Source: Candidatus Cloacimonadales bacterium (GTDB lineage Bacteria > Cloacimonadota > Cloacimonadia > Cloacimonadales > JAIOQZ01). From it: a DNA stretch of 64,000 bases. Each line of letters starts with the position of its first letter. Position 1 is the stretch's first letter. Where the stretch lies: the NCBI GenBank assembly GCA_963662655.2, contig CAXXTU010000002.1, positions 3,360,001 through 3,424,000 of the forward strand, written 5' to 3'. Shown here piece after piece: positions 1 through 64,000 of the stretch. A program made the translations under genes and the position numbers. The notes beneath the pieces were generated by a model. That model saw only the letters and a list, made by a program, of their open reading frames with translations, was not told the origin of the DNA and did not search any database.

Positions 1-332
1 ACAAATCCCTCTTCGTCCAACAGCCAGATGCGATTGGCTTCCAAATCATAGGAGATGCCTTCCAGATCGATAGCGCTTGTATCGAAACTATGTAAAATGG
101 TTCCATCAAAATCGATTCGATAGACGAGGCCGTCCTCGTCGCTTACGGTCCAGAGTTTTTCGCCGTCCCAGGTTAGCCCCGAGGGCTCGGCAATGGAGAG
201 AGGATAGCTCTCGATGCGTTCAAGTTGCACGACATCGCTTCCGCCATCGTCATCTTCGCAACCGGTGAACAGAATGGCAGTCATCGCAAGCAAGAGAAGC
301 AGTATCGATGTGAATCCGCGCGCTTTCTTCAT
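1..332 (-). CDS. Lipoprotein with SdiA-regulated-like beta-propeller domain (3' end runs off the window)
   Basis: Not in the ORF track; translated by hand from ATG at 332: MKKARGFTSILLLLLAMTAILFTGC (lipobox), then EPSGLTWDGEKLWTVSD...DLEGISYD propeller-blade repeats. Confidence 0.7.
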   Translation of the reverse strand, partial: MKKARGFTSILLLLLAMTAILFTGCEDDDGGSDVVQLERIESYPLSIAEPSGLTWDGEKLWTVSDEDGLVYRIDFDGTILHSFDTSAIDLEGISYDLEANRIWLLDEEGF

Positions 333-334
333 CT

Positions 335-1345
335 CTATTCCTGGTTCGAAGATCCTTTTGTCGGATTCGAGCTGACGCTCCAGACTCCGCCGTCGGGGAT
401 ACGGGCGTAAGATTCCCCTTCGTTCATAGCTGGGAAGACGATGCTGTCGAGCAGCTCTTCGTCGTGGTTTTCCAAAAATATGTCCTCTCCGCCGCTGGAT
501 AGCTTGAAATTGGTCTGCACATCGTCGCAGTCCCAGGCGAGGAATCCACCCGCCGGAACGATGGTTCCCGCAGGGAAGACGCTCTTGTTATCGGATGATC
601 CGCCATCGTACAGGAAATAACCGCTGATGTCGATATCGTCTCCCGTCGAGTTGTAGATTTCGATCCAGTCGGGATCCCCAGTGGAGACAACCTCGTTCAG
701 GAAAAGGTGCTGTGCCGGCGCGCCGCCGTTCGGAGCCCCGGGCGTCGGGTTTTCGACAACCTGCCACGCCCCGCTTCCGTCTGGAATGCGAGCGTAAGTC
801 TGGCCGTCACCAAGGGCGGGGAACATGACGCTGCTTATCTCTGCGTAGTTAGATTCAGCTAGTGTAACGGATTCGCCATCGGCCGAAAGCCCAAAAGCGG
901 TGTTGTATGGAACTGGGTCATTGGTGTTGAAGTGAAGCACCAGAAAGCCCATCGCGGGTACCTGAGCGGATGGGAAAATGTATGGGGCGTCCGCATGGCC
1001 GCCATCGTAAACGAGGAATCCGGTGATTTGGATCGCTTCCGTCGTTGGATTGAAGATTTCGATCCAGTCCTCACCCTTAGCGGAGACTTCGTTGATTACG
1101 AGCTCGAGATCGGAGGATGGATTGGAACCGGTCAGGCTGTCTTCGTCCAGGCTGCACGCGAAGAGCGTAACCGCAACGAGAATGACCGCGAGATAGCTGT
1201 ATGGCTGGAAGTAGTGCCGGTTCGGAAGGTGCTTTTCCGGGATCAGGTTTTTCTGCTTGATATGTGTGGACTTCTCACCCGAGGTTTTATTGCCGATAAC
1301 TTGCGTACGGAACCAGTTGGATATTCGATTCATGTTCAACATCAT
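335..1345 (-). CDS. Lamin-tail-domain (LTD) lipoprotein with two LTD repeats
   Basis: Two copies of (I/L)NEV...DWIEI(F/Y)N...SYARIPDG...NPT(P/K)G; lipobox LFAC. The true start may be downstream of 1345. Confidence 0.8.
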   Translation of the reverse strand: MMLNMNRISNWFRTQVIGNKTSGEKSTHIKQKNLIPEKHLPNRHYFQPYSYLAVILVAVTLFACSLDEDSLTGSNPSSDLELVINEVSAKGEDWIEIFNPTTEAIQITGFLVYDGGHADAPYIFPSAQVPAMGFLVLHFNTNDPVPYNTAFGLSADGESVTLAESNYAEISSVMFPALGDGQTYARIPDGSGAWQVVENPTPGAPNGGAPAQHLFLNEVVSTGDPDWIEIYNSTGDDIDISGYFLYDGGSSDNKSVFPAGTIVPAGGFLAWDCDDVQTNFKLSSGGEDIFLENHDEELLDSIVFPAMNEGESYARIPDGGVWSVSSNPTKGSSNQE

Positions 1346-1353
1346 TCACCTCC

Positions 1354-2610
1354 CTAAAAGTTGACCAAGATGCGACCCGAGATGTACGAGAAATCGTCTT
1401 CACCCTCGTAATCGCCGTCGCCGTCCGCGTATTCGGAGTTCATCACATAAACGTAGTTGATCATGCAGCGAACGTTGTTGTTGGGATACCAGTTGAGCGC
1501 CAGCGAGTAGTTGTTCGCCATACCGCCGGTGATTTTCGCGTCTTCGTCCGTGAGGTCGAGGTGACTGTATCGTGCCGCGATTTCAAACGCGCCATACTTC
1601 TTCAGGGGAACCGGTTTGCTGAATTCCGCTTCGTCGAGGCTATAAGGACGCGATTCTCCGGTAATGAACCAGCCGAGCATGAAGTAACCGCCGCAGAACT
1701 CCGCGTTCTCGGTGTTACCCCTTCCGATAACGGTTGTCTGGATGTACTCGCCCTGTGCATAGACCGGCCCGATTTTACCGGCGATCTCGCCGCCGATGGA
1801 CTGATAGCCGGACACGTGATAGATGTCGCCCGTATCGAGGAATTTCGTGCGGGCGACGGATGTCTCCGGACGCTCATCGAAACCGATGCTGCGCTCATCG
1901 CCATCCTCAACGGCATCGGGGGTGACGCCGAGGAATGAAACGCCTGCGTGAATCAGGGATTCCTCTTTATTGATGGGTGCGGCAACAAACCGAATTGCAT
2001 ACGCCGTACCTTCGTCGCCGGATTTCTTGTCCAGGTTCTCGGCCGCTTCACCGAAAACACCTGCGGATGCATGGAAAAGCTTCCACCAGATTGTCGCGCC
2101 GAGCCCCATGCGGCGTCCGGTCGTGAAAACATTCGGGTAGGCACGTTCGAGGAATATCGTCTTGGATGAGCTGGTGAGTTCTTCCATGCTGAACGGCGGC
2201 TTGAAGTTACCGACCTTGATCATGGAGTTATCCGTGGGTTTGTAGGCCAGCCACATATCCTTGATCTCCATTCCCTTGTCTTTCTCGTCGCTTTCTTTCA
2301 CGTAGGTAGCGAAATCGATGTCCCATTCCGCCATCCATTTTTCCCAGAACTTCACCTTCATGGCGAAGCGAACGCGGCGAAGATCGGTGCCGTCGCTCAT
2401 GGAATCCTCGTTCTTGTTCTCGAAATAGACCGCTCCGTCCAGGTACATGCGTACATCGAAACGAGTCGAGAACGCTCCGTCCTTCGACTTGAACTGGAGA
2501 ATACCGTCTTCCCACTCTGTATCCGCTTCAACCGCGAACAGCGCTGCGGTGCACAGTAGAATGAGTAGCATCAATGATCCTCTAATCGTGAATCCTTTCA
2601 TCTGAATCAT
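1354..2610 (-). CDS. Phosphate-selective porin, OprO/OprP family
   Basis: Signal peptide; LRRVRF, KVGNFKPPFSMEELTSS, FLERA, GWFITGESRPY, EIAARYS and LNWYPN motifs; C-terminal Phe. Confidence 0.85.
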   Translation of the reverse strand: MIQMKGFTIRGSLMLLILLCTAALFAVEADTEWEDGILQFKSKDGAFSTRFDVRMYLDGAVYFENKNEDSMSDGTDLRRVRFAMKVKFWEKWMAEWDIDFATYVKESDEKDKGMEIKDMWLAYKPTDNSMIKVGNFKPPFSMEELTSSSKTIFLERAYPNVFTTGRRMGLGATIWWKLFHASAGVFGEAAENLDKKSGDEGTAYAIRFVAAPINKEESLIHAGVSFLGVTPDAVEDGDERSIGFDERPETSVARTKFLDTGDIYHVSGYQSIGGEIAGKIGPVYAQGEYIQTTVIGRGNTENAEFCGGYFMLGWFITGESRPYSLDEAEFSKPVPLKKYGAFEIAARYSHLDLTDEDAKITGGMANNYSLALNWYPNNNVRCMINYVYVMNSEYADGDGDYEGEDDFSYISGRILVNF

Positions 2611-2627
2611 CTCCCCCTGTATGTTTT

Positions 2628-4091
2628 TTAATCAACTCTGAAATGATTGACTATGTAATCGATACGCTGTCGTATCTCGTCTTTCTTGCCCTTATCTTTA
2701 CTCCTGGCATTCCACGAATCGCATTCATCGGCCAGCGCTTGCTCGAATTGCCAGCGATACCTGAATTTTCTACCGATCATTTTCTCCAGCGCGGATATCT
2801 GGCTTTCGTTGAGATTTTTGTAAGAGATTAGTTTGAATTTCGCGGGAGTGATCTCGATGGGATCCAATGCGCCATAGAGCATGATCAATTCTTTCTCGGG
2901 CTGTGTGTATTGATCCACATTGGATAAATAGGCATGCAGCGCTCGCGCGTTTTTGAAGGTAGCTCCCTTGAGCGGTTCGATTTTCTCGTAATCGATTTCG
3001 TGCGTACTCAGTTCCCTGATAACCGGGTTGCCGAAATCGTAGATGGTTTCGTTGTGCACCTTCTGGTCGAACACGTTCTGCACGAAGAACAGAAGAACGA
3101 ACGTTATAATGCAGGCGATCACGGGCGTGGTTATCCAGCCCATCGAAATCCTTCCCAAAACTCTGAACTGGATATTTCTCCCGCCCTTCGCGACGGCGAT
3201 ACCGATGACGCCACCGACCACGGCCTGGGAGCTCGATACAGGAACCAGCGGGAACGCCGGTAAATGATGGGCGAGCATCCAGTCGTGCAGCGATTGAGAA
3301 CCGAAGATGAACAAGACCCATGCCTCGGCAAGAATGACGATCAATCCTCCGACCGAGGACAGGCGGAAGAGATCGTTGCCCACGGTTCTTATTACGTTGT
3401 GCGAATAGGTGATAACGCCAAACCCGATGGCGATACTACCGATCAGGAACAGCACTTGCGTTCCTGAAAGGTCGATCCCGGCCAGACTGATATCGTGAAA
3501 TGGCGCTGCCGGCACAAACACGCCCATCGCGTTCGCAATGTTGTTTGCTCCCAAACTGTATGCGCCAAAGGCGGTTACGGCGAGGTAGAAGAATCGGGTA
3601 TAGGCATCGATTCTGAGAAGGTGAACCTTGCTTCGGACAATGAAGTAGAGGTAGAATTTGTAGAAGATGAATGAGAAAATCGCAGCAAGAATCGGACAGA
3701 TTACCCACGTTCCGAAAATTTTCGACAGGGCCGAGAAATCGGTGAGAGAACCGCTGAAAAAGTTCCATCCGATGATTCCACCGACGATTGCCTGAGAGGT
3801 AGAAACCGGAAGCCCCATTTTGGTCATTCCAGCGACGGTTATCGCGGCAGCGAGAGCCACGGTGAAAGCTCCGCCCAATGCATCGACCGAACCGAGTTTG
3901 CCCAGCGTCTGTGACGCGCCGGCTCCTTCGTAAACTGCGCCGATGATCACGAAAAACGATGTGAGAAGCGCTGCTGTCCGGAACTTGACCATTTTGGTGG
4001 AGACGGCGGGACCGAAAACGTTGGCGGCATTGTTTGCGCCCAGTGACCACGCCAGGAAAAGACCGCTGGAGAGGTAGATCAACAACAACAC
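2628..4091 (-). CDS. Inorganic phosphate transporter, PiT family, with soluble C-terminal extension
   Basis: GANNAANVFG and GANNIANAMG signature repeats; PVSTSQAIVG and PVSSSQAVVG. Confidence 0.9.
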   Translation of the reverse strand: MLLLIYLSSGLFLAWSLGANNAANVFGPAVSTKMVKFRTAALLTSFFVIIGAVYEGAGASQTLGKLGSVDALGGAFTVALAAAITVAGMTKMGLPVSTSQAIVGGIIGWNFFSGSLTDFSALSKIFGTWVICPILAAIFSFIFYKFYLYFIVRSKVHLLRIDAYTRFFYLAVTAFGAYSLGANNIANAMGVFVPAAPFHDISLAGIDLSGTQVLFLIGSIAIGFGVITYSHNVIRTVGNDLFRLSSVGGLIVILAEAWVLFIFGSQSLHDWMLAHHLPAFPLVPVSSSQAVVGGVIGIAVAKGGRNIQFRVLGRISMGWITTPVIACIITFVLLFFVQNVFDQKVHNETIYDFGNPVIRELSTHEIDYEKIEPLKGATFKNARALHAYLSNVDQYTQPEKELIMLYGALDPIEITPAKFKLISYKNLNESQISALEKMIGRKFRYRWQFEQALADECDSWNARSKDKGKKDEIRQRIDYIVNHFRVD

Positions 4092-4094
4092 CGC

Positions 4095-4733
4095 TTACAC
4101 CTGCCTTTTGATCGTATAGATGGACAGCCTGTCGGCCATGGTTTCCGCGTAGTCGGAGATGTGCTCCACGTGCAAAGCGAAGTAGCGAAGGTGGTTTTTC
4201 CAGGCGAGCTCGATGTCCGATTTGAAGATGGCTCTCTTGAGTCTTTCGGCGATTTTATCGGCTTCCTTCTCGTGCAGGTAGACCTTGTGGAGGTGGTCCT
4301 GAACCGTCTTGACGTCGCGGAAGAAGCAGCGAACGCCTGAAATCAGCGCATCGACGCTGTCCTCGCTCGCGATAGCGAGCTCGATGTACTGGTTGGTGAA
4401 GTCCTTCGGGATTTTCGGGCACTCGACGGAAAATTGCAGCAGGGTTTCTTTGATGTTGTCGATGATGTCGTCGGTATTTTCCAGGATCGCAAGCACGTCT
4501 CCGCGAGATTCGGGGATCAGCGTGTGGGCGTAGAGTTCTTTCTCGATATCGCGGCGAAGCTTGTCCGCTGTGCTCTCGAGCTCAGACACCTTCAGGCGGC
4601 GTGCTTCGAATTCCTCGGGATTGTTCTCCATGTAATAACGGATGGCTTTGCTGAAAAGGATCGCTCCCTGACTGATGACGTCGAGGAATTCGTCGATCAT
4701 TTTCTCGATTCGTTTGGTTCTTCGTAAAAGCAT
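4095..4733 (-). CDS. DUF47 / PhoU-like phosphate transport regulator
   Basis: LESTADKLRRDIE and HEKEADKI helical repeats; directly upstream of PiT, the usual pairing. Confidence 0.85.
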   Translation of the reverse strand: MLLRRTKRIEKMIDEFLDVISQGAILFSKAIRYYMENNPEEFEARRLKVSELESTADKLRRDIEKELYAHTLIPESRGDVLAILENTDDIIDNIKETLLQFSVECPKIPKDFTNQYIELAIASEDSVDALISGVRCFFRDVKTVQDHLHKVYLHEKEADKIAERLKRAIFKSDIELAWKNHLRYFALHVEHISDYAETMADRLSIYTIKRQV

Positions 4734-4746
4734 AGACTATCTTACC

Positions 4747-6237
4747 TCATTGATTCTTCTCAGGGGTTTTCTTCTGCAACAGGCCCCTGATGATTGGTAT
4801 TGCGATGGATAATACCGCAACGCACAATATTGCAACGCTGACAGGTCTTGTAAAGAAAATTTGATATCCGCCCATTTTTACCGCGTTTCGGAAGTTCTCC
4901 TCTGCGATGCGTCCCAGCACGATTCCCAGCACGACCGGAGCCACGGGGAAGTCGTAACGACGCATGAGCCATCCCAGGATTCCAAAGGCCAGGCAGGTGA
5001 TGACATCGAAGAGCGAATTGTTCACCGCGAACGCGCCGATAATGGATACGGCGAAGATCAGCGGGAAGAGCACCTCGCGTGGGACCTGGGTGACCTTGAT
5101 CCAGAGCTTGCTGCCGAGGAGTCCGAGCGCGAGCAGGACGAAATTGGCGATCAGGAGGCTTGCGAAGAGTCCGTAGACGATTTCCGGCGCGGTCTCGAAG
5201 AGGCGCGGTCCTGGGTCCAGATCGTGGATCATGAGTGCGCCGATGAGTACGGCGGTCGAGGCGCTTCCGGGGATTCCCAGCGTGAGGAGGGGAACCAGCG
5301 CTCCGCCCACGGAGCTGCTGTTGGATGCTTCAGCCGCGGCGACGCCATCCGGGCATCCGTTGCCGAATTCGTCGGGATGCTTGCTCATGCGTTTGGAAAC
5401 GTCGTAGGAAATGAAGGAGGCGATGGTTGCGCCAGCCCCCGGGAAAATGCCGATGACGGTTCCGATGATCGATGAGCGCAGAATGGTCCATTTCAAGCGC
5501 CAGTATTCCGCGATGGAAGGCCAGTGCGTCTTCCCGCTCTCGAATCGCTGCACTTCGAACTCGTGAGCCTCGAACTGTCGGAATACCTCGCTCAGGGCGA
5601 AGAGCCCGATGAGGATGGGGATGAGGTTGAATCCGTCAAAGAGTTCGGTGATGCCGAAGGAATAGCGAGTTACGCCCGTTTGCTCGGTGCCGATGGTTCG
5701 CAGTAGCAGCCCGAGAAAAACGGCGGTGAACGCCTTGATCCAGTTCTTGCCGCCCAGCGAGGCAACGGTTGTCAGGCCGAAGAAGGCCAGTGCGAAGTAT
5801 TCTGCCGGGTGGAATTGAAGCGTTACTTTAGCCAGCGGAACGGAGAAGAAAATCAGAATCAGCGTCCCGACGATTCCGCCGACCGTCGAGGCGATGAGGG
5901 AAATCCCCAGGGCGACCCCGGGCTTTCCTTTCTTCGTGAGCGGGTAACCGTCGAAAGAGGTTACCACAGCCGAGGCAGTTCCGGGCGCGTTGATGGTCAC
6001 GGCGGTAATGGAGCCCCCGTAGTTGGCGGCGATGTAGATTGAAATAAGCAGGATCAGTGCAACAGACGGATCGAGTGCGTAGGTGAACGGAACCAGCAGC
6101 GCGACGCCCATCGAGGGCGAAAGGCCTGGCATGGCTCCAGCGAGAATTCCGAAAATGACACCGGTAACGATCGCCAGCATGGGTATCCAGCCTGCGATGT
6201 ATCCGAATCCCTCGATCAGGTGAGTCAATACTTCCAT
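4747..6237 (-). CDS. tctA: Tripartite tricarboxylate transporter large permease TctA
   Basis: GAMPGLS, YGGSITAVTINAPGT, DGYPL, PLLTLGIPGS motifs. Confidence 0.9.
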   Translation of the reverse strand: MEVLTHLIEGFGYIAGWIPMLAIVTGVIFGILAGAMPGLSPSMGVALLVPFTYALDPSVALILLISIYIAANYGGSITAVTINAPGTASAVVTSFDGYPLTKKGKPGVALGISLIASTVGGIVGTLILIFFSVPLAKVTLQFHPAEYFALAFFGLTTVASLGGKNWIKAFTAVFLGLLLRTIGTEQTGVTRYSFGITELFDGFNLIPILIGLFALSEVFRQFEAHEFEVQRFESGKTHWPSIAEYWRLKWTILRSSIIGTVIGIFPGAGATIASFISYDVSKRMSKHPDEFGNGCPDGVAAAEASNSSSVGGALVPLLTLGIPGSASTAVLIGALMIHDLDPGPRLFETAPEIVYGLFASLLIANFVLLALGLLGSKLWIKVTQVPREVLFPLIFAVSIIGAFAVNNSLFDVITCLAFGILGWLMRRYDFPVAPVVLGIVLGRIAEENFRNAVKMGGYQIFFTRPVSVAILCVAVLSIAIPIIRGLLQKKTPEKNQ

Positions 6238-6238
6238 A

Positions 6239-7777
6239 TCAACCCTGCCATATCTGGCTAATCAGGATTCCCTGCGGCAACGCAACGTGCAGGATGCGGA
6301 AGAACAGCACATAGGAAAGCAGCATCCATGCGATGGTGATCACGATGATTGCGATCCTATTACGATAGCCCAACAGCCACATGGCGACGGGCAGGAAAAC
6401 GATCGTTGAAATGAAATAACCAATGAATTTGATCGCAGGAATGTAGAGCATCAGAAGCACGATAAAGCGGAGCACGATGTCCAGCCTGCCGGGCTTGGGA
6501 TCCTCGCTTTCTTTACCTGCGAGAACCTTGAGGTATAAAATCAAACTGCAGAGTGTCAGCAGGAATGCCCAAAGGCGCGGAACGACGGCAGGGCCGTAGG
6601 CATCACCATCGGCGAAACGGGCTGATAGCATCCAGAAGAAGAGCGACAGGCTGATGAAGAAGATGGGGAAGAGGATTCTTCCCGTGTAATGGAAGAGCCT
6701 CGATTTCAAGCGGATACCGGCCAGTGCGAGAAGAAGTATCTGCACCATGAGGATACCGAGCGTTTTCAGCTCGAAGGATGCGATATCGAATGCCCCTTGC
6801 GGATCGGTTTGCATCTCTGGCTCTATCAGTCCCAGGCTGGAGAGGTAGTGGTGGAATTCTTTACGGTCGGCTTCAATGATTTGCCTGAATTTCTCCGGGC
6901 CATAGTGGACGACTTTGATGCCGCCTTTCTCCCAGAAGCTGCGCCAGTCCGGATCGCCGGTTACCTTTTCAAAGAGGTTCGAGTACCAGTCGAGCGCTAT
7001 CTGCGGCGTGTTTTTCTTAACGGCAAAGCCGCGCCACATGATTTCGTTGTCCAGGCCGCTCAGCCCCAGCTCGGAAAAGGTGGGCGCATCGGGGAATTGA
7101 GGTAAACGCTCTTCGGAGGAGACCGCGGCGATCTTGAGGTCGGGTTTACCGGAGATGTCGCGTGGATTGCCCACGTACACGACTCCCTGTCCGCCCATGA
7201 GCGCCGTCATGGCCGCACCGCCGCTCTTGAACGGAATCCATTTGCAGGAAATTCCACTTTTTTCCCAAAGCTTCATCGCCATGATGTGGTCCAGACCGCC
7301 AGCGGCGGGACCGAGCCAGATTTGTTCCCCGGGGTGTGCCTTGGCGTCCGCGACGACCTCTTCCCAGGTATCTATCTCCGCGTTGCGATTGGTGATAACG
7401 CATTCGGGATCCGCCATCAGCATGGCCATCCAGTTGAGGCTGTCCGAATTGACCGCGGCGTTGGCGCCCACGAGAAAGGAGATATTGGATTTGGTTCCCG
7501 CGAAAATCGTGTATCCATCCGCCGGCGCTTGCAGAACGCTCTGCATACCCACGACTCCACCCGCTCCCGGGCGGTTTTCCACCACGAACGTGGCGTCGGA
7601 GTACTTGGTTGCGACATCGGTAAACTTACGTGCGGTGATGTCTATCAATCCACCAGGTGCGGTATAGACCACCATTTTGACCGGGCGATCGGGAAATTGT
7701 TCGTTGCCCGACCTCTTGCATGAGAAAATCGATAGGATCAGGCACATCGATAGAGAGAGGTATAGCAGTTTTTTCAT
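6239..7777 (-). CDS. Fused TTT substrate-binding protein (TctC/Bug) and small permease (TctB)
   Basis: Lipobox IFSC; FPDRPVKMVV.APGG.ID, VVENRPGAGG, PADGYT (TctC); C-terminal ~180 aa hydrophobic region with GPAVVPR, GYFIST and F..LHVALPQG (TctB). Confidence 0.8.
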   Translation of the reverse strand: MKKLLYLSLSMCLILSIFSCKRSGNEQFPDRPVKMVVYTAPGGLIDITARKFTDVATKYSDATFVVENRPGAGGVVGMQSVLQAPADGYTIFAGTKSNISFLVGANAAVNSDSLNWMAMLMADPECVITNRNAEIDTWEEVVADAKAHPGEQIWLGPAAGGLDHIMAMKLWEKSGISCKWIPFKSGGAAMTALMGGQGVVYVGNPRDISGKPDLKIAAVSSEERLPQFPDAPTFSELGLSGLDNEIMWRGFAVKKNTPQIALDWYSNLFEKVTGDPDWRSFWEKGGIKVVHYGPEKFRQIIEADRKEFHHYLSSLGLIEPEMQTDPQGAFDIASFELKTLGILMVQILLLALAGIRLKSRLFHYTGRILFPIFFISLSLFFWMLSARFADGDAYGPAVVPRLWAFLLTLCSLILYLKVLAGKESEDPKPGRLDIVLRFIVLLMLYIPAIKFIGYFISTIVFLPVAMWLLGYRNRIAIIVITIAWMLLSYVLFFRILHVALPQGILISQIWQG

Positions 7778-7790
7778 TCTGCGAAACCCA

Positions 7791-8702
7791 TTAACCCAGT
7801 TTTTCGAAGATCAATCCGTGGCGAAGACCTCGGTCGCTCACTACGAGATCGCCAACGGCAAATCGCTTCATGATGGCTTCTACGATAAGTGCACCGGCGA
7901 GTATCACGTCCGCGCGCTTGGGTTGCAGGCCAGAGATTGTTTTTCGCTGGTCGATGGTTTTCCCGGCATAGAGATCGATCTGGTTGCTGACTTCCTCAAG
8001 CGTGATTTTGCTGCCTTGAATCAACTCGGGTTTGTAAACAGCCATCTTGTGCATGACGGCGCACAGACTTGTCACCGTTCCTCCGATGCCCACCAGTCGC
8101 TGGATTTTCCCGGTGACTTTGTGCTCGTCGAAGAATCCATTGATGTAGGTTCTCGCACGTTGAAGCTCGTCGGGCGCGACAGGATCGGAGAGTAAGATGT
8201 TTTCCGTTATCAAGACGGCTCCGATGTCCAGGCTGAATCTTTTGGCGATGTGGTCCGCCTTCCCGAAAATGAATTCCGTGCTTCCGCCGCCGGTATCGAT
8301 GATGAGGACATCCTCGTTTCCGACACCCACGCCGGAAACGACGGCGAGATAGGAGAGGCGTGCTTCCTCTTCTCCGGGAAGAACGTTGATGGTAAGGCCG
8401 AGCTCCTTCTTAGCCTTCGAAACGAAGTCGGACGCGTTTTTTGCGGAGCGCAGGCACATGGTGCCAACAGCGATGAATTCATCCACGCCAAATTCTTCTT
8501 TGCCGCGCTGCATGAATTCCCGGAGCGCTTCGATATTTCGCTCGATGGCTTCGTCGGATAACGATCCGGTACGGGTCATCCCGTCACCGAGCCGTGAAAT
8601 GTTGTTTGTATCGAGTAACACCTTGATGCCGTTGCTGGTTTTCTCCGCTACATGAAATTTGATCGAATTCGTACCGATATCGAGGATCGCAAGACGTTTC
8701 AT
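7791..8702 (-). CDS. Ppx/GppA-family exopolyphosphatase (short form)
   Basis: ILDIGTNSIK, GEEEARL, IDTGGGSTE, RADVILAGA, GLRHG motifs. Confidence 0.9.
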   Translation of the reverse strand: MKRLAILDIGTNSIKFHVAEKTSNGIKVLLDTNNISRLGDGMTRTGSLSDEAIERNIEALREFMQRGKEEFGVDEFIAVGTMCLRSAKNASDFVSKAKKELGLTINVLPGEEEARLSYLAVVSGVGVGNEDVLIIDTGGGSTEFIFGKADHIAKRFSLDIGAVLITENILLSDPVAPDELQRARTYINGFFDEHKVTGKIQRLVGIGGTVTSLCAVMHKMAVYKPELIQGSKITLEEVSNQIDLYAGKTIDQRKTISGLQPKRADVILAGALIVEAIMKRFAVGDLVVSDRGLRHGLIFEKLG

Positions 8703-8713
8703 CGTTCCTCCTT

Positions 8714-9298
8714 TTACAGGATGCCGGCAGATTTTTTCATCGCGTGGATATAATTGACGTTGCGAAGGTTAATCAGATCGAGCTTGGCGACGAGGCTACG
8801 AACGAGGTGAATGTCGGTGTGTTCAATGGCGACAGTCTCGGTCGGTTTTCCGTCGATAGTCACCTGCGCATATTCGCAGATGGCTTCTTCCACGGTGAAG
8901 ATGTGGCGTTTCTTGACGACCTGTACCGGCACGAGGTCTTCGATATCTCCGACGATCTCGTTCATGAAGGACGCGAAGTCGTATTCGTCTTTCTCGAGGT
9001 AAGGCAGGCGGATGCCGAACGCCTTGAAGATGAGCGCGAGGTCGTTGATGTGAACCGGGAATCCGGCTTTACCGAGGACTGTCCATTGCTCGAGGCCGTC
9101 ATCGCTGTGTCGCAGCAGGGTTTTCATGTCGATCAATTCGAATCGTATCTTGATGTTGTCGTCGCTTTTGCGCGAGAGTATATAGGTTTCTTCGCTTTCT
9201 TTGACGCCCGTTTTTTCGTATTGTTTAAACACATCCAGAAATTCCTGGAGATCGCTTCCGAAGGTTCTCCATTCCCAACGCGGTATTATCTTTGTCAT
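8714..9298 (-). CDS. CYTH/triphosphate-tunnel-like protein
   Basis: N-terminal RWEWRTF (ExExK-like), NIKIR, V.KKRH, E.....E motifs; start placed at MTKIIP after a GGGGG RBS. Confidence 0.55.
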   Translation of the reverse strand: MTKIIPRWEWRTFGSDLQEFLDVFKQYEKTGVKESEETYILSRKSDDNIKIRFELIDMKTLLRHSDDGLEQWTVLGKAGFPVHINDLALIFKAFGIRLPYLEKDEYDFASFMNEIVGDIEDLVPVQVVKKRHIFTVEEAICEYAQVTIDGKPTETVAIEHTDIHLVRSLVAKLDLINLRNVNYIHAMKKSAGIL

Positions 9299-9485
9299 CG
9301 TTCCCCCAATTATTGATGATATTTTTAGCACGATTATAGATTATTGATCTAAAATGAGGCGTAGAAATCGTCAAACTTTTTCTGTGGATAAACGAATCGG
9401 AAAAGGAATTTTCATGCGAAACACACAATGGCTAAAGAGGGAAAAGACTGTCGAGTCAATTGCTTACCGTCGGGGCATCTTCACC

Positions 9486-9578
9486 CGTTCCGCCCCTCTG
9501 CGGGGATATACCGCAGCCTAGATTATAATGAGAAGAAAGGCAGCAAGGCTGTGAAACACCCCGCAGAGGGGCGGAACG
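9486..9578. repeat. Long GC-rich inverted repeat in the divergent intergenic region
   Basis: Perfect 20-bp arms CGTTCCGCCCCTCTGCGGGG (9486-9505) and CCCCGCAGAGGGGCGGAACG (9559-9578), plus an inner CAGCCT/AGGCTG pair. Confidence 0.85.
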
Positions 9579-9732
9579 AACGAATCTGCTCCCTCCTCCG
9601 GGTGGCTTTTTGGGGGAGGTTGTTTGATCCCATTAAACAAATGCAGAAAAAAGAATTACTTGACCATGAGGCAGCAAACGAAAACGTTGCCGTCTGTAAG
9701 GGGAGATATACTGTAGTGGGAGCAGCAAGAGA

Positions 9733-11628
9733 ATGGTCATAGTAACCCTTGAAAAGCTGGTGAAACGTTATCCGGGTAAGACACTCTTCGAGGATGTCAC
9801 TTTAGGCATCGAGAAGGGGGATAAGATCGGTCTTATCGGGGATAACGGTAGCGGGAAGAGCACGTTCATGAAGATACTCATGGGTGTGGAGCCGGCGGAC
9901 GAGGGTTCGATCGTATTCCGCAGCGACACGCGCAAGGGCTATTTGCCGCAGGTTCCCGAACTCGATCCCAACCGCACGATATTCGAGCAAATCTACTACA
10001 GCGATCACGAACACTTCCGCATCCTTCGCGAGTATCACGAGCTGACATCCCGACTGGCGCGAGAGCATGACGTAACGGTTGCAAAGCGTCATCAGGAATT
10101 GATACAGAAAATGGAAGCGCTGGATATCTGGAAGCTGGAAGTAAAAGCTCGGAGTATCCTGAGCCGCTTTGGGTTTGCGGATCCCGACCAGAGCACCCGC
10201 AACCTTTCGGGTGGCGAGAAGCGGCGTGTCGACATGGCTCGCGTCCTGATGGACGAGCCGGATTTCCTTGCTCTCGACGAGCCTACGAACCATCTGGACA
10301 TCGACACCATCGAGTGGCTGCAAGACTATTTGAAGTCCTACAAAGGCACCATGATTTTCGTGACGCACGACCGCTATTTCCTGGACGCCGTGTGCAACCG
10401 GATTTTCGAGATCGACGGCGGGAAGCTGCGGGTCTATCCCGATAGCTATTCGGGCTATATCAAGCGCAAGGAGATCGAGCTCGTCGATCTTCAACGTAAG
10501 GAGACCCGCAGGAAGGCGCAGCTCCAGAAAGAGATGAAATGGCTCCAGCGCGGCGCAAAGGCGCGAACCTCCAAGCCCAAGGATCATATCGAACGCGTTA
10601 AAGAACTCATCGATAAATCGTACCTTACGGAAGACAAGGAGCTGGAAATCTCCTTCCGCGAGCATCGCCTGGGCAAGACCATCCTGGAGGCCAGCGGGAT
10701 CTCGAAAACTTACAGCAAAGAACTCTTCCACGAGTTCTCGCATATCTTTCAGAAGAGGGAGCGCATCGGGATCATCGGGGCGAACGGCAGCGGTAAAACG
10801 ACCCTGCTTCGCATCCTGCTGGGCACGGAAGAACCCGACGAAGGGAATGTCAAGCTGGGCGTAAACACCCATTTTGCCTTGCTCGATCAGGAGTCGGAGG
10901 AATTCGAGAAGGACATCACCGTTCTGGACTACATACGGGACGAGGCGGATCGCATCCGCACGGCCGACGGGACGCTTCTCTCGGCTGCGGAGATGCTGGA
11001 GAAATTCCGTTTCAACGGCAAGATGCAGCAATCGAAGCTCTTTTCGCTGTCGGGCGGGGAGCGCAAGCGGCTGTCGCTCATGAAATCGCTGATGTTCGGC
11101 GCGAACTTCGTCATTCTGGACGAGCCGACCAACGACCTCGATATCCAGACGCTGGAAGTGCTGGAGGACTACCTGGACGCCTTCCGCGGGTGTCTGCTGA
11201 CCGTATCCCACGACCGCTATTTCCTGGACAGGGTTGTCGATTATCTCTTTATCTTCAGGCAGGATGAAGGTGGGAACGTGCACATCGATAAATTCCCCGG
11301 AAACTACTCCGACTACTTTCTCGTGAAGCGTTTCCGCGAGGAGGAGAAGCTGGAAAACCAGCAAGCGCAGAAACAGGCGCAGGCCCGTCGTCACGAAGAT
11401 AACAAAGGGCGCCTGAGTTACCGGGACGAAAGAAGAGTTTCAGAAATAGAAAAAAGCATTGACGAATTGGAAAGAAAGAAAAAAGAGTTGGATTTCAAAC
11501 TCACCGACGCCTTGGTGGAACTTAAGCCTCAGGACTACATAGAGATAAACGACGAGATGACTGAGATCGAGGCTTCGCTGGAGCAACTGATGACAGAATG
11601 GATGGAAATCGAAAATAAAAGGAATTAA
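9733..11628 (+). CDS. ABC-F family ATPase (Uup-like)
   Basis: Two ABC domains (GDNGSGKS, LSGGE, LDEPTN; GANGSGKT, LSGGE, LDEPTN), no TM segments, C-terminal coiled coil. Confidence 0.9.
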   Translation: MVIVTLEKLVKRYPGKTLFEDVTLGIEKGDKIGLIGDNGSGKSTFMKILMGVEPADEGSIVFRSDTRKGYLPQVPELDPNRTIFEQIYYSDHEHFRILREYHELTSRLAREHDVTVAKRHQELIQKMEALDIWKLEVKARSILSRFGFADPDQSTRNLSGGEKRRVDMARVLMDEPDFLALDEPTNHLDIDTIEWLQDYLKSYKGTMIFVTHDRYFLDAVCNRIFEIDGGKLRVYPDSYSGYIKRKEIELVDLQRKETRRKAQLQKEMKWLQRGAKARTSKPKDHIERVKELIDKSYLTEDKELEISFREHRLGKTILEASGISKTYSKELFHEFSHIFQKRERIGIIGANGSGKTTLLRILLGTEEPDEGNVKLGVNTHFALLDQESEEFEKDITVLDYIRDEADRIRTADGTLLSAAEMLEKFRFNGKMQQSKLFSLSGGERKRLSLMKSLMFGANFVILDEPTNDLDIQTLEVLEDYLDAFRGCLLTVSHDRYFLDRVVDYLFIFRQDEGGNVHIDKFPGNYSDYFLVKRFREEEKLENQQAQKQAQARRHEDNKGRLSYRDERRVSEIEKSIDELERKKKELDFKLTDALVELKPQDYIEINDEMTEIEASLEQLMTEWMEIENKRN

Positions 11629-11644
11629 GCAGAGGGAGTACTTT

Positions 11645-12106
11645 ATGGAGCAAAAACGACCGGAACTCGATGCGATCATCGACCGCTATCAGGGAAAGAA
11701 AGGCGTATTGATTCCGCTGCTGCAAGACGTTCAGAAGCTGGAGGGATTCCTCTCCAGGGATTCGATGCGATACGTTGCAGAGCACACGGGCGTGCGCCTT
11801 GCCGAAATTTACGGCGTCGCAACCTTTTACACCATGTTCCGCCTGAAACCGCAGGGGAAACACGTTATTCGCGTATGCAAGGGAACCGCGTGCCACGTTT
11901 CCGGCGCGAATCTGATCACGGAAGCGATCAGAAGCGAACTGGGACTGAAGAAGGACGAAGACACTACGAACGACGGATACTTCACGGTTATGGAAGTGGC
12001 GTGCCTCGGCTGCTGCAGCCTGGCGCCCGTTATCATGGTGGACGACACAACCCATGGAAAGCTCACCCCGGACAAAGTTGCCGGCGTGCTGACCAAGTAC
12101 AGGTAG
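11645..12106 (+). CDS. NuoE/HydC-like [2Fe-2S] subunit (StnA-like)
   Basis: GVATFY, VCKGTACH, ACLGCC.LAPV. Confidence 0.9.
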   Translation: MEQKRPELDAIIDRYQGKKGVLIPLLQDVQKLEGFLSRDSMRYVAEHTGVRLAEIYGVATFYTMFRLKPQGKHVIRVCKGTACHVSGANLITEAIRSELGLKKDEDTTNDGYFTVMEVACLGCCSLAPVIMVDDTTHGKLTPDKVAGVLTKYR

Positions 12107-12156
12107 AACATTAAAAATCAGGTAATGCGAATTCGCATGAAACCGAGGAGGATAGT

Positions 12157-13920
12157 TTGAGTCAGCTAATGATCAAAGTCGGAATGGCGAGCTGCGGAGT
12201 AGCGGCTGGCGCCGGTGATGTCTGGAAAGCTATAGAAGATTTTATCGGGGACCATCCGGAAATTACGCTGGAAAAGACCGGTTGTGTCGGTATGTGTGCG
12301 TTCGAGCCGCTGGTGGAGATCACTCCCGAAGGCAAGAAGACCATTACGTACGGAAACATCACGCCGGAAGAGACGATTTCCGTCATCGAGGGCTACCTCA
12401 ACAAAGATGACGCGAAGATCGCTTCCATCGCCGGTCGATTGATTCCCCGCGATGAGAAATTGAGCAAGCAAACCCGTATCGTTCTTCGCAACACGGGTAT
12501 CATCGATCCCACATCCATTGACGAATACCTCGAGCACGACGGTTACAAAGCGCTGGAAAAGGCGTTGAAGAACATGACTCGCGAAGAGGTTATCAATGAA
12601 GTGAAAGCCTCCGGTCTTCGTGGCCGTGGCGGCGCAGGTTTCCCCACCGGCTTGAAATGGCAGTTCGCTTATCAGGCGAAAGACAACAAGAAGTACATCG
12701 TCTGTAACGCGGACGAAGGCGATCCGGGCGCGTTCATGGATCGCAGTGTCCTCGAAGGCGATCCGCACAGCGTGATCGAAGGCATGATCATCGGCGCGTA
12801 CGCGATTGGCGCGGATGAAGGCTACATTTATTGTCGTGCCGAATACCCCATGGCGATCCGCCACCTGCTTATCGCGCTCGAAGAAGCAGAAGCACGAGGC
12901 TACATGGGCAAGAATATCATGGGCACCGGTTTCAACTTCGAACTGCACATCAAGGAAGGCGCAGGCGCCTTCGTGTGTGGCGAGGAAACCGCTCTCATGG
13001 CTTCCATCGAAGGAAAGCGCGGAATGCCGCGTATCCGTCCTCCATTCCCGGCGCAGTCCGGTCTCTGGGGACACCCGACCAACATCAACAACGTGGAAAC
13101 GTTTGCAAATATCGCCTGGATCATCAACAACGGCGCAGACAAGTACGCCAGCCTCGGAACCGAGAAGAGCAAGGGAACCAAGGTCTTCGCGCTCGCCGGT
13201 AAGATCAAGCACGCCGGCCTTGTGGAAGTCCCGATGGGAACGCCACTTCGCGAAGTGATTTACGAAGTGGGCGGCGGCATGCTTACCGATAAGCCGTTCA
13301 AAGCTGTCCAGCTTGGCGGACCATCCGGCGGATGCGTCCCGAAGGAACTGCTCGACACCATCGTCGACTATGACTCCATCACCCAAACGGGCGCGATCAT
13401 GGGCTCCGGCGGTATGGTCGTTATGGACGAGAGCACCTGTATGGTGGACATCGCGAAGTTCTTCCTGAACTTCACGCAGAACGAATCCTGCGGAAAGTGC
13501 ACCTTCTGCCGCGTGGGAACCAAGCGCATGCTCGAGATCCTTCAGCGCATCACGGAAGGAAAAGGCGAGATGGAAGACATCGACAAGCTGTACGAGCTTT
13601 CCGAGAACATCCGCAAAACGTCGCTCTGCGGTTTGGGCCAGACGGCTCCCAACCCGGTGCTGACCACCCTGCGTTACTTCAAGCACGAATACATCGCTCA
13701 CATTCAGGACAAGAAATGTCCCGCCGGCGCATGCCAGGCGCTGATCAAGTTCGAAATCGATGCGGACAAATGCGTCGGCTGTACGCTTTGTGCCCGTAGA
13801 TGTCCGGTCAATGCCATTTCCGGCAAGGTCAAGGAACCGCACGTGATCGATCAGAACGCCTGTATCGGTTGCGGCGCTTGCGAAGCGGCATGTAAATTCG
13901 GCGCAGTGATTAAATCATAG
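12157..13920 (+). CDS. NuoF/HydB-like FMN/NADH-binding subunit with C-terminal 2x[4Fe-4S] (StnB-like)
   Basis: GLRGRGGAGFPTG, CNADEGDPGAFMDR, GAGAFVCGEETAL, ESCGKCTFCRVG; two CxxCxxCxxxC motifs. Confidence 0.92.
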   Translation: MSQLMIKVGMASCGVAAGAGDVWKAIEDFIGDHPEITLEKTGCVGMCAFEPLVEITPEGKKTITYGNITPEETISVIEGYLNKDDAKIASIAGRLIPRDEKLSKQTRIVLRNTGIIDPTSIDEYLEHDGYKALEKALKNMTREEVINEVKASGLRGRGGAGFPTGLKWQFAYQAKDNKKYIVCNADEGDPGAFMDRSVLEGDPHSVIEGMIIGAYAIGADEGYIYCRAEYPMAIRHLLIALEEAEARGYMGKNIMGTGFNFELHIKEGAGAFVCGEETALMASIEGKRGMPRIRPPFPAQSGLWGHPTNINNVETFANIAWIINNGADKYASLGTEKSKGTKVFALAGKIKHAGLVEVPMGTPLREVIYEVGGGMLTDKPFKAVQLGGPSGGCVPKELLDTIVDYDSITQTGAIMGSGGMVVMDESTCMVDIAKFFLNFTQNESCGKCTFCRVGTKRMLEILQRITEGKGEMEDIDKLYELSENIRKTSLCGLGQTAPNPVLTTLRYFKHEYIAHIQDKKCPAGACQALIKFEIDADKCVGCTLCARRCPVNAISGKVKEPHVIDQNACIGCGACEAACKFGAVIKS

Positions 13921-13931
13921 GAGAGTGGATC

Positions 13932-16900
13932 ATGATAAAAATCAAACTCAACAACAGAGAAATCATCACCGAAGCCGGTAGAACCATATTGGAAGTCGCA
14001 CAGGAAAACGGAGTAAGCATTCCCACCCTGTGCCATGATCCTGAACTCCAGCCCTACGGATCCTGCTGGGTCTGCGCGGTGGAAGTCAAAGGCGCGCGCG
14101 GATTTGTGACCGCTTGCGGTACCCGCGTGAGTGACGGCATGGAAATCATGACCGATACGAAGGAAGTTCACGCCGCTCGCAAGATGGCGCTGGAACTCCT
14201 CGCATCCGACCACTATGCGGACTGCGAAGCCCCCTGCTCGGTTGCCTGCCCGGATCACGTGGATATTCAATCCTACGTTGCGCATATCGCCAACGGCGAT
14301 TACCATGAGGCCGTCAAGGTCATCAAGGAAAAGCTGCCCATGCCGCTTTCCATTGGCCGTGTATGCCCGGCGTTCTGCGAAGCCGAATGCCGCCGGAAAA
14401 TCGTCGATGAACCCATCGCGATTCGCCAGCTCAAGCGTCACGCCGCCGATTTCGATCTGAACGACTACTGGACCTGGGTTCCCGAGAAGAAGCCGGCCAG
14501 CGGAAAGAAGGTCGCGATTATCGGCGCTGGTCCTTCAGGACTGACCTGCGGTTATTACCTCAGCAATGAAGGTCACGACGTGACGGTATTCGAAGCTTCC
14601 CCCAAAGCGGGTGGATGGCTTCGCTACGGTATCCCGGAGTACCGCCTTCCCAAGGCGACGCTCGACAAGGAAATCGAGCTGATGTGCGCCAACGGAATGG
14701 AAATCAAATACAATGTTAAAATCGGCGAGACAATCTCCATGCAGGACATCTGCAAGGATTACGACGCCGTATATATGGCGCTGGGCGCACAGAACGCAGT
14801 TCCCATGCGCGTGACCGGCGCCGACCTCGACGGCGTGCTGCTGGGTGTGGATTTCCTCAGGGATTTCGTGCTCGGTAAGGACGTGAACGTCGGCAAGAAA
14901 GTCGCGATCATCGGTGGTGGCAACACCGCTGTCGACTGCGCGAGAACCTCCCGCCGTCTCGGCGCGGACGTGACGATCATCTACCGCCGTACCCGCAAGG
15001 AAATGCCAGCGGAGGAATACGAAGTCGATGCTGCGGACGAAGAGGGAATCAAGTTCTATATGCTCACCAATCCCGTGGAATTCCTGGGAGAGGGCGGCAA
15101 GCTGAAGAAGGTCAAGCTCGAGAAGATGGAACTCGGGGAACCGGACAGCAGCGGCAGACGTCGCCCCGTGCCGACCGGTGAATTCTTCGATGAGGAATTC
15201 GATACGGTAATCGCGGCGATATCTCAGGCTCCGGACGTGGATTTCCTGGCGAAGGAAGAGAACTACGTCGCCGGCAAGCAGCTTCCGCTGTCTCGCTGGC
15301 AGACCGCTGAGGTCAACGAGAACACCATGTATCTCGGATACGGAAACGTGTTCGCGGGTGGCGACTTCCGTCGCGGCCCCGCAACCGCGATCGAGGCGAT
15401 TGCCGATGGCCGTATTGCATACGAGCAGATCGATCGCTTCCTCCTTGGACTTCCGGTGGAAGCTCCCAAGGTGAAATTCGATTCCAAGAAAGAGAAGAAG
15501 CTGGCGGATGTTTCGCCGGAAGAATACGAACAGTACGAGAAGAAGCCACGCGCCAAAATGCCTGAACTGGAAGCGGAATCGCGCGCGACCAACTTCGAAG
15601 AGGTCGAGCTTGGATTCGTGGATGAAGACGCACGCGCGGAAGCCGAGCGTTGTCTCGAATGCGGCTGCCAGGTCAACAGCAGTTGTGTGCTTCGCCAGTA
15701 CTGCACCGAATACGATGTCGATGTTGATCTCTTTGCTGGTTCCAAGAACAAGCATCCGATCGATCGCAGCCATCCGTTCATTCTGCGCGACGCCAACAAG
15801 TGCGTGAACTGCGGGCGCTGTATCCGCATCTGCTCCGAAGTTCAGGGAGCAGGTGTCCTTGGTTACATCTTCCGTGGGTTCGCCAGTCTGGTTGCGCCGG
15901 AGTTTGGCGAGAGTCTCACATACACGAGCTGCGAATCTTGCGGTAAGTGTGTGGCGGTATGTCCGGTGGGAGCTCTCACCGAGCGTCAGGTCCATTACAA
16001 GCTGCATCCGCATCCGGGTGAAAAAATCATCCAGAACTGCGGTAACTGCGGAACGGGCTGCACGATCGAAGTCAACACCCAGATTGATCGCGTAGCGTTC
16101 ATCAATGCGCCGGAAGAAGAAGGATTCAATGGCCGCGACCTTTGCTTCAAGGGTCGTTTCGGCTGGCAGATTTTCGAGTCCGACGAGAAGCTTTCCGAGC
16201 CTCTCATCCGCAAGGACGGCAAGTATGAACCGATCACTTGGGAAGAAGTGACGGAGATTCTTCGCGAGAAATTCGAGAAAGCCGAGAGCAAATCGATATA
16301 CCTTAGCGCGGATGCAACCAACGAAGAGATGCTTCTGATGCAGGAAGTGGCCATCAACAGCGATGCTGAGATCGGTTCGCTTTCCCTGAAGAAGGACTTC
16401 GCAGACGGTGTCATGATGAACCACCACTATCGCAAATCGTTCCAGGAACTGGAAGACGCCGAGGCGATTGTGATTGTCGGAACGATCGGGCACACCCTGC
16501 GTACGCTGGCTCGCAAGCAGCAGCGCAAGGGCAAGAAACTGATTCTCATCAACAACAACGATGCAGATTTCAATCGTTTCGCCGATGTTCATGTCAAGAA
16601 CGCCGACTTCTGCAAGGTTCTCGACGGCATTTGCCAGAGCACGTGCAATTGCAGCAAGGTCGAATGCCAGTGCGGCCACGAAGCGAAAATCGACATCGAT
16701 CTGCCGAACCGCACGCTGTTCTTCTACGACCGCACCGAGATTGGTGAAGACGTGATCCAGAAAATCTGGACCGTCGCCACTGCGACTTGCGATTTTAGCA
16801 AGGGTTCCGGCGTGATCCCGACATCCAAGTGGATGAACCTCAACGGGCTTATCAAGCTTGGGTTCGAAGAAATGCCGGCGAAGAAGGCCGATCTGGTCAT

Positions 16901-17342
16901 TCTTTATGGCGAAACACCGGACGAGACACAGGCGGAAGCGCTTCAGGGCAGCGGATTCACCGTATCCGTGAACACGCACAAGGTGTTTGACGCGGATATG
17001 ATACTGCCGCAGGCTTCTTACCTTGAGATCGAAGGTTCCGTATTCGCGGACGACCAGAGCATGAACTTCTTCTACAATCCGAAGGATTCTGCCCTCTTCG
17101 ACGAGCTCGTCGAGTTGTTCGCCGACATGGAGATCATTCCGGAAGCGCACAGCGAGAAGAGCTACTGGCTCGGTCGCAGCCGTTACCTCCGCGATGCGAA
17201 TCCGCAGATTGCAATCCAGTCAATGGACCTGCACAAGTGGCTTGGATCGCTGAATAACCTGCGTAAGGAACCGATGTCTGCCAACGCTGGCAAGCTCGCT
17301 CTGATCACGGAAATGAAGGCTAAAACAGAGCAGGAACGCTAA
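13932..17342 (+). CDS. Multidomain Fe-S flavoprotein: [2Fe-2S] + GltD/NfnB-like FAD/NADP domain + NuoG-like [4Fe-4S] + degenerate molybdopterin-fold domain (StnC-like)
   Basis: IPTLC...C.VC...TAC; GRVCPAFCE; GAGPSG, YGIPEYRLP, GGGNTAVD, YRRT; CVNCGRCIRIC, CESCGKCVAVCP, CGNCGTGC...LCFKG; no H-cluster motifs seen. Confidence 0.8.
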   Translation: MIKIKLNNREIITEAGRTILEVAQENGVSIPTLCHDPELQPYGSCWVCAVEVKGARGFVTACGTRVSDGMEIMTDTKEVHAARKMALELLASDHYADCEAPCSVACPDHVDIQSYVAHIANGDYHEAVKVIKEKLPMPLSIGRVCPAFCEAECRRKIVDEPIAIRQLKRHAADFDLNDYWTWVPEKKPASGKKVAIIGAGPSGLTCGYYLSNEGHDVTVFEASPKAGGWLRYGIPEYRLPKATLDKEIELMCANGMEIKYNVKIGETISMQDICKDYDAVYMALGAQNAVPMRVTGADLDGVLLGVDFLRDFVLGKDVNVGKKVAIIGGGNTAVDCARTSRRLGADVTIIYRRTRKEMPAEEYEVDAADEEGIKFYMLTNPVEFLGEGGKLKKVKLEKMELGEPDSSGRRRPVPTGEFFDEEFDTVIAAISQAPDVDFLAKEENYVAGKQLPLSRWQTAEVNENTMYLGYGNVFAGGDFRRGPATAIEAIADGRIAYEQIDRFLLGLPVEAPKVKFDSKKEKKLADVSPEEYEQYEKKPRAKMPELEAESRATNFEEVELGFVDEDARAEAERCLECGCQVNSSCVLRQYCTEYDVDVDLFAGSKNKHPIDRSHPFILRDANKCVNCGRCIRICSEVQGAGVLGYIFRGFASLVAPEFGESLTYTSCESCGKCVAVCPVGALTERQVHYKLHPHPGEKIIQNCGNCGTGCTIEVNTQIDRVAFINAPEEEGFNGRDLCFKGRFGWQIFESDEKLSEPLIRKDGKYEPITWEEVTEILREKFEKAESKSIYLSADATNEEMLLMQEVAINSDAEIGSLSLKKDFADGVMMNHHYRKSFQELEDAEAIVIVGTIGHTLRTLARKQQRKGKKLILINNNDADFNRFADVHVKNADFCKVLDGICQSTCNCSKVECQCGHEAKIDIDLPNRTLFFYDRTEIGEDVIQKIWTVATATCDFSKGSGVIPTSKWMNLNGLIKLGFEEMPAKKADLVILYGETPDETQAEALQGSGFTVSVNTHKVFDADMILPQASYLEIEGSVFADDQSMNFFYNPKDSALFDELVELFADMEIIPEAHSEKSYWLGRSRYLRDANPQIAIQSMDLHKWLGSLNNLRKEPMSANAGKLALITEMKAKTEQER

Positions 17343-17370
17343 AACGCAAGTTTCTGCCCTAATATTGAAA

Positions 17371-17399
17371 GAGGCGCTCGTCGAGCGCCTCTTTTTTTT
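17371..17399 (+). terminator. Intrinsic terminator after the redox operon
   Basis: GAGGCGCTC-gtc-GAGCGCCTC followed by T8. Confidence 0.85.
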
Positions 17400-17437
17400 G
17401 AGGGAGAAAAGCAGTCTTGGGTGTGAGCACAGGCTCA

Positions 17438-17626
17438 GCGGCGGGGCGGCGGCGTGTGCGCTTTGCGCACTTACACATTAGGAATCGCTTTTTGTTCTGA
17501 AAGCGATTCCTAATGTGCAGGTAAGCCTTTGGGATTTTATGATTGATTCGAATACGGCGGTGTAATGGAAGATTGAGATTGCTCTGAGTTTGTTGACGAT
17601 GGCTTACCACGCCGCCGCCCCGCCGC
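17438..17626. repeat. Multi-stem palindromic element (possible structured RNA or MITE/REP-like element)
   Basis: Perfect 19-bp outer IR (17438-17456/17608-17626); perfect 18-bp inner hairpin (17474-17491/17500-17517); GGTAAGCC/GGCTTACC pair. Confidence 0.7.
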
Positions 17627-17629
17627 GCG

Positions 17630-17668
17630 GATGGTGCGTAAAAAGATGGCGCGCCTGCAGGAACTCGA
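17630..17668 (-). repeat. Extra copy of the tRNA-Arg 3' end plus flank (att-like scar)
   Basis: 39-bp direct repeat of 17731-17769 with one mismatch: GATGGTGCG(T/C)AAAAAGATGGCGCGCCTGCAGGAACTCGA. Confidence 0.85.
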
Positions 17669-17742
17669 CGTAACACGATGATTCTCGTTCCACGCCTGTG
17701 GAGAGCTATCAAAGTGGGACCACGGTAGAAGATGGTGCGCAA

Positions 17743-17795
17743 AAAGATGGCGCGCCTGCAGGAACTCGAATCCCGAACCCTCTGATCCGAAGTCA
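17743..17795. repeat. Left att site (duplicated tRNA-Arg 3' portion)
   Basis: AAAGATGGCGCGCCTGCAGGAACTCGAATCCCGAACCCTCTGATCCGAAGTCA, identical to 59417-59469. Confidence 0.95.
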
Positions 17796-17858
17796 TGAGG
17801 GCATAATAACATAACAGATAACAAAACAATCAGTTAGGCTCATATATAAACAAGATAA

Positions 17859-17878
17859 TGACAAATACGTGCCAAAAC
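17859..17878. promoter_or_regulatory. Putative integrase arm-type binding site
   Basis: TGACAAATACGTGCCAAAAC matches 59281-59300 TGACAATTATGTGACAAAAC at 17/20; the two flank the core in the reconstituted attP. Confidence 0.55.
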
Positions 17879-18035
17879 AATCAATATTTTGCACCATATA
17901 GCCCGATAACTCAGAACTACCTGATATATAACGATTAAGCCCATACATGCCGATATATAATAAAGAATCCGATAGACTCGAAAGCCATTGACAAACAAAG
18001 AGTTAGCGTAAAATCTTTCTTGTGGATGGTACGAA

Positions 18036-18938
18036 ATGGAAAAACAGGTAAAGAACCAAATCATCATGAAGCATTTCTGGTGTGACGAGTGTAGTCACTA
18101 CTGGAAAACGAACGACTTTCGTGAAGACGCGTCGATCGAAGGTGATTACAGGTTCTTTTCACGTTGTCCTATGTGCAACGAAGAGAGGATCAACAAGCAC
18201 CATTGCTACGGTCAGCTTGAAAAAGCCTGGGCAAGTGCAACGGGGCCACAGACAGAGAAAGGCAAGAACCGTGCGCGGCTGAATGCCGTTAAGCACGGGA
18301 AGTACATGAGAGTGCTTACTGCAATGGCTCCCGCGAAGTATGGGAAATACTCGAACTGTGATAAGTGTGACGAGAAGAAAGAATGTGAGGCTGGCGAAGT
18401 TCGGTACTGCCCTCATCAACGTGGGATTATGCTCCGTTTTTTACAGGCGTACGAGGACGGAGACGTTGAGGCTTTGAAGGCTTATGCCGCTATGGCGCAA
18501 GCAAGGACGATGGGCGTTCTCGATAACATCTTCGCCGAGATACTTAACAGGGGCGTATTGATTGAAGAACCGAAGCTGCGTTCGAACGGCGAACAAGCCG
18601 AGACTTCCGAAGGTATTCCTATCGTCGAGATCAAGCGCAACCCACTTATAAAACAAATTCCCGAAATGATGAGAACCCTTGGGTTCGAAGCCGAACAGCA
18701 GAGGATGACTCCGGCAAGCAACGACGCAAAGGATACTGATCCTTCGGGAAACCTAAAGGGTATTGAGACCGCATCCGACTTTCTCAAAGAGTTAAGGGAA
18801 ACTCTTAATACTGCAATCGACGGGGTGTCGTTGAAAAAGCGAAGGGAACAGGACGAGATTTTGCAGGCACTTGAGCACGACGGTTCGATTGAAAATGTGA
18901 AGGTAGAGTACCCTAACAAGAATGTATTTAAACCGTGA
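18036..18938 (+). CDS. Putative terminase small subunit with Cys-rich Zn-binding motifs
   Basis: Directly upstream of terL; ATGPQTEKGKNRARLNAVKHG motif; CxxC pairs; EIKRNPLI segment resembling P27-type TerS. Confidence 0.55.
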   Translation: MEKQVKNQIIMKHFWCDECSHYWKTNDFREDASIEGDYRFFSRCPMCNEERINKHHCYGQLEKAWASATGPQTEKGKNRARLNAVKHGKYMRVLTAMAPAKYGKYSNCDKCDEKKECEAGEVRYCPHQRGIMLRFLQAYEDGDVEALKAYAAMAQARTMGVLDNIFAEILNRGVLIEEPKLRSNGEQAETSEGIPIVEIKRNPLIKQIPEMMRTLGFEAEQQRMTPASNDAKDTDPSGNLKGIETASDFLKELRETLNTAIDGVSLKKRREQDEILQALEHDGSIENVKVEYPNKNVFKP

Positions 18939-20548
18939 TGTCAGGCGTAACAAGCAAGGCCGATAAGAGGCTCGAATTTTACAGAAATTTAGCGCAACAG
19001 GATATAGTATTAGCGTGTTTGCTCTTTGCAAAGGACATATGTGATTGGACTCCGAGATATCATCAGATATATCACATCAAGGAGATGCTCAGTAATCAGC
19101 GTGTTCTCAATGTTCTCCCCCCGAGATCGGGGAAAACCTCAGAGACGGAGCTGGTTGACCTTTTTGACTGCGTGATTAATCCGTGGGAAGAGCTTCGTTT
19201 GTATTGCCCGAAGAAAGAACAGGGCAAGGAGGCGATGCGCTACATTTACAACTGGATCAACGAATCATCAATTCTGCATTCCTTTCTACGGAAACACAAT
19301 GGAAAGCCGGTTCTCTCTCATGAACGATTCGAGTTTGCGAACATGAGTATTGGGGAAGTGCATTCCGTTGCGGCCAAAGTCGAAGGGCATAACGCGACGA
19401 TTGCGAGACTCGAAGAATTCGACGACTGGAAATTCGAATGGTTTTCCGAGAAGGTCATGAGGCGTATCGCGGCCCCTAATAAGAACGGACTTCCTACAAG
19501 AATCAGGATCACGGGAACGATCAAAGGACAAGAGAACATCTTCCGCATGGTTACAGAGAAGGGGCTGAGTTCGCAGTATAAAAACCTGATGGTACATCCT
19601 GTGATGGGGATTCTGGACGTTCATGCAATGATTGAGTGCGGCGCGCTCGACCCTGATGCGGTTGAACAGCAACGCCTTACAATGCCTCCAGACGAGTGGG
19701 CTCGATCGATGCTGCTCAAGTTTACCGAGGCAACCAACTTCATTTACAGCCGTTATCTCAGAGAATCGATGAAGGCGGCCATGGAGTGGGACATTCCGCT
19801 CGATGGGATTGATCCATATCGAGACGGGTATTACCAGACATGTGGGAAAATCGCGATCGGTTTCGACTGTGGACATTCAGGGCAATCGAAAGAGTCATCC
19901 GTCTATTCGCTTCAAGTTGTGGAGGAGATAGGCGACTGGCGACGCTGGATATACGCGAAGAAGTGGGCACCGGATGTAGATGAATCTCAGCTTCAGGATG
20001 AAGTGTTCGAGATTTTCCGTTTCTTCAAGCCTGATGGCGGATATGGCGATGCGCTGCAAGCCAACACCATTCAGAGCATCAACAAGCGGCTTTGGCGTGA
20101 GGGAATATCCTTCTTAAACCCTGAAGAGCATCCCGAGAATAACGCGTCGAACTGGAAGAGATGGTATTTCTCTCCCCTATGGAATACAGGGAAAGAGAAA
20201 CATTTCTACTATTCGTCGCTTCGAAACGGTGTTCACGGAGGTAAGTTCTTCTTCCCATACTACGACGCGAAAGATACCAGGCCGATTGCAATCATCTGCA
20301 AGCAAACCATTCAGAGTATTCTCAATATCCGGCAAGAGACCACAGCAGGACAATACCCGAGATATTACGGAGCATCCAACGAACACGGTGACGATCATGC
20401 CGACGCGCTGGGAATGGCGTGTCGATGGCTCGACGATCACCGCGACATACAAGTCAACTACAAGCTGGTTGAGGGCCACGGTGAGCACAAAATGATCACC
20501 GGACTGAAACGCACGAGATTGTCGTCCAGGATTATGGACGACTTCTAA
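18935..20548 (+). CDS. Terminase large subunit
   Basis: Walker A PPRSGKTS, Walker B ARLEEFDD, coupling motif ITGT, nuclease IGFDCG ... DDHADALG. Confidence 0.8.
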   Translation: MMSGVTSKADKRLEFYRNLAQQDIVLACLLFAKDICDWTPRYHQIYHIKEMLSNQRVLNVLPPRSGKTSETELVDLFDCVINPWEELRLYCPKKEQGKEAMRYIYNWINESSILHSFLRKHNGKPVLSHERFEFANMSIGEVHSVAAKVEGHNATIARLEEFDDWKFEWFSEKVMRRIAAPNKNGLPTRIRITGTIKGQENIFRMVTEKGLSSQYKNLMVHPVMGILDVHAMIECGALDPDAVEQQRLTMPPDEWARSMLLKFTEATNFIYSRYLRESMKAAMEWDIPLDGIDPYRDGYYQTCGKIAIGFDCGHSGQSKESSVYSLQVVEEIGDWRRWIYAKKWAPDVDESQLQDEVFEIFRFFKPDGGYGDALQANTIQSINKRLWREGISFLNPEEHPENNASNWKRWYFSPLWNTGKEKHFYYSSLRNGVHGGKFFFPYYDAKDTRPIAIICKQTIQSILNIRQETTAGQYPRYYGASNEHGDDHADALGMACRWLDDHRDIQVNYKLVEGHGEHKMITGLKRTRLSSRIMDDF

Positions 20549-20567
20549 AATCGATAAGGAGGAATTC

Positions 20568-21047
20568 ATGCGAAAACGATTTATTTCCATCATGCTACTG
20601 ATCGTTCTGACTTTGTCATGCACGATGGCATTGGCCGAGAATATCGGCAAGGATATGGGGCCACCGGATCAGAATGTCACCGGAGGGCGGATTGACGAGA
20701 ATACCGACACAACAGTTCGTCAGTATATCCTCCCGATCCTTGCGCTTGTAATCGTGACGGTGCTAACGCTGGTATTCAAGAAGAGCAACATCACAAAAGA
20801 CCGAATCCTACGACTGCTTACCGAAATCTGGAATATCATCGTCGATATCGATAACGACACCTCTTCACCGAACAACAGCCATACACGAGCGTCCCGGAAG
20901 CAAAAGACGCTCGCCAGAATTGAACAGGTAATTCCGAAGAAGGATAAAAGCCTGCTCGAAAAGACGTTCGGAAGCCTCAGCGGAGCGGTTGAAATGGCCT
21001 TTCAGGTATTCAAATACGGTCGTCCAATCATCAAGAAAATATTTTAA
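20568..21047 (+). CDS. Phage membrane protein (signal peptide + TM; possibly holin-like)
   Basis: Two hydrophobic segments; RBS AGGAGG. Confidence 0.5.
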   Translation: MRKRFISIMLLIVLTLSCTMALAENIGKDMGPPDQNVTGGRIDENTDTTVRQYILPILALVIVTVLTLVFKKSNITKDRILRLLTEIWNIIVDIDNDTSSPNNSHTRASRKQKTLARIEQVIPKKDKSLLEKTFGSLSGAVEMAFQVFKYGRPIIKKIF

Positions 21048-21088
21048 CAACGGCACGGGATAGCGGATGAAAAGACAGGAGCGCGGAC

Positions 21089-23320
21089 GTGATTAATGAA
21101 CATCGAGCGAAACGGATCAAACGGGAAAATCGACTGATACTTGAAGAAGTGACCCGCGCTCCTCGTCATCTGGCTACTTTACAAGGACGTTCACCGTACG
21201 AAAATCCCGATCGACAGGCGAGCAGGCGAGGTATCGAATACCTTGAGACGCACGTTGAATCGGACGGGCAGTACAAGTCTCAGATTGAAAGCCGTATCTC
21301 CGGTGTGCTGAAAAACCGGTATGAGATCGAACCGGGACACCAGATAATCGACGGGAAGAAGGTCGTTACGCAACGCGATGCCGAGATTGCCGAATTTGTA
21401 AGATGGAATCTGGAACACGTTCCAAGCTTCATCACCGATCTGAAGGCGATGCTCTCTGCAATCAGCAGGGGATTCAGCCTTTCGGAAATCAACTGGAAGC
21501 GCATTACGTCCGGTCAGTATGCCGGAAAAATTGGAATTCAGAATATCCGGCACAAGGAACAACGATATTTCTCGTTTGCCTTCGACGACATGGGATATTT
21601 TCAGCCAACGATGGTTGATCCCGAATACCGGCGGCTTCCCTTGAATAAGTTTATTCATGTCATTTCAGGCATCGACGACGAAAAGCCGTTCGGAACCCCG
21701 CTGGCAAGTCCTTGCTCGTTTTACACATGGCTGAAAAAGGGCGGATTCAAGGACTGGTCGTATTTCCAAACCCGATTCGGCCAACCGCTGGTAAAGGTGG
21801 GCGTACCAGAGAATACGCAAACCGGCGATGATGCGGACAAGGCGGCCACACGCATCTTCGAGGCTGCTGAAAGAGGGACGGGAATCAAGGTACCGAAGAA
21901 TCTGGATGTGTCGTTCCTTGAGGCGATGAGATCGGGAACCGCAACGCAGAAAGACTTCGTGGACGCATGTAATCGGGAGATCAGCGTTACGGTATTGGGT
22001 GTAACGCTTACGACCGACGAGGGGAAAAACACCGGTACGCATGCACTGGGATCGGTTCACGCAGAGAAAGAGGCAACGACAATTCTCTTCGACTCGATCA
22101 TGCTTTCCTCAGCCATTAACGATCAGTTGATCAAACGCCTGGTCAATTTCAATTTCCCCGGTGTCGAGAACTATCCGCGGTTCATTCTACCCCACTTCAA
22201 CTACTCGTACTTTGTGGCATTCGCTCAAGGTATTATGGCGATGGTTCAGGCGGGAGTGAAAATCCCGATGAACTGGGTTCGAAAAATCGCAATGCTTCCG
22301 GTTCCAGAAGAGGGCGAAGAACTCGTTCAGCAGGTAATCCAGACAATCACGAACGCTCAGGGAAAGGGAATCGACAACAAGGCCAAAGAGGCACATCAAC
22401 ACCACATCGATAACGATCGCGCGATACAGGACGGATTTGGAAGCCATTTCTCTGCAGAAACGGAGATCGAGAACTTGAACGTGAAATTGATCATGGACAA
22501 CGATCCCATCATTCGACGTTACGCCGGATCCGTGAGCGTCATTCTCGAAGACGAGATTCGCAAACTGATTCCGTCAATCATGGTATCGGGCACAATACCG
22601 GAGAAATCCGACAAGCTGAACCAATCCATTGCCACCCAGATAAACGAAATGATGGTGTTGGGATATCTCAGGGGGATGTACTCCATTCGAAAAGAGACCG
22701 AACACCTCGCTACATTCACAGAGGAGACTCAGGAAGAACCCGCCGCGCATTCTCTTCTGTTCGCACCTTTCAACGAAATCGTCCAGGAATACCTCAACCT
22801 TATCGAGCTGAACAAGGCGGCGTACGACCTTATCAGTGAGACGATGAAGCGTAAGGCTTTCACGGTGGCTGGCGTATTCAGCGAGAAAGGATTGAACGCC
22901 TTACATACGGCTATCGGAGAAGGGCTTGAAAAGGGACTCACTCAGGTTGAAATCGAGCTTAAGATGTCACGAGAGCTTAACCGATTAGGGCTTTCGGGAC
23001 TTCGGAGCTGGCATTCAGAATTGATTGTCAGAAACAACCTCATGGAAGCCTACTCCGGCGGACGAGAGAAGGTGTTGTCATCACTTAGTGATACGGAATT
23101 CCCTGCAAGGCAAGTTCTGTGCATCCTTGATGTCAGGACAAGGCCAAGTCACGCTGCATTCCATCGATTTACACGACCGCTGAACGATCCAATATGGAAC
23201 ATGCTACACACGCCATTTGACCACAATTGCCGGTGTACGATCCGCGCTATCCACAAATCGGAGAGCTACACGATTACCGAGGTATTGCCGGATATGTCCG
23301 GACTGGGGTTTGTCCAATGA
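21089..23320 (+). CDS. Portal protein (DUF935/Mu gp29-like) fused to Mu gpF-like head morphogenesis domain
   Basis: GFSLSEINW, W..F..RFGQP, EIS..VLG.TLTT, LG.VH (DUF935); C-terminal AFTVAG, D.RTRPSH, PFDHNCRC (Phage_Mu_F). Confidence 0.8.
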   Translation: MINEHRAKRIKRENRLILEEVTRAPRHLATLQGRSPYENPDRQASRRGIEYLETHVESDGQYKSQIESRISGVLKNRYEIEPGHQIIDGKKVVTQRDAEIAEFVRWNLEHVPSFITDLKAMLSAISRGFSLSEINWKRITSGQYAGKIGIQNIRHKEQRYFSFAFDDMGYFQPTMVDPEYRRLPLNKFIHVISGIDDEKPFGTPLASPCSFYTWLKKGGFKDWSYFQTRFGQPLVKVGVPENTQTGDDADKAATRIFEAAERGTGIKVPKNLDVSFLEAMRSGTATQKDFVDACNREISVTVLGVTLTTDEGKNTGTHALGSVHAEKEATTILFDSIMLSSAINDQLIKRLVNFNFPGVENYPRFILPHFNYSYFVAFAQGIMAMVQAGVKIPMNWVRKIAMLPVPEEGEELVQQVIQTITNAQGKGIDNKAKEAHQHHIDNDRAIQDGFGSHFSAETEIENLNVKLIMDNDPIIRRYAGSVSVILEDEIRKLIPSIMVSGTIPEKSDKLNQSIATQINEMMVLGYLRGMYSIRKETEHLATFTEETQEEPAAHSLLFAPFNEIVQEYLNLIELNKAAYDLISETMKRKAFTVAGVFSEKGLNALHTAIGEGLEKGLTQVEIELKMSRELNRLGLSGLRSWHSELIVRNNLMEAYSGGREKVLSSLSDTEFPARQVLCILDVRTRPSHAAFHRFTRPLNDPIWNMLHTPFDHNCRCTIRAIHKSESYTITEVLPDMSGLGFVQ

Positions 23321-23841
23321 CATTCATGCAAGCGGAACAACCATACAACTTAAGGACGGAACCAATGGGAAACCAGATTTCAGAACAATTCGTAAAGACG
23401 ATTGAAGCGCAATTGGTTCGCCATGAGGGCGAGAAACTCAAGCCGTACCGGTGTCCGGCCGGCAAGTGGACGATCGGCGTGGGGCGGAACCTGGAAGACA
23501 GGGGCATTACAACCGACGAACTAGTGAAAATCTTCAGGGAAAGCGGCATTACAGAAGAACAATCACGAACACTGCTTCGTAACGACATCAATGCAACGAT
23601 TCAACAACTGAACCGGCATCTTTCCGAGGTATTCAACTCCCTGAACGACTCCCGAAAGGCCGTGCTGGTGGACATGGCGTTCAACATGGGAATCGGGGGG
23701 CTGCTGAAGTTCAAACGGATGATTCAGGCACTAGGAGTCCGCGATTATGAACGCGCGGCGATTGAGATGCTGGATTCACGATGGGCGCGACAGGTGGGAA
23801 GGCGCGCGAACAATCTTTCAGAACAAATGAAAAGGGGATAA
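23317..23841 (+). CDS. Endolysin, GH24/T4-lysozyme-like
   Basis: HEGEKLKPYRCPAGKWTIGVGRN; MAFNMG; EMLDSRWARQVGRRA. Start at 23317 or 23365. Confidence 0.9.
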   Translation: MTFMQAEQPYNLRTEPMGNQISEQFVKTIEAQLVRHEGEKLKPYRCPAGKWTIGVGRNLEDRGITTDELVKIFRESGITEEQSRTLLRNDINATIQQLNRHLSEVFNSLNDSRKAVLVDMAFNMGIGGLLKFKRMIQALGVRDYERAAIEMLDSRWARQVGRRANNLSEQMKRG

Positions 23842-23846
23842 ACGCT

Positions 23847-24260
23847 ATGGGAAACAAAAGCAATCTTGAGATTAAAACCGAGCCTACAGAGAAGGTTTCA
23901 ATCACCATACACACCGATATCGATACACTCGTATTAGCTGGCCCAATGATGGTAAAGAACGGACTTGGATCACTTCTTCTTGGTAGATCGGAAGACGAAT
24001 CAGAAAAGGGCGGACTGCAAAACACAATGTACACATTGATCCAGGAACTCTGGTTTACCGGTGAAATCAAACCCTTTCTCCGTACGATTTTGCATATCGA
24101 TGAACTTCCTAAATTCACCTTCCGTGAGACATGGGAGATTGTCGGGGTTTTTTTAGGACTGCTCACGATGGGATCGAGCGGGGGTACCGACGATGGCCTG
24201 AAGCGAGTAAGCAATCCAGAGGAAGCGACAGGACGGAGACTGGGCATCCGTTTCGCATAA
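23847..24260 (+). CDS. Putative tail assembly chaperone (gpG-like)
   Basis: Slippery T-TTT-TTA at 24149-24155 inside the ORF with an open -1 frame. Confidence 0.55.
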   Translation: MGNKSNLEIKTEPTEKVSITIHTDIDTLVLAGPMMVKNGLGSLLLGRSEDESEKGGLQNTMYTLIQELWFTGEIKPFLRTILHIDELPKFTFRETWEIVGVFLGLLTMGSSGGTDDGLKRVSNPEEATGRRLGIRFA

Positions 24261-24406
24261 TCAAGTTCCAGCTCATGCAGATTGGGGTGTATCACCCTGG
24301 GATGCCGATCGATATGGCACTGGAATTTTACGGATATTGGCTAAAACAGGAAGCAGCAAAGAAGAAGGAGATTGAGAAATGGCAGCGGCGAAAAGGATAT
24401 CGGTAA
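24149..24406 (+). CDS. -1 frameshift extension of the tail assembly chaperone (gpGT-like)
   Basis: ORF 24131..24406 lies in the -1 frame; product ends ...MPIDMALEFYGYWLKQEAAKKKEIEKWQRRKGYR, resembling T extensions. Confidence 0.55.
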   Translation, partial: FFRTAHDGIERGYRRWPEASKQSRGSDRTETGHPFRIIKFQLMQIGVYHPGMPIDMALEFYGYWLKQEAAKKKEIEKWQRRKGYR

Positions 24407-24675
24407 CGGCTATTCTGGTGTGCGTAATAACGGCCCTGTGGGGCGTGGTTTACTGGCAGATACAGGGAAACGAGGACGGCATCGAGGAGAACAGGAAATC
24501 CATCGTGTTGATCTACGAGAAGATCAGCGACCTTGAAAACGGACAGATTACCAAGGCTGAATTCAAGGAGATTGTGGCTGACGGGTTGAAGGCTTTCAAG
24601 CTGGATTGCATTGAAGAGGGAAGCATGTTCGTACCTGGTGCCCAACCACAACGGAAACCGGAGAGCAGACCATGA
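24379..24675 (+). CDS. Single-TM coiled-coil phage membrane protein (holin/spanin-like)
   Basis: N-terminal TM helix followed by coiled coil. Confidence 0.45.
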   Translation: MAAAKRISVTAILVCVITALWGVVYWQIQGNEDGIEENRKSIVLIYEKISDLENGQITKAEFKEIVADGLKAFKLDCIEEGSMFVPGAQPQRKPESRP

Positions 24676-25889
24676 GCAAGCAATTATTCAAGTACTATCG
24701 CCACGAGAAGAACCAAGACGGAAGCTACAACATCTACGGCGTCGAGGTGTTCATCCTGGGATTACATCGCAAATTCAACTACGACAAGACATGGTTCGAG
24801 CGAGCGAAGCAAAATCATGAAGAGAAGACAGCCAAGGGGAACTTGCCGCCGATCTTCATCGGGCACAACGATGGAACAGAGAAACGCGCTTGCGGGTTCT
24901 TCGACAACCTTCGCCTCAATGGCGACATGGTTGTGGTGGATTTCCTGAAGATTCCGGCATCTATATTCGCTCTGATTGCAGATCGAGCATATCCGAACCG
25001 CTCTATTGAGGTTTGGGAGAAAAACGCATACATAAGCGGAATCGCTCTTTTGGGATCAAGCGAACCTTTCCATAAGCTTCCGAGCCTGGAGATCGACCAT
25101 ACAGAACAGATCATGGCTGCCAGCGTTCCACTCGGCGCAGCCGTACATTTCTCGACGTACGATGACGGCAAGCTCACCCACGTAATGACTTTTGGCCATC
25201 AGGACGACGACGACACATCCTTCTTCAATATGTTCTTCCGCTGGTTGATGAACTCGAAGAAGATGGAGCCAGGGGACACTCTTCGATTACTCATGAATCA
25301 TTTCGACAACATCAAAAAGGAAGAACCGCAGGACACGGCAGGCAACCCTGATGGCGGGACTCAGACAGAGGACAAAAACGGCACACAAAAGAAACCAGAA
25401 GCAGAAGCAGAAGGAGAAGGAACTATGGATTTCAATGAGGAATTCAAACAGAAGTATGGGATGACTCCCGAGGAGTTCGTTGCAAAGCAGAAGAAAGAAG
25501 CTGAAGAGCGGCTCCGAAGGGATCGAGAGCATTACGCCAGCCTGTTCAAGATCAAGCTGGATGGAATGGACGTATGCCCCGCGATTACCGAAAGCGTTCA
25601 TGCTTTTATGGAAGCTGGTACGGACGAAAAGGTGCGGTTCGGTAAAGACGATCTCGATCACCGAGAGGCTTTCGAAAAGCTTATCACCGACATCATTGAG
25701 AAGGCTACGGAAGGCGAACTCGTGGTGAACATGCAGGAAACCGCGGGTGGCAAGGGAACACAGAACTTCGACGACGACGACGACGATCCGGTAACAATCG
25801 ACAAGGGTATCAAGAAGATCATGCGCGAAAAGGGCGTGGATTACAACGAAGGATTCGAAATCTTCTTCGTAGACAGGGGAGGTGAGTGA
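24672..25889 (+). CDS. Mu-like prohead protease with in-frame scaffold (gpI/gpZ-like)
   Basis: P.FIGH, ACG, YPNRSIE, IALLG..P motifs; internal RBS AAGGAGAAGG + ATG at 25425. Confidence 0.7.
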   Translation: MSKQLFKYYRHEKNQDGSYNIYGVEVFILGLHRKFNYDKTWFERAKQNHEEKTAKGNLPPIFIGHNDGTEKRACGFFDNLRLNGDMVVVDFLKIPASIFALIADRAYPNRSIEVWEKNAYISGIALLGSSEPFHKLPSLEIDHTEQIMAASVPLGAAVHFSTYDDGKLTHVMTFGHQDDDDTSFFNMFFRWLMNSKKMEPGDTLRLLMNHFDNIKKEEPQDTAGNPDGGTQTEDKNGTQKKPEAEAEGEGTMDFNEEFKQKYGMTPEEFVAKQKKEAEERLRRDREHYASLFKIKLDGMDVCPAITESVHAFMEAGTDEKVRFGKDDLDHREAFEKLITDIIEKATEGELVVNMQETAGGKGTQNFDDDDDDPVTIDKGIKKIMREKGVDYNEGFEIFFVDRGGE

Positions 25890-26356
25890 TGAGCTTGCAC
25901 GGACGAAATACGGGCGCAGTGGTCTCGGTGGATGCCACTGAAGATATTACCAAGCGGCGACTTGTTACCGCTGGCGGCAAACACGAAGCGAACAAACTCG
26001 CAGTGGGCGCAGCGATCTACGACCAGGACGATGGAAAGTCGGCAAGCATTCAGCAATACGGTATTGCTGAGGTGGTCACAGGGGCTGCCGTGGCTGTTGG
26101 CGATCTGGTGAAGAGCGATGCGGACGGAAAGGTCGTCCCCTTGGCAATGGTCGATTACACCCCAACAACCAGCGCATTGGTTGGCGGGGGAACCGTCGCG
26201 GAACTGGCAGCGGAAATCAACACGGCACTCAACATCGAACGGGGGCTTATCCAGGCAGCAATCAACGCGAACAAGGCTGAAGTTGGACGTATCTGCGGAC
26301 GCGCACTCCAATCGGCTGAGGGCGCAAATGAAATCATCCGAATCCAACTGGCGTAA
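25886..26356 (+). CDS. Head decoration / capsid cement protein (DUF2190-like)
   Basis: GIAEVVTGAAVAVGDLVKSDADGKVV ... GRALQSA; lies between protease and capsid. Confidence 0.7.
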   Translation: MMSLHGRNTGAVVSVDATEDITKRRLVTAGGKHEANKLAVGAAIYDQDDGKSASIQQYGIAEVVTGAAVAVGDLVKSDADGKVVPLAMVDYTPTTSALVGGGTVAELAAEINTALNIERGLIQAAINANKAEVGRICGRALQSAEGANEIIRIQLA

Positions 26357-26367
26357 GGAGAATAGAA

Positions 26368-27384
26368 ATGAAACAGAAGCTGAAGCTGACAACGAAATCA
26401 GACTACAAGAACATGAATATCCAGCAGCTCCGGAAGTTCGTCGAGCAGTTCGAGGCCCGAGACTCTCAGTTGAGGGGAGACACACATCCCATTGTTAAGG
26501 GTATGCTTCTCGGGGCACTCTATCCAGGCTTTATCGGAGACAAGGCGGTTCCGACGATCGAAACCCTGACTCAAGCCGGTACCTATCTGATCGGTGGAGA
26601 CAGAGAGGGGCTCGACAAGCATGAGACCAAGCGCGCACTGGGCAGCAAGCCGAACACGGTGAGCATGTCGAACAGCTCGGCGAAGTTCGCTTGCGAGGAA
26701 AGGGCACTGGAAATCGAGCTCGATTACGCGGAGCTCGATATTGCAGAAGCTCACGGAGCCAAAGAAACACTGAAATTGAAACGTCGTGCAGGGCACATCA
26801 TCCACTACATTCTACATCTAGTCAGGGAGCTCGAAATAGCGGAAAAGGTGTTCGGGTACGACAACTATGATTCGGGGCAAAGAATAACCCTGTCAGGATC
26901 CGACCAATGGAGCGACAACGATAGCGATCCCGAAGGCGTTATCATAGACGCAGTGGAGGCGTTTGAAACCCAGGCGGGGATTTCACCGAACACCCTGATC
27001 CTTGGCGTGCAGGTTTACAATACTCTCAAGCAACATCCAGCACTCAAAAGCTTCATCAGCGATAACCGCTCCAAGAAGGTGCGTCATGAGGATATGCTCG
27101 AGTTTTTCGACGTTGAAAACATCCTCGTTGGTAAGGGCATCTATCGCGACAATGGGGTCGTCTCCAGAATTTGGGGAAAGAAAGCAGCCCTGCTTTATCT
27201 GCCGCCGGAAGGAATGCAGCTCGATATCATGCCGTATCACACGGTCAATTTCGAATGGAAGAAACGCTTCGATGTCCGCGAAGTAGCACGCGAGGACACC
27301 GTCGCGCTGAAGGAATACATGTCGTACCAAATCCAGACCTTGAGCAAGAAATTCGGGTATCTCGTTGAAGGCGCGATAGCGTAG
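26368..27384 (+). CDS. Major capsid protein
   Basis: 338 aa; RELEIA, QWSD..SDP, PNTLILG..V...LKQHP, GYLVEGA motifs; position in head operon. Confidence 0.8.
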   Translation: MKQKLKLTTKSDYKNMNIQQLRKFVEQFEARDSQLRGDTHPIVKGMLLGALYPGFIGDKAVPTIETLTQAGTYLIGGDREGLDKHETKRALGSKPNTVSMSNSSAKFACEERALEIELDYAELDIAEAHGAKETLKLKRRAGHIIHYILHLVRELEIAEKVFGYDNYDSGQRITLSGSDQWSDNDSDPEGVIIDAVEAFETQAGISPNTLILGVQVYNTLKQHPALKSFISDNRSKKVRHEDMLEFFDVENILVGKGIYRDNGVVSRIWGKKAALLYLPPEGMQLDIMPYHTVNFEWKKRFDVREVAREDTVALKEYMSYQIQTLSKKFGYLVEGAIA

Positions 27385-27392
27385 GGGGACGT

Positions 27393-27713
27393 ATGATCAA
27401 GATCAAGACGAATATCAGGCACAATCATGTGTTGTACACGATTGGGCAAACCGTAGATGACATTCCTGGGCTTCCCGAGGTGGAGCGAAAGGAGATGATA
27501 CGGCTTGGGAAAATCGAGGTTATCCCCGATCCTCCAACAGCAGGAAGTAAAGAAGTGTATCGCGTAATCAAGGAAGAATCCGTGGAGCGCATGGACGGCA
27601 CCTTTCTGGACATTGGCGATCTTGTAACCGAGGACATGGAATTTCCGAAATCAATCAAACAGATGTTGCATTTCGGCTGGATTGAGCCTCAAGCAGAGAC
27701 AGGAGACAGATAA
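27393..27713 (+). CDS. Hypothetical phage protein with two internal repeats (head-associated)
   Basis: Two similar halves (IGQTV...LGKIE / IGDLV...FGWIE); follows capsid. Confidence 0.5.
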   Translation: MIKIKTNIRHNHVLYTIGQTVDDIPGLPEVERKEMIRLGKIEVIPDPPTAGSKEVYRVIKEESVERMDGTFLDIGDLVTEDMEFPKSIKQMLHFGWIEPQAETGDR

Positions 27714-28249
27714 TGGGAACATTAACAAGACCGACAGGGTTAGCAACGAACAGCTTCGACGATGCGCTACGCATCTGGAAGAAGCACTGTAGATTGTATG
27801 TTTCCGAAGGAATTGCCGGAGACGATAACACACCCGCAACCAAGGAAGCCCTTGCCGCATTGATCGACGCCAGCACCGGCGTTTTCGCCCCACTGGGCAG
27901 GCTAACCGAAGATTCCGGAGAACTCGACTGGGAGCAATTCTTCGATAAAGTATCAGAAGGAAAGGCTCTTGGTGATGTTGAAGTTACGGCGACGGCGAAC
28001 GTCATCGCGATTGACTCAGACCAACTTGCGTGGCTGGACAGCGCGAACGCGAAGAAGAAGCTTTCTCTCCTCGCGATACCGCTCGATCGGGACGACGAAT
28101 TCGTAATCATTTCCGGCGTGGACATGACTCACAAGGGCAAGATGCTCTTCAACGGCGGCCTCAGCCATTGTGACCTGACCTTTTCGGGAGTCTATTCGAC
28201 GATTGGGGCGTGTATCAAGGTAGGAACCGGCTTGACATCAGGAACGTAA
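27713..28249 (+). CDS. Putative major tail (tube) protein
   Basis: 178 aa, beta-rich, PLGRLTEDSG motif; position; followed by a stem-loop. Confidence 0.45.
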   Translation: MGTLTRPTGLATNSFDDALRIWKKHCRLYVSEGIAGDDNTPATKEALAALIDASTGVFAPLGRLTEDSGELDWEQFFDKVSEGKALGDVEVTATANVIAIDSDQLAWLDSANAKKKLSLLAIPLDRDDEFVIISGVDMTHKGKMLFNGGLSHCDLTFSGVYSTIGACIKVGTGLTSGT

Positions 28250-28325
28250 TACAATCCTCCCCCCCCTCCCCTCCATCGATTCTTGTGGGAATTCAGGATG
28301 ACCTGGAGGGGAACAGGGCGAGGAA

Positions 28326-28667
28326 ATGGAGGTAGAAATGTTTGGAAGTATGTATCTCGATAAGAACGGGCATCCTCTTTATATCGGGAAATCCGAGTTT
28401 ATCGCCGACTTGGACGGAACGACAGAGGCGGTAAGCTATCCATCGAGCGGAACCTTTAGCGAGAAGAAGTTTCTTCGCTTAACATCAGAACTCGGGAACT
28501 TTCGGTATGGGATCGGTTCCGCACCGACCGTTGACGGAAGTAATGGCGTACTGGTTACCGAAGGTGTTGTCGAACTTACCGAAGTCGATGCTGGAGAGAA
28601 GCTCACGATTCACGGCAGTATTGTGAATGTATGCGAGCTGAAAGGCAAGCAAGCAGCGGGAGTATAG
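28326..28667 (+). CDS. Hypothetical virion protein
   Basis: RBS GGAGG; small beta-rich ORF in late operon. Confidence 0.55.
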   Translation: MEVEMFGSMYLDKNGHPLYIGKSEFIADLDGTTEAVSYPSSGTFSEKKFLRLTSELGNFRYGIGSAPTVDGSNGVLVTEGVVELTEVDAGEKLTIHGSIVNVCELKGKQAAGV

Positions 28668-29519
28668 ATGTCTGGCTTTGGACGGATTGGATTTGTGAAT
28701 CGATCGCGGAATCCACGGAAAGCAGTCAAGTTCTTGGCGACGATCACCGATTACGCCAATCAGACGATCGTAATCAATGCCGGATGCATGTATGGTCATT
28801 CTGCGGCCATTCATTGGGGAGACGGTAATATTACTCCGATTGCCGGCACGGGAAGCGCTTCTGATCGTCCGCATCAATATTCAAAGAACGGCGTCTTCAA
28901 CATCGTGATTCTTGGCGATATCGGGTATGTAATGCGCGTCGAGATAGCAGGTCAAAGCCTTGTAAATCTGATTCCAAGCAGCCTATACGGGCTTACGAAT
29001 TGTCTCTATCTTTCCTTTTTCGGATCTGCCACGAGTATGGAATTATCGCCTAGAATGGCCGGGCTTCCGTCCCTGCAATTTTTTGTGGCCCGTGACCGCT
29101 GTTTCGGAGATGCGGCGTATCTGGCTCTGTGCGAAAATCTCGGATACATCGATATCCGGGAAGCTGACAGGGCACGTGGTGATGTCGGTGCCTTGCTCGG
29201 GCTGCCGCTGGGCTCAATATTCGCAAACAACGCAGGATTTTCTGCATACACGCCCGGCGTGTGTGCCTGGCATGTCGGATTTGTCGGTAATTTCTCCGGC
29301 AACTATGATTTTTCGGACTTGCATATCGTACGCATGTTGATCGACATGAAAACGGCTCGATCGTCAGGCTGGTCGGCCACCGTTACCGTCACGGGCTGTA
29401 ATAGGGGCTCATGCACGATAGCAAACCTTGATGTAGCCTTGGCGACAATCAAGGGCGTTCCTGAAGCCTCGATCGTTGAGTACCTCGATGGCACAGGGAT
29501 CATATTAAACACAAATTAG
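28668..29519 (+). CDS. Putative receptor-binding/fibre protein (PKD-like WGDG domain + leucine-rich repeats)
   Basis: IHWGDG...HQYS..G.FNI; LRR-like L..LTNC.YL, L..L..F, GD...L repeats. Confidence 0.55.
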   Translation: MSGFGRIGFVNRSRNPRKAVKFLATITDYANQTIVINAGCMYGHSAAIHWGDGNITPIAGTGSASDRPHQYSKNGVFNIVILGDIGYVMRVEIAGQSLVNLIPSSLYGLTNCLYLSFFGSATSMELSPRMAGLPSLQFFVARDRCFGDAAYLALCENLGYIDIREADRARGDVGALLGLPLGSIFANNAGFSAYTPGVCAWHVGFVGNFSGNYDFSDLHIVRMLIDMKTARSSGWSATVTVTGCNRGSCTIANLDVALATIKGVPEASIVEYLDGTGIILNTN

Positions 29520-29527
29520 GGGGATGT

Positions 29528-29713
29528 ATGGCTGTATATAACTCAAACGCCTGGAGAATTGTGATCTATAACAATCGCCTGATATGCCTGACCGACTCCG
29601 AAAGCACGATCACAGACTATACGTGCGTCGAGTTCGACACCCGGGAGCAGGCGATTGAATACCTGGAACAGAATGGGATCGATTTCGAGCCATCAGCTAT
29701 CGGGGAATTGTAA
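29528..29713 (+). CDS. Small hypothetical protein (possible fibre chaperone)
   Basis: Coupled to flanking genes; FDTREQAIEYL motif. Confidence 0.5.
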   Translation: MAVYNSNAWRIVIYNNRLICLTDSESTITDYTCVEFDTREQAIEYLEQNGIDFEPSAIGEL

Positions 29714-30240
29714 TGCAGTACACAACCATTGAGAACGTTTTATTACGAATCCCCACGGGGATTCCCAAGGACTTCGAGAATCGTATTATCGAAGCGAATC
29801 CCGAGATTACCGAGGTGGAAAAGAGCGATGCCTGGCTGGCGAAGGTGCTGGAGATCATCGAAGAGGCTTCCGAGAGGATTGATGCCAAGCTGAAGCGATA
29901 CAAGAGGATTTACCATGACGGAACACAGAAGTTCCCCGATGTGACAGACGATCCGCCCACCCCATCCATCATAAGGATTTTATGTGAATTCGAGTGCGCG
30001 TATTCGACGGGTGTGTTCTTCGCTGGAGTAAGGCGCGTACGAACTACCGAAGATGAACAGTACCTTCTGAAGCGGATCAAAGAACGTTACGACGAGATCA
30101 ACGACGGCAGTGTCGTGATTGCAATCGGGGGCGTTGAGGCTTCCAGCGCGTATGAACCGGACTACATCGATCGAGATAGGGGGATTACGCAAGAGGGGAT
30201 GTCCGCCTTCTTCAGTTACGAAACCGAGGAAGAACGATGA
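29713..30240 (+). CDS. Head-tail adaptor (DUF1320/Mu gp36-like)
   Basis: MQYTT.E.V, IEEASERIDAKL..Y, P..IRILC motifs. Confidence 0.65.
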   Translation: MQYTTIENVLLRIPTGIPKDFENRIIEANPEITEVEKSDAWLAKVLEIIEEASERIDAKLKRYKRIYHDGTQKFPDVTDDPPTPSIIRILCEFECAYSTGVFFAGVRRVRTTEDEQYLLKRIKERYDEINDGSVVIAIGGVEASSAYEPDYIDRDRGITQEGMSAFFSYETEEER

Positions 30241-30659
30241 GCGGATACACCAACCAGGCGGAAAACGAACTGGTATCAATACTGAATGAGCTCAACGCGA
30301 AGAACAATTGGGGCATCAGGCTGATTCATAAAAAGACGCGATTCGATTTGAACTACGCCGACCACGAACTTCCGGCTGTGAGCGTGAAGGTGGTGAGCAG
30401 AACGAAAGGTGAGCACATTGGGAAAAAGCTTTCCGGCAACATACTGGTCATGTCGATCGGAAGCGATTGGCATGAAATCCAGGAGGTGAACGACGACCTT
30501 GCAGACGCGATCGGTGATGCGCTGGAATCGTGGAACCCGAAGAATTGGAATTTCGCTTCGTTCAAGGTAATCAAGACAAGTAACATCGGTGATCAGGCGA
30601 ATGCGACCGATTTCTTCTATATGAGCCGGATCGACTTTGTATTTCAATACGTTGGGTAG
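30237..30659 (+). CDS. Putative tail terminator / neck protein
   Basis: 140 aa with ELPAVSV motif; position. Confidence 0.5.
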   Translation: MSGYTNQAENELVSILNELNAKNNWGIRLIHKKTRFDLNYADHELPAVSVKVVSRTKGEHIGKKLSGNILVMSIGSDWHEIQEVNDDLADAIGDALESWNPKNWNFASFKVIKTSNIGDQANATDFFYMSRIDFVFQYVG

Positions 30660-31172
30660 ATGAACCGGATAAATATCCCCGAATTGACACCTGAGACCAT
30701 CGAAAGCTTCGGGAAGCGAGCACAGACATATATGTACTCGCAAATCGTCAGGCAATTCGATGAGAACGGCTTGGGCGGAACATCGCGGGGTGTGATTTGG
30801 GATTATTACAAGCCGTGGTATTACCGAGTTACCGACAACACGGATGTCGATATCTTCGGACAGACCCCGAGGATACGCCCGAGCAGGTACGGCCACACCG
30901 GAGACAATATCCCTGCCAAGCTTCGGGACAATAAGAAAGAGTACGATCGCAGGTATCAGATCGGAGACAAGCTTCTTCAATTTACCGGACGACTCAAAAA
31001 CGCTTTAGTAAGCGATATGCAAATCGATGGAAATATCATTACGCTGATAACGCCCGTGAAATATGCGGCGAAACAGAACGACTCGAGACCCTTCAATTTC
31101 TTCACCGATGAAGATGCGAGTGTCATCGGGGAAATGGCAGTGGATGAGGTTGTAAAGAGAGTAGAGGAATAA
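30660..31172 (+). CDS. Mu gpG-like virion morphogenesis protein
   Basis: LLQFTGRLKNAL, KYAAKQN..RPF motifs. Confidence 0.7.
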   Translation: MNRINIPELTPETIESFGKRAQTYMYSQIVRQFDENGLGGTSRGVIWDYYKPWYYRVTDNTDVDIFGQTPRIRPSRYGHTGDNIPAKLRDNKKEYDRRYQIGDKLLQFTGRLKNALVSDMQIDGNIITLITPVKYAAKQNDSRPFNFFTDEDASVIGEMAVDEVVKRVEE

Positions 31173-31222
31173 ATCCTCTCAATCTCCTCTTATCAGGGGA
31201 GTGTTAAGAAACGGAGACTGGA

Positions 31223-34200
31223 ATGGCGCGGACACTGGAACTGATTATTGAAGCGAATCTCACGGGCGACAAGGACGTACGCGACCTGATCACCTCTCTG
31301 CAGAAAGAACACAGCCTTAAGATCAAGGTTACTCAGAACAATTTAAAGCAAGCAAGCAAGGACATCGAGAAGAGCGCGGAGAACGCGCGCCAGGCATGGG
31401 AACGGTTCAATTACAGCATCATGGATAAGCCTGACCAGCTCGCAGCCAAATTCAAGAACATGCGAGGCGTGATCGAGAAAGGTTTCGGCTTTGAGGAAGG
31501 TGCGGAAAACGCGAGTGCCGAGGCAAAGAAGGCGTATTCCAAGCTGAACGAATGGTTCCGCAAAGAAAACGAGAAGCTTGCCACCACCATGCAAAGCGGC
31601 GGAAAAAAGGCCAGCGACGGATTCGTTTCCGCATTCGGTTCACTGGGCGGACTTGCGGCAAGGTTTACTTTCTACCGTTTTGCAGTTCAGAGAATCGCGC
31701 AGGATACGGCGCAACTCGCTCAAGCGATGATTCAACCCAGCGTGGAGGTTGAAGCACTCCAGATGAGACTGGACAGCCTTTACCAGAGCACCGTAAAGGG
31801 TGCAATGGCGTATGAGAAATTCGCCGGTATCGCCTCGACAATACCTTTTGAATTGAAAGAAGTAACCAATGCAGGTGCGCAACTCAAGGCATTCGGAATG
31901 AGCGCGACGGAATCGCTGAAGGCAATTGCCGATCTTGCCGCTTTCATGGGGACGGATATCGTGTATGCCGCGAACGCTGCGGGACGCCTTTGGGCTGGCG
32001 GCTGGGGGGCTGCCGACGTATTGCGAGAGCGTGGTGTGACGTCGATGATGAAATCCTTCAACGACATCAAGGATGCATCCAAGCTTTCACTTGAAGCCGT
32101 ACGCGAAGCCTTCATGAAGACGCTGACCGATCCGAAAGCCGGTATTGCCGGTGCAACGGAGAAGCTCGCCCGTTCGATGAAGGGATTGCTTTCCAATATG
32201 CAAGACTCGTGGTACATGCTCCGCGCGGAGATCGGAGAACGCTTTTTACCCGTGCTGAAGGAAGGCACCAAATGGGCCACCAAGTTCATGCGGGAACTTT
32301 CGGAAACGAACCTTGAAAAAACGATCAGGGAACTCAGGCAAATCGGGGGAGCTGCCGAAGACATTAGAAAACTGGAAAAGATCAAGCTGGAACTCGAATT
32401 ATTGGGTGTTGAGAAACAGATCAAGGCGATCAATACCGAAAACAAATCATTGGAAGATATCCAGAACAAAATTAATAAAAACACACAGTATCAAACGAGT
32501 CTTATTAAGACCCAGGGAGAGGCAGAGGCAAATCTAATCGCGATCAGAAAGTCGGAAGAAGAGGGCAAACTCAACAAACGTACGACACAGATCATGATTA
32601 ACAAAATGAAGGCTGAGCAAAAGTTGCTTGGGGCTAACCTGGCCATGAACATTGCTTCGAACACTTCTTTGAAGGCGCTGAGACAGAATACTGAGGATTT
32701 TATTGAAGAGAACTCAAAACGCCTCAAGCAGTTAGACGAGGAAGGGGAAAAGAATTATGACCTTCTTGAGGTGATGCAAAAGAAGTTATTATTAGAAGAG
32801 CAGATAAGTCTTCTTGGGAAACCCATCGATGAAACGAATACAACGCCGGAAGTCAACGAAGAAGAATTGAATAAGGCGCGCAACACGTGGGAAAACTATT
32901 GGCGATCGCTTCAAACCAAACGCGAACAGATCAAGCTTGAAGAAATCGACATGATCGCGGCGTTGAATGCGTATCGGGATAAGGCGGGGTATAAAGAGGA
33001 AAGCGAGTGGTATGAAACGCGCCACAAGATGATTACCGACAACACGACGAAGCTCTATGCCGAACTGGACCGGATGGAAGATGAAGACGATGAGCGCAAG
33101 AAACAAAAGGAAAACGACAGGATCGAAGGAATCTTCCAGAAAGAACTACAAGTAGCGTCGTACAAGAAAGAGTTGGGTGTTGCCAGCAACAAAGACCTGA
33201 TGGAAATCTATGGACGCTATCTGGAATGGCTGGAAACGGCGTATGGCGAAGACAGTGCAGCATATCAGAAGGTGCTTTCAGAGAAAAACAGGGCTGCGGA
33301 GAACTGGCACGACGAGCAGATCGATCATTGGAAAGATCATCACAAGGCTGCGGTGAAGGCGATCGATGCCATCGGTGACGCGTGGTCAACGATGTGGAAC
33401 GAGATGCTCATCGAGGGATGGCAAGGCATGAACTCCCTGCAAAAGATGTGGGATGCTGCCTGGCGAAGCGCGGTACAGGGCATCGCCGATATCACGAAGG
33501 AGTGGATCAAGAAATCGGCGATCGAGCTTATGGTTCAGGAAGAGACTTCGGGATCCAAAGCGGCACTCATGGAATCCGAGGTTGCAGCCAAAGAGGCTTC
33601 CGAGACGCAGAAACAGGCTGCCATTGCCCGAACCGCAAGCGTAGAGAATGGGATTGTCTCTTCAACTGTGCTTTCGAACGCTGTTCAATATTCTTCTGAT
33701 GCAGCGACAAAGGCAATAACGGAGACCGCGAAACAATCTTCTATGACACAGACTGCTGTTATCAGCAAGATAACGGCTGCCTCCGAGATGTTGGACGACA
33801 AGGGCGTCATCGCTACGGAACTGGGGGAATCGGCAGCGAAGGTGATGTCGCAGTGGGCGGACAAGGGGCCTTTTGGTTGGGCTGCCGGTTCGACGCAGGT
33901 GTTGGCGATGGTGGAAACGATGGTTGGTATTATTGCCTCGATACGCCCTCAACTTGGGTTTGCCGGTGGTGGATATACGGGTGACGGCAACAAATACGAC
34001 CTGGCCGGTAATGTTCACAGGGGTGAATTCGTGTTTACTTCCGAGGCGACTCGTGGGCAGATTTTGGGGCTCGACTTACTACACAACTTCATGAAAGCCG
34101 GTGGGAACCTGCTGGATGTCCTCATACCGAGTATCGATTTGAGAGCTGCGGTCATGGCGCCCGGAGCAGGATCGTTCATGGCGGGTGATCCTCAAGTACT

Positions 34201-34351
34201 ACAGGAGCTTCGCGCAATCCGCGGGGAAGTCGCTGGACTGAAGACGTCAATCAACGAAATGCCCGACAAGTTTATACCCGTACAACGGGACACGGACGTT
34301 TACAACGCCAACAAACGAATCGAGAAACGAGTCTCAAGGCGGAGGTTTTAG
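31223..34351 (+). CDS. Tail tape measure protein
   Basis: 1042 aa, helical; PFELKEV...L.AFG, DLAA, GLLSNMQD; lambda-type C-terminus FAGGGYTGDGNKYD.AG.VHRGEFVF. Confidence 0.92.
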   Translation: MARTLELIIEANLTGDKDVRDLITSLQKEHSLKIKVTQNNLKQASKDIEKSAENARQAWERFNYSIMDKPDQLAAKFKNMRGVIEKGFGFEEGAENASAEAKKAYSKLNEWFRKENEKLATTMQSGGKKASDGFVSAFGSLGGLAARFTFYRFAVQRIAQDTAQLAQAMIQPSVEVEALQMRLDSLYQSTVKGAMAYEKFAGIASTIPFELKEVTNAGAQLKAFGMSATESLKAIADLAAFMGTDIVYAANAAGRLWAGGWGAADVLRERGVTSMMKSFNDIKDASKLSLEAVREAFMKTLTDPKAGIAGATEKLARSMKGLLSNMQDSWYMLRAEIGERFLPVLKEGTKWATKFMRELSETNLEKTIRELRQIGGAAEDIRKLEKIKLELELLGVEKQIKAINTENKSLEDIQNKINKNTQYQTSLIKTQGEAEANLIAIRKSEEEGKLNKRTTQIMINKMKAEQKLLGANLAMNIASNTSLKALRQNTEDFIEENSKRLKQLDEEGEKNYDLLEVMQKKLLLEEQISLLGKPIDETNTTPEVNEEELNKARNTWENYWRSLQTKREQIKLEEIDMIAALNAYRDKAGYKEESEWYETRHKMITDNTTKLYAELDRMEDEDDERKKQKENDRIEGIFQKELQVASYKKELGVASNKDLMEIYGRYLEWLETAYGEDSAAYQKVLSEKNRAAENWHDEQIDHWKDHHKAAVKAIDAIGDAWSTMWNEMLIEGWQGMNSLQKMWDAAWRSAVQGIADITKEWIKKSAIELMVQEETSGSKAALMESEVAAKEASETQKQAAIARTASVENGIVSSTVLSNAVQYSSDAATKAITETAKQSSMTQTAVISKITAASEMLDDKGVIATELGESAAKVMSQWADKGPFGWAAGSTQVLAMVETMVGIIASIRPQLGFAGGGYTGDGNKYDLAGNVHRGEFVFTSEATRGQILGLDLLHNFMKAGGNLLDVLIPSIDLRAAVMAPGAGSFMAGDPQVLQELRAIRGEVAGLKTSINEMPDKFIPVQRDTDVYNANKRIEKRVSRRRF

Positions 34352-34354
34352 GGT

Positions 34355-36418
34355 ATGGCGAACGATATTGGATTATACCGTGTAACGGTGAGAGTGGGAT
34401 TTTCCAACTATAACGATCCCAATAGCTGGCACGGAATCCCGAACATCACGAGTGCCCGGATGATCCAGACAAATCATGGTGAAGAGGACGACCCGCTCGA
34501 AGTGTGGGCGTCGAGTTCTACTCCCAATCCATACAGCGGATCGGTAGATTTTGAATTCAGGTTTCCGAAATCCGACTGGCTGAGTGGTATCACTTACATG
34601 CTGCTTGTGGAAGTGGACGGATACGAAAATCTCGAGTTGTATTCCCTGGACGGCTCTACGATCGCGAACTATTGCTCGTACTACCAAGAGCCTTATGCTC
34701 TTCCTCTTCAGGAAATGACGTATATCGTGGTGGGACAAGTTATATTAGCAATTTTCGGCGATGGAATCCACGCGATATCGGGGCTTCATGTCAACATCGG
34801 GACAGGAGATTATTATAATCAGGATTATCTCGAGGTCATGATGGTTCCCGGATATTACACCATTACGATCGACAGCAGCAACTACGTGACGAAGACAAAG
34901 GATATTTACGTTGCCCCTTACGGCTATCAATTGCTCAACATCACACTGACTTACCTGAACTCCGTTGATACCGCGAAAGAAACCGGGCGTATTGCACTAC
35001 GCTTTTTGAGCAAGGAAACGGGACAGGAATACGACGCACAATCCTTGATCCTGCTGGACTCCGACCTTGGAATGAAACGATTGATCAGCGAGAACGGTAT
35101 GCGTGAGGCGAGGGAAATAACGCTTACCTTTGCAAAAAACGATTGGCTTGTTCAGCATTTTCGCGAAACGGACAACGAAACCGGCGACTATTTAATCGAC
35201 ATCTATGCGGGAGCAAACCTCATCATGCGTGGTGTGGCCGATGTGGCTTCGACCGAGATCAATCAGGATACGGTGCGGTTGAGTGTGAACGATTATCTAG
35301 TGCTGATTCCCATTTACGGAGAAAGCTTGTTTCTGAAGGTTCGCGAAACCGTATTGCAGGAGTTTCGCGCGTATCCATCGAACCTACTGCTCAAGGCGAT
35401 TCTGGACGAGATATTCGATGAATCCGGTATCGATTTCAGCTCGCCCGATCTGCCGAACAACTGTAAAGAGGAATTCGATTTTACTGCCGAGCTCCCGGAC
35501 TGGTGGAGCGATGAGGACATCGACGGGCAGGGAGAATACGGACAACGATTTTACATGGGATTTCCCTGTTACAATGCCGACCACGAAGATGGTGAGGATG
35601 TTTTTGCCCCTCTTCTGGACTGCGTGGTGCTTTACCGGACGATATGGTATGCCGAGCAGGGCGACGGTGAGCGAGTTACGCATCTACGAATCATTGTGAA
35701 GGGGCCGAACGGACTGATTTCATTCGATCGGGAGAACACAAGTTACCCCGGGGCATTTCTTTCGGGAACCCGAGAAGCGTGGGAAAAGGATATCGAGATT
35801 TTCAGCATGGATAGCGATTGCGGAATGATGCTGGGCGGACACAATATTCGCGGAATTATGCCGAGTGCCGTCGATACCCGCCAGGTGGACGACCATGAAT
35901 GTCAGATGATCTTCGGCCACAAGGTTTATTCTGCGCGTGTAACCAATTGGGAGAAAATCACCCCGCTGCGAGCCGGAGAATTATCGTATCAGGAAATCCT
36001 GAAATCCATCCTCTGGGTAAAAGACCTGACCGTCATTGCCGACGCGACTGGCCGGATTCGATTCATGAACAGGGAAATGCTGGCGAACGGATTCGATCCC
36101 CTTGTGGTGGGAAGCGACGTTTTGCCAGATGGATGGGTTCTGAGCGACGCGCCGAGCTGGTTCGACTCGGATCGCGAAGAAGATCACAGCGGTGCATTGA
36201 GCGAGGATGCGGAGTTTTTCGAAGAGAAAATCAAACAATTGAAACGGCGAGATGCCGAATCCACATGGAGAAGCCGAAAGGGCGGAGAGCTTGAGGTTCT
36301 TTCCATGATTGACCTGCATTTGGGCGATCAGATCATATTAGATGGTAGAACATTGATCGTGATTGGTTTGAAGCTGGACGACTTTGGCGGAAAGTACGAT
36401 GTCGAGTATCTCGAATAG
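34355..36418 (+). CDS. Tail hub/baseplate protein with N-terminal Ig/PEGA-like domains
   Basis: Follows TMP; PGYYTITI..SNY.T motif; C-terminal LHLGDQIILDG..LIV. Confidence 0.55.
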   Translation: MANDIGLYRVTVRVGFSNYNDPNSWHGIPNITSARMIQTNHGEEDDPLEVWASSSTPNPYSGSVDFEFRFPKSDWLSGITYMLLVEVDGYENLELYSLDGSTIANYCSYYQEPYALPLQEMTYIVVGQVILAIFGDGIHAISGLHVNIGTGDYYNQDYLEVMMVPGYYTITIDSSNYVTKTKDIYVAPYGYQLLNITLTYLNSVDTAKETGRIALRFLSKETGQEYDAQSLILLDSDLGMKRLISENGMREAREITLTFAKNDWLVQHFRETDNETGDYLIDIYAGANLIMRGVADVASTEINQDTVRLSVNDYLVLIPIYGESLFLKVRETVLQEFRAYPSNLLLKAILDEIFDESGIDFSSPDLPNNCKEEFDFTAELPDWWSDEDIDGQGEYGQRFYMGFPCYNADHEDGEDVFAPLLDCVVLYRTIWYAEQGDGERVTHLRIIVKGPNGLISFDRENTSYPGAFLSGTREAWEKDIEIFSMDSDCGMMLGGHNIRGIMPSAVDTRQVDDHECQMIFGHKVYSARVTNWEKITPLRAGELSYQEILKSILWVKDLTVIADATGRIRFMNREMLANGFDPLVVGSDVLPDGWVLSDAPSWFDSDREEDHSGALSEDAEFFEEKIKQLKRRDAESTWRSRKGGELEVLSMIDLHLGDQIILDGRTLIVIGLKLDDFGGKYDVEYLE

Positions 36419-36427
36419 GTGATTGAA

Positions 36428-36946
36428 ATGAGCGAAGTACAACATTTTATTGGATATGGGAAACTGAGAGTCGAGTATGGCGGCTTGGTGGCTGAATTCG
36501 AGAAGACAACCGAAATTGAATTCCATGCCGAAGAGGAATACGAGATTTACAAGAACGTACGAGGCGGCCCCGAGAGCGGGAAACGATTCATGTGCTCCGG
36601 CGGGTATTATATGAAGATCGCCCGACGGGTGTATTATACGGAAGCCACTTCAAAAGAGACGTTCAAGAAGTTTATCCGGATCCTCAACAACAGCCGACAA
36701 AGCAATCCTCGCTGGCGGGATCCGATCAAGGTGTATCCCGAGTATGACCCGAACTTTGAGCATAATCAGTGGTACTGGTGTTACATGACGAATGGCGCGA
36801 ACTGGCATCGGGCTTTTACGGCAGAAGTAGGCCAGTACCGAGACCTTGAATTTATTGGAAGCGAACTACTACTTCACGAGCCGAGCTACACACACGGTGA
36901 CGGTGAAGGCTATGGCGAAGACTATGGCGACGACTATGGAGGTTGA
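36428..36946 (+). CDS. Putative distal tail protein
   Basis: RBS AGGTGA; ends in repeated GYGEDYGDDYGG. Confidence 0.45.
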   Translation: MSEVQHFIGYGKLRVEYGGLVAEFEKTTEIEFHAEEEYEIYKNVRGGPESGKRFMCSGGYYMKIARRVYYTEATSKETFKKFIRILNNSRQSNPRWRDPIKVYPEYDPNFEHNQWYWCYMTNGANWHRAFTAEVGQYRDLEFIGSELLLHEPSYTHGDGEGYGEDYGDDYGG

Positions 36947-37917
36947 CAATGGCCATTACAGATCACTTTGAACTATACTTACCCGCAGCGCATGAAGACG
37001 GATGCGCCAGCGCCCTGAACAACAACCTGATTACGATCGATGGGCTGATGTATGCGAATCAGCAGGCAATCGCGAACCACATGTCGAGCGGAACAGCACA
37101 CCAGGCGGCGAAAATCACGGCTTCCGGCCCGGGTGGGGCAACAAACGCTCAGGCGGCATTGAATTATCTGGAATCCGCGAAGAGTAATACAGGCCACACA
37201 CATCCAGGATACGCCACTACATCTGTGACTGATAATATCGAAGAGCGTCTTGAAGCCGTTGAAGATCAGATTGAAGGGCTTGATCCGAACAAGGTTCTTG
37301 TCACTTCCGGTGATAGCGATTTGGCGACGGAGACGAAGAGAACTGCCCACAACAAGGACTTCGGGACGGGCGCAACAGACGTAATGCCTGGTAACTATGC
37401 TTACTCGAAGGCGGAAACCGATGCAAAGGTTGCGGGGATCAACGAGAATGTATCGGGAATAACGCTTTCTGGTATCAGCGCGCGCGACCAGAATGAGAAT
37501 GTGCGTCTGATACTGCCGCAAGTAATATCCGCAATTACGGGCATCGCCCTGTCCGGGCCCTATACGATCGAGTATATCGTAGATAATACGGCAACCATCG
37601 ACTGGAGCCTTACGACATCACAGGAAACGTTGATATCTACACAAAACCATGTGGCCGTACCGAAACCGGTGGAGGGCGATAGCGTGTACAATTCGACGGC
37701 GTACGTGCACTACCGCGTGAAGTTTACCAACGCGAATTCCACGAGCTATACCCCTTGGACGGCGGGAAGCCTTGCGGTGGATGAACCGGCGGATTTTGTC
37801 GAGCAGGTTGCTGACCGCATCATTGCGAACAGTACGGCAATGGCGCTGGTGGGAGACCGTGTTGCAACGAATCCTGCTGCTATAGCCGCGATTTCGAGCA
37901 ATATCGCTTCTTCGTAG
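36943..37917 (+). CDS. Putative tail fibre protein
   Basis: LNNNLITIDG, H.A..I, TN.QAAL..L, GHTH, YSKAETDAK fibre-type motifs. Confidence 0.6.
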   Translation: MTMAITDHFELYLPAAHEDGCASALNNNLITIDGLMYANQQAIANHMSSGTAHQAAKITASGPGGATNAQAALNYLESAKSNTGHTHPGYATTSVTDNIEERLEAVEDQIEGLDPNKVLVTSGDSDLATETKRTAHNKDFGTGATDVMPGNYAYSKAETDAKVAGINENVSGITLSGISARDQNENVRLILPQVISAITGIALSGPYTIEYIVDNTATIDWSLTTSQETLISTQNHVAVPKPVEGDSVYNSTAYVHYRVKFTNANSTSYTPWTAGSLAVDEPADFVEQVADRIIANSTAMALVGDRVATNPAAIAAISSNIASS

Positions 37918-37932
37918 AAACAGGAGAAATGA

Positions 37933-38871
37933 ATGTCTTGGAGATTACCGGAAAATCTGCGCATACAAGGTTTGGGAAAGTATATCCGAAACGACGGGAC
38001 GCCGAGAGATCGTGGAATTGAGATAACCGGTGAATTTTTCGGCGTGAAGAATCCACCGACGACGCTGGACCAGGCGACGAACGATTTGCGGAGGATTTTC
38101 CGCGAGGACAACCTGGCGGAACGGAGAGTGATGCGGAAGGAAGTGGAGATCGAAGCTGGTGGAGAAGCGGGGACAGTATCCGGGCTCCTGCAACACGATT
38201 TCATGGCGATGTCGGCAGGAACGTACTACGTGAACAATGACGTTTGCCTCGGGCAAAGCTGCCAATGGAAGCGGATTCAGGTGACAGACTACGCGGCGAT
38301 CAATGACAACCTACTACCGAAGTACGTATCCGTTACCTACAACGGTAAAACCATAACTTTCAGCAACGATTCCGGTGGTGGATCCAAGACTTGGTCTGAC
38401 AAGGCAGGCGACGATCTGCTTGCGAAAGAGATAGCAACGGTGATACAAAACTATTTCGGGGCCGAGAGCGACGAGATCATCGTTGCAGGTGAATATGACG
38501 ACTACATCTTTTTCAGGGCGGATGTGTTCACCGCGGTGTCGCTGAACTATACGACGGGATTCGACCCTGCCAACACGACGCTTTCGACCGAAACCGCACC
38601 GTGCTATGTTGACTCGAAACTGTACGGTGATTGTGCTTACAATACCTACGCGAAGAGCAATATCTATTTCCCTTCGAGTAGCGCCGAACTGGGCGGATTC
38701 CCTGTGATCATGTCCAACTGTCGAGCTTGCGAGGTTTGTATCCACGCGTGCCCAGCATTGGCGATCTACAATCGGCTAACAAAGACTGCCGAGAGCCTAT
38801 CGTCGATCAATCCTAATCTTCGGGATGAATGGGTGAAATGCGCACAGGCGAAGATGGGTGATGATTTGTAA
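37933..38871 (+). CDS. Last late-operon protein, with C-terminal ferredoxin-like CxxCxxCxxxCP motif
   Basis: RBS AGGAG; CRACEVCIHACPALAI at 38719-38766. Confidence 0.6.
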   Translation: MSWRLPENLRIQGLGKYIRNDGTPRDRGIEITGEFFGVKNPPTTLDQATNDLRRIFREDNLAERRVMRKEVEIEAGGEAGTVSGLLQHDFMAMSAGTYYVNNDVCLGQSCQWKRIQVTDYAAINDNLLPKYVSVTYNGKTITFSNDSGGGSKTWSDKAGDDLLAKEIATVIQNYFGAESDEIIVAGEYDDYIFFRADVFTAVSLNYTTGFDPANTTLSTETAPCYVDSKLYGDCAYNTYAKSNIYFPSSSAELGGFPVIMSNCRACEVCIHACPALAIYNRLTKTAESLSSINPNLRDEWVKCAQAKMGDDL

Positions 38872-38899
38872 CATCCTGTGGATTTATGATGGTAAAGAG

Positions 38900-38924
38900 A
38901 AACCCCGTGCGACCACGGGGTTTT
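38900..38924. terminator. Bidirectional intrinsic terminator between late operon and accessory array
   Basis: AAACCCCGTG-cgac-CACGGGGTTTT between convergent genes. Confidence 0.75.
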
Positions 38925-38934
38925 GACTATGAAG

Positions 38935-39318
38935 TTATACGGAATCTTCGTACTTGTCAAGCAGCAAGTCAATACCCTTTTTAATGACGCCGGGGAAGCT
39001 ATTGATATCATTGAACGTATCAACCCCATCCCCCGATTGAGTTCTTCCGATGTAAACTTTGACGAAAAAATCCTCTACTATGAACGTGCCATCTTTGATC
39101 TCTTCAGTTCCGGGATACATGTAAATCGCTCCGATGTGCTTCGTTTTAACAGGTCGGGTGCTTTCCAGTACGTGGACAAGCTCGATGCAGCATAGTTCAT
39201 TATCCGAATTTGGGGGTATTATGTGCAGTGCGAACTTGGCTGTTTCTCTGAGAACGGATTTAAGTTTGTTTCTGACAACCTTTTCGTCTTTAAGATGATC
39301 GAGAACTGCTTGAATCAT
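38935..39318 (-). CDS. Hypothetical accessory protein
   Basis: RBS AAGGAG; 127 aa. Confidence 0.65.
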   Translation of the reverse strand: MIQAVLDHLKDEKVVRNKLKSVLRETAKFALHIIPPNSDNELCCIELVHVLESTRPVKTKHIGAIYMYPGTEEIKDGTFIVEDFFVKVYIGRTQSGDGVDTFNDINSFPGVIKKGIDLLLDKYEDSV

Positions 39319-39358
39319 GGATTACTCCTTAGCTATGTGGTTTGTACTATGAAATGCA

Positions 39359-40567
39359 CTAGCATTGTTTCCTCGCTGGCTCGAGTTTTTGTGCTTTTTT
39401 GTTGTCGGTGTTACCAATCGGGACAAGTTCCTTGATTTTGAATGAGTTAATACCCCCTGTAAACTCTAAGCTAATCCTGTGTGTGGGTGTGAATTCCTGT
39501 ATATCAATTGCAGCAAGCAATCGGTAGAGTTTGCTATCCATTTGTAAAGGGGGAGCGATATCTTCTACAGCAAAATAGGTGTCAAGGTTGGAGGATTTTC
39601 CTGGAACTCTGACGATGAAACTGGATTCAGACAAGTCGTTTTTAATCGTTAATCCCGTATATAGACTCGTTGCTTTGTAATCACAATCCTCATTGACACA
39701 TTGGCAATCGTAGGTTTCGCCAATTTCGATAGGTGTATAAATCTCATCCTTAAGCTGTGTGAACTGCTCAAGTATATGATTTTGAGCGCTTTTAAGGAGT
39801 GATAGGACTTCCTCCCTGGAAAGCATTTCGTCTTTCTCGATTATATCTTGCCTGATTTTTTCGAATGCAAGGAAAGAGTTTATCGATCGATGAATGACCG
39901 ATCCCAAAATCGTATCGCAATCTGCGCTACCGTCATCGATTCGGTCAAAGCAATGAAGATATTGAACGACATCAATTATTTTGTGCCTGCCATCAGGAGT
40001 CAGTATCAATATTATTTCGGGAGTAATATCTGGTATATCCTTGTTGTATTCATTGGGGAAATCTAATAAGAGTCTATTGCAGTAAGCCGCTGCAACAAAT
40101 CTTATTGCATCGTGAAGTCTATACTGATTTTTATCAGTAAGACCATCGATGTAAACGTTCCTCTGCTCCTCATAATCTCCGTAGTTTCCAACATTGGCCA
40201 GTTTATTTAGCCGGTCAACCACGTACACGATAAGCGCTTGTTGGACAACGGGAAATGATGATGTTTCGATGGAAAATGTGAATCCCGAGCTCAGCAATCG
40301 TTTCCAAATGATACGGAACCAACCAGAGCCAGATGTACGATCAAGATATTCTCCACATCTCATGTGCATGTCGAGGTTCTCGCAAGCTTCAGGAGAATCA
40401 GTGATTGTCTCACCTTCTTCTCGAATCCAGGCTTCAATGGTGGAACAGCTAACTTCACATATTTCTGCGAGTCGTCGTATCGTGTAGCCAAAATCATCGT
40501 GTAGGTCGTGGAGAGTTTCATTAAAATCGACAAGCTCCATGAGTTCCTTGATTTCTTTTTCTTTCAT
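39359..40567 (-). CDS. Hypothetical protein with N-terminal HTH and Cys-rich motif near the C-terminus
   Basis: Start MKEKEIKEL overlaps upstream stop (ATGA); YTIRRLAEICEVSCSTIEAW HTH; CQCVNEDC; AT-rich. Confidence 0.65.
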   Translation of the reverse strand: MKEKEIKELMELVDFNETLHDLHDDFGYTIRRLAEICEVSCSTIEAWIREEGETITDSPEACENLDMHMRCGEYLDRTSGSGWFRIIWKRLLSSGFTFSIETSSFPVVQQALIVYVVDRLNKLANVGNYGDYEEQRNVYIDGLTDKNQYRLHDAIRFVAAAYCNRLLLDFPNEYNKDIPDITPEIILILTPDGRHKIIDVVQYLHCFDRIDDGSADCDTILGSVIHRSINSFLAFEKIRQDIIEKDEMLSREEVLSLLKSAQNHILEQFTQLKDEIYTPIEIGETYDCQCVNEDCDYKATSLYTGLTIKNDLSESSFIVRVPGKSSNLDTYFAVEDIAPPLQMDSKLYRLLAAIDIQEFTPTHRISLEFTGGINSFKIKELVPIGNTDNKKAQKLEPARKQC

Positions 40568-40899
40568 TGGTTTTCCCTTGACCCTGGGATTTCGACTATA
40601 GGATGTCTCATGCGTTCTTCTCTCATGGGAGAAATCTGAATAGGTGGAGTGATGCCTATCTCTTGGAATCTTTCCCAATGAGATTTGAATGGTTCCGATT
40701 CGCAGTATTCTTTGAGCTTCTTTCTTTCGAATGGGGTGAGGGGTGTTTTCTTTAGCACGATCTTGCTGATGGCTTTGCGGACTATTTCTTCTCGCTTTTT
40801 CCAGCGACGAAGCATTTCAACGAGTCTGCCTTCGGTTGCCGCTTTGCGAAAATACGTTGTTCCGTTCTCGTGTTTCACTATCCACGGTATTTCACTCAT
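40564..40899 (-). CDS. Hypothetical protein, paralogue of 40930..41274
   Basis: Shares ENGT.Y and RKAI.KI..K.TPLTP.E.KKL.EY.E. Confidence 0.7.
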   Translation of the reverse strand: MSEIPWIVKHENGTTYFRKAATEGRLVEMLRRWKKREEIVRKAISKIVLKKTPLTPFERKKLKEYCESEPFKSHWERFQEIGITPPIQISPMREERMRHPIVEIPGSRENQ

Positions 40900-40929
40900 G
40901 GTGTGTCTCCTTTGACTATATATCTTCCA

Positions 40930-41274
40930 CTATAGTGGTATGATTCTAATTCCGTGCGTATTCATCCAACGCTCATAATCGAGATAGGTGAAATTCAGGC
41001 TATGCGGAGGTTTTAGCAACATTTCTTCGAACCTTTGGAAAGATAACCTCCGTTGTTCTGCTTCGCGATACTCTATAAGCTTCTTTTGCTCGTATGGTGT
41101 GAGCGGGGTTGTTTTGAATAATATCTTTTCGATAGCCTTGCGGGTAATATCCCTACGATGGATCAACCGGCGACAGGCCTCAATGAAACTGCTTGCGGCT
41201 GGCGATGTATCTTGAATGTCTTTCATAGACAAATAGACAGTTCCGTTCTCGTATACCCAAACGGAATTTATCAT
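40930..41274 (-). CDS. Hypothetical protein, paralogue of 40564..40899
   Basis: Same shared motifs; RBS GAGG. Confidence 0.7.
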   Translation of the reverse strand: MINSVWVYENGTVYLSMKDIQDTSPAASSFIEACRRLIHRRDITRKAIEKILFKTTPLTPYEQKKLIEYREAEQRRLSFQRFEEMLLKPPHSLNFTYLDYERWMNTHGIRIIPL

Positions 41275-41303
41275 GCGTTCCTCTCTTGACTATATGGTTT
41301 CTA

Positions 41304-41591
41304 CTATATATCTTGTTGTAACTGCTGCAATTGTTCCCATTGATACAGTGTTCTGAGAACCGCTTTACTTGGGGTGTTTAATCCCGATTCCTGTTTGTAC
41401 ACTGCGTTTTTTGATATTCCGGCGATGGAACCGAGTTTTGCTTGTGACATCCGGTGTTTTTGTCGCCACAGTTTCAATCCCTTATAGATATCCATGGTGT
41501 TTCCTTTCGAATCTGTGAAAACGATATTGCCGTCGATCTCTTCGATGTTGGCGTCTTTTTTGGGGCGATCTGCTGCGATGCCTTTCCTCAT
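41304..41591 (-). CDS. XRE-family HTH regulator
   Basis: LKLWRQKHRMSQAKLGSIAGISKNAVYKQESG..TPS. Confidence 0.85.
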   Translation of the reverse strand: MRKGIAADRPKKDANIEEIDGNIVFTDSKGNTMDIYKGLKLWRQKHRMSQAKLGSIAGISKNAVYKQESGLNTPSKAVLRTLYQWEQLQQLQQDI

Positions 41592-41624
41592 TGTTGCTCC
41601 TTGAATTGAAGTACGGACGATCGA

Positions 41625-41861
41625 TCATGACACGGCCGGAAGAATGCGATCGTCGTCCAGAACCATGGGATTTACACTATGGGAGTGAGAAAGAACATGG
41701 TCATGATTTGGTGAAATGCTATCTTCTTCCAATGACAGCATGATGTCAGAAATTACCGCTCGGGCGAGCTCTGGTGATGCTGAGACAACGTCAAGCGCTG
41801 AGCCGCGTAATTTCTCGTCTGGAATTTTTCGGATGATCTCGTTGATATTTGCGCGTTTCAT
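41625..41861 (-). CDS. Small hypothetical protein, first gene of accessory operon
   Basis: RBS AAGGAG; downstream of a consensus promoter. Confidence 0.55.
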   Translation of the reverse strand: MKRANINEIIRKIPDEKLRGSALDVVSASPELARAVISDIMLSLEEDSISPNHDHVLSHSHSVNPMVLDDDRILPAVS

Positions 41862-41925
41862 GGGTACTCCTTTGTTGTATTTTGCACGTCAACAACACCC
41901 TGTGAAATCAGCACAATACAAATGG

Positions 41926-41953
41926 ATTATAATATCTCGTCATACCATGTCAA
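41926..41953 (-). promoter_or_regulatory. Consensus sigma70-type promoter
   Basis: TTGACA-16 nt-TATAAT on minus strand. Confidence 0.7.
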
Positions 41954-42002
41954 GCGTTTTATCATCTGAACCATGTTTTTTTCACCATGGGGTTACATGG
42001 TC

Positions 42003-42044
42003 TTATTCTGCTTTTATTCTGCTTTTATTCTGCTTTTATTCTGC
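42003..42044. repeat. Tandem repeat: TTATTCTGC x4 with 11-bp period
   Basis: Read directly from sequence. Confidence 0.9.
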
Positions 42045-42115
42045 ATATATTCAGATTTGCAGAAAAGGAAAAAACGTTGGTTGTGGGGTGTAATATCTGT
42101 TTCGATAGTGGAGAC

Positions 42116-42145
42116 AAAAAGAAGCCGGCCCATCTGGACCGGCTT
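42116..42145 (-). terminator. Intrinsic terminator after the beta-clamp gene
   Basis: AAGCCGG...CCGGCTT stem with U-tract on minus strand. Confidence 0.65.
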
Positions 42146-42174
42146 TGTGCGTGTTGACGTGCTGTTACGGATTG

Positions 42175-43344
42175 CTATAAGTTTCGTAAAGGCATGATGA
42201 GGATTGTTTTATCATTGCCCAAATCTCCCCGCTGAATAAGGCAGCCGTGTTGATTGTTGCCCGACGAGCGTAAAACCAATGATTCATCACTAAAGGTGTT
42301 CAGCATTTCCTTGAGGAACGAACCATTGAAAGCGATTTGCAGGATGTTCCCCGGCTGATTGTGATTTGACTCGATTTCAATTTCGGTGGTGAATCCGTCT
42401 TTTTCGCTTCCAGCGCTGAAAACCGTTTTATGCTCGTGGATTTCCAGCCGGATTTTCTTTGCTTCCGTGCTCTTGAATGACGGTTCCATCTTCTTGACAG
42501 CATCCAGAAAGGTCTTGCGGTCAAAGACGGATTCGAAAGGCGTATCGGGAAAACACTTCTCGTAATCGGGGAACCGCCCTTGAATGATTGTCGAACGGAA
42601 CTGAAAGTCATAGGTTCCGACTTGATCAAGGATGACAGCGGTTACACGTGGCTTTTCGGCGCTTTTCGAAGTTACAAGGTTCAGGGTGATATCTTGCCAG
42701 CCTTTCAGCTTTGCAAACTGGTCGATGATTCCACCGTGCAGGATGAAATTCACGGTATCCGCGGGAACGTGTTCGGGCAATCCGGCGTCCATCTGGATTT
42801 CGAGAATCTTTTTGCCGTCCGTTGCACAAAATGCGATTCGATTCTCACCTTTCACCTTGACATTGATACCGGTGAAAATCGGTCGATTGCTTTCTTTCGA
42901 GAGAAACGGTTTCATCTTTTGGAGCATATCGAGGAACGCTGGAGCCGGGAACGTAAGGCAACCAAATATCCTTTCATCACTATGGAGCATTGAAACGTCT
43001 GGAAACCGTTCGGCGTCTTGTGTTGGTAGGGCGTACTTAACGCCGTCGGTGACGATGCTGAGATTTTCGCCTTGACTTTCGATCCAGATATCATCTGCTT
43101 TGATAAGCTTGACGATTTTTGAAAGGTCTTCGAGCTTCACGCAATAGGTTCCGGGGTTTTCGCAGACAGCCGGAACCTTTGCTTTTGTGGTCTGATCAAG
43201 GTTCGAGGATTCGAGTATCAAGCATTCATCGTTCGATCGGATCCGAATCGATTTCAAGATGAGCGGGTTGTTCTTTGCTTGCTTGACTTGGGTAAGGTTG
43301 ACGATTGCTTTCTTCAGGTCGGCGGTTTCAATCATTGCTTTCAT
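42175..43344 (-). CDS. dnaN: Prophage-encoded DNA polymerase III beta sliding clamp homologue
   Basis: 389 aa; RPIFTGI, ATDG, GRFPDY, IAFNGSFL.E.L, C-terminal LIMPLR signature. Confidence 0.85.
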   Translation of the reverse strand: MKAMIETADLKKAIVNLTQVKQAKNNPLILKSIRIRSNDECLILESSNLDQTTKAKVPAVCENPGTYCVKLEDLSKIVKLIKADDIWIESQGENLSIVTDGVKYALPTQDAERFPDVSMLHSDERIFGCLTFPAPAFLDMLQKMKPFLSKESNRPIFTGINVKVKGENRIAFCATDGKKILEIQMDAGLPEHVPADTVNFILHGGIIDQFAKLKGWQDITLNLVTSKSAEKPRVTAVILDQVGTYDFQFRSTIIQGRFPDYEKCFPDTPFESVFDRKTFLDAVKKMEPSFKSTEAKKIRLEIHEHKTVFSAGSEKDGFTTEIEIESNHNQPGNILQIAFNGSFLKEMLNTFSDESLVLRSSGNNQHGCLIQRGDLGNDKTILIMPLRNL

Positions 43345-43365
43345 GATGAATTCTCCTTTGGTGTT

Positions 43366-43524
43366 TTATTGGTTGGTTGGTTGAATTTCTTTTACGTGGA
43401 TCGTATCGTCATCCTTCGAGTATTCACACAAGTCGCCGATTGTAGCGTTTGTGTTAGGATATCCTACAGCAGTAAGTTTTTCGCTGTCTGTCATAAACTC
43501 AGACCAGTTATTCATTGTTTTCAT
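43366..43524 (-). CDS. Small acidic hypothetical protein
   Basis: RBS GGAG before MKTMNNW; between ardC and dnaN. Confidence 0.45.
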   Translation of the reverse strand: MKTMNNWSEFMTDSEKLTAVGYPNTNATIGDLCEYSKDDDTIHVKEIQPTNQ

Positions 43525-43543
43525 GGTTTGTTCTCCTATTGGT

Positions 43544-44398
43544 TTATGCACACGATTTCAGGATGATTGCAGTTCTTTTCATGATGAAGTTAACTGCTGC
43601 ATCTGCATCTTTCGCAGCGCGGATAATTTGTGACGGGTCTTTTTCCAGGAAGGTGTTCCAGTGATCAATATAAGATGCTGATTGTCCTTCTGTGGCGGGG
43701 TTTGCAATTCCAGCGATTGAGCATAAAATCGCAGCGCCGATTTCCGCAACCAGTTCTTCATAAGCTCTTGACTTCGTGGTTCGGTCAATGTGATAGTTGC
43801 GGAGTGATTCACGGTCAAGGCGTGACTTGTGTCCGGTGCTGTGGATCATTTCATGAAAGATGGTTGAATAATGTGCAGCGTCTGATTCTCGAAAGCTTTC
43901 GTGTGGTGTTCTAATCCTGTCAGTCATTTGAGAATAAGCCGCGGTCGGTGTGTTGTGGGTTTCGATCGTAACCGGTGACATTTCAACGATTCTTTGCGCC
44001 TCTTCGAATCCATTCAGTACTTCAACAGGTTCGATCTGGTCAAAGGATATCGTGGTCTGTGATACGTTGAACACATGGTAATAACGCCAGACCAGATATT
44101 CTTGCAATTCGCCGTCCTCGTTTTCCTTATCGATTTCCTTACAGAAGAAAATCGCCGCCGCCTTTTCTCCGGTCTTGATGTTTCCGTCCATGGCTTTGAC
44201 TTGCTTGAATGTTAGAAAGCCAGGATGAGAAAATCCAAGCCATAAAAGGAAGGGAACGTTGCTACCTGAGTAATGACGACCAGATTCAAGGTTGTAAGGC
44301 ATCGGAACAGCGTAAGGCTTGCGCCATGGGTTAACGCCATTTTGGATTTGATCAAGGATTCTTTGCGTGACTTTTTCGGAAACTTTTGAACTTGCCAT
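43544..44398 (-). CDS. ardC: ArdC-like antirestriction protein (ssDNA-binding + zincin-like domain)
   Basis: PWRKP, Y.G.N, FLTFKQ, VFNVSQ, HEMIHSTGH..RL.R, YEELVAEIGAA. Confidence 0.88.
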   Translation of the reverse strand: MASSKVSEKVTQRILDQIQNGVNPWRKPYAVPMPYNLESGRHYSGSNVPFLLWLGFSHPGFLTFKQVKAMDGNIKTGEKAAAIFFCKEIDKENEDGELQEYLVWRYYHVFNVSQTTISFDQIEPVEVLNGFEEAQRIVEMSPVTIETHNTPTAAYSQMTDRIRTPHESFRESDAAHYSTIFHEMIHSTGHKSRLDRESLRNYHIDRTTKSRAYEELVAEIGAAILCSIAGIANPATEGQSASYIDHWNTFLEKDPSQIIRAAKDADAAVNFIMKRTAIILKSCA

Positions 44399-44436
44399 TG
44401 TTATAACTCCTTGTTGTTTTTAGTATTTACGTTCTT

Positions 44437-44464
44437 ATTGTATTCTTTAGTAATACCATGTCAA
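44437..44464 (-). promoter_or_regulatory. Sigma70-type promoter of ardC-dnaN operon
   Basis: TTGACA-16 nt-TACAAT; shares CTTGACATGGTAT with the promoter at 41926-41953. Confidence 0.7.
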
Positions 44465-44841
44465 GGCTTTTCTTTGTGATCCGGCACTTTTTTATTAGAC
44501 AAAACCTACCTTCTGTTACCTACAGCATCAGATAACAACCCGCTGATATGGGGGGTGAGAGTGTCCTTGTGAATTTCGATAGGGGAACGAACTCAAGACT
44601 CAAGGGAAAGAGTGTTCCGAGAAGACGGTAAAGCCGGAACAGAAAGGCGAGAATGACCGCGAATTTCATGAGTGTATAGCTATATGACTAAGCGGAGTTC
44701 CGTAAAATAGAGGAACCGGAACAAGCCATATTGGGAGAATAAGGCAGGGGGGGGGGGCTTCGAAAACTCAGGAATTGCTTTCCTGAAATGTCCCCACTCG
44801 GATTCGCTCTGCCAACTTTTTGCAGGTTTGGGATATTTTCC

Positions 44842-44870
44842 TTGACGTGGTGACAATTGTCGTACAGAAT
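44842..44870 (+). promoter_or_regulatory. Promoter with palindromic operator for RHH-recombinase operon
   Basis: TTGACG-17 nt-CAGAAT enclosing palindrome GACAATTGTC. Confidence 0.5.
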
Positions 44871-44897
44871 TGATTTGAAATGTATTGGAGGTACGTA

Positions 44898-45062
44898 ATG
44901 CAGAGAACAGAGAGGATTCAGGTACGGGTATCCCCGATTGAGCGGGAGATGTTCAACAAGGTTCCGGGGGAAAGGGATTCGGACAAGTTCCGGTACCTGC
45001 TTTACAATTGGGACAAGAACCACAAGGAGGCTCGTAATGGGAAAGAAAGAAATCGTCGATGA
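44898..45062 (+). CDS. Small ribbon-helix-helix-like DNA-binding protein
   Basis: RBS GGAGG; MQRTERIQVRVSPIERE beta-strand/helix pattern. Confidence 0.55.
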   Translation: MQRTERIQVRVSPIEREMFNKVPGERDSDKFRYLLYNWDKNHKEARNGKERNRR

Positions 45063-45747
45063 GATTGCGGCAATCTTCAAGAAGAATCATCTGAGCTACG
45101 ATCAGGCGACGAGTTATTCATCGCTGGCACGAAAACAGGCGGAAATCGAGAGACCGACACGAAAAAGGGCAAAAGCGGAAACGCCCACGCTCATTGTGAC
45201 AGGACGCTTTCTGCAGGAGATATCCAAGAAGGGTATGAAGCAACGACTCATGATGCGGATGCTTCTCTTCATGGCTTTTCGTTCGGACGAGTTTCTCGAT
45301 ATCAGGATTGACGATGTCGATCTCACGCCTGGACGGGAAAAGATATATGTGAGGAAACGCAAGAAAGGCCAGAGCGAATACTTTGCAATCCCATCCTTAC
45401 TGGTGGAACCGATCAGCTTCTACATCGAGACCGTAATCGGCAAGCAGGTTTACCTGTTCGAATCAGGCCCATGCAAGCGATATACAACGCGGGGATTGCG
45501 TCAGATGATGCAGCGTTGTAGAGATCAAGCCGGATTGCCCAAGACGCTTCATCCTCACTCGTTCCGGCACGTCACGCTGACGTTTCTCGCCGGTGAAGGA
45601 ATGAACACGTTCAAACTGAAGAACGTATCGGGACATCTTGACGAATCGTCATTGATACACTATACGCATACGAACCCTGAACACGTCCGGAGTGATCTCG
45701 ACCGAATGTTGCCCAAGCTGGATCAGATATTGAGAACTGTTGCATAA
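45037..45747 (+). CDS. Short tyrosine recombinase (resolvase-like)
   Basis: RBS AAGGAGG; FRSDE, K, HPHSFRH, GH......HY catalytic residues. Confidence 0.85.
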   Translation: MGKKEIVDEIAAIFKKNHLSYDQATSYSSLARKQAEIERPTRKRAKAETPTLIVTGRFLQEISKKGMKQRLMMRMLLFMAFRSDEFLDIRIDDVDLTPGREKIYVRKRKKGQSEYFAIPSLLVEPISFYIETVIGKQVYLFESGPCKRYTTRGLRQMMQRCRDQAGLPKTLHPHSFRHVTLTFLAGEGMNTFKLKNVSGHLDESSLIHYTHTNPEHVRSDLDRMLPKLDQILRTVA

Positions 45748-45799
45748 TACTTGACAATGATAATCCGGAACTTGAAGCTTCGTCAAAAGAGGAGGTTTC

Positions 45800-46348
45800 A
45801 TGATCAGGACAATAACCTTTTTGTTGTTGATGGGGATTTTTATGACGCTTTGCGCCAAGACAGACGAGTATCGTACGACCGATTACAACAGCCGATTGAT
45901 GAACAATCCCAACGCCACGAGCGATTCGGACATGCTGTGCCGGATCCCGAAAGGCACCAAGCTGAAGATCATCGAAAGCAAGGACGTTGTCCAGGGGATG
46001 ATGAAAAACCGCTGGTATAAGGTGAAGTACAATGGGAAAACCGGTTGGGTTTCGGGCTGGAACATGAGCGAACCGGAAGAACTCCATGTTATGACCGTTG
46101 AAGAACGAAAAGTGGAAGTGGAAAAATTGCTGGATTGGGACAAGGTGTATTTCGATATTAAAGAAGACATACGAAAGCGATGGGCAGGCGAGACGGTTAA
46201 ATTCGTCCAGGTGAAATCCGCTTACCAGGTAAATACATATTGGATTGTCTATGCGACCTACAGGACAGCCGGAAGATATATCGAAGAAAAATACTGGATC
46301 AAGGAAGACGGAACGATTCACAAGTATGAGTATCGAGAAAATTACTAA
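45800..46348 (+). CDS. Secreted SH3b-domain protein
   Basis: Signal peptide; IPKGTKL...WYKVKYNGKTGWVSG. Confidence 0.75.
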   Translation: MIRTITFLLLMGIFMTLCAKTDEYRTTDYNSRLMNNPNATSDSDMLCRIPKGTKLKIIESKDVVQGMMKNRWYKVKYNGKTGWVSGWNMSEPEELHVMTVEERKVEVEKLLDWDKVYFDIKEDIRKRWAGETVKFVQVKSAYQVNTYWIVYATYRTAGRYIEEKYWIKEDGTIHKYEYRENY

Positions 46349-46377
46349 TTGAACAGCTTGCTTCAAACAATAGACAG

Positions 46378-46405
46378 ACGCCTCCTCACGGGGGCGTTTT
46401 CTTTT
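46378..46405 (+). terminator. Intrinsic terminator
   Basis: ACGCCTCC-tcac-GGGGGCGT followed by T-rich run. Confidence 0.6.
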
Positions 46406-46648
46406 GGTTACACCTATAAAAAAAGAAGCTCGCATGTTCGCGCGCGTACGATGTGCATATAAACGCGAAGATGGTGTCACAAGTGTCACCACATAATATA
46501 AAAGACATACTTATTATATTATATATCAATACATTATATTAATTCTTCCTTGGTGACACTTTGGTGACAGTTGTGACAGTTGCGGGTGGTGTCCCGTCCT
46601 AAAATAGTTGACCAGCTTTTTCGTGTTTGATTTCATTTCGATTGCTTC

Positions 46649-47530
46649 CTACGCTGCGTTCAATATCTCGTTCGGTGTGCGGTAGCCCTGCGTGATGATG
46701 AGCCGTTCTTCGTTGTAGATCCGAACTGCTTCCTCTACGTACTTCAGCGCGTCGTCGAAGTCCCTGAATCTCCGTTCCAGCCCCAACTCGTGCTTCAGAA
46801 TCCCGTTGATGCGCTCCGCCTTGGCGTTGTCGTAGCACTTGCCCGGACCGGTCATGCTGGTGCGATAGCAGTAGCGTCGCAGCGCGTTCTGGAAGCAGGC
46901 GCTGGTGAATTGCGTACCATGATCGGAGTGGTGGATGCAGCCTTTGATATCCACGGCTCCGGCATTGCGCAACGACCTCATCGCCCGTTTCAGAGAGAGC
47001 GCTGGACCATGCGTGCGCAGGTCGGGCTGCAGCGAATATCCCAGGATCGCGTCCGAGTACTGATCCGAGGTCAGCGAAAGGTAGGCGAATCCGCGTTGCA
47101 AGCGGATGTAGGTGATGTCGCTCGCGATGATCTGGCCGACGCGGCGAGCGATGATGTCCTTCACCAGGTTCGGGTGTCGACTGCGGCTGCCCAGGCTCGT
47201 GCGGAGGTATGAGCGGTACGCCGTCGACAGCAGCCCGTAGTCGCGCAGGATGCCGAACAGCCGGTCGCGACCAACCTCGAGCCCGCGCGCCTTCAGCATG
47301 TATTGCAGCTTCCGCGCCCCGACGCGTGGCTGTTTCACGCGAATCTCGCGCACGGCGGATACGATCTCCTCCACCTCCGCCTGGAGCCGATGGAGCCGCT
47401 TCCTGTGCTGGTAGTAGCTCTGCTTGCTGCGACCGAACAAGCCGCAAATCACCTGCATGTTCGCGGCTACTTCTCTTTCTTTCGCGACAGCTCGACATTC
47501 GGTGACAACAGCGAACCAGTCTTTTTTTTT
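46649..47530 (-). CDS. IS3 transposase OrfB (DDE domain), reached by -1 frameshift
   Basis: SDITYI, HHSDHGTQF, DNAKAERINGILKHE, YNEER; A9G slippery run at 47521-47530. Confidence 0.9.
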   Translation of the reverse strand, partial: KKKDWFAVVTECRAVAKEREVAANMQVICGLFGRSKQSYYQHRKRLHRLQAEVEEIVSAVREIRVKQPRVGARKLQYMLKARGLEVGRDRLFGILRDYGLLSTAYRSYLRTSLGSRSRHPNLVKDIIARRVGQIIASDITYIRLQRGFAYLSLTSDQYSDAILGYSLQPDLRTHGPALSLKRAMRSLRNAGAVDIKGCIHHSDHGTQFTSACFQNALRRYCYRTSMTGPGKCYDNAKAERINGILKHELGLERRFRDFDDALKYVEEAVRIYNEERLIITQGYRTPNEILNAA

Positions 47531-47874
47531 GCGCTGTTGCCGTACTTGCGCTCGGTCACGTTCACGATCGCCTGCAACGCGCAGTTCTCCAGCACTTTCT
47601 CGCTCAACGCAGCCTGCAAATCCTGCACCTTCTTCTCCAGCTCCGCGATTGTCTTGTCCTTGTAATCTTCTTTCGCCATGCGACCTCGCTTTTGAGCTCC
47701 CTTGCGTCGCGCCGGCTTCACGGCGTCCTCTTTGATCCAGCGATACAGCGTGCGAACGGATATGTCGTACTGCTCCGCGAGCTCCGCCACGCAGTAGTCG
47801 CTCGTCAGCACGTGATGCAGAACACGCGCCTTCACCTCGCAACGCTTCGCCCGTCGTTTCACATTTTCTCCCAT
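47467..47874 (-). CDS. IS3 OrfA (HTH)
   Basis: VAELAEQYDISVRTLYRWIK plus leucine-zipper-like segment. Confidence 0.85.
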   Translation of the reverse strand: MGENVKRRAKRCEVKARVLHHVLTSDYCVAELAEQYDISVRTLYRWIKEDAVKPARRKGAQKRGRMAKEDYKDKTIAELEKKVQDLQAALSEKVLENCALQAIVNVTERKYGNSAKKKTGSLLSPNVELSRKKEK

Positions 47875-48071
47875 ACCTGAGCCTCCTTCGACCCAACGGT
47901 CAACCTATTTCAGGACGGGACAGTGGTGACGGCAAATGTGACGATCTGGTGACGGATTGGTGACACTTTCGAATTCGCTATAACCGCATGAGGTACTTAC
48001 ATTTACGGCAAAATTGTGACAGTGTGACAGTAAATTTCGATTCTATCTATACCCTTTTAGAGAAAAAAAGG

Positions 48072-48767
48072 TTAGAAGCTGCGTAGCAGATGGACAATGA
48101 CGTCAAAAGATTCTATTGCAGGCAGTTTCACTATATTCGACAGGTTTGAATGCTCGATCAATAGTTTCGTACCGTGGTTTCCAAAGACGACATTCATGAT
48201 CTTGTTGTCGTAAACGACGAGCATACCATTCTCGATTTCAGCGACCATTCGGGTGATGATCACATCCATATCTTCATAGGCTTGACCGTACATTTTCCCA
48301 TCCACGACCCAATATTTATACGCTTCAGGAATATCGATTAGCATGGAGACGGGGAGTCTGATTTCCTTTGGGGTTTCGAATATCGATTTCTCACCGGCAT
48401 CAATGATCCCGGCGAACTCGATGGGGTAGGATTTGTTAGGGGGAGGATTGCCTCTTTCCTTCTCCGTCCGCTGGCCGTATTGATCAACATGAATGATGGA
48501 ACTTTCGTAGGGAAACGCCTTGATTTCTTTGACACATGCAGTGTCATGCTTCTGCTCGAACGGCTTTCCTTCACCGGTTTCGAGCCAATGTATATTGACG
48601 TTGAACTTCACGTTGAGAAGTTCTTTTATGCTATCCGGCATATTTCGGACGTTTTTTTCGTAGTTCGAAATTGCGGTTGATTGTACACCCAAGAGCTTTG
48701 CCAGCTCGACCTGACTTTTTTTCAGCACATCCAACCTTAGATATTTCAAACGATTACCAATATTCAT
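48072..48767 (-). CDS. CI-like repressor (XRE HTH + degenerate S24 domain)
   Basis: IGNRLKYLR...SQVELAKLLGV...ISNYE..R; VNIHWLETGEG; divergent from early operon. Confidence 0.85.
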   Translation of the reverse strand: MNIGNRLKYLRLDVLKKSQVELAKLLGVQSTAISNYEKNVRNMPDSIKELLNVKFNVNIHWLETGEGKPFEQKHDTACVKEIKAFPYESSIIHVDQYGQRTEKERGNPPPNKSYPIEFAGIIDAGEKSIFETPKEIRLPVSMLIDIPEAYKYWVVDGKMYGQAYEDMDVIITRMVAEIENGMLVVYDNKIMNVVFGNHGTKLLIEHSNLSNIVKLPAIESFDVIVHLLRSF

Positions 48768-48779
48768 CATGCTCCCAAC

Positions 48780-48830
48780 ATCCACATTGTGGATTTTCTG
48801 CTTGACATGTCTCCACAATGTGGAGTACAT
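48780..48830 (+). promoter_or_regulatory. Lysis-lysogeny switch: two palindromic operators and rightward promoter
   Basis: ATCCACATTGTGGAT (48780-48794) and CTCCACAATGTGGAG (48811-48825) flank TTGACA at 48802. Confidence 0.75.
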
Positions 48831-48899
48831 TTGTTCCTATATATAACATAATTGTGTAAAAAACAAATTTGTCAACACAGAAATGTGGGGAGCACAAAC

Positions 48900-49241
48900 A
48901 TGAAAGCAATTTTGGAACTACAGATCAAGATGACCGGTGTTTGTGAAATGGATTCTATTCAGAATCTCAACGCAACGCCATTCGGTTGCGACTTGCAACG
49001 ACTTGCGGACAGCTTTTCGGGAAAACTATCGAAATACGACATTCAAACCATTTTCAGACTTCATCCGACATGCGTTGTAACGGCTGAGCTTACCGAACCG
49101 CAAACGTGCCATGAATGCCCCTGTTTCGATCCGAATGCCCGACCGAAATGCCAGGCAGGATATTTCAACGATGAAGAGATTACGGCGGAATACCGTCACC
49201 CCGCCTGTGTACGTGACTGGGGGAAAGCATGTCAATCGTAA
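48900..49241 (+). CDS. Hypothetical early protein, Cys-rich C-terminus
   Basis: RBS GGGGAG; CHECPCF...C...C. Confidence 0.5.
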   Translation: MKAILELQIKMTGVCEMDSIQNLNATPFGCDLQRLADSFSGKLSKYDIQTIFRLHPTCVVTAELTEPQTCHECPCFDPNARPKCQAGYFNDEEITAEYRHPACVRDWGKACQS

Positions 49242-49411
49242 AAGAGCATTTCGAGAAAGAGAAGCGCATTGCGAAAGCTGAGATTAAGAAGCTTTTGAAG
49301 AATGTCGAAGCTGTGAGAAGTGACAACGACACATATCCGACAAAATGCCTGGTGATGGATGTGATTCGTCAGCAGGTGGCACAACTCAACAAGGAGCACT
49401 TCAATGACTGA
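49229..49411 (+). CDS. Small hypothetical protein
   Basis: Overlapping/coupled early-operon ORF. Confidence 0.5.
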   Translation: MSIVKEHFEKEKRIAKAEIKKLLKNVEAVRSDNDTYPTKCLVMDVIRQQVAQLNKEHFND

Positions 49412-49787
49412 CATTATCGTGTTTTATTCTATGATCCTCGTCGCATTTGTCTGCCTGTACCTGATCAGTCGTGCATGGAACAAGGACGTTCATGACAAGG
49501 AAAGCTTCAGGACGGCTAAAATGGCGGCTGAGGATGCACTGGTTACCGTGAAGCATGAGAAACACATCCTGCAGCAATCATACGACCTTTCGGTACAATC
49601 CAGGACTGAACTCAAGAAGCGATTCGAGAAGAAAATCGAGAGGATTAACGAGCTTTGTCGTGAAAAATCAGAGCTGAAGAAGAGGGTAAAACTTCTTGAG
49701 GAAACCGCTAATCCACGCATAGTATTCGATGTGGATACTCAAAAGATGAGCCTGTCGCGCCGTGGCACCAAGCAAGGAGAGCTGTGA
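49404..49787 (+). CDS. Membrane-anchored coiled-coil protein
   Basis: N-terminal TM helix; RBS AAGGAG. Confidence 0.6.
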   Translation: MTDIIVFYSMILVAFVCLYLISRAWNKDVHDKESFRTAKMAAEDALVTVKHEKHILQQSYDLSVQSRTELKKRFEKKIERINELCREKSELKKRVKLLEETANPRIVFDVDTQKMSLSRRGTKQGEL

Positions 49788-50032
49788 TGGGTGCAAAGAA
49801 AGAAGCCGTGACGAAGCTCTCAAGACACCTGGCAATAAGAGAGATGAACAACATATCACTCGATCGTTATGCCCGTAAAATCTACGATGAGATTCAACGA
49901 GATGAGCTTATTGAAGAGATTCTCGACGATTTGGCCGAACAAAGCGAGGAACTAGACAACGTTTCCGACGAGATCGACTCCATTTTTTCACGACTCAAAA
50001 CATGGAGGAAAGAGCATGGAATACACACGTAA
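49784..50032 (+). CDS. Hypothetical protein
   Basis: Coupled ORF; RBS AAGGAG. Confidence 0.55.
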   Translation: MMGAKKEAVTKLSRHLAIREMNNISLDRYARKIYDEIQRDELIEEILDDLAEQSEELDNVSDEIDSIFSRLKTWRKEHGIHT

Positions 50033-50621
50033 GCGATACATTGACCTTTCGTTCGAAAAGGTGCTTACCCCATCAGCATTTTTTAAAGCCTGGATGAAGG
50101 GAGAGCGTGCTTTGCAGAAAGGAACCGCCTTGTTTTGTGATGAAGGTGTTCTGTTCTGGCTCATACATGATGTGGAATTTATCAAAGGGGCCGTTGCAGG
50201 TCAAAGCAAGATCGTATTTATCGACACACGATCAGACCATTCTGAGCCCAACCTTATACAGAAGAAACCGATGGTAAAAGCAGCAATCGATCTTGCGTAC
50301 CATGTAATTTACACTCGAGAATTTCCTTCTTTGTATAGGTATGTCTGCAATATGCACACATCGAATATCGACGCAGGAATGGGTGTTCAACAACTTGGAA
50401 ACACGCTACTTAACACACCATACCGTCAGGTTGGCAAAGAGAAAGAATCGTTATTCAACTTTGGAACGGTTGTAAGCGATCGTTCCGAGGGGCTTGAACG
50501 CAGGAGAAAATTTGCGGGGACCATACTGAGCACAAGGAAAACCGAGAAAGAGAAGCAAGCCATCAGGGAGATCATCAGCAAGCTCGATGCGATGATCGAG
50601 GAGAATAATCATGGCGTTTAA
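50016..50621 (+). CDS. Hypothetical protein
   Basis: RBS GGAGG; 201 aa. Confidence 0.6.
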   Translation: MEYTRKRYIDLSFEKVLTPSAFFKAWMKGERALQKGTALFCDEGVLFWLIHDVEFIKGAVAGQSKIVFIDTRSDHSEPNLIQKKPMVKAAIDLAYHVIYTREFPSLYRYVCNMHTSNIDAGMGVQQLGNTLLNTPYRQVGKEKESLFNFGTVVSDRSEGLERRRKFAGTILSTRKTEKEKQAIREIISKLDAMIEENNHGV

Positions 50622-50865
50622 ACATACACGGGAGTGGACAGATTTCCTTCTGAAGTGCCTGCAAGCAAATCCTGAAGCGATTTCGAGCGGGGGAATCACA
50701 ACCTTTTTGACGCAAAAGCTTCAGGCCAAGGTGGGAAGCTATGCAAGCCTTTCCAGGAGTGAACAAGCCGATTACGATCGAGCGATTCGTGAAGCAGAAA
50801 GACAAGTAAGAATTATGAGGAAGAGGGGCGTTACATGCCAGAACGGAAGAATGAACATATCCTAG
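50611..50865 (+). CDS. Hypothetical protein
   Basis: RBS GAGGAG; coupled. Confidence 0.55.
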   Translation: MAFKHTREWTDFLLKCLQANPEAISSGGITTFLTQKLQAKVGSYASLSRSEQADYDRAIREAERQVRIMRKRGVTCQNGRMNIS

Positions 50866-51101
50866 CCGGGGCCGACATTAAGAAACTACTCGTGGATATC
50901 GACACGTCAGCGATTCGATTCGCTGAAGAGCTCGGTATTGATGTACGTTATATGTATGTCATTACGAACAGCAAAAACAAACAAAAATCTGCCGGAATGC
51001 GTGCAATCATCACGCTGAAGTTCCTGTACATGGCAGGGATCATCACGGACGACCTTTACGATCTGATATACAACAGAGTCAAATCATGCCAGCCACAGTA
51101 A
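50835..51101 (+). CDS. Putative HTH protein
   Basis: IRFAEELGIDVRYMY HTH-like segment. Confidence 0.5.
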   Translation: MPERKNEHILAGADIKKLLVDIDTSAIRFAEELGIDVRYMYVITNSKNKQKSAGMRAIITLKFLYMAGIITDDLYDLIYNRVKSCQPQ

Positions 51102-54100
51102 CAACCCTCCGCAATTACACCGAGATACTTGCTCCCGATCTCTTCGATGTGGTAAAGGAAGAGGTGTCTGTGCTTTCGCTCGCAACCTCTACGGGCGCAA
51201 GCCAGATGAAGAATGGGGCAAGCTCATTCTTCATCAATCCGTCACCATGTTGCGGACACAATAACTGCTTCAGCGTAAACGTGGCGCGAAATCGGTGGAA
51301 ATGCTTCTCGTGCGGTTCGGGAGGATCGGTCATTGACCTTGCAATTGCAATGCGGATGGCAAACGAACCTTATGACGCGGCGAAGATTCTGGCTGAGCGC
51401 AATGGGATTGATACGCATATCGAGGTTTCACCGGAGCGTATTGAGAAGATCAACAAGCTGAAACGGCGGCAGGAAGTGTTCGATGCGGCAACCGAGTACT
51501 ACGTTAACGGCCTGAAGAAAAACCAGAGAGCATTGAAGTATCTCAAAGAGAAGCGGAAACGATCGGATGAAATGATCGAAAAGATGCGTTATGGCTTTTC
51601 TTCCAAGAAAGGTTCACTCTACAAGCATTTACGCGACAAGGGATTTTCCGACGGGGATGCACTGGACTCTGGCCTGTGCAGGCTTCGAAAAGACTCCAAT
51701 CAATTCTATGATCTGTTTTGGGACGACCGGTTGATCTACCCCATTTTCCTTTACGGAAAGCCGGTTGATTTCCTGAGCAAGGCGATTTTCAAAGATAAAT
51801 CAGAAGACTATTACGAACTTAGATTGCCGATTGCCCATCGGATCCAAAGCGCGATCTTCTACAATCAGGACGATGCATTCAGGGACAACTTGATCATTGT
51901 AGAAGGGCCGGAAGACGTGAATTCCGTGCTTCAGGCGGGAGACTTCCACGTAATCGGAACACGGGGGCAGGTTTCCGAAGATCAGATCGCGCTCCTGCAA
52001 AAGAGCTGCAAGGAAAAACGGGTGTTCCTGTGCCTGGATAATGACGGCAACGAAGAAGCCGGAGGTGTGGCGTTTCGTAACAAGCTCATCAATGCTTTGA
52101 GTGACATCGCAATTGTTTCCGTAATCCAATTCCCCGATGATTTCAAGGACATCGACGATTATCTAAAATCCGTGGATAATCCTGGCAAGGAACTTCAACA
52201 ACTCATGGATGAATCAGAAGATGCCATCAGCTTCCGAATCAAATTGCTTCCAACCGAAAGTGAAATGGATCCCAAGAAACGAGAAAAACCATATCGGGAA
52301 GTATTTGAGCTCATCGCCAGGCAGAAGGTTGAACAAACACGCGATGGATATTGCAAGCTGTTTGCGAAGCACGCCGGAACCGAGACGAAAATGCTTGCTT
52401 CCGTGAGGCGAGCAGTAAGAGAAATTCTCACGGGAAAAAGCGAAAGCGAAGAAGATGAGGGCTCTTCCCGATACGGAACGATCGAGAAAAGCGGTCTGAA
52501 GTACATCCGACACAGCAAAGAATCAACAAAGGTAATCTCTAACTTCATACTCGATATTCAGTGCTTTGTGCTCGATGGGAAATCGAGAATATACAAAGTA
52601 CGATTGCAGAACACGGATGGAATATGGAGCAGGGAATTCGACATGGTTGGGGAAGAGCGCGTCAATCCACACATCTTCGGCGCGAGGGCATCGGATCAGG
52701 GATCGTACTACTTCAGCGGGAATTCGGAAGACCTGATTCAAATCTGGCTGATGGAAGAGAAGAACACGACCAGCGACAATGTGATTTCATATCACCAGAG
52801 ATACGGATTTATCAAGGACGATAACCTCTGGCTATTCTCCAACTGCGCATACCGAGACGGCAGATTGTATAAAGCCAACGATGAGGGACAAATCATTATC
52901 GACAGTGTCGGGTACCAGTCGAAAGATGTCAACGTGTATTCTGGTGACGCTCCACAACTTTACCTTGATGAAAAGCCTTCCCACGAATACGTGAAAAAAG
53001 TCGTAATGGACTTCTGGTCGATGTGCGACTCGACGCAAGACTCGCTTGCATCTCCGCATAAGACGTTCAGAGGATTTTTGATTCTCGGATTCATCGCGAC
53101 AACCGTTTACCTCCCCGAGATAACCAAGGCATTCCGAAAGTTCCCGTTTGTGGCCTTATGGGGGCCTTCAGGCACGGGTAAATCCGAAGTAATCCAGCTA
53201 TTGATGAACATTTTCGGTTTCAGACAACCAGGCGAAAGTTGGGATGGGGCAACGATCGCCGGAACCAGCATGGTTGTTTCGCAACTGAGCAGTATTCCTT
53301 ATTGGCTGGAAGAATTCGCGAACGCACCGGCGAGCAATACGAGACAGCGGAAAATGATCGCGGTATTGAAGAATATCTACAACCGGGCCTCGTATAGTGT
53401 CGGTGGTTTGAAAAACACCAGACAAACGCGCGAAGTTCTCTCTTCGATCGTCATAACCGGACAAGCCAGACCGGCCGAACAGGCGTTGTTGTCTCGCTGT
53501 ATCATTCTGCAGAAAGAGAACTACACTGATCCAGGATCAGAAGCTTACAACAGGCTCAGGAAAGACAGGGAAAAGCTTTCATTGGTTCTCCGCTGGTTGA
53601 TTGAAAACAAGACCAAAGAGCGTGTAAACGAACTGATGCTGAGCATAAAGGAATTCATGGATTATATCGAACGCCGTTGTGAAGCGCACGGGCATAATGT
53701 CGATGCGAGAACGCTGGAAAACCTGAGCATTATCGCTGCCGGATTCTGGCTGTTCGAGATTCACGATTTCGATAAGGGATTCAAGGAATGGCTGGTTGAT
53801 CAGGCGAAAGAGGACGTTGAGCGAAAAGGATACGAGGACGTTCTATTTCGATTCTTTGAAGACATCGATACCATGTTCAGCGCTGATATTGATAATGTGG
53901 CCATCTTTGAAGGGCAAAGCACCCTCCACCTGCGGTACAACTATGTTTACGATGAATGGATTCGGAGACATACGATTGAATTCCTTGAGAAGAATTCAAT
54001 CCTCGAATACCTCAAGACAAATCATAGGGCATTGATTCACCGAAGCGCACAAAAATGGTTTTGGATTTACGACAATATAACGAAGCAAAAGAAGAGAAAG

Positions 54101-54211
54101 CAACAACGCTGCATCACAATTAACATTCAGAAATTACCTGAAAAAATTCAGGAGATCATCCTTGGCTGGAGGGGTTACGATGGTACATGCGAAACTAACG
54201 ACTCCGAATGA
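51086..54211 (+). CDS. DnaG-type primase (CHC2 Zn finger + TOPRIM) fused to P-loop helicase
   Basis: PCCGH...WKCFSCG.GG.VID; IVEGPED, LCLDND, KDIDDY; Walker A GPSGTGKS, WLEEF. Confidence 0.88.
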   Translation: MPATVTTLRNYTEILAPDLFDVVKEEVSVLSLATSTGASQMKNGASSFFINPSPCCGHNNCFSVNVARNRWKCFSCGSGGSVIDLAIAMRMANEPYDAAKILAERNGIDTHIEVSPERIEKINKLKRRQEVFDAATEYYVNGLKKNQRALKYLKEKRKRSDEMIEKMRYGFSSKKGSLYKHLRDKGFSDGDALDSGLCRLRKDSNQFYDLFWDDRLIYPIFLYGKPVDFLSKAIFKDKSEDYYELRLPIAHRIQSAIFYNQDDAFRDNLIIVEGPEDVNSVLQAGDFHVIGTRGQVSEDQIALLQKSCKEKRVFLCLDNDGNEEAGGVAFRNKLINALSDIAIVSVIQFPDDFKDIDDYLKSVDNPGKELQQLMDESEDAISFRIKLLPTESEMDPKKREKPYREVFELIARQKVEQTRDGYCKLFAKHAGTETKMLASVRRAVREILTGKSESEEDEGSSRYGTIEKSGLKYIRHSKESTKVISNFILDIQCFVLDGKSRIYKVRLQNTDGIWSREFDMVGEERVNPHIFGARASDQGSYYFSGNSEDLIQIWLMEEKNTTSDNVISYHQRYGFIKDDNLWLFSNCAYRDGRLYKANDEGQIIIDSVGYQSKDVNVYSGDAPQLYLDEKPSHEYVKKVVMDFWSMCDSTQDSLASPHKTFRGFLILGFIATTVYLPEITKAFRKFPFVALWGPSGTGKSEVIQLLMNIFGFRQPGESWDGATIAGTSMVVSQLSSIPYWLEEFANAPASNTRQRKMIAVLKNIYNRASYSVGGLKNTRQTREVLSSIVITGQARPAEQALLSRCIILQKENYTDPGSEAYNRLRKDREKLSLVLRWLIENKTKERVNELMLSIKEFMDYIERRCEAHGHNVDARTLENLSIIAAGFWLFEIHDFDKGFKEWLVDQAKEDVERKGYEDVLFRFFEDIDTMFSADIDNVAIFEGQSTLHLRYNYVYDEWIRRHTIEFLEKNSILEYLKTNHRALIHRSAQKWFWIYDNITKQKKRKQQRCITINIQKLPEKIQEIILGWRGYDGTCETNDSE

Positions 54212-54608
54212 AGAAATCGACGCGATTCTTCGAAAGCTTATCAGGCTATTCGAAGAAGCAATCACAGCACCGGTCTATTACTACCTTGAGGCGTATGAAA
54301 GCGACGTGCTCGACACGATTTACAACAAGCTTGAAGCACTTGAAAAAATCGAGGATATCGACGACCTGAAAGAGAAGTGCAATGATTTCGTTGGTTTTGT
54401 CCGCAAAATTTCAAACCGTGTGCAGCGATCGCCCGAGAGGAACGACATCAACCGGATTCACGCAAAGAAGGCCCAGTTCAATATTTCGGAGAGAGATTAT
54501 CGAAAATTTCTCGGTGTTTATGGAGCGGAAAAATCAACCGATTTGAATTTCATGCAAATCAAGATGGTTGAAAGGCGGATGAGTGAGCGAGCGAATACAG
54601 CTTCATGA
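54180..54608 (+). CDS. Protein with C-terminal Mu GemA-like (DUF1018) segment
   Basis: RIHAKKAQFNISERDYRKFL...KSTDL resembles GemA. Confidence 0.5.
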   Translation: MVHAKLTTPNEEIDAILRKLIRLFEEAITAPVYYYLEAYESDVLDTIYNKLEALEKIEDIDDLKEKCNDFVGFVRKISNRVQRSPERNDINRIHAKKAQFNISERDYRKFLGVYGAEKSTDLNFMQIKMVERRMSERANTAS

Positions 54609-55638
54609 TGAGACCTTGAGCGCTCTCAGGGAGTTCCGTCAGGAGAAAATGGGGCTCGACAACACAAAGGCAACTTCCATCAACACGTATGAGAATTGCC
54701 TGACGCGATTCTTCCGCGAAACAGGAAAGCCGGTTTTGGAGATTGTTTCAGACGATATTCGCGACTACATGCTTGGATTGATTGAATCCAAGGCGAGCAG
54801 GAGCTATCAACGATTGACGGCAACTGCTCTTCGCGGGTTTTTCGGCATTTACTCAAGAAACCACAAAGCCTTGAATCCTGCTACACGATTGAGATCGATC
54901 AGGAGGGAGAACCGGTTCCCCGATATTCCGTCAACGGACGAAGTTGAGCGGATGATTCTTGCTTGCGGAACGGGAAACAAGGATCAGATACGAAATGCCG
55001 CGATTATCGCCTTGCTTGCCGATACGGGAATCAGAGTTGGTGAGCTGGTCGCTCTCAAGGTGGGGAACGTAATACAAGCAGAAAAGCAATTTATTCTGAA
55101 GGTTCCTTCCGAGAAATCAACATCCCAACGGCAAGTTCCGTTCTCTTACATGCGAGAAGGAAGCCTGGTGGCAGAAATCTGGAATGCGTACTGGTCGATT
55201 ATCCGGTTTGTGGAGCAACGGTCATTTAATGATGCGCTATTCACTCAAAGTGAGGAGTACATCAAACGTTTCCAGAAGGCAGATTGGGAGTTGATTAATT
55301 CGCAGCCGATGAAAGGACTCTCCAGAAAGACCATCTTCACCATCGTAAAGAAGGTGGCAGAAATGGCTGAAATCGACAAACCCGTATCACCGCACTCGTT
55401 CAGGCATTTCTACGCGACATATCTCGCGATGGCCAAGACCGATATCATTATTATCAAAGAACGGCTTGGACATGCCAATATCAGCCAGACACAGATATAT
55501 ATTCACTACGCAGACACGTTGACGAAGGACAGCGCAAAAGACAACCCAATGGCAGGAATCCGAACCAAGATCACCGGATTCGTGGAAGCAGGAAAACAAT
55601 TGAGGAGAAATCATGTTGGAAAAAAACGTGAAGTATGA
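54583..55638 (+). CDS. XerC/D-like tyrosine recombinase in early operon
   Basis: SAM-like N-domain; DTGIRVGEL, K, SPHSFRHFYAT, LGHANISQTQIY. Confidence 0.9.
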   Translation: MSERIQLHDETLSALREFRQEKMGLDNTKATSINTYENCLTRFFRETGKPVLEIVSDDIRDYMLGLIESKASRSYQRLTATALRGFFGIYSRNHKALNPATRLRSIRRENRFPDIPSTDEVERMILACGTGNKDQIRNAAIIALLADTGIRVGELVALKVGNVIQAEKQFILKVPSEKSTSQRQVPFSYMREGSLVAEIWNAYWSIIRFVEQRSFNDALFTQSEEYIKRFQKADWELINSQPMKGLSRKTIFTIVKKVAEMAEIDKPVSPHSFRHFYATYLAMAKTDIIIIKERLGHANISQTQIYIHYADTLTKDSAKDNPMAGIRTKITGFVEAGKQLRRNHVGKKREV

Positions 55639-55819
55639 TTTTCACCCGAATGAAGGACTCAGCCCTGAACAAATAGCGAAAATGCTCGGTGTTTGCTCGG
55701 ACAACGTGATTGCACGAATCAAAGAAGGTAAGCTCAAGGGCTTCCGAATGGGGAAGCGTTGGATCGTCCTATATAAAAACCTACAAGAATACATTGAAAA
55801 CGGACAGGAAGACGTATGA
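55613..55819 (+). CDS. Excisionase-like HTH (HTH_17) protein
   Basis: LSPEQIAKMLGV...IKEGKLKGFRMGKRWIV. Confidence 0.8.
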   Translation: MLEKNVKYDFHPNEGLSPEQIAKMLGVCSDNVIARIKEGKLKGFRMGKRWIVLYKNLQEYIENGQEDV

Positions 55820-56088
55820 AACGGAGCGCGAAGAAAACCCACACATCCGATTATATCCCGATGACTGTTGAAATGGTTGCCACGTATCTGAACATAAACG
55901 CGAGGAAGGTTCAGCAGCTTGCAAAAGACGGGTATATTGCGTACTATCACTTGAAAGGCTTCAAGAACGCCATGCGTTTTCGGAAGGAAGACGTTATGGC
56001 ATACGTATTCGACCAGGAAGAACGCGTGATGTCAAATGACGAAATCGAGAAGATCGGCGGGGAGATCAGCAAGGGGATGAGGCTGTGA
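55816..56088 (+). CDS. Second excisionase-like HTH protein
   Basis: MTVEMVATYLNI...KDGYI...RFRKEDV. Confidence 0.8.
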   Translation: MKRSAKKTHTSDYIPMTVEMVATYLNINARKVQQLAKDGYIAYYHLKGFKNAMRFRKEDVMAYVFDQEERVMSNDEIEKIGGEISKGMRL

Positions 56089-57014
56089 TCCGTTCACCCT
56101 TGCGTTATCCGGGCGGAAAGAGCTTTCGCGTGAAGCAGCTCAGGGAATACATGCCGGAATTCACTGAGTATCGTGAACCTTTCGTCGGTGGCGGATCGGT
56201 GTTCTTCTATCTGAAGCATCATCACCCTGACAGGACGTACTGGATTAACGACTCGTTCTATCCATTATGTAACTTCTGGATTCAACTGCGACAAAATGCG
56301 GAAGCAATACGCGACATTGTGCTGCGATGGTATGCCCTCCTGAACGATGAGAACGTACGTAATTCATCGTCCGTGCATCCGATCCCGAGCAGATTCAACG
56401 ACGGAAAGGCATTATTCTATGATTTACGCAGGAACTTCAAGCGTTTACCGGAGACCGGCCGGGCTGCCGCGTTATATTTTCTGAATCGATCGAGCTTTTC
56501 AGGGCTTACGTTTTCCGGTTCATACAGTCAAGAAGCTTACAAAGGTCGGTTTCTTCCTTCAGGGTTCGACAATTTACTCAAGGTGGGTGCGGTACTCGAA
56601 GGTGTATCAATAACTCAAAATTCGTACGACTCGCCAATACACCCGCTCTTGACGGATACAATTCTATCCGGACAGGGAAACGATGTGTTCATCTTCCTCG
56701 ATCCTCCCTACTTCAAGGTATCAAGGAACGATATGTATGGGAGAAACGGATCCCATAACAAGAGTTTCGACCATGAACGATTTGCCGAATTGCTCAAGAA
56801 ATGCCCACATAAATGGATGCTCACAATCGACGATCACCCCGACGCCTACAGGCTGTTCGGATGGGCGAATGTTCACGCGGTGAGTGTAGCGTATCCGCTC
56901 AACGCGAAATCGTGCAAGACACTGAAGAAAACAACCGAACTGCTCATAACTAACTATCCGGTAGCCGTTGAGAAGCAAGGATTACTGGATTTTGCAAAGG
57001 AGATGCCAGCGTGA
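56085..57014 (+). CDS. DNA adenine methyltransferase, Dam/D12 family
   Basis: SPLRYPGGK, EPFVGGGSV, WIND, FLDPPY, ELLITNY. Confidence 0.92.
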   Translation: MIRSPLRYPGGKSFRVKQLREYMPEFTEYREPFVGGGSVFFYLKHHHPDRTYWINDSFYPLCNFWIQLRQNAEAIRDIVLRWYALLNDENVRNSSSVHPIPSRFNDGKALFYDLRRNFKRLPETGRAAALYFLNRSSFSGLTFSGSYSQEAYKGRFLPSGFDNLLKVGAVLEGVSITQNSYDSPIHPLLTDTILSGQGNDVFIFLDPPYFKVSRNDMYGRNGSHNKSFDHERFAELLKKCPHKWMLTIDDHPDAYRLFGWANVHAVSVAYPLNAKSCKTLKKTTELLITNYPVAVEKQGLLDFAKEMPA

Positions 57015-57655
57015 CAACAATCATGGATTACCCACCTGTCGATTGCAGAACTTGTATTCATCATCCACGTAATAGAGATAATCAGCCATGCACAAGCTAC
57101 AAGGAAGAACCGGCACGATGTTTTTCATACACTGCTGGTCATGAAATTCTTGAGACTTGCAATGGTTATCCGGCTGATACTCAGCTTCACACATGGGCTC
57201 ACAACGCAATCCGAACCGAGAACCGGCTTAATGCAATAGCAAAAGGATGTATCCCGAAGACACAAATCATGCTGTCAATTCATCCAAAATACTGGGATAT
57301 GATGGTGAGAAGGGAAAAACTTTACGAATTCCGCAGGACAATCCCCAAGGAGGCTTTGCAGTATGGATTAACCGCAATCTCATTCTATGTTACCAGCCCC
57401 GTGAGAATGGTCGTCGGTTATAGCACGTGGTTCATAGCGATCCTACAGTATCAACCGGAAGAGTTGTGTGAAATCACGAAGTATCACGCAGGAATATCCA
57501 GAGATGAGTTCTTTAGATATTTTCGAGGTTGCGAAACCGCGTATGCTTACAAAACTTATCCAATCAAGTTTACTGATCCACAACCACTACCATTCAAGGG
57601 CGTAAAAACACCGCCACAATCGTGGTGCTATATGAAGGAGGAATCTAATGAATGA
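57011..57655 (+). CDS. ASCH/PUA-like domain protein with Cys-rich N-terminus
   Basis: MLSIHPKY......K.YEFRR, YVTSP, PPQSWCY. Confidence 0.75.
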   Translation: MTTIMDYPPVDCRTCIHHPRNRDNQPCTSYKEEPARCFSYTAGHEILETCNGYPADTQLHTWAHNAIRTENRLNAIAKGCIPKTQIMLSIHPKYWDMMVRREKLYEFRRTIPKEALQYGLTAISFYVTSPVRMVVGYSTWFIAILQYQPEELCEITKYHAGISRDEFFRYFRGCETAYAYKTYPIKFTDPQPLPFKGVKTPPQSWCYMKEESNE

Positions 57656-58007
57656 GAACATTCAAGAACAGCCAATGTTGATTAAAGGAACTCCCGCGTT
57701 AGCCGCTATGGGGTTTCTCGGACGCATGGCATCAGATATTCGTATCGGAGACAGTGTGAAGGAAATTGGATTTATTCAATTTCCTGAGAGGGACAACATG
57801 ACTTCAACATACGTAGCACCATCAAAAGATTTTTGGAGTAAATTCAGTGAACCCGTTGAAACAAAACCAATTCCAGTCAACTTCGATGATCCTGAAGACT
57901 ATGCAATGGATATTTCCTACGCCAAGAATCTCTTGGATAACCTTCTGTACGCAATCGAAGAAATGGAAGAACAAGGTAAAATAGAGTTTACAATGGAATT
58001 AAATTAA
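57648..58007 (+). CDS. Hypothetical protein
   Basis: RBS AAGGAGG; last gene of early operon. Confidence 0.6.
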   Translation: MNENIQEQPMLIKGTPALAAMGFLGRMASDIRIGDSVKEIGFIQFPERDNMTSTYVAPSKDFWSKFSEPVETKPIPVNFDDPEDYAMDISYAKNLLDNLLYAIEEMEEQGKIEFTMELN

Positions 58008-58084
58008 CTTGAGAATGGAGGAGACCCCAATGGACATGCAACGCTGAGGCCAGCATCAGGTATGAATTGGATAACTTATTACGC

Positions 58085-58109
58085 ACCCGCTCAGAAATGG
58101 GCGGGTTTT
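58085..58109 (+). terminator. Intrinsic terminator
   Basis: ACCCGCTCA-gaaa-TGGGCGGGT-TTT. Confidence 0.7.
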
Positions 58110-58196
58110 ATTGTGATTATTGCACGGAAAAGAGAATAAAGGAATCCTTATGATGACTTGAGCGCGTTAATGAGAATAATAAGGGTGAAATCATCT

Positions 58197-59279
58197 TTAA
58201 ATAGAGGGAAGTCTATCAACGGCAGCGTCTTTCTTCTCGTCGATGAGTTTCGCGTATATCTGCGTGGTGGACACGCTCTTGTGTCCTAGAAGCTTCGAGA
58301 CGGTGTAGATGTCGCTACCGGCGGTGATAAGGAGCGTTGCGAACGTATGCCTGGCACAATGAAAGGTGATCTTGCGTTCGATACCTGCATTTGCCAGCCA
58401 TTCACGCATGTATGTCGTCCTCATACTTCCAATCGGGACAATAAATGGTCTTGGTTGATCAGCCTTCAATTGTTCTGTGATGATATTCAACGCAACGGGG
58501 TGGAGTTTAATTCGTACACTTGTTTTCGTCTTTTTCTGTTGGATGTAAAGGTGGTCGCCGACAATGCTATCCGGCATGATTCGATTAATATCGCTAAAAC
58601 GCAATCCTGTATAGCAAGAGAAGAGAAAGGCTTGCTTTGTGTTGTGGTGCCTACAATAAGCATTTGATAGTGCTCTTACCTCGTCAATTGATAAGAATTC
58701 GCGTTTGTTCGTTGTAAATGCTATCCTGAAATGTTTTGCTGGATTTTCGAGAATGAGGCCGTCTCTAACGGCCTCATTGAGAACTGCTTTGAAGGACGCA
58801 AAATAGTGATGGGCCGTTATCGTAGAAAAACCACGATCGAGATCACATAGGTAATCCATAAACTTTTTACATAGCGAACGTGATACTGCGGAACACGATA
58901 TTTTGTTTGATCCAATAAAGCTAATGAAATTGCGCATGGCAATTCCATAATTGGGATCCGGCTTCTTTTCGACGACAGATTGATAATACTCAATGAAATC
59001 AACGGGCTTTAAATCGCCACCGCTTCTTATAAGGCTCATGTCAAGTTCCATGTTATCACGTATTTTAGCCGCAATTCTCAGGTTATTGAGATCAGATGCA
59101 GAAGTTCGGGAATCGAATGCAACATACACGTGCAGCGCTTTCCTGATCCGCTTTTTATTGTCTCCGTCCCAATAATCAACCATGAAGGCATACTTGTTAT
59201 TCAACTCCCTTACGCGGAGCTTGACCTTGTGTGCTCGATTGAGCTTTTCAATTTCCGATTCTAATTTCGTGTACTTCAT
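58197..59279 (-). CDS. int: Phage integrase (tyrosine recombinase, Bacteroidota-like type)
   Basis: FSCYTGLRFSD, QKKT, ITFHCARHTFAT, LLGH...TTQIYAK; adjacent to att and tRNA. Confidence 0.93.
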   Translation of the reverse strand: MKYTKLESEIEKLNRAHKVKLRVRELNNKYAFMVDYWDGDNKKRIRKALHVYVAFDSRTSASDLNNLRIAAKIRDNMELDMSLIRSGGDLKPVDFIEYYQSVVEKKPDPNYGIAMRNFISFIGSNKISCSAVSRSLCKKFMDYLCDLDRGFSTITAHHYFASFKAVLNEAVRDGLILENPAKHFRIAFTTNKREFLSIDEVRALSNAYCRHHNTKQAFLFSCYTGLRFSDINRIMPDSIVGDHLYIQQKKTKTSVRIKLHPVALNIITEQLKADQPRPFIVPIGSMRTTYMREWLANAGIERKITFHCARHTFATLLITAGSDIYTVSKLLGHKSVSTTQIYAKLIDEKKDAAVDRLPSI

Positions 59280-59416
59280 GTGACAATTATGTGACAAAAC
59301 GCGCAAAACCTTGCAAGAAAAATGTCAGAAAATGCAGAAAAACGTAAAAAGGAAATCATCGCAAGGAATGCAATCAATAAGCGTAATGTGATGTAAAGAA
59401 TAGAGATGTGTTATAT

Positions 59417-59469
59417 AAAGATGGCGCGCCTGCAGGAACTCGAATCCCGAACCCTCTGATCCGAAGTCA
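59417..59469. repeat. Right att site
   Basis: Identical to 17743-17795. Confidence 0.95.
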
Positions 59470-59498
59470 GATACTCTATCCAATTGAGCTACAGGCGC
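59422..59498 (-). tRNA. tRNA-Arg (anticodon TCG)
   Basis: GCGCCTGTAGCTCAATTGGATAGAGTATCTGACTTCGGATCAGAGGGTTCGGGATTCGAGTTCCTGCAGGCGCGCCA; cloverleaf with encoded CCA. Confidence 0.95.
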
Positions 59499-59548
59499 GT
59501 GAGGCACATATAACAGGCGAGGGTAAATGTGTCTACATTTTTCGCACG

Positions 59549-59584
59549 AAAAACCCCTTCACCGCGATAGCAGCGAAGGGGTTT
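59549..59584 (-). terminator. Intrinsic terminator
   Basis: AAACCCCTTC...GAAGGGGTTT. Confidence 0.6.
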
Positions 59585-59596
59585 ATCCTCCCTAAC

Positions 59597-60604
59597 CTAT
59601 TTCAGCAAAACTATTTTCTTCACAAGCGGCGACCTGCCTGAGGACAGCACCATCGTATAATATACGCCGCTCCCGACGTTGCGCCCATTGTCGTCCGTGC
59701 CATTCCAGACCAGCGATGTCTTTGCACCAGCCGGAACGCCTTTGTACAGACTCCGCACCTTTTGTCCGCGTACGTTGAACACGTCGACCGTTACCGGACT
59801 TCCCTGTGCGTCCTCGGGGATTTCAAACGAGATGTTCGTCTGTGGATTGAAGGGATTCGGGTAAACGCTTACACTCAGGTCCGAAGGTGGACTCACGGAT
59901 TCCTCTTCGCCCACCGGCAGGGTAATCTGCGCCTGAGAAGCCTGCATGATCTCCTTCGTCTGCCAGTTCTGAACAATGACAACACCGCGGAGATCGTCGA
60001 TGTCCCACTCCGCATCGATCTCGAACTCGTGCTGGAAATAATCGAGTTCACCACCGGAATGGAGCTCGAAACCCATGTCGTCTGACTTCAGAAGAACCAA
60101 GCCGTGGTAGTTAGTCAGATCGTTCCGGGTCAAAAGAAACGTGATCCTGTTGTCGGTCGGATCGATGTCCTGATATAGCTCGACCAGCGCATCGATGATG
60201 ACGGAATTGTCCCGTCCCCCGCCAAGAGTCATCGTCGCGACAACCTTCATCGGGGGTTCTTCGTCGACAAGCTGTGTGTAAAGATCGTAATATTCGTTAA
60301 TGACGTCGTATTCTCCGACATAAGACAAAACACCGCTCCATTCGGCAAGCGGATCCTCAGTGCCGCCATACCACTCGAATCGCTCCACGCCTCCGGGAGA
60401 TGTCTCATCGGTCATATTCCATATAACAGGTATGATATACGGATGTTCTTCAGAAAGTTGAATGAGCGCCGACCGCGCTACAGAGTAGTCACCGCCGCAT
60501 CCGGTACAGACAGTGGTGAAAACCTCGCCCACCACTTTGAGCTGTGCGGCATGCAGCAGCAACGCCGCCAGTAAGATTGGCAGCATCAAAATAAATTTCC
60601 TCAT
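59597..60604 (-). CDS. Secreted Omp28-like/thioredoxin-fold protein with C-terminal FlgD-Ig sorting domain
   Basis: Signal peptide; EVFTTVCTGC; VVIVQNWQTKEIMQA; YPNPFNP.T.I.F...FNVRGQKVR.L...WNGTD..G..VGSGVY. Confidence 0.75.
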   Translation of the reverse strand: MRKFILMLPILLAALLLHAAQLKVVGEVFTTVCTGCGGDYSVARSALIQLSEEHPYIIPVIWNMTDETSPGGVERFEWYGGTEDPLAEWSGVLSYVGEYDVINEYYDLYTQLVDEEPPMKVVATMTLGGGRDNSVIIDALVELYQDIDPTDNRITFLLTRNDLTNYHGLVLLKSDDMGFELHSGGELDYFQHEFEIDAEWDIDDLRGVVIVQNWQTKEIMQASQAQITLPVGEEESVSPPSDLSVSVYPNPFNPQTNISFEIPEDAQGSPVTVDVFNVRGQKVRSLYKGVPAGAKTSLVWNGTDDNGRNVGSGVYYTMVLSSGRSPLVKKIVLLK

Positions 60605-60669
60605 TGGATACTCCGATTCATTGTATTTACGTATTCTTTCAAGACAAAGTAGTAATTTATTTCACCATG

Positions 60670-61608
60670 TCAAACATTATCATCGTCTTCTTTCTCGTCG
60701 GGAAGAGTCTCCAGGAAATCGGTGGAACCGTACTTGGTCTTGATCAAGTGGAGAATCTTGTTGTGAATCAGCGAAAGAGATGATGAGAACGGCCCGATTT
60801 TCCGTGCGTGCTCGACAATGCGGTGCGCCTCGAGAAGGCGTTCGTGAGCGATGTATATATTGATGAGATCGAGGTACGTCGTGATATTGAATGGCTCTTT
60901 GCGGATGCTTCTCAGGAGGTATTCGATCGCCTGCTCGGATTTCCCGATCTTCTCGCTCGTTATGCCGTAAGCCCGATAGAAATTCGCTGACGAGTATTGA
61001 AGCTTGTCCGCGTCCTGGAACTCGACGAACGCTCTCAACCAGTTCTTCTGATAGGTGTTTGCGATTCCGCGCAGGAACGATATTTTCCCCGATTTACCGA
61101 AAATCTGTTCGGTCAGGTTCAGCCGTTCGATCGCCTTGTCGTACTCCTTCTGGGAAAGGTATTGCTCGATCAGGAAAAAGTAGGGCAGTTCCGAATCGGG
61201 ACGTATCTGTATGAGCTCTTCCAGAAGGACGATGCTTTCGGCAACGCGGTTCACGCGGGAAAGCGCGATCGCTTTGTTGTACTTGGCCTCCGGAAAGGGA
61301 TCGCCCATTTGGTCGTAATAATACAGCGCGATGTTCATTTCATTCATGGAGAGATAACAGTTGGCAATTTTAAACAGGAGGTTCGGCTCTTTACTGTCTT
61401 TCTCCAGTGCTTTCTGGTACATCTCGATGGCTTTCTTGTGGAGCTTTTTACCCGTGTAGATGTCTCCCATCTCGGTGAGCAGAAACGGATCGTTGTCGTG
61501 CAGTAGCAGCGATTCTTCCAATATACGAACCGCGTGAAGCCAGTTGCGCTTCCGCTCGAATTTGACCTGCCAGATTATATTTTGTATATCGTCCATATCA
61601 TCTTTCAT
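60670..61608 (-). CDS. Tetratricopeptide repeat protein
   Basis: Repeated TPR helices (GDIY...KAIEMYQKAL etc.). Confidence 0.8.
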   Translation of the reverse strand: MKDDMDDIQNIIWQVKFERKRNWLHAVRILEESLLLHDNDPFLLTEMGDIYTGKKLHKKAIEMYQKALEKDSKEPNLLFKIANCYLSMNEMNIALYYYDQMGDPFPEAKYNKAIALSRVNRVAESIVLLEELIQIRPDSELPYFFLIEQYLSQKEYDKAIERLNLTEQIFGKSGKISFLRGIANTYQKNWLRAFVEFQDADKLQYSSANFYRAYGITSEKIGKSEQAIEYLLRSIRKEPFNITTYLDLINIYIAHERLLEAHRIVEHARKIGPFSSSLSLIHNKILHLIKTKYGSTDFLETLPDEKEDDDNV

Positions 61609-62581
61609 CTTCGGATATCTGTAGCAAATCGGCAAGCAATGCAAGCACTGCCTCAGGATTCTCGCCCTGATTCACCATCTGCCTGACCTTAGCTCCACCC
61701 CGGTATCCCTTGGTGTAGTCGTGCAGGTGCGTCCGCATTTCCCGAATACCACGATGTGCCCCATAGTATTCGATCGCCATCAAGTAGTGGTTCCGAATGA
61801 TCCGAAACCTCTCTAGATACGATAAATCCATGTATGAGCCTGTCAAGAGAAAATCGGAAGTCTGCCGGAATATCCACGGATTCCCCAGCGCGCCCCTGCC
61901 GATCATGACCGAATCGCAGCCGGTTTCGCCCAGCATCCGCTTCGCGTCTTCGGGCGACCGAATATCTCCGTTGCCCACCACCGGTATCGATACGGCTTCC
62001 TTGACACGCGCAATGATCGACCACTCGCTTTGCCCCGAGTACATTTGCTTGCGGGTGCGAGGATGAACCGCGATCATATCCACTCCGGCGTCTTCCAGAA
62101 TCTTCGCCACCTCGACCGCGTTGATGCTATGGCTGTCCCAACCGCTGCGGATCTTGGCGCTCAACGGTATTCCGCTTCCGCTGAGGGCGCGTTTAATCGA
62201 TCGGATGATGTCGCCGGCCTTTTCGGGTTCCTTCATCAGGGCGGATCCCGCTCCGCGATTCACCACCTTCTTCACCGGACATCCCATGTTGACATCGATG
62301 AAATCCGGCTGACGCTTTTCTGCAATCAATGATGCCGCTCTACCCATTATATCGGCATCGGAGCCGAAAAGCTGAATTCCCACCGGCCTCTGCTCTTGCA
62401 GGAAGTCGGCGTACGGGATGCTGCGGGATTCCTCGAATATCAAGCCATCCGCGCTGACCATCTCCGTGACCATTACCTCCGCACCGCAGGCCTTGCAGAT
62501 GGTGCGAAAAGGCTGGTCCGTGAATCCGGCCAGCGGCGCAAGCCAGATTTTCCTGTCTGTGATGTTCGTAAGCATGCTCAT
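61598..62581 (-). CDS. dusB: tRNA-dihydrouridine synthase DusB
   Basis: LAPLAGFTD, TEMVS, QLFG, DVNMGCP, VHPRT, NGDI, MIGRGALGNPW. Confidence 0.9.
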   Translation of the reverse strand: MSMLTNITDRKIWLAPLAGFTDQPFRTICKACGAEVMVTEMVSADGLIFEESRSIPYADFLQEQRPVGIQLFGSDADIMGRAASLIAEKRQPDFIDVNMGCPVKKVVNRGAGSALMKEPEKAGDIIRSIKRALSGSGIPLSAKIRSGWDSHSINAVEVAKILEDAGVDMIAVHPRTRKQMYSGQSEWSIIARVKEAVSIPVVGNGDIRSPEDAKRMLGETGCDSVMIGRGALGNPWIFRQTSDFLLTGSYMDLSYLERFRIIRNHYLMAIEYYGAHRGIREMRTHLHDYTKGYRGGAKVRQMVNQGENPEAVLALLADLLQISEDER

Positions 62582-62595
62582 GATATGATGTTGTG

Positions 62596-63354
62596 TTATT
62601 TCGTCAACCGGTTGGTTATTCGCTGAATTTCGTAGATGAGGATCGCCGAAGACACGGCTGCATTGAGCGACTCCATCTTCGTCGTCATGGGGATTCTCAC
62701 GTTCCGGGATGCTAATCGCCGTACTTCCGGCGATATCCCGTGCGCCTCCGAGCCGATCACGAGGATGATCGGGCAGGCGAGATTGGAGATGGTGAATATA
62801 TCCTCGCCATCCATATCGGCCACGAGAATTTCCGTTGCGGATTCCTTCAACCACAAGGATTCGCGTATTTCGGAGGGCAGCGACATCGACGCGCCCAGGG
62901 ATGAGCGGATCACTTTGGGATTGGTTCGTTCGCAACATTCCGGCGAGAGGATAATGCCGTCCACTCCTGCTGCTGCCGCAGTGCGGAAGATGGTTCCCAG
63001 ATTGCCCGGATCGCTGACGTTATCCAGGAAGATCAGGAAATCTTTCTGCACGATCGGGATTTCCCTGATTGGGTACAGCGCTGCGATGCCTTGCGGAGCC
63101 TGGGTTTCGGAAATCCGTGAGAAGTCGCGATCCCTCAACTGGTAGCAACTATCGGCAGGCATCGAACGAATAATGCAATCGTAATCCGGCTTGGCTTCCG
63201 TGATGTAAAGCTGCTCCGGCTGAATGCCGTTATCGAGAAGTTGCCGGATGGTTCGTAAACCCTCGACGACGACTTTCCCGTTCTCGACGCGGTTCTTCTT
63301 GCGGTTCAAGCTCGCGAGCAATTTCAGGTGATTGAGAGCCAACCCTTGATTCAT
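62596..63354 (-). CDS. TrmH/SpoU-family RNA methyltransferase
   Basis: DPGNLGTIFRTA, GSEAHGIS, IPM...ESLNAAVS. Confidence 0.9.
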   Translation of the reverse strand: MNQGLALNHLKLLASLNRKKNRVENGKVVVEGLRTIRQLLDNGIQPEQLYITEAKPDYDCIIRSMPADSCYQLRDRDFSRISETQAPQGIAALYPIREIPIVQKDFLIFLDNVSDPGNLGTIFRTAAAAGVDGIILSPECCERTNPKVIRSSLGASMSLPSEIRESLWLKESATEILVADMDGEDIFTISNLACPIILVIGSEAHGISPEVRRLASRNVRIPMTTKMESLNAAVSSAILIYEIQRITNRLTK

Positions 63355-63362
63355 GCGCCCCG

Positions 63363-64000
63363 CTAATTCCCTTCCGTATGGTAGAGCGATTTGATTTTAT
63401 CGGCGTCGATGTTGTCGATCTGTTCGTCTTTGAGATATTCGTACGCGTAGTCGAGGTATAGCTTTGTATCGATGAAGAGATCAAGGATATCCTTGTCGAT
63501 TTCGCGATCTTTCGCCATGAAGCCCATGATTCTCAAGGTTTCGCTGAGCGTCTTGCCCTTCTTGTATGGTCTGTCGCAAGCGGTAAGGGCTTCATAGAGG
63601 TCGGCGATGGAGATGATCCGGGCCTGAAGTGGAAGGTTTGCTTCCTCGAGCTGGCATGGATAGCCTTTCCCGTTGAGCTTCTCATGATGCGAGGAGGCAT
63701 AGAGCGGAACATTCCGGTACTTCTTGGGGAAGGTGAGTTCCTTGAGCATCTCGCTGGTGACCTGGGCGTGGTCCCGCATGATGGAGAACTCGTCGGGCAT
63801 CAAGGTACCGCGACGTACGCAAAGGTTGTTCTTCTCGTTCTCGGTGATCAGGAAATAATGCTTTCCGCCCGAATCGTACTGGAATTTATAGATGTTTTCG
63901 ACGTGAACCAGGTCTTCGTCCTTCATGAATTCTCCACCGAAATTGATGTGATCCACAAATTCGAAATCCGCGCGTACTTGCTCGATCAGCTTTTCGAGCT
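63363..64000 (-). CDS. HD-GYP domain phosphodiesterase (C-terminal part; 5' end outside window)
   Basis: RGTL, HHEKLNGKGYP, ARIISIADLYEALTA.DRPYK. Confidence 0.88.
   Translation of the reverse strand, partial: LEKLIEQVRADFEFVDHINFGGEFMKDEDLVHVENIYKFQYDSGGKHYFLITENEKNNLCVRRGTLMPDEFSIMRDHAQVTSEMLKELTFPKKYRNVPLYASSHHEKLNGKGYPCQLEEANLPLQARIISIADLYEALTACDRPYKKGKTLSETLRIMGFMAKDREIDKDILDLFIDTKLYLDYAYEYLKDEQIDNIDADKIKSLYHTEGN

Follow-up and report, generated by a model that had tools for sequence, protein, structure and literature searches.

We asked what role is played by a degenerate direct repeat that recurs at the gene borders of a small prophage operon in a Candidatus Cloacimonadales genome, since such repeats could be the recombination sites of a gene-cassette array or elements of quite another kind. 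The original prediction for the window (the whole 64,000-nt stretch of DNA analysed) described five 24-bp copies, and these are indeed present on the minus strand, with high coordinates at 41308, 40934, 40600, 39351 and 38931 and with 12-19 of 24 bases identical between pairs. The repeat thus stood, but the conserved unit proved to be a core of only 20 bp, YATRGT-N8-YATRGT, that is, a direct repeat of a hexamer with a 14-bp period, and the four final letters of the 24-mer either lie next to the Shine-Dalgarno sequence or form part of it. Five was also too low a number: when the genome was ranked by a matrix built from these sites, with the sites themselves counted, two further copies came sixth (site B, 41662-41681, inside the 78-aa ORF) and ninth (site A, 41970-41989, ahead of the promoter). 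All seven copies lie on the minus strand within 3.1 kb (38912-41989) of one six-gene prophage operon (Table 1).

Table 1. Twin-box sites, genes and neighbouring features of the array and its prophage
Feature	Position	Strand	Remarks
Terminator-like hairpin	42122-42145		upstream of site A
Inverted hexamer copy	41996-42001		near site A
Site A, CATGGT-N8-CATGGT	41970..41989	-	16 nt upstream of the -35; weakest-supported copy, genome rank 9
Further single hexamer	41944-41949		overlaps the -35
Sigma-70 promoter-like site (predicted)	41926..41953	-	12/12 consensus, 16-nt spacer; -35 kept in G002
78-aa ORF	41625..41861	-	no family; G002 orthologue of equal length, 59% identical
Site B	41662..41681	-	within the 78-aa ORF; 53-70 nt from the next start
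XRE/HTH_3 protein, 95 aa	41304..41591	-	84% identity with its G002 counterpart; putative binder of the sites
Site C	41289..41308	-	contains the XRE stop codon; G002 homology ends at its 3' end
P1, 114-aa ORFan	40930..41274	-	
Site D	40915..40934	-	contains the P1 stop codon
P2, 111 aa	40564..40899	-	paralogue of P1 (41% identical)
Site E	40581..40600	-	within the last 13 codons of P2
402-aa ORFan	39359..40567	-	weak N-terminal HTH signal
Site F	39332..39351	-	starts 7 nt past the 402-aa stop
127-aa protein	38935..39318	-	two homologues in the G002 array (37%, 23%), none elsewhere
Site G	38912..38931	-	after the last gene; at this position G002 has a site, then another gene
Terminator-like hairpin, 10 bp	38900..38923		between the operon and a convergent tail gene; overlaps site G; RNA z -3.0
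Tyrosine recombinase, 236 aa	45037..45747	+	catalytic domain; 3.0 kb from site A
Tyrosine recombinase, 351 aa	54583..55638	+	XerD-like, not IntI; 12.6 kb from the array
Host prophage	17743..59469		flanked by 53-bp direct repeats derived from the 3' part of tRNA-Arg (17743-17795, 59417-59469)

The genome-wide matrix scan placed the sites far beyond chance. When each of the five sites was held out in turn, 1, 8, 5, 5 and 19 of the 7,628,916 positions of the whole genome scored at least as high as the held-out site, counts that include the training sites and the held-out site itself. The seven sites score 21.2-27.6 bits, against 13.9 for the next-best score in the prophage, and the next-best match in the genome (C2:2313642) is solitary and lies between unrelated ORFs. 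The direct 14-bp period scored 3.35, as opposed to at most 1.84 (weak) for inverted symmetry, and exact boxes number nine on the sense strand versus two on the opposite one. All 11 spacers from the window and from the related locus in the congener G002 differ in sequence, and one is only 7 nt long, giving a period of 13 once. Single boxes cluster around the predicted promoter. An alternative register for site G, as a second half only, was rejected (-6.6 versus 16.7).

The predicted placement at gene junctions holds for most copies, except that the copy at 40600 lies inside the end of the upstream ORF. Four copies end 10, 11, 9 and 9 nt before an ATG, within the distance originally given, and measured on the core, the second box ends 13-16 nt before the ATG in 7/7 junction sites of both loci. 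Sites C-F abut the ribosome-binding-site region, while three of the seven window copies (A, B and G) have no association with a start. Two copies supply the upstream TAG stop, and stop codons fall within the box as YA-TAR in 7 of 10 array genes, compared with 6.4% of long ORFs in the genome; the ArdC and beta clamp genes also end in this way. The second half of the fifth copy forms the 5' arm of the hairpin at 38900-38923, in line with the predicted overlap with a terminator; a separate terminator scan did not list this hairpin. The bracketing of single genes by sites was supported as well, with a single ORF followed by a 3' site for 6/6 genes in the window and 4/6 in G002. Folding 12 junctions as DNA on both strands revealed no shared hairpin, and folding within +/-30 nt gave z below -2 only at 38931 (terminator-like) and on the top strand at 40934.

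The encoded proteins have few relatives. P1 and P2 are indeed the two paralogues announced for the cargo, and searches with P1 and with the 402-aa protein returned the window's own protein only. The latter had been described as an AT-rich HTH protein: the AT content of its unit lies only slightly above that of adjacent units (GC 0.414 versus 0.424-0.453), the HTH match is weak (Pfam E 0.034), as is a match to sigma-70 region 4 (E 0.034), and its structure model is too poor for use (pLDDT 41.7). The 127-aa protein is not the orphan it was taken for, since two homologues are present in G002, although a protein search returned only these three family members; a search of PDB and BFVD with the model of the 127-aa protein (pLDDT 73.5) gave nothing at E<=0.001. 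A protein search with the XRE likewise returned only two proteins, those of the window and G002, and its 15 PDB matches at E<=1 include no C protein. The Atlas matches were all below 0.9, no cargo gene matched a nuclease family, and PADLOC gave HTH matches plus a weak KwaB match (E 0.0014) for a 143-aa gene of G002. A small protein encoded at 44880-45062, which by eye we take to be RHH-like, had no Pfam or meaningful PDB match and is absent from the G002 fragment.

We then compared the window with G002, a comparison of two loci in which the second genome is 90% complete. The G002 locus has the same promoter, the 78-aa ORF and the XRE gene, the sole genes common in place to both loci, followed by different genes, and it contains four sites. 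Matrices from either genome rank the other genome's sites first. Site B is the best conserved copy: 18/20 of its bases are kept in G002, as against 33/85 in the adjoining stretch of the ORF (Fisher p 3e-5); all 6 of its third codon positions are unchanged, and the two substitutions both alter the amino acid. The orthologous site C has a 7-nt spacer in G002, and site A has no clear counterpart there. The gene content of the two related loci diverges exactly downstream of site C, in support of that part of the original prediction. The G002 fragment itself ends away from the sites, at an IS plus a short repeat. The 127-aa cargo family occupies different ranks in the two arrays, and a 131/135-aa pair in G002 consists of tandem paralogues like P1/P2. 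No site stands at the junction that precedes the 131-aa gene, and the one at the last G002 gene is weak, ranking 140th of 79,962.

Further relatives were sought with P1, the XRE and 127-aa alignments, the 45037 recombinase and ArdC, and none was found by these searches; P1 occurred in 1/201, the XRE in 2/121 and the 127-aa family in 2/8 genomes. A strict pattern was present in 3/151 genomes. Pattern scans yielded 0, 1, 2 and 44 loci, and none of the 51 loci rescanned encodes a relative. L054 is a plain 14-bp tandem repeat, and in L067, L081 and L099 the look-alike words are scattered through unrelated phages. Contigs of three sequencing runs, compared with the window and the G002 locus, revealed neither joints at the sites nor a third variant of the array; these were assembled contigs, where missing joints do not show absence of excision or insertion. 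X1 and X2, which are one sample, contain both loci unchanged and may be the source of both, and so do not count as independent evidence. A literature search of limited coverage found no matching non-integron phage cassette array, nor a match for the look-alike word.

The "repeated operator" that had been listed among the alternatives fits these data best. We consider it somewhat probable that the sites are oriented operators, each for two dimers of the XRE protein that the operon encodes, similar to stoperators and Reg576 boxes and spelled like the operators of restriction-modification (R-M) controllers, and that they also mark exchange points. The conservation of site B within a diverged ORF points to constraint at the DNA level. 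Site A, upstream of the -35, falls outside the predicted transcript, and single boxes cluster at the promoter. The direct period is dominant, 7/7 copies are on one strand and high scores are confined to the array. The XRE and the 78-aa ORF alone are shared in place, and the phage cI region has its own palindromic boxes at 48781-48824, distinct from the twin boxes. The XRE as binder is our guess, and the 78-aa protein or the 44880-45062 protein could bind instead. Against operators stand the 13-16-nt spacing between box and ATG, which is more constrained than a roadblock would require and hints at a role in the RNA; the stops in YA-TAR and the site after the last gene, both cassette-like; and site A, which is the weakest copy and lacks a clear counterpart in G002.

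According to this operator scheme, two XRE dimers would occupy the two self-complementary YATR cores, as R-M controllers do on two TATA cores at a 15-bp distance. Initiation would be limited by the copy next to the promoter, and the copies further inside may serve as co-operative or roadblock sites, so that a strong early promoter and its uncharacterized small genes would be kept quiet in the lysogen, with a brief firing of the operon upon entry into a new cell or upon phage induction. Since a look-alike site stands at each gene border, duplications and swaps by ordinary or microhomology-driven recombination would tend to break at the sites, which could give a cassette-like appearance without a dedicated recombinase.

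The spacing before starts could instead reflect a signal in RNA, whereby a ribonuclease or an RNA-binding protein would read the two AUAGU-like boxes between stop and Shine-Dalgarno, either to couple translation or to split the mRNA into pieces of one gene each, as for start-associated sequences (SAS), which provide a precedent as described in PMC3203893. The strict sense-strand bias of exact boxes fits this reading, as does a long G002 junction whose site tracks the downstream start rather than the upstream stop; site G, standing where G002 has a site and then another gene, may be a leftover leader. We nevertheless regard it as unlikely, because site A lies upstream of the promoter and downstream of the terminator-like hairpin, site B is best conserved despite its distance from the next start, and no RNA structure is shared, with no gathering-level Rfam match and two sub-threshold matches, none of them inside the array. 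TATAGT is one base off the -10 consensus. Phage-specific promoters or activator sites that start or boost transcription of each next gene would accord with this and with the weak sigma-70 region 4 match of the 402-aa protein, but they are highly improbable: none of 12 boxes has a -35 better than 4/6 at a distance of 16-18 nt, one copy stands at the operon's end, and overlap with the ribosome-binding region would leave almost no leader. Antisense or internal sigma-70 promoters were likewise rejected, and no good -35 precedes the internal boxes. It is just as improbable that the boxes are functionless, decaying relics of an operon grown by serial duplication of one leader. The tandem paralogues of both loci and the wide variation among sites agree with such a history, yet boxes persist where the genes are at 23-41% identity or unrelated, and sites can be predicted across genomes; the selective retention of site B largely refutes this view.

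The original prediction itself proposed integron-like or pdif-like sites acted on by the recombinase at 45037 or 54583, which was not supported for a direct repeat with differing spacers, no shared hairpin and no IntI. A new kind of site-specific cassette array, in which a gene and its 3' twin-box unit are moved by either enzyme or a host enzyme with crossover in the hexamer, is quite unlikely in our judgement. Its fuller form seems more doubtful still: a hairpin-free and dif-free system in which the first box supplies the stop and a non-IntI phage tyrosine recombinase inserts, duplicates and excises genes behind a fixed head of promoter, 78-aa ORF and XRE gene. In favour of cassettes, every window gene (6/6) has a site following or overlapping its 3' end, stops often lie in the first box, G002 homology stops at site C, the P1/P2 duplication unit starts at a box, the cargo consists of ORFans of mixed GC (0.365-0.456) with one family at different ranks in two arrays, and both recombinases by eye retain their catalytic motifs. 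On the other hand, there are no inverted arms and no shared ssDNA hairpin, 11/11 spacers differ and even that of orthologous site C is altered, one G002 junction has no site and another a weak one, site A precedes the promoter and site B falls within a gene, and the G002 fragment ends away from sites. No solitary cassettes were found elsewhere in G000. The recombinases, 3 and 12.6 kb away, scored far below the IntI model TIGR02249 (80 bits for 54583 and 39 bits for 45037, cutoff 265), and the 90% complete G002 gave no close match, with only 28% matches for 45037 and none at E<=1e-15 for 54583. A dif-core pattern matched at 13 places in the genome, none of them clearly a dif site.

Among described systems, the Reg576 dual boxes of plasmid p576 establishment genes, placed upstream of the -35 and of the RBS (PMC6294495), resemble site A and sites C-F, also in the nearby ardC antirestriction gene. 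As that source describes it, Reg576 is a ribbon-helix-helix protein whose operators flank four separate promoters, whereas the window has one promoter, five internal or terminal sites and no pair at the ardC promoter. The stoperators of L5 are oriented, and in Cluster A mycobacteriophages (L5, TipsytheTRex) asymmetric sites likewise follow transcription at the promoter and in short intergenic spaces; these are, however, genome-wide 13-mers bound by the immunity repressor as a monomer, in the account of PMC9283540, unlike the twin boxes confined to 3.1 kb beside a cI with other, palindromic boxes. In the operator of C.Esp1396I, two HTH dimers bind a pair of TATAGTC words spaced by 15 bp (PMC2504287), and R-M controllers as presented there and in PMC3351150 thus share two TATAGT words in direct repeat beside an HTH protein. 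In the window array and its G002 counterpart the boxes recur at 14 bp (once at 13), 0/22 hexamers are preceded by the GACT half typical of C-boxes, and there are many copies, not one upstream of a C gene, and no R-M genes. The 21-nt intergenic repeats of T1/TLS (PMC11447400) and Cluster K SAS/ESAS (PMC3203893) are also oriented repeats before small-gene starts, but are reported as genome-wide and differently spelled, ESAS being inverted repeats. PeSL cassettes of T4-type phages are regulatory repeats between ORFans that double as exchange points, though built of a sigma-70 promoter and a stem-loop (PMC2839356), and the window sites contain neither. Integron cassette arrays, including phage CALINs, as outlined in PMC9892861, have one gene per unit, a 3' site and ORFan cargo; the window lacks attC hairpins and IntI.

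In pdif/Xer modules, which have the same three features in common with the array, inverted 11-bp arms surround a 6-bp spacer, and the window sites, dominated by the direct period of 14, have no inverted Xer arms. If the sites were cassette borders after all, they would add a third way of building gene arrays to those of integrons and pdif modules. The operator reading would extend what is known of phage and plasmid control modestly. If true, it would mean that a compact, oriented operator array governs one accessory prophage operon rather than a whole genome, with a twin-box spelling close to that of R-M controllers, and that the array doubles as a set of exchange points for ORFans.

The array lies in a 41.7-kb prophage that is bounded by a 53-bp repeat of a tRNA-Arg gene and carries three tyrosine recombinase genes, including the integrase. 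Between its tail genes and cI, a leftward block comprises ArdC, an ORF of 52-61 aa, a beta clamp, a terminator-like hairpin, a sigma-70 promoter-like site and an operon of six genes, in the order 78-aa ORF, XRE/HTH_3 protein, P1, P2, 402-aa protein and 127-aa protein, with P1 and P2 as paralogues of 41% identity. ArdC is an antirestriction gene, and the phage clamp is 29% identical to that of the host. Divergent from ArdC, a small RHH-looking ORF overlaps a catalytic-domain-only tyrosine recombinase; the pair resembles a plasmid resolvase module within a prophage, and a search for its relatives found none. A 60-bp AT-rich stretch lies between inverted sets of GTGTCAC-type repeats, an arrangement resembling that of origins in primase-helicase replicons like SaPI; the phage encodes a 1041-aa primase, and an IS3-family element is inserted between this origin-like region and cI. 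Two palindromic boxes in the cI/cro control region are likely the cI operators. The att core has a second copy, incomplete and lying 100 bp beyond attL, which is perhaps the scar of an earlier tRNA-Arg insertion.

Features of the prophage and of the twin-box array
Feature	Position	Strand/direction	Remark
Partial att core	17642-17668		27 bp
Prophage end repeats	17743-17795, 59417-59469		
Site G	38931	minus	24-mer
Site F	39351	minus	24-mer
Site E	40600	minus	24-mer
Site D	40934	minus	24-mer
Site C	41308	minus	24-mer
Site B	41662-41681	minus	inside 78-aa ORF; hexamer-pair scan
Promoter-like site	41926-41953	leftward	12/12 consensus match
Promoters with 15-bp extension	41926-41960, 44437-44471	leftward	
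Site A	41970-41989	minus	16 nt upstream of -35; hexamer-pair scan
Inverted box	41996-42001		
11-bp tandem repeats	41998-42041		four
ArdC and beta clamp	42175-44398		
RHH-looking ORF and recombinase	44880-45747		
Recombinase genes	45037, 54583, 58197		last is integrase
GTGTCAC-type repeats	46455-46582		
IS3-family element	46649-47896		
cI	48072-48830		
Palindromic boxes	48781-48824		
Primase	51086		

The five 24-bp repeats of the original prediction are present as written: four end 10, 11, 9 and 9 nt before an ATG, within the claimed 9-11 nt, two supply a TAG stop, and the last overlaps a terminator-like hairpin. No hairpin was common to the 12 junctions that were folded, both as RNA and as DNA, and the sole strong structure was this 10-bp hairpin at the last site. 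As a weight matrix, the five sites beat chance in the genome, with 1, 8, 5, 5 and 19 of 7,628,916 positions scoring at least as high as the held-out site (training sites included), but the set was incomplete by two copies. The motif is a direct hexamer repeat, YATRGT-N8-YATRGT, with an A-rich spacer, and a hexamer-pair scan of 38.8-44.6 kb with spacers of 5-11 nt returned exactly seven pairs, all with an 8-nt spacer and all co-oriented; the additional sites B and A rank 6 and 9 genome-wide with the five-site matrix. With a ten-site matrix, the seven score 21.2-27.6 bits, against 18.0 for the next genome position and at most 13.9 in the rest of the prophage, and the autocorrelation is strongest for a direct offset of 14 (3.35; best inverted centre 1.84). 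Elsewhere, in unrelated 67-68-kb phages (L099:700-1960; also L067 and L081), numerous ATAGTGCAAA-type words in one orientation occur close to one end of the genome. They resemble the motif's first half, and three are arranged in tandem, spaced 13-14 bp apart. A Flavobacteriales MAG (L054:2500-2585) contains a perfect 14-bp tandem repeat whose unit agrees with the motif in period and spelling; it is probably unrelated.

The operon head was found in one of 61 related genomes, the congener G002, and all other searches for relatives returned none; all comparative statements rest on these two loci. The G002 head consists of the -35, the 78-aa ORF (59% identical) and XRE (84% identical), and the next four genes encode proteins of 143, 131, 134 and 135 aa. 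Of these, the 131-aa and 135-aa proteins are homologues (37% and 23%) of the 127-aa protein, which had been taken for an orphan. A 20-mer matrix trained solely on the five window sites ranks three G002 sites 1, 2 and 3 of 79,962 positions. Over 7.6 million positions, a matrix from three G002 sites places five window sites at ranks 1-5, one of these five being directly orthologous to a site used in training, and the remaining two at 40 and 48. A fourth G002 site, orthologous to site C, has a 7-nt spacer; no site lies at the scanned junction that precedes the 131-aa gene, and the last gene ends with only a weak one (rank 140). We read the G002 copy as a relic: the fragment spans 2.5 kb, with a DDE transposase gene on one side and, on the other, a short repeated element beside a 5'-truncated host gene, and no phage genes matching those of the window were found in the surrounding 40 kb. 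At L006:16400-16603, a 200-bp element in opposite orientation in the source genome, with several copies in congeners, is invertible or MITE-like.

Between the window and G002, site B keeps 18 of 20 bases, against 33 of 85 in the surrounding part of the ORF (p 3e-5). Since each of the six third codon positions is unchanged, one of them belonging to a Met codon, and the two substitutions are both non-synonymous, constraint acts here on the nucleic acid. The motif is real, selected and common to the two loci. On balance, we lean towards reading its sites as most likely an oriented array of twin-box operators in one accessory operon, which would double as exchange points. Besides site A, the promoter region contains an inverted box and a further one that overlaps the -35 and is also present at the ArdC promoter. 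Site A and the promoter are directly preceded by four 11-bp tandem repeats. Both strong leftward promoters have in common a 15-bp extension over and behind the -35; it is absent from the rest of the genome and could represent either a second operator or duplication of a promoter. As the binder, cI is unlikely, because its region carries different palindromes that occur nowhere else in the window; XRE, common to both loci together with the 78-aa ORF, would be the simplest candidate. Against operators, site A is the weakest copy and XRE has no resemblance to C proteins in the PDB. Moreover, the spacing of 13-16 nt to the start in seven of seven junction sites is what an RNA-level signal at gene junctions would show, as proposed for SAS (PMC3203893), although we regard such a signal as unlikely here.

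The claim of a cassette-like array holds in part. Gene content changes at a site, with DNA identity to G002 stopping at the 3' end of site C, the P1/P2 duplication unit starts at the first box, and the stop codon falls in YA|TAR for 7 of the 10 array genes, which include two orthologous pairs and so are not independent, compared with 186 of 2,928 long genomic ORFs; ArdC and the beta clamp lack a site but also end in YA|TAR. The identity break, duplication start and stop position fit cassettes, and also any swap that must keep genes and leaders whole. A new site-specific cassette system, however, seems quite improbable, and the integron-like version was not borne out: the motif has neither inverted arms nor a common hairpin, all 11 spacers differ, the orthologous site C pair differs by one base in length, one G002 junction lacks its site, and one copy lies upstream of the promoter. 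The spare recombinases 45037 and 54583, one of which was proposed to act on the sites, are not IntI (80 and 39 bits against a cutoff of 265). G002 (90% complete) matches 45037 at 28% only and gives no match to 54583 at E<=1e-15, although a relic need not retain its enzyme, and no stray cassettes occur elsewhere in the source genome.

Published accounts offer parallels to the operator reading: the dual boxes bound by Reg576 lie upstream of the -35 and of the RBS (PMC6294495), L5-type repressors halt elongation at oriented intergenic sites (PMC9283540), and C.Esp1396I sets two dimers on two operators that contain TATAGTC and are separated by 15 bp (PMC2504287). Since each family fails here on at least one defining feature, the twin-box sites may be said to work like these systems, without membership in them. 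For the cargo proteins, searches for family, fold and defence-system matches gave none for any. Their genes are neighbours of ArdC and a beta clamp and lie behind a strong early promoter, a position that suggests host-interference or establishment functions.
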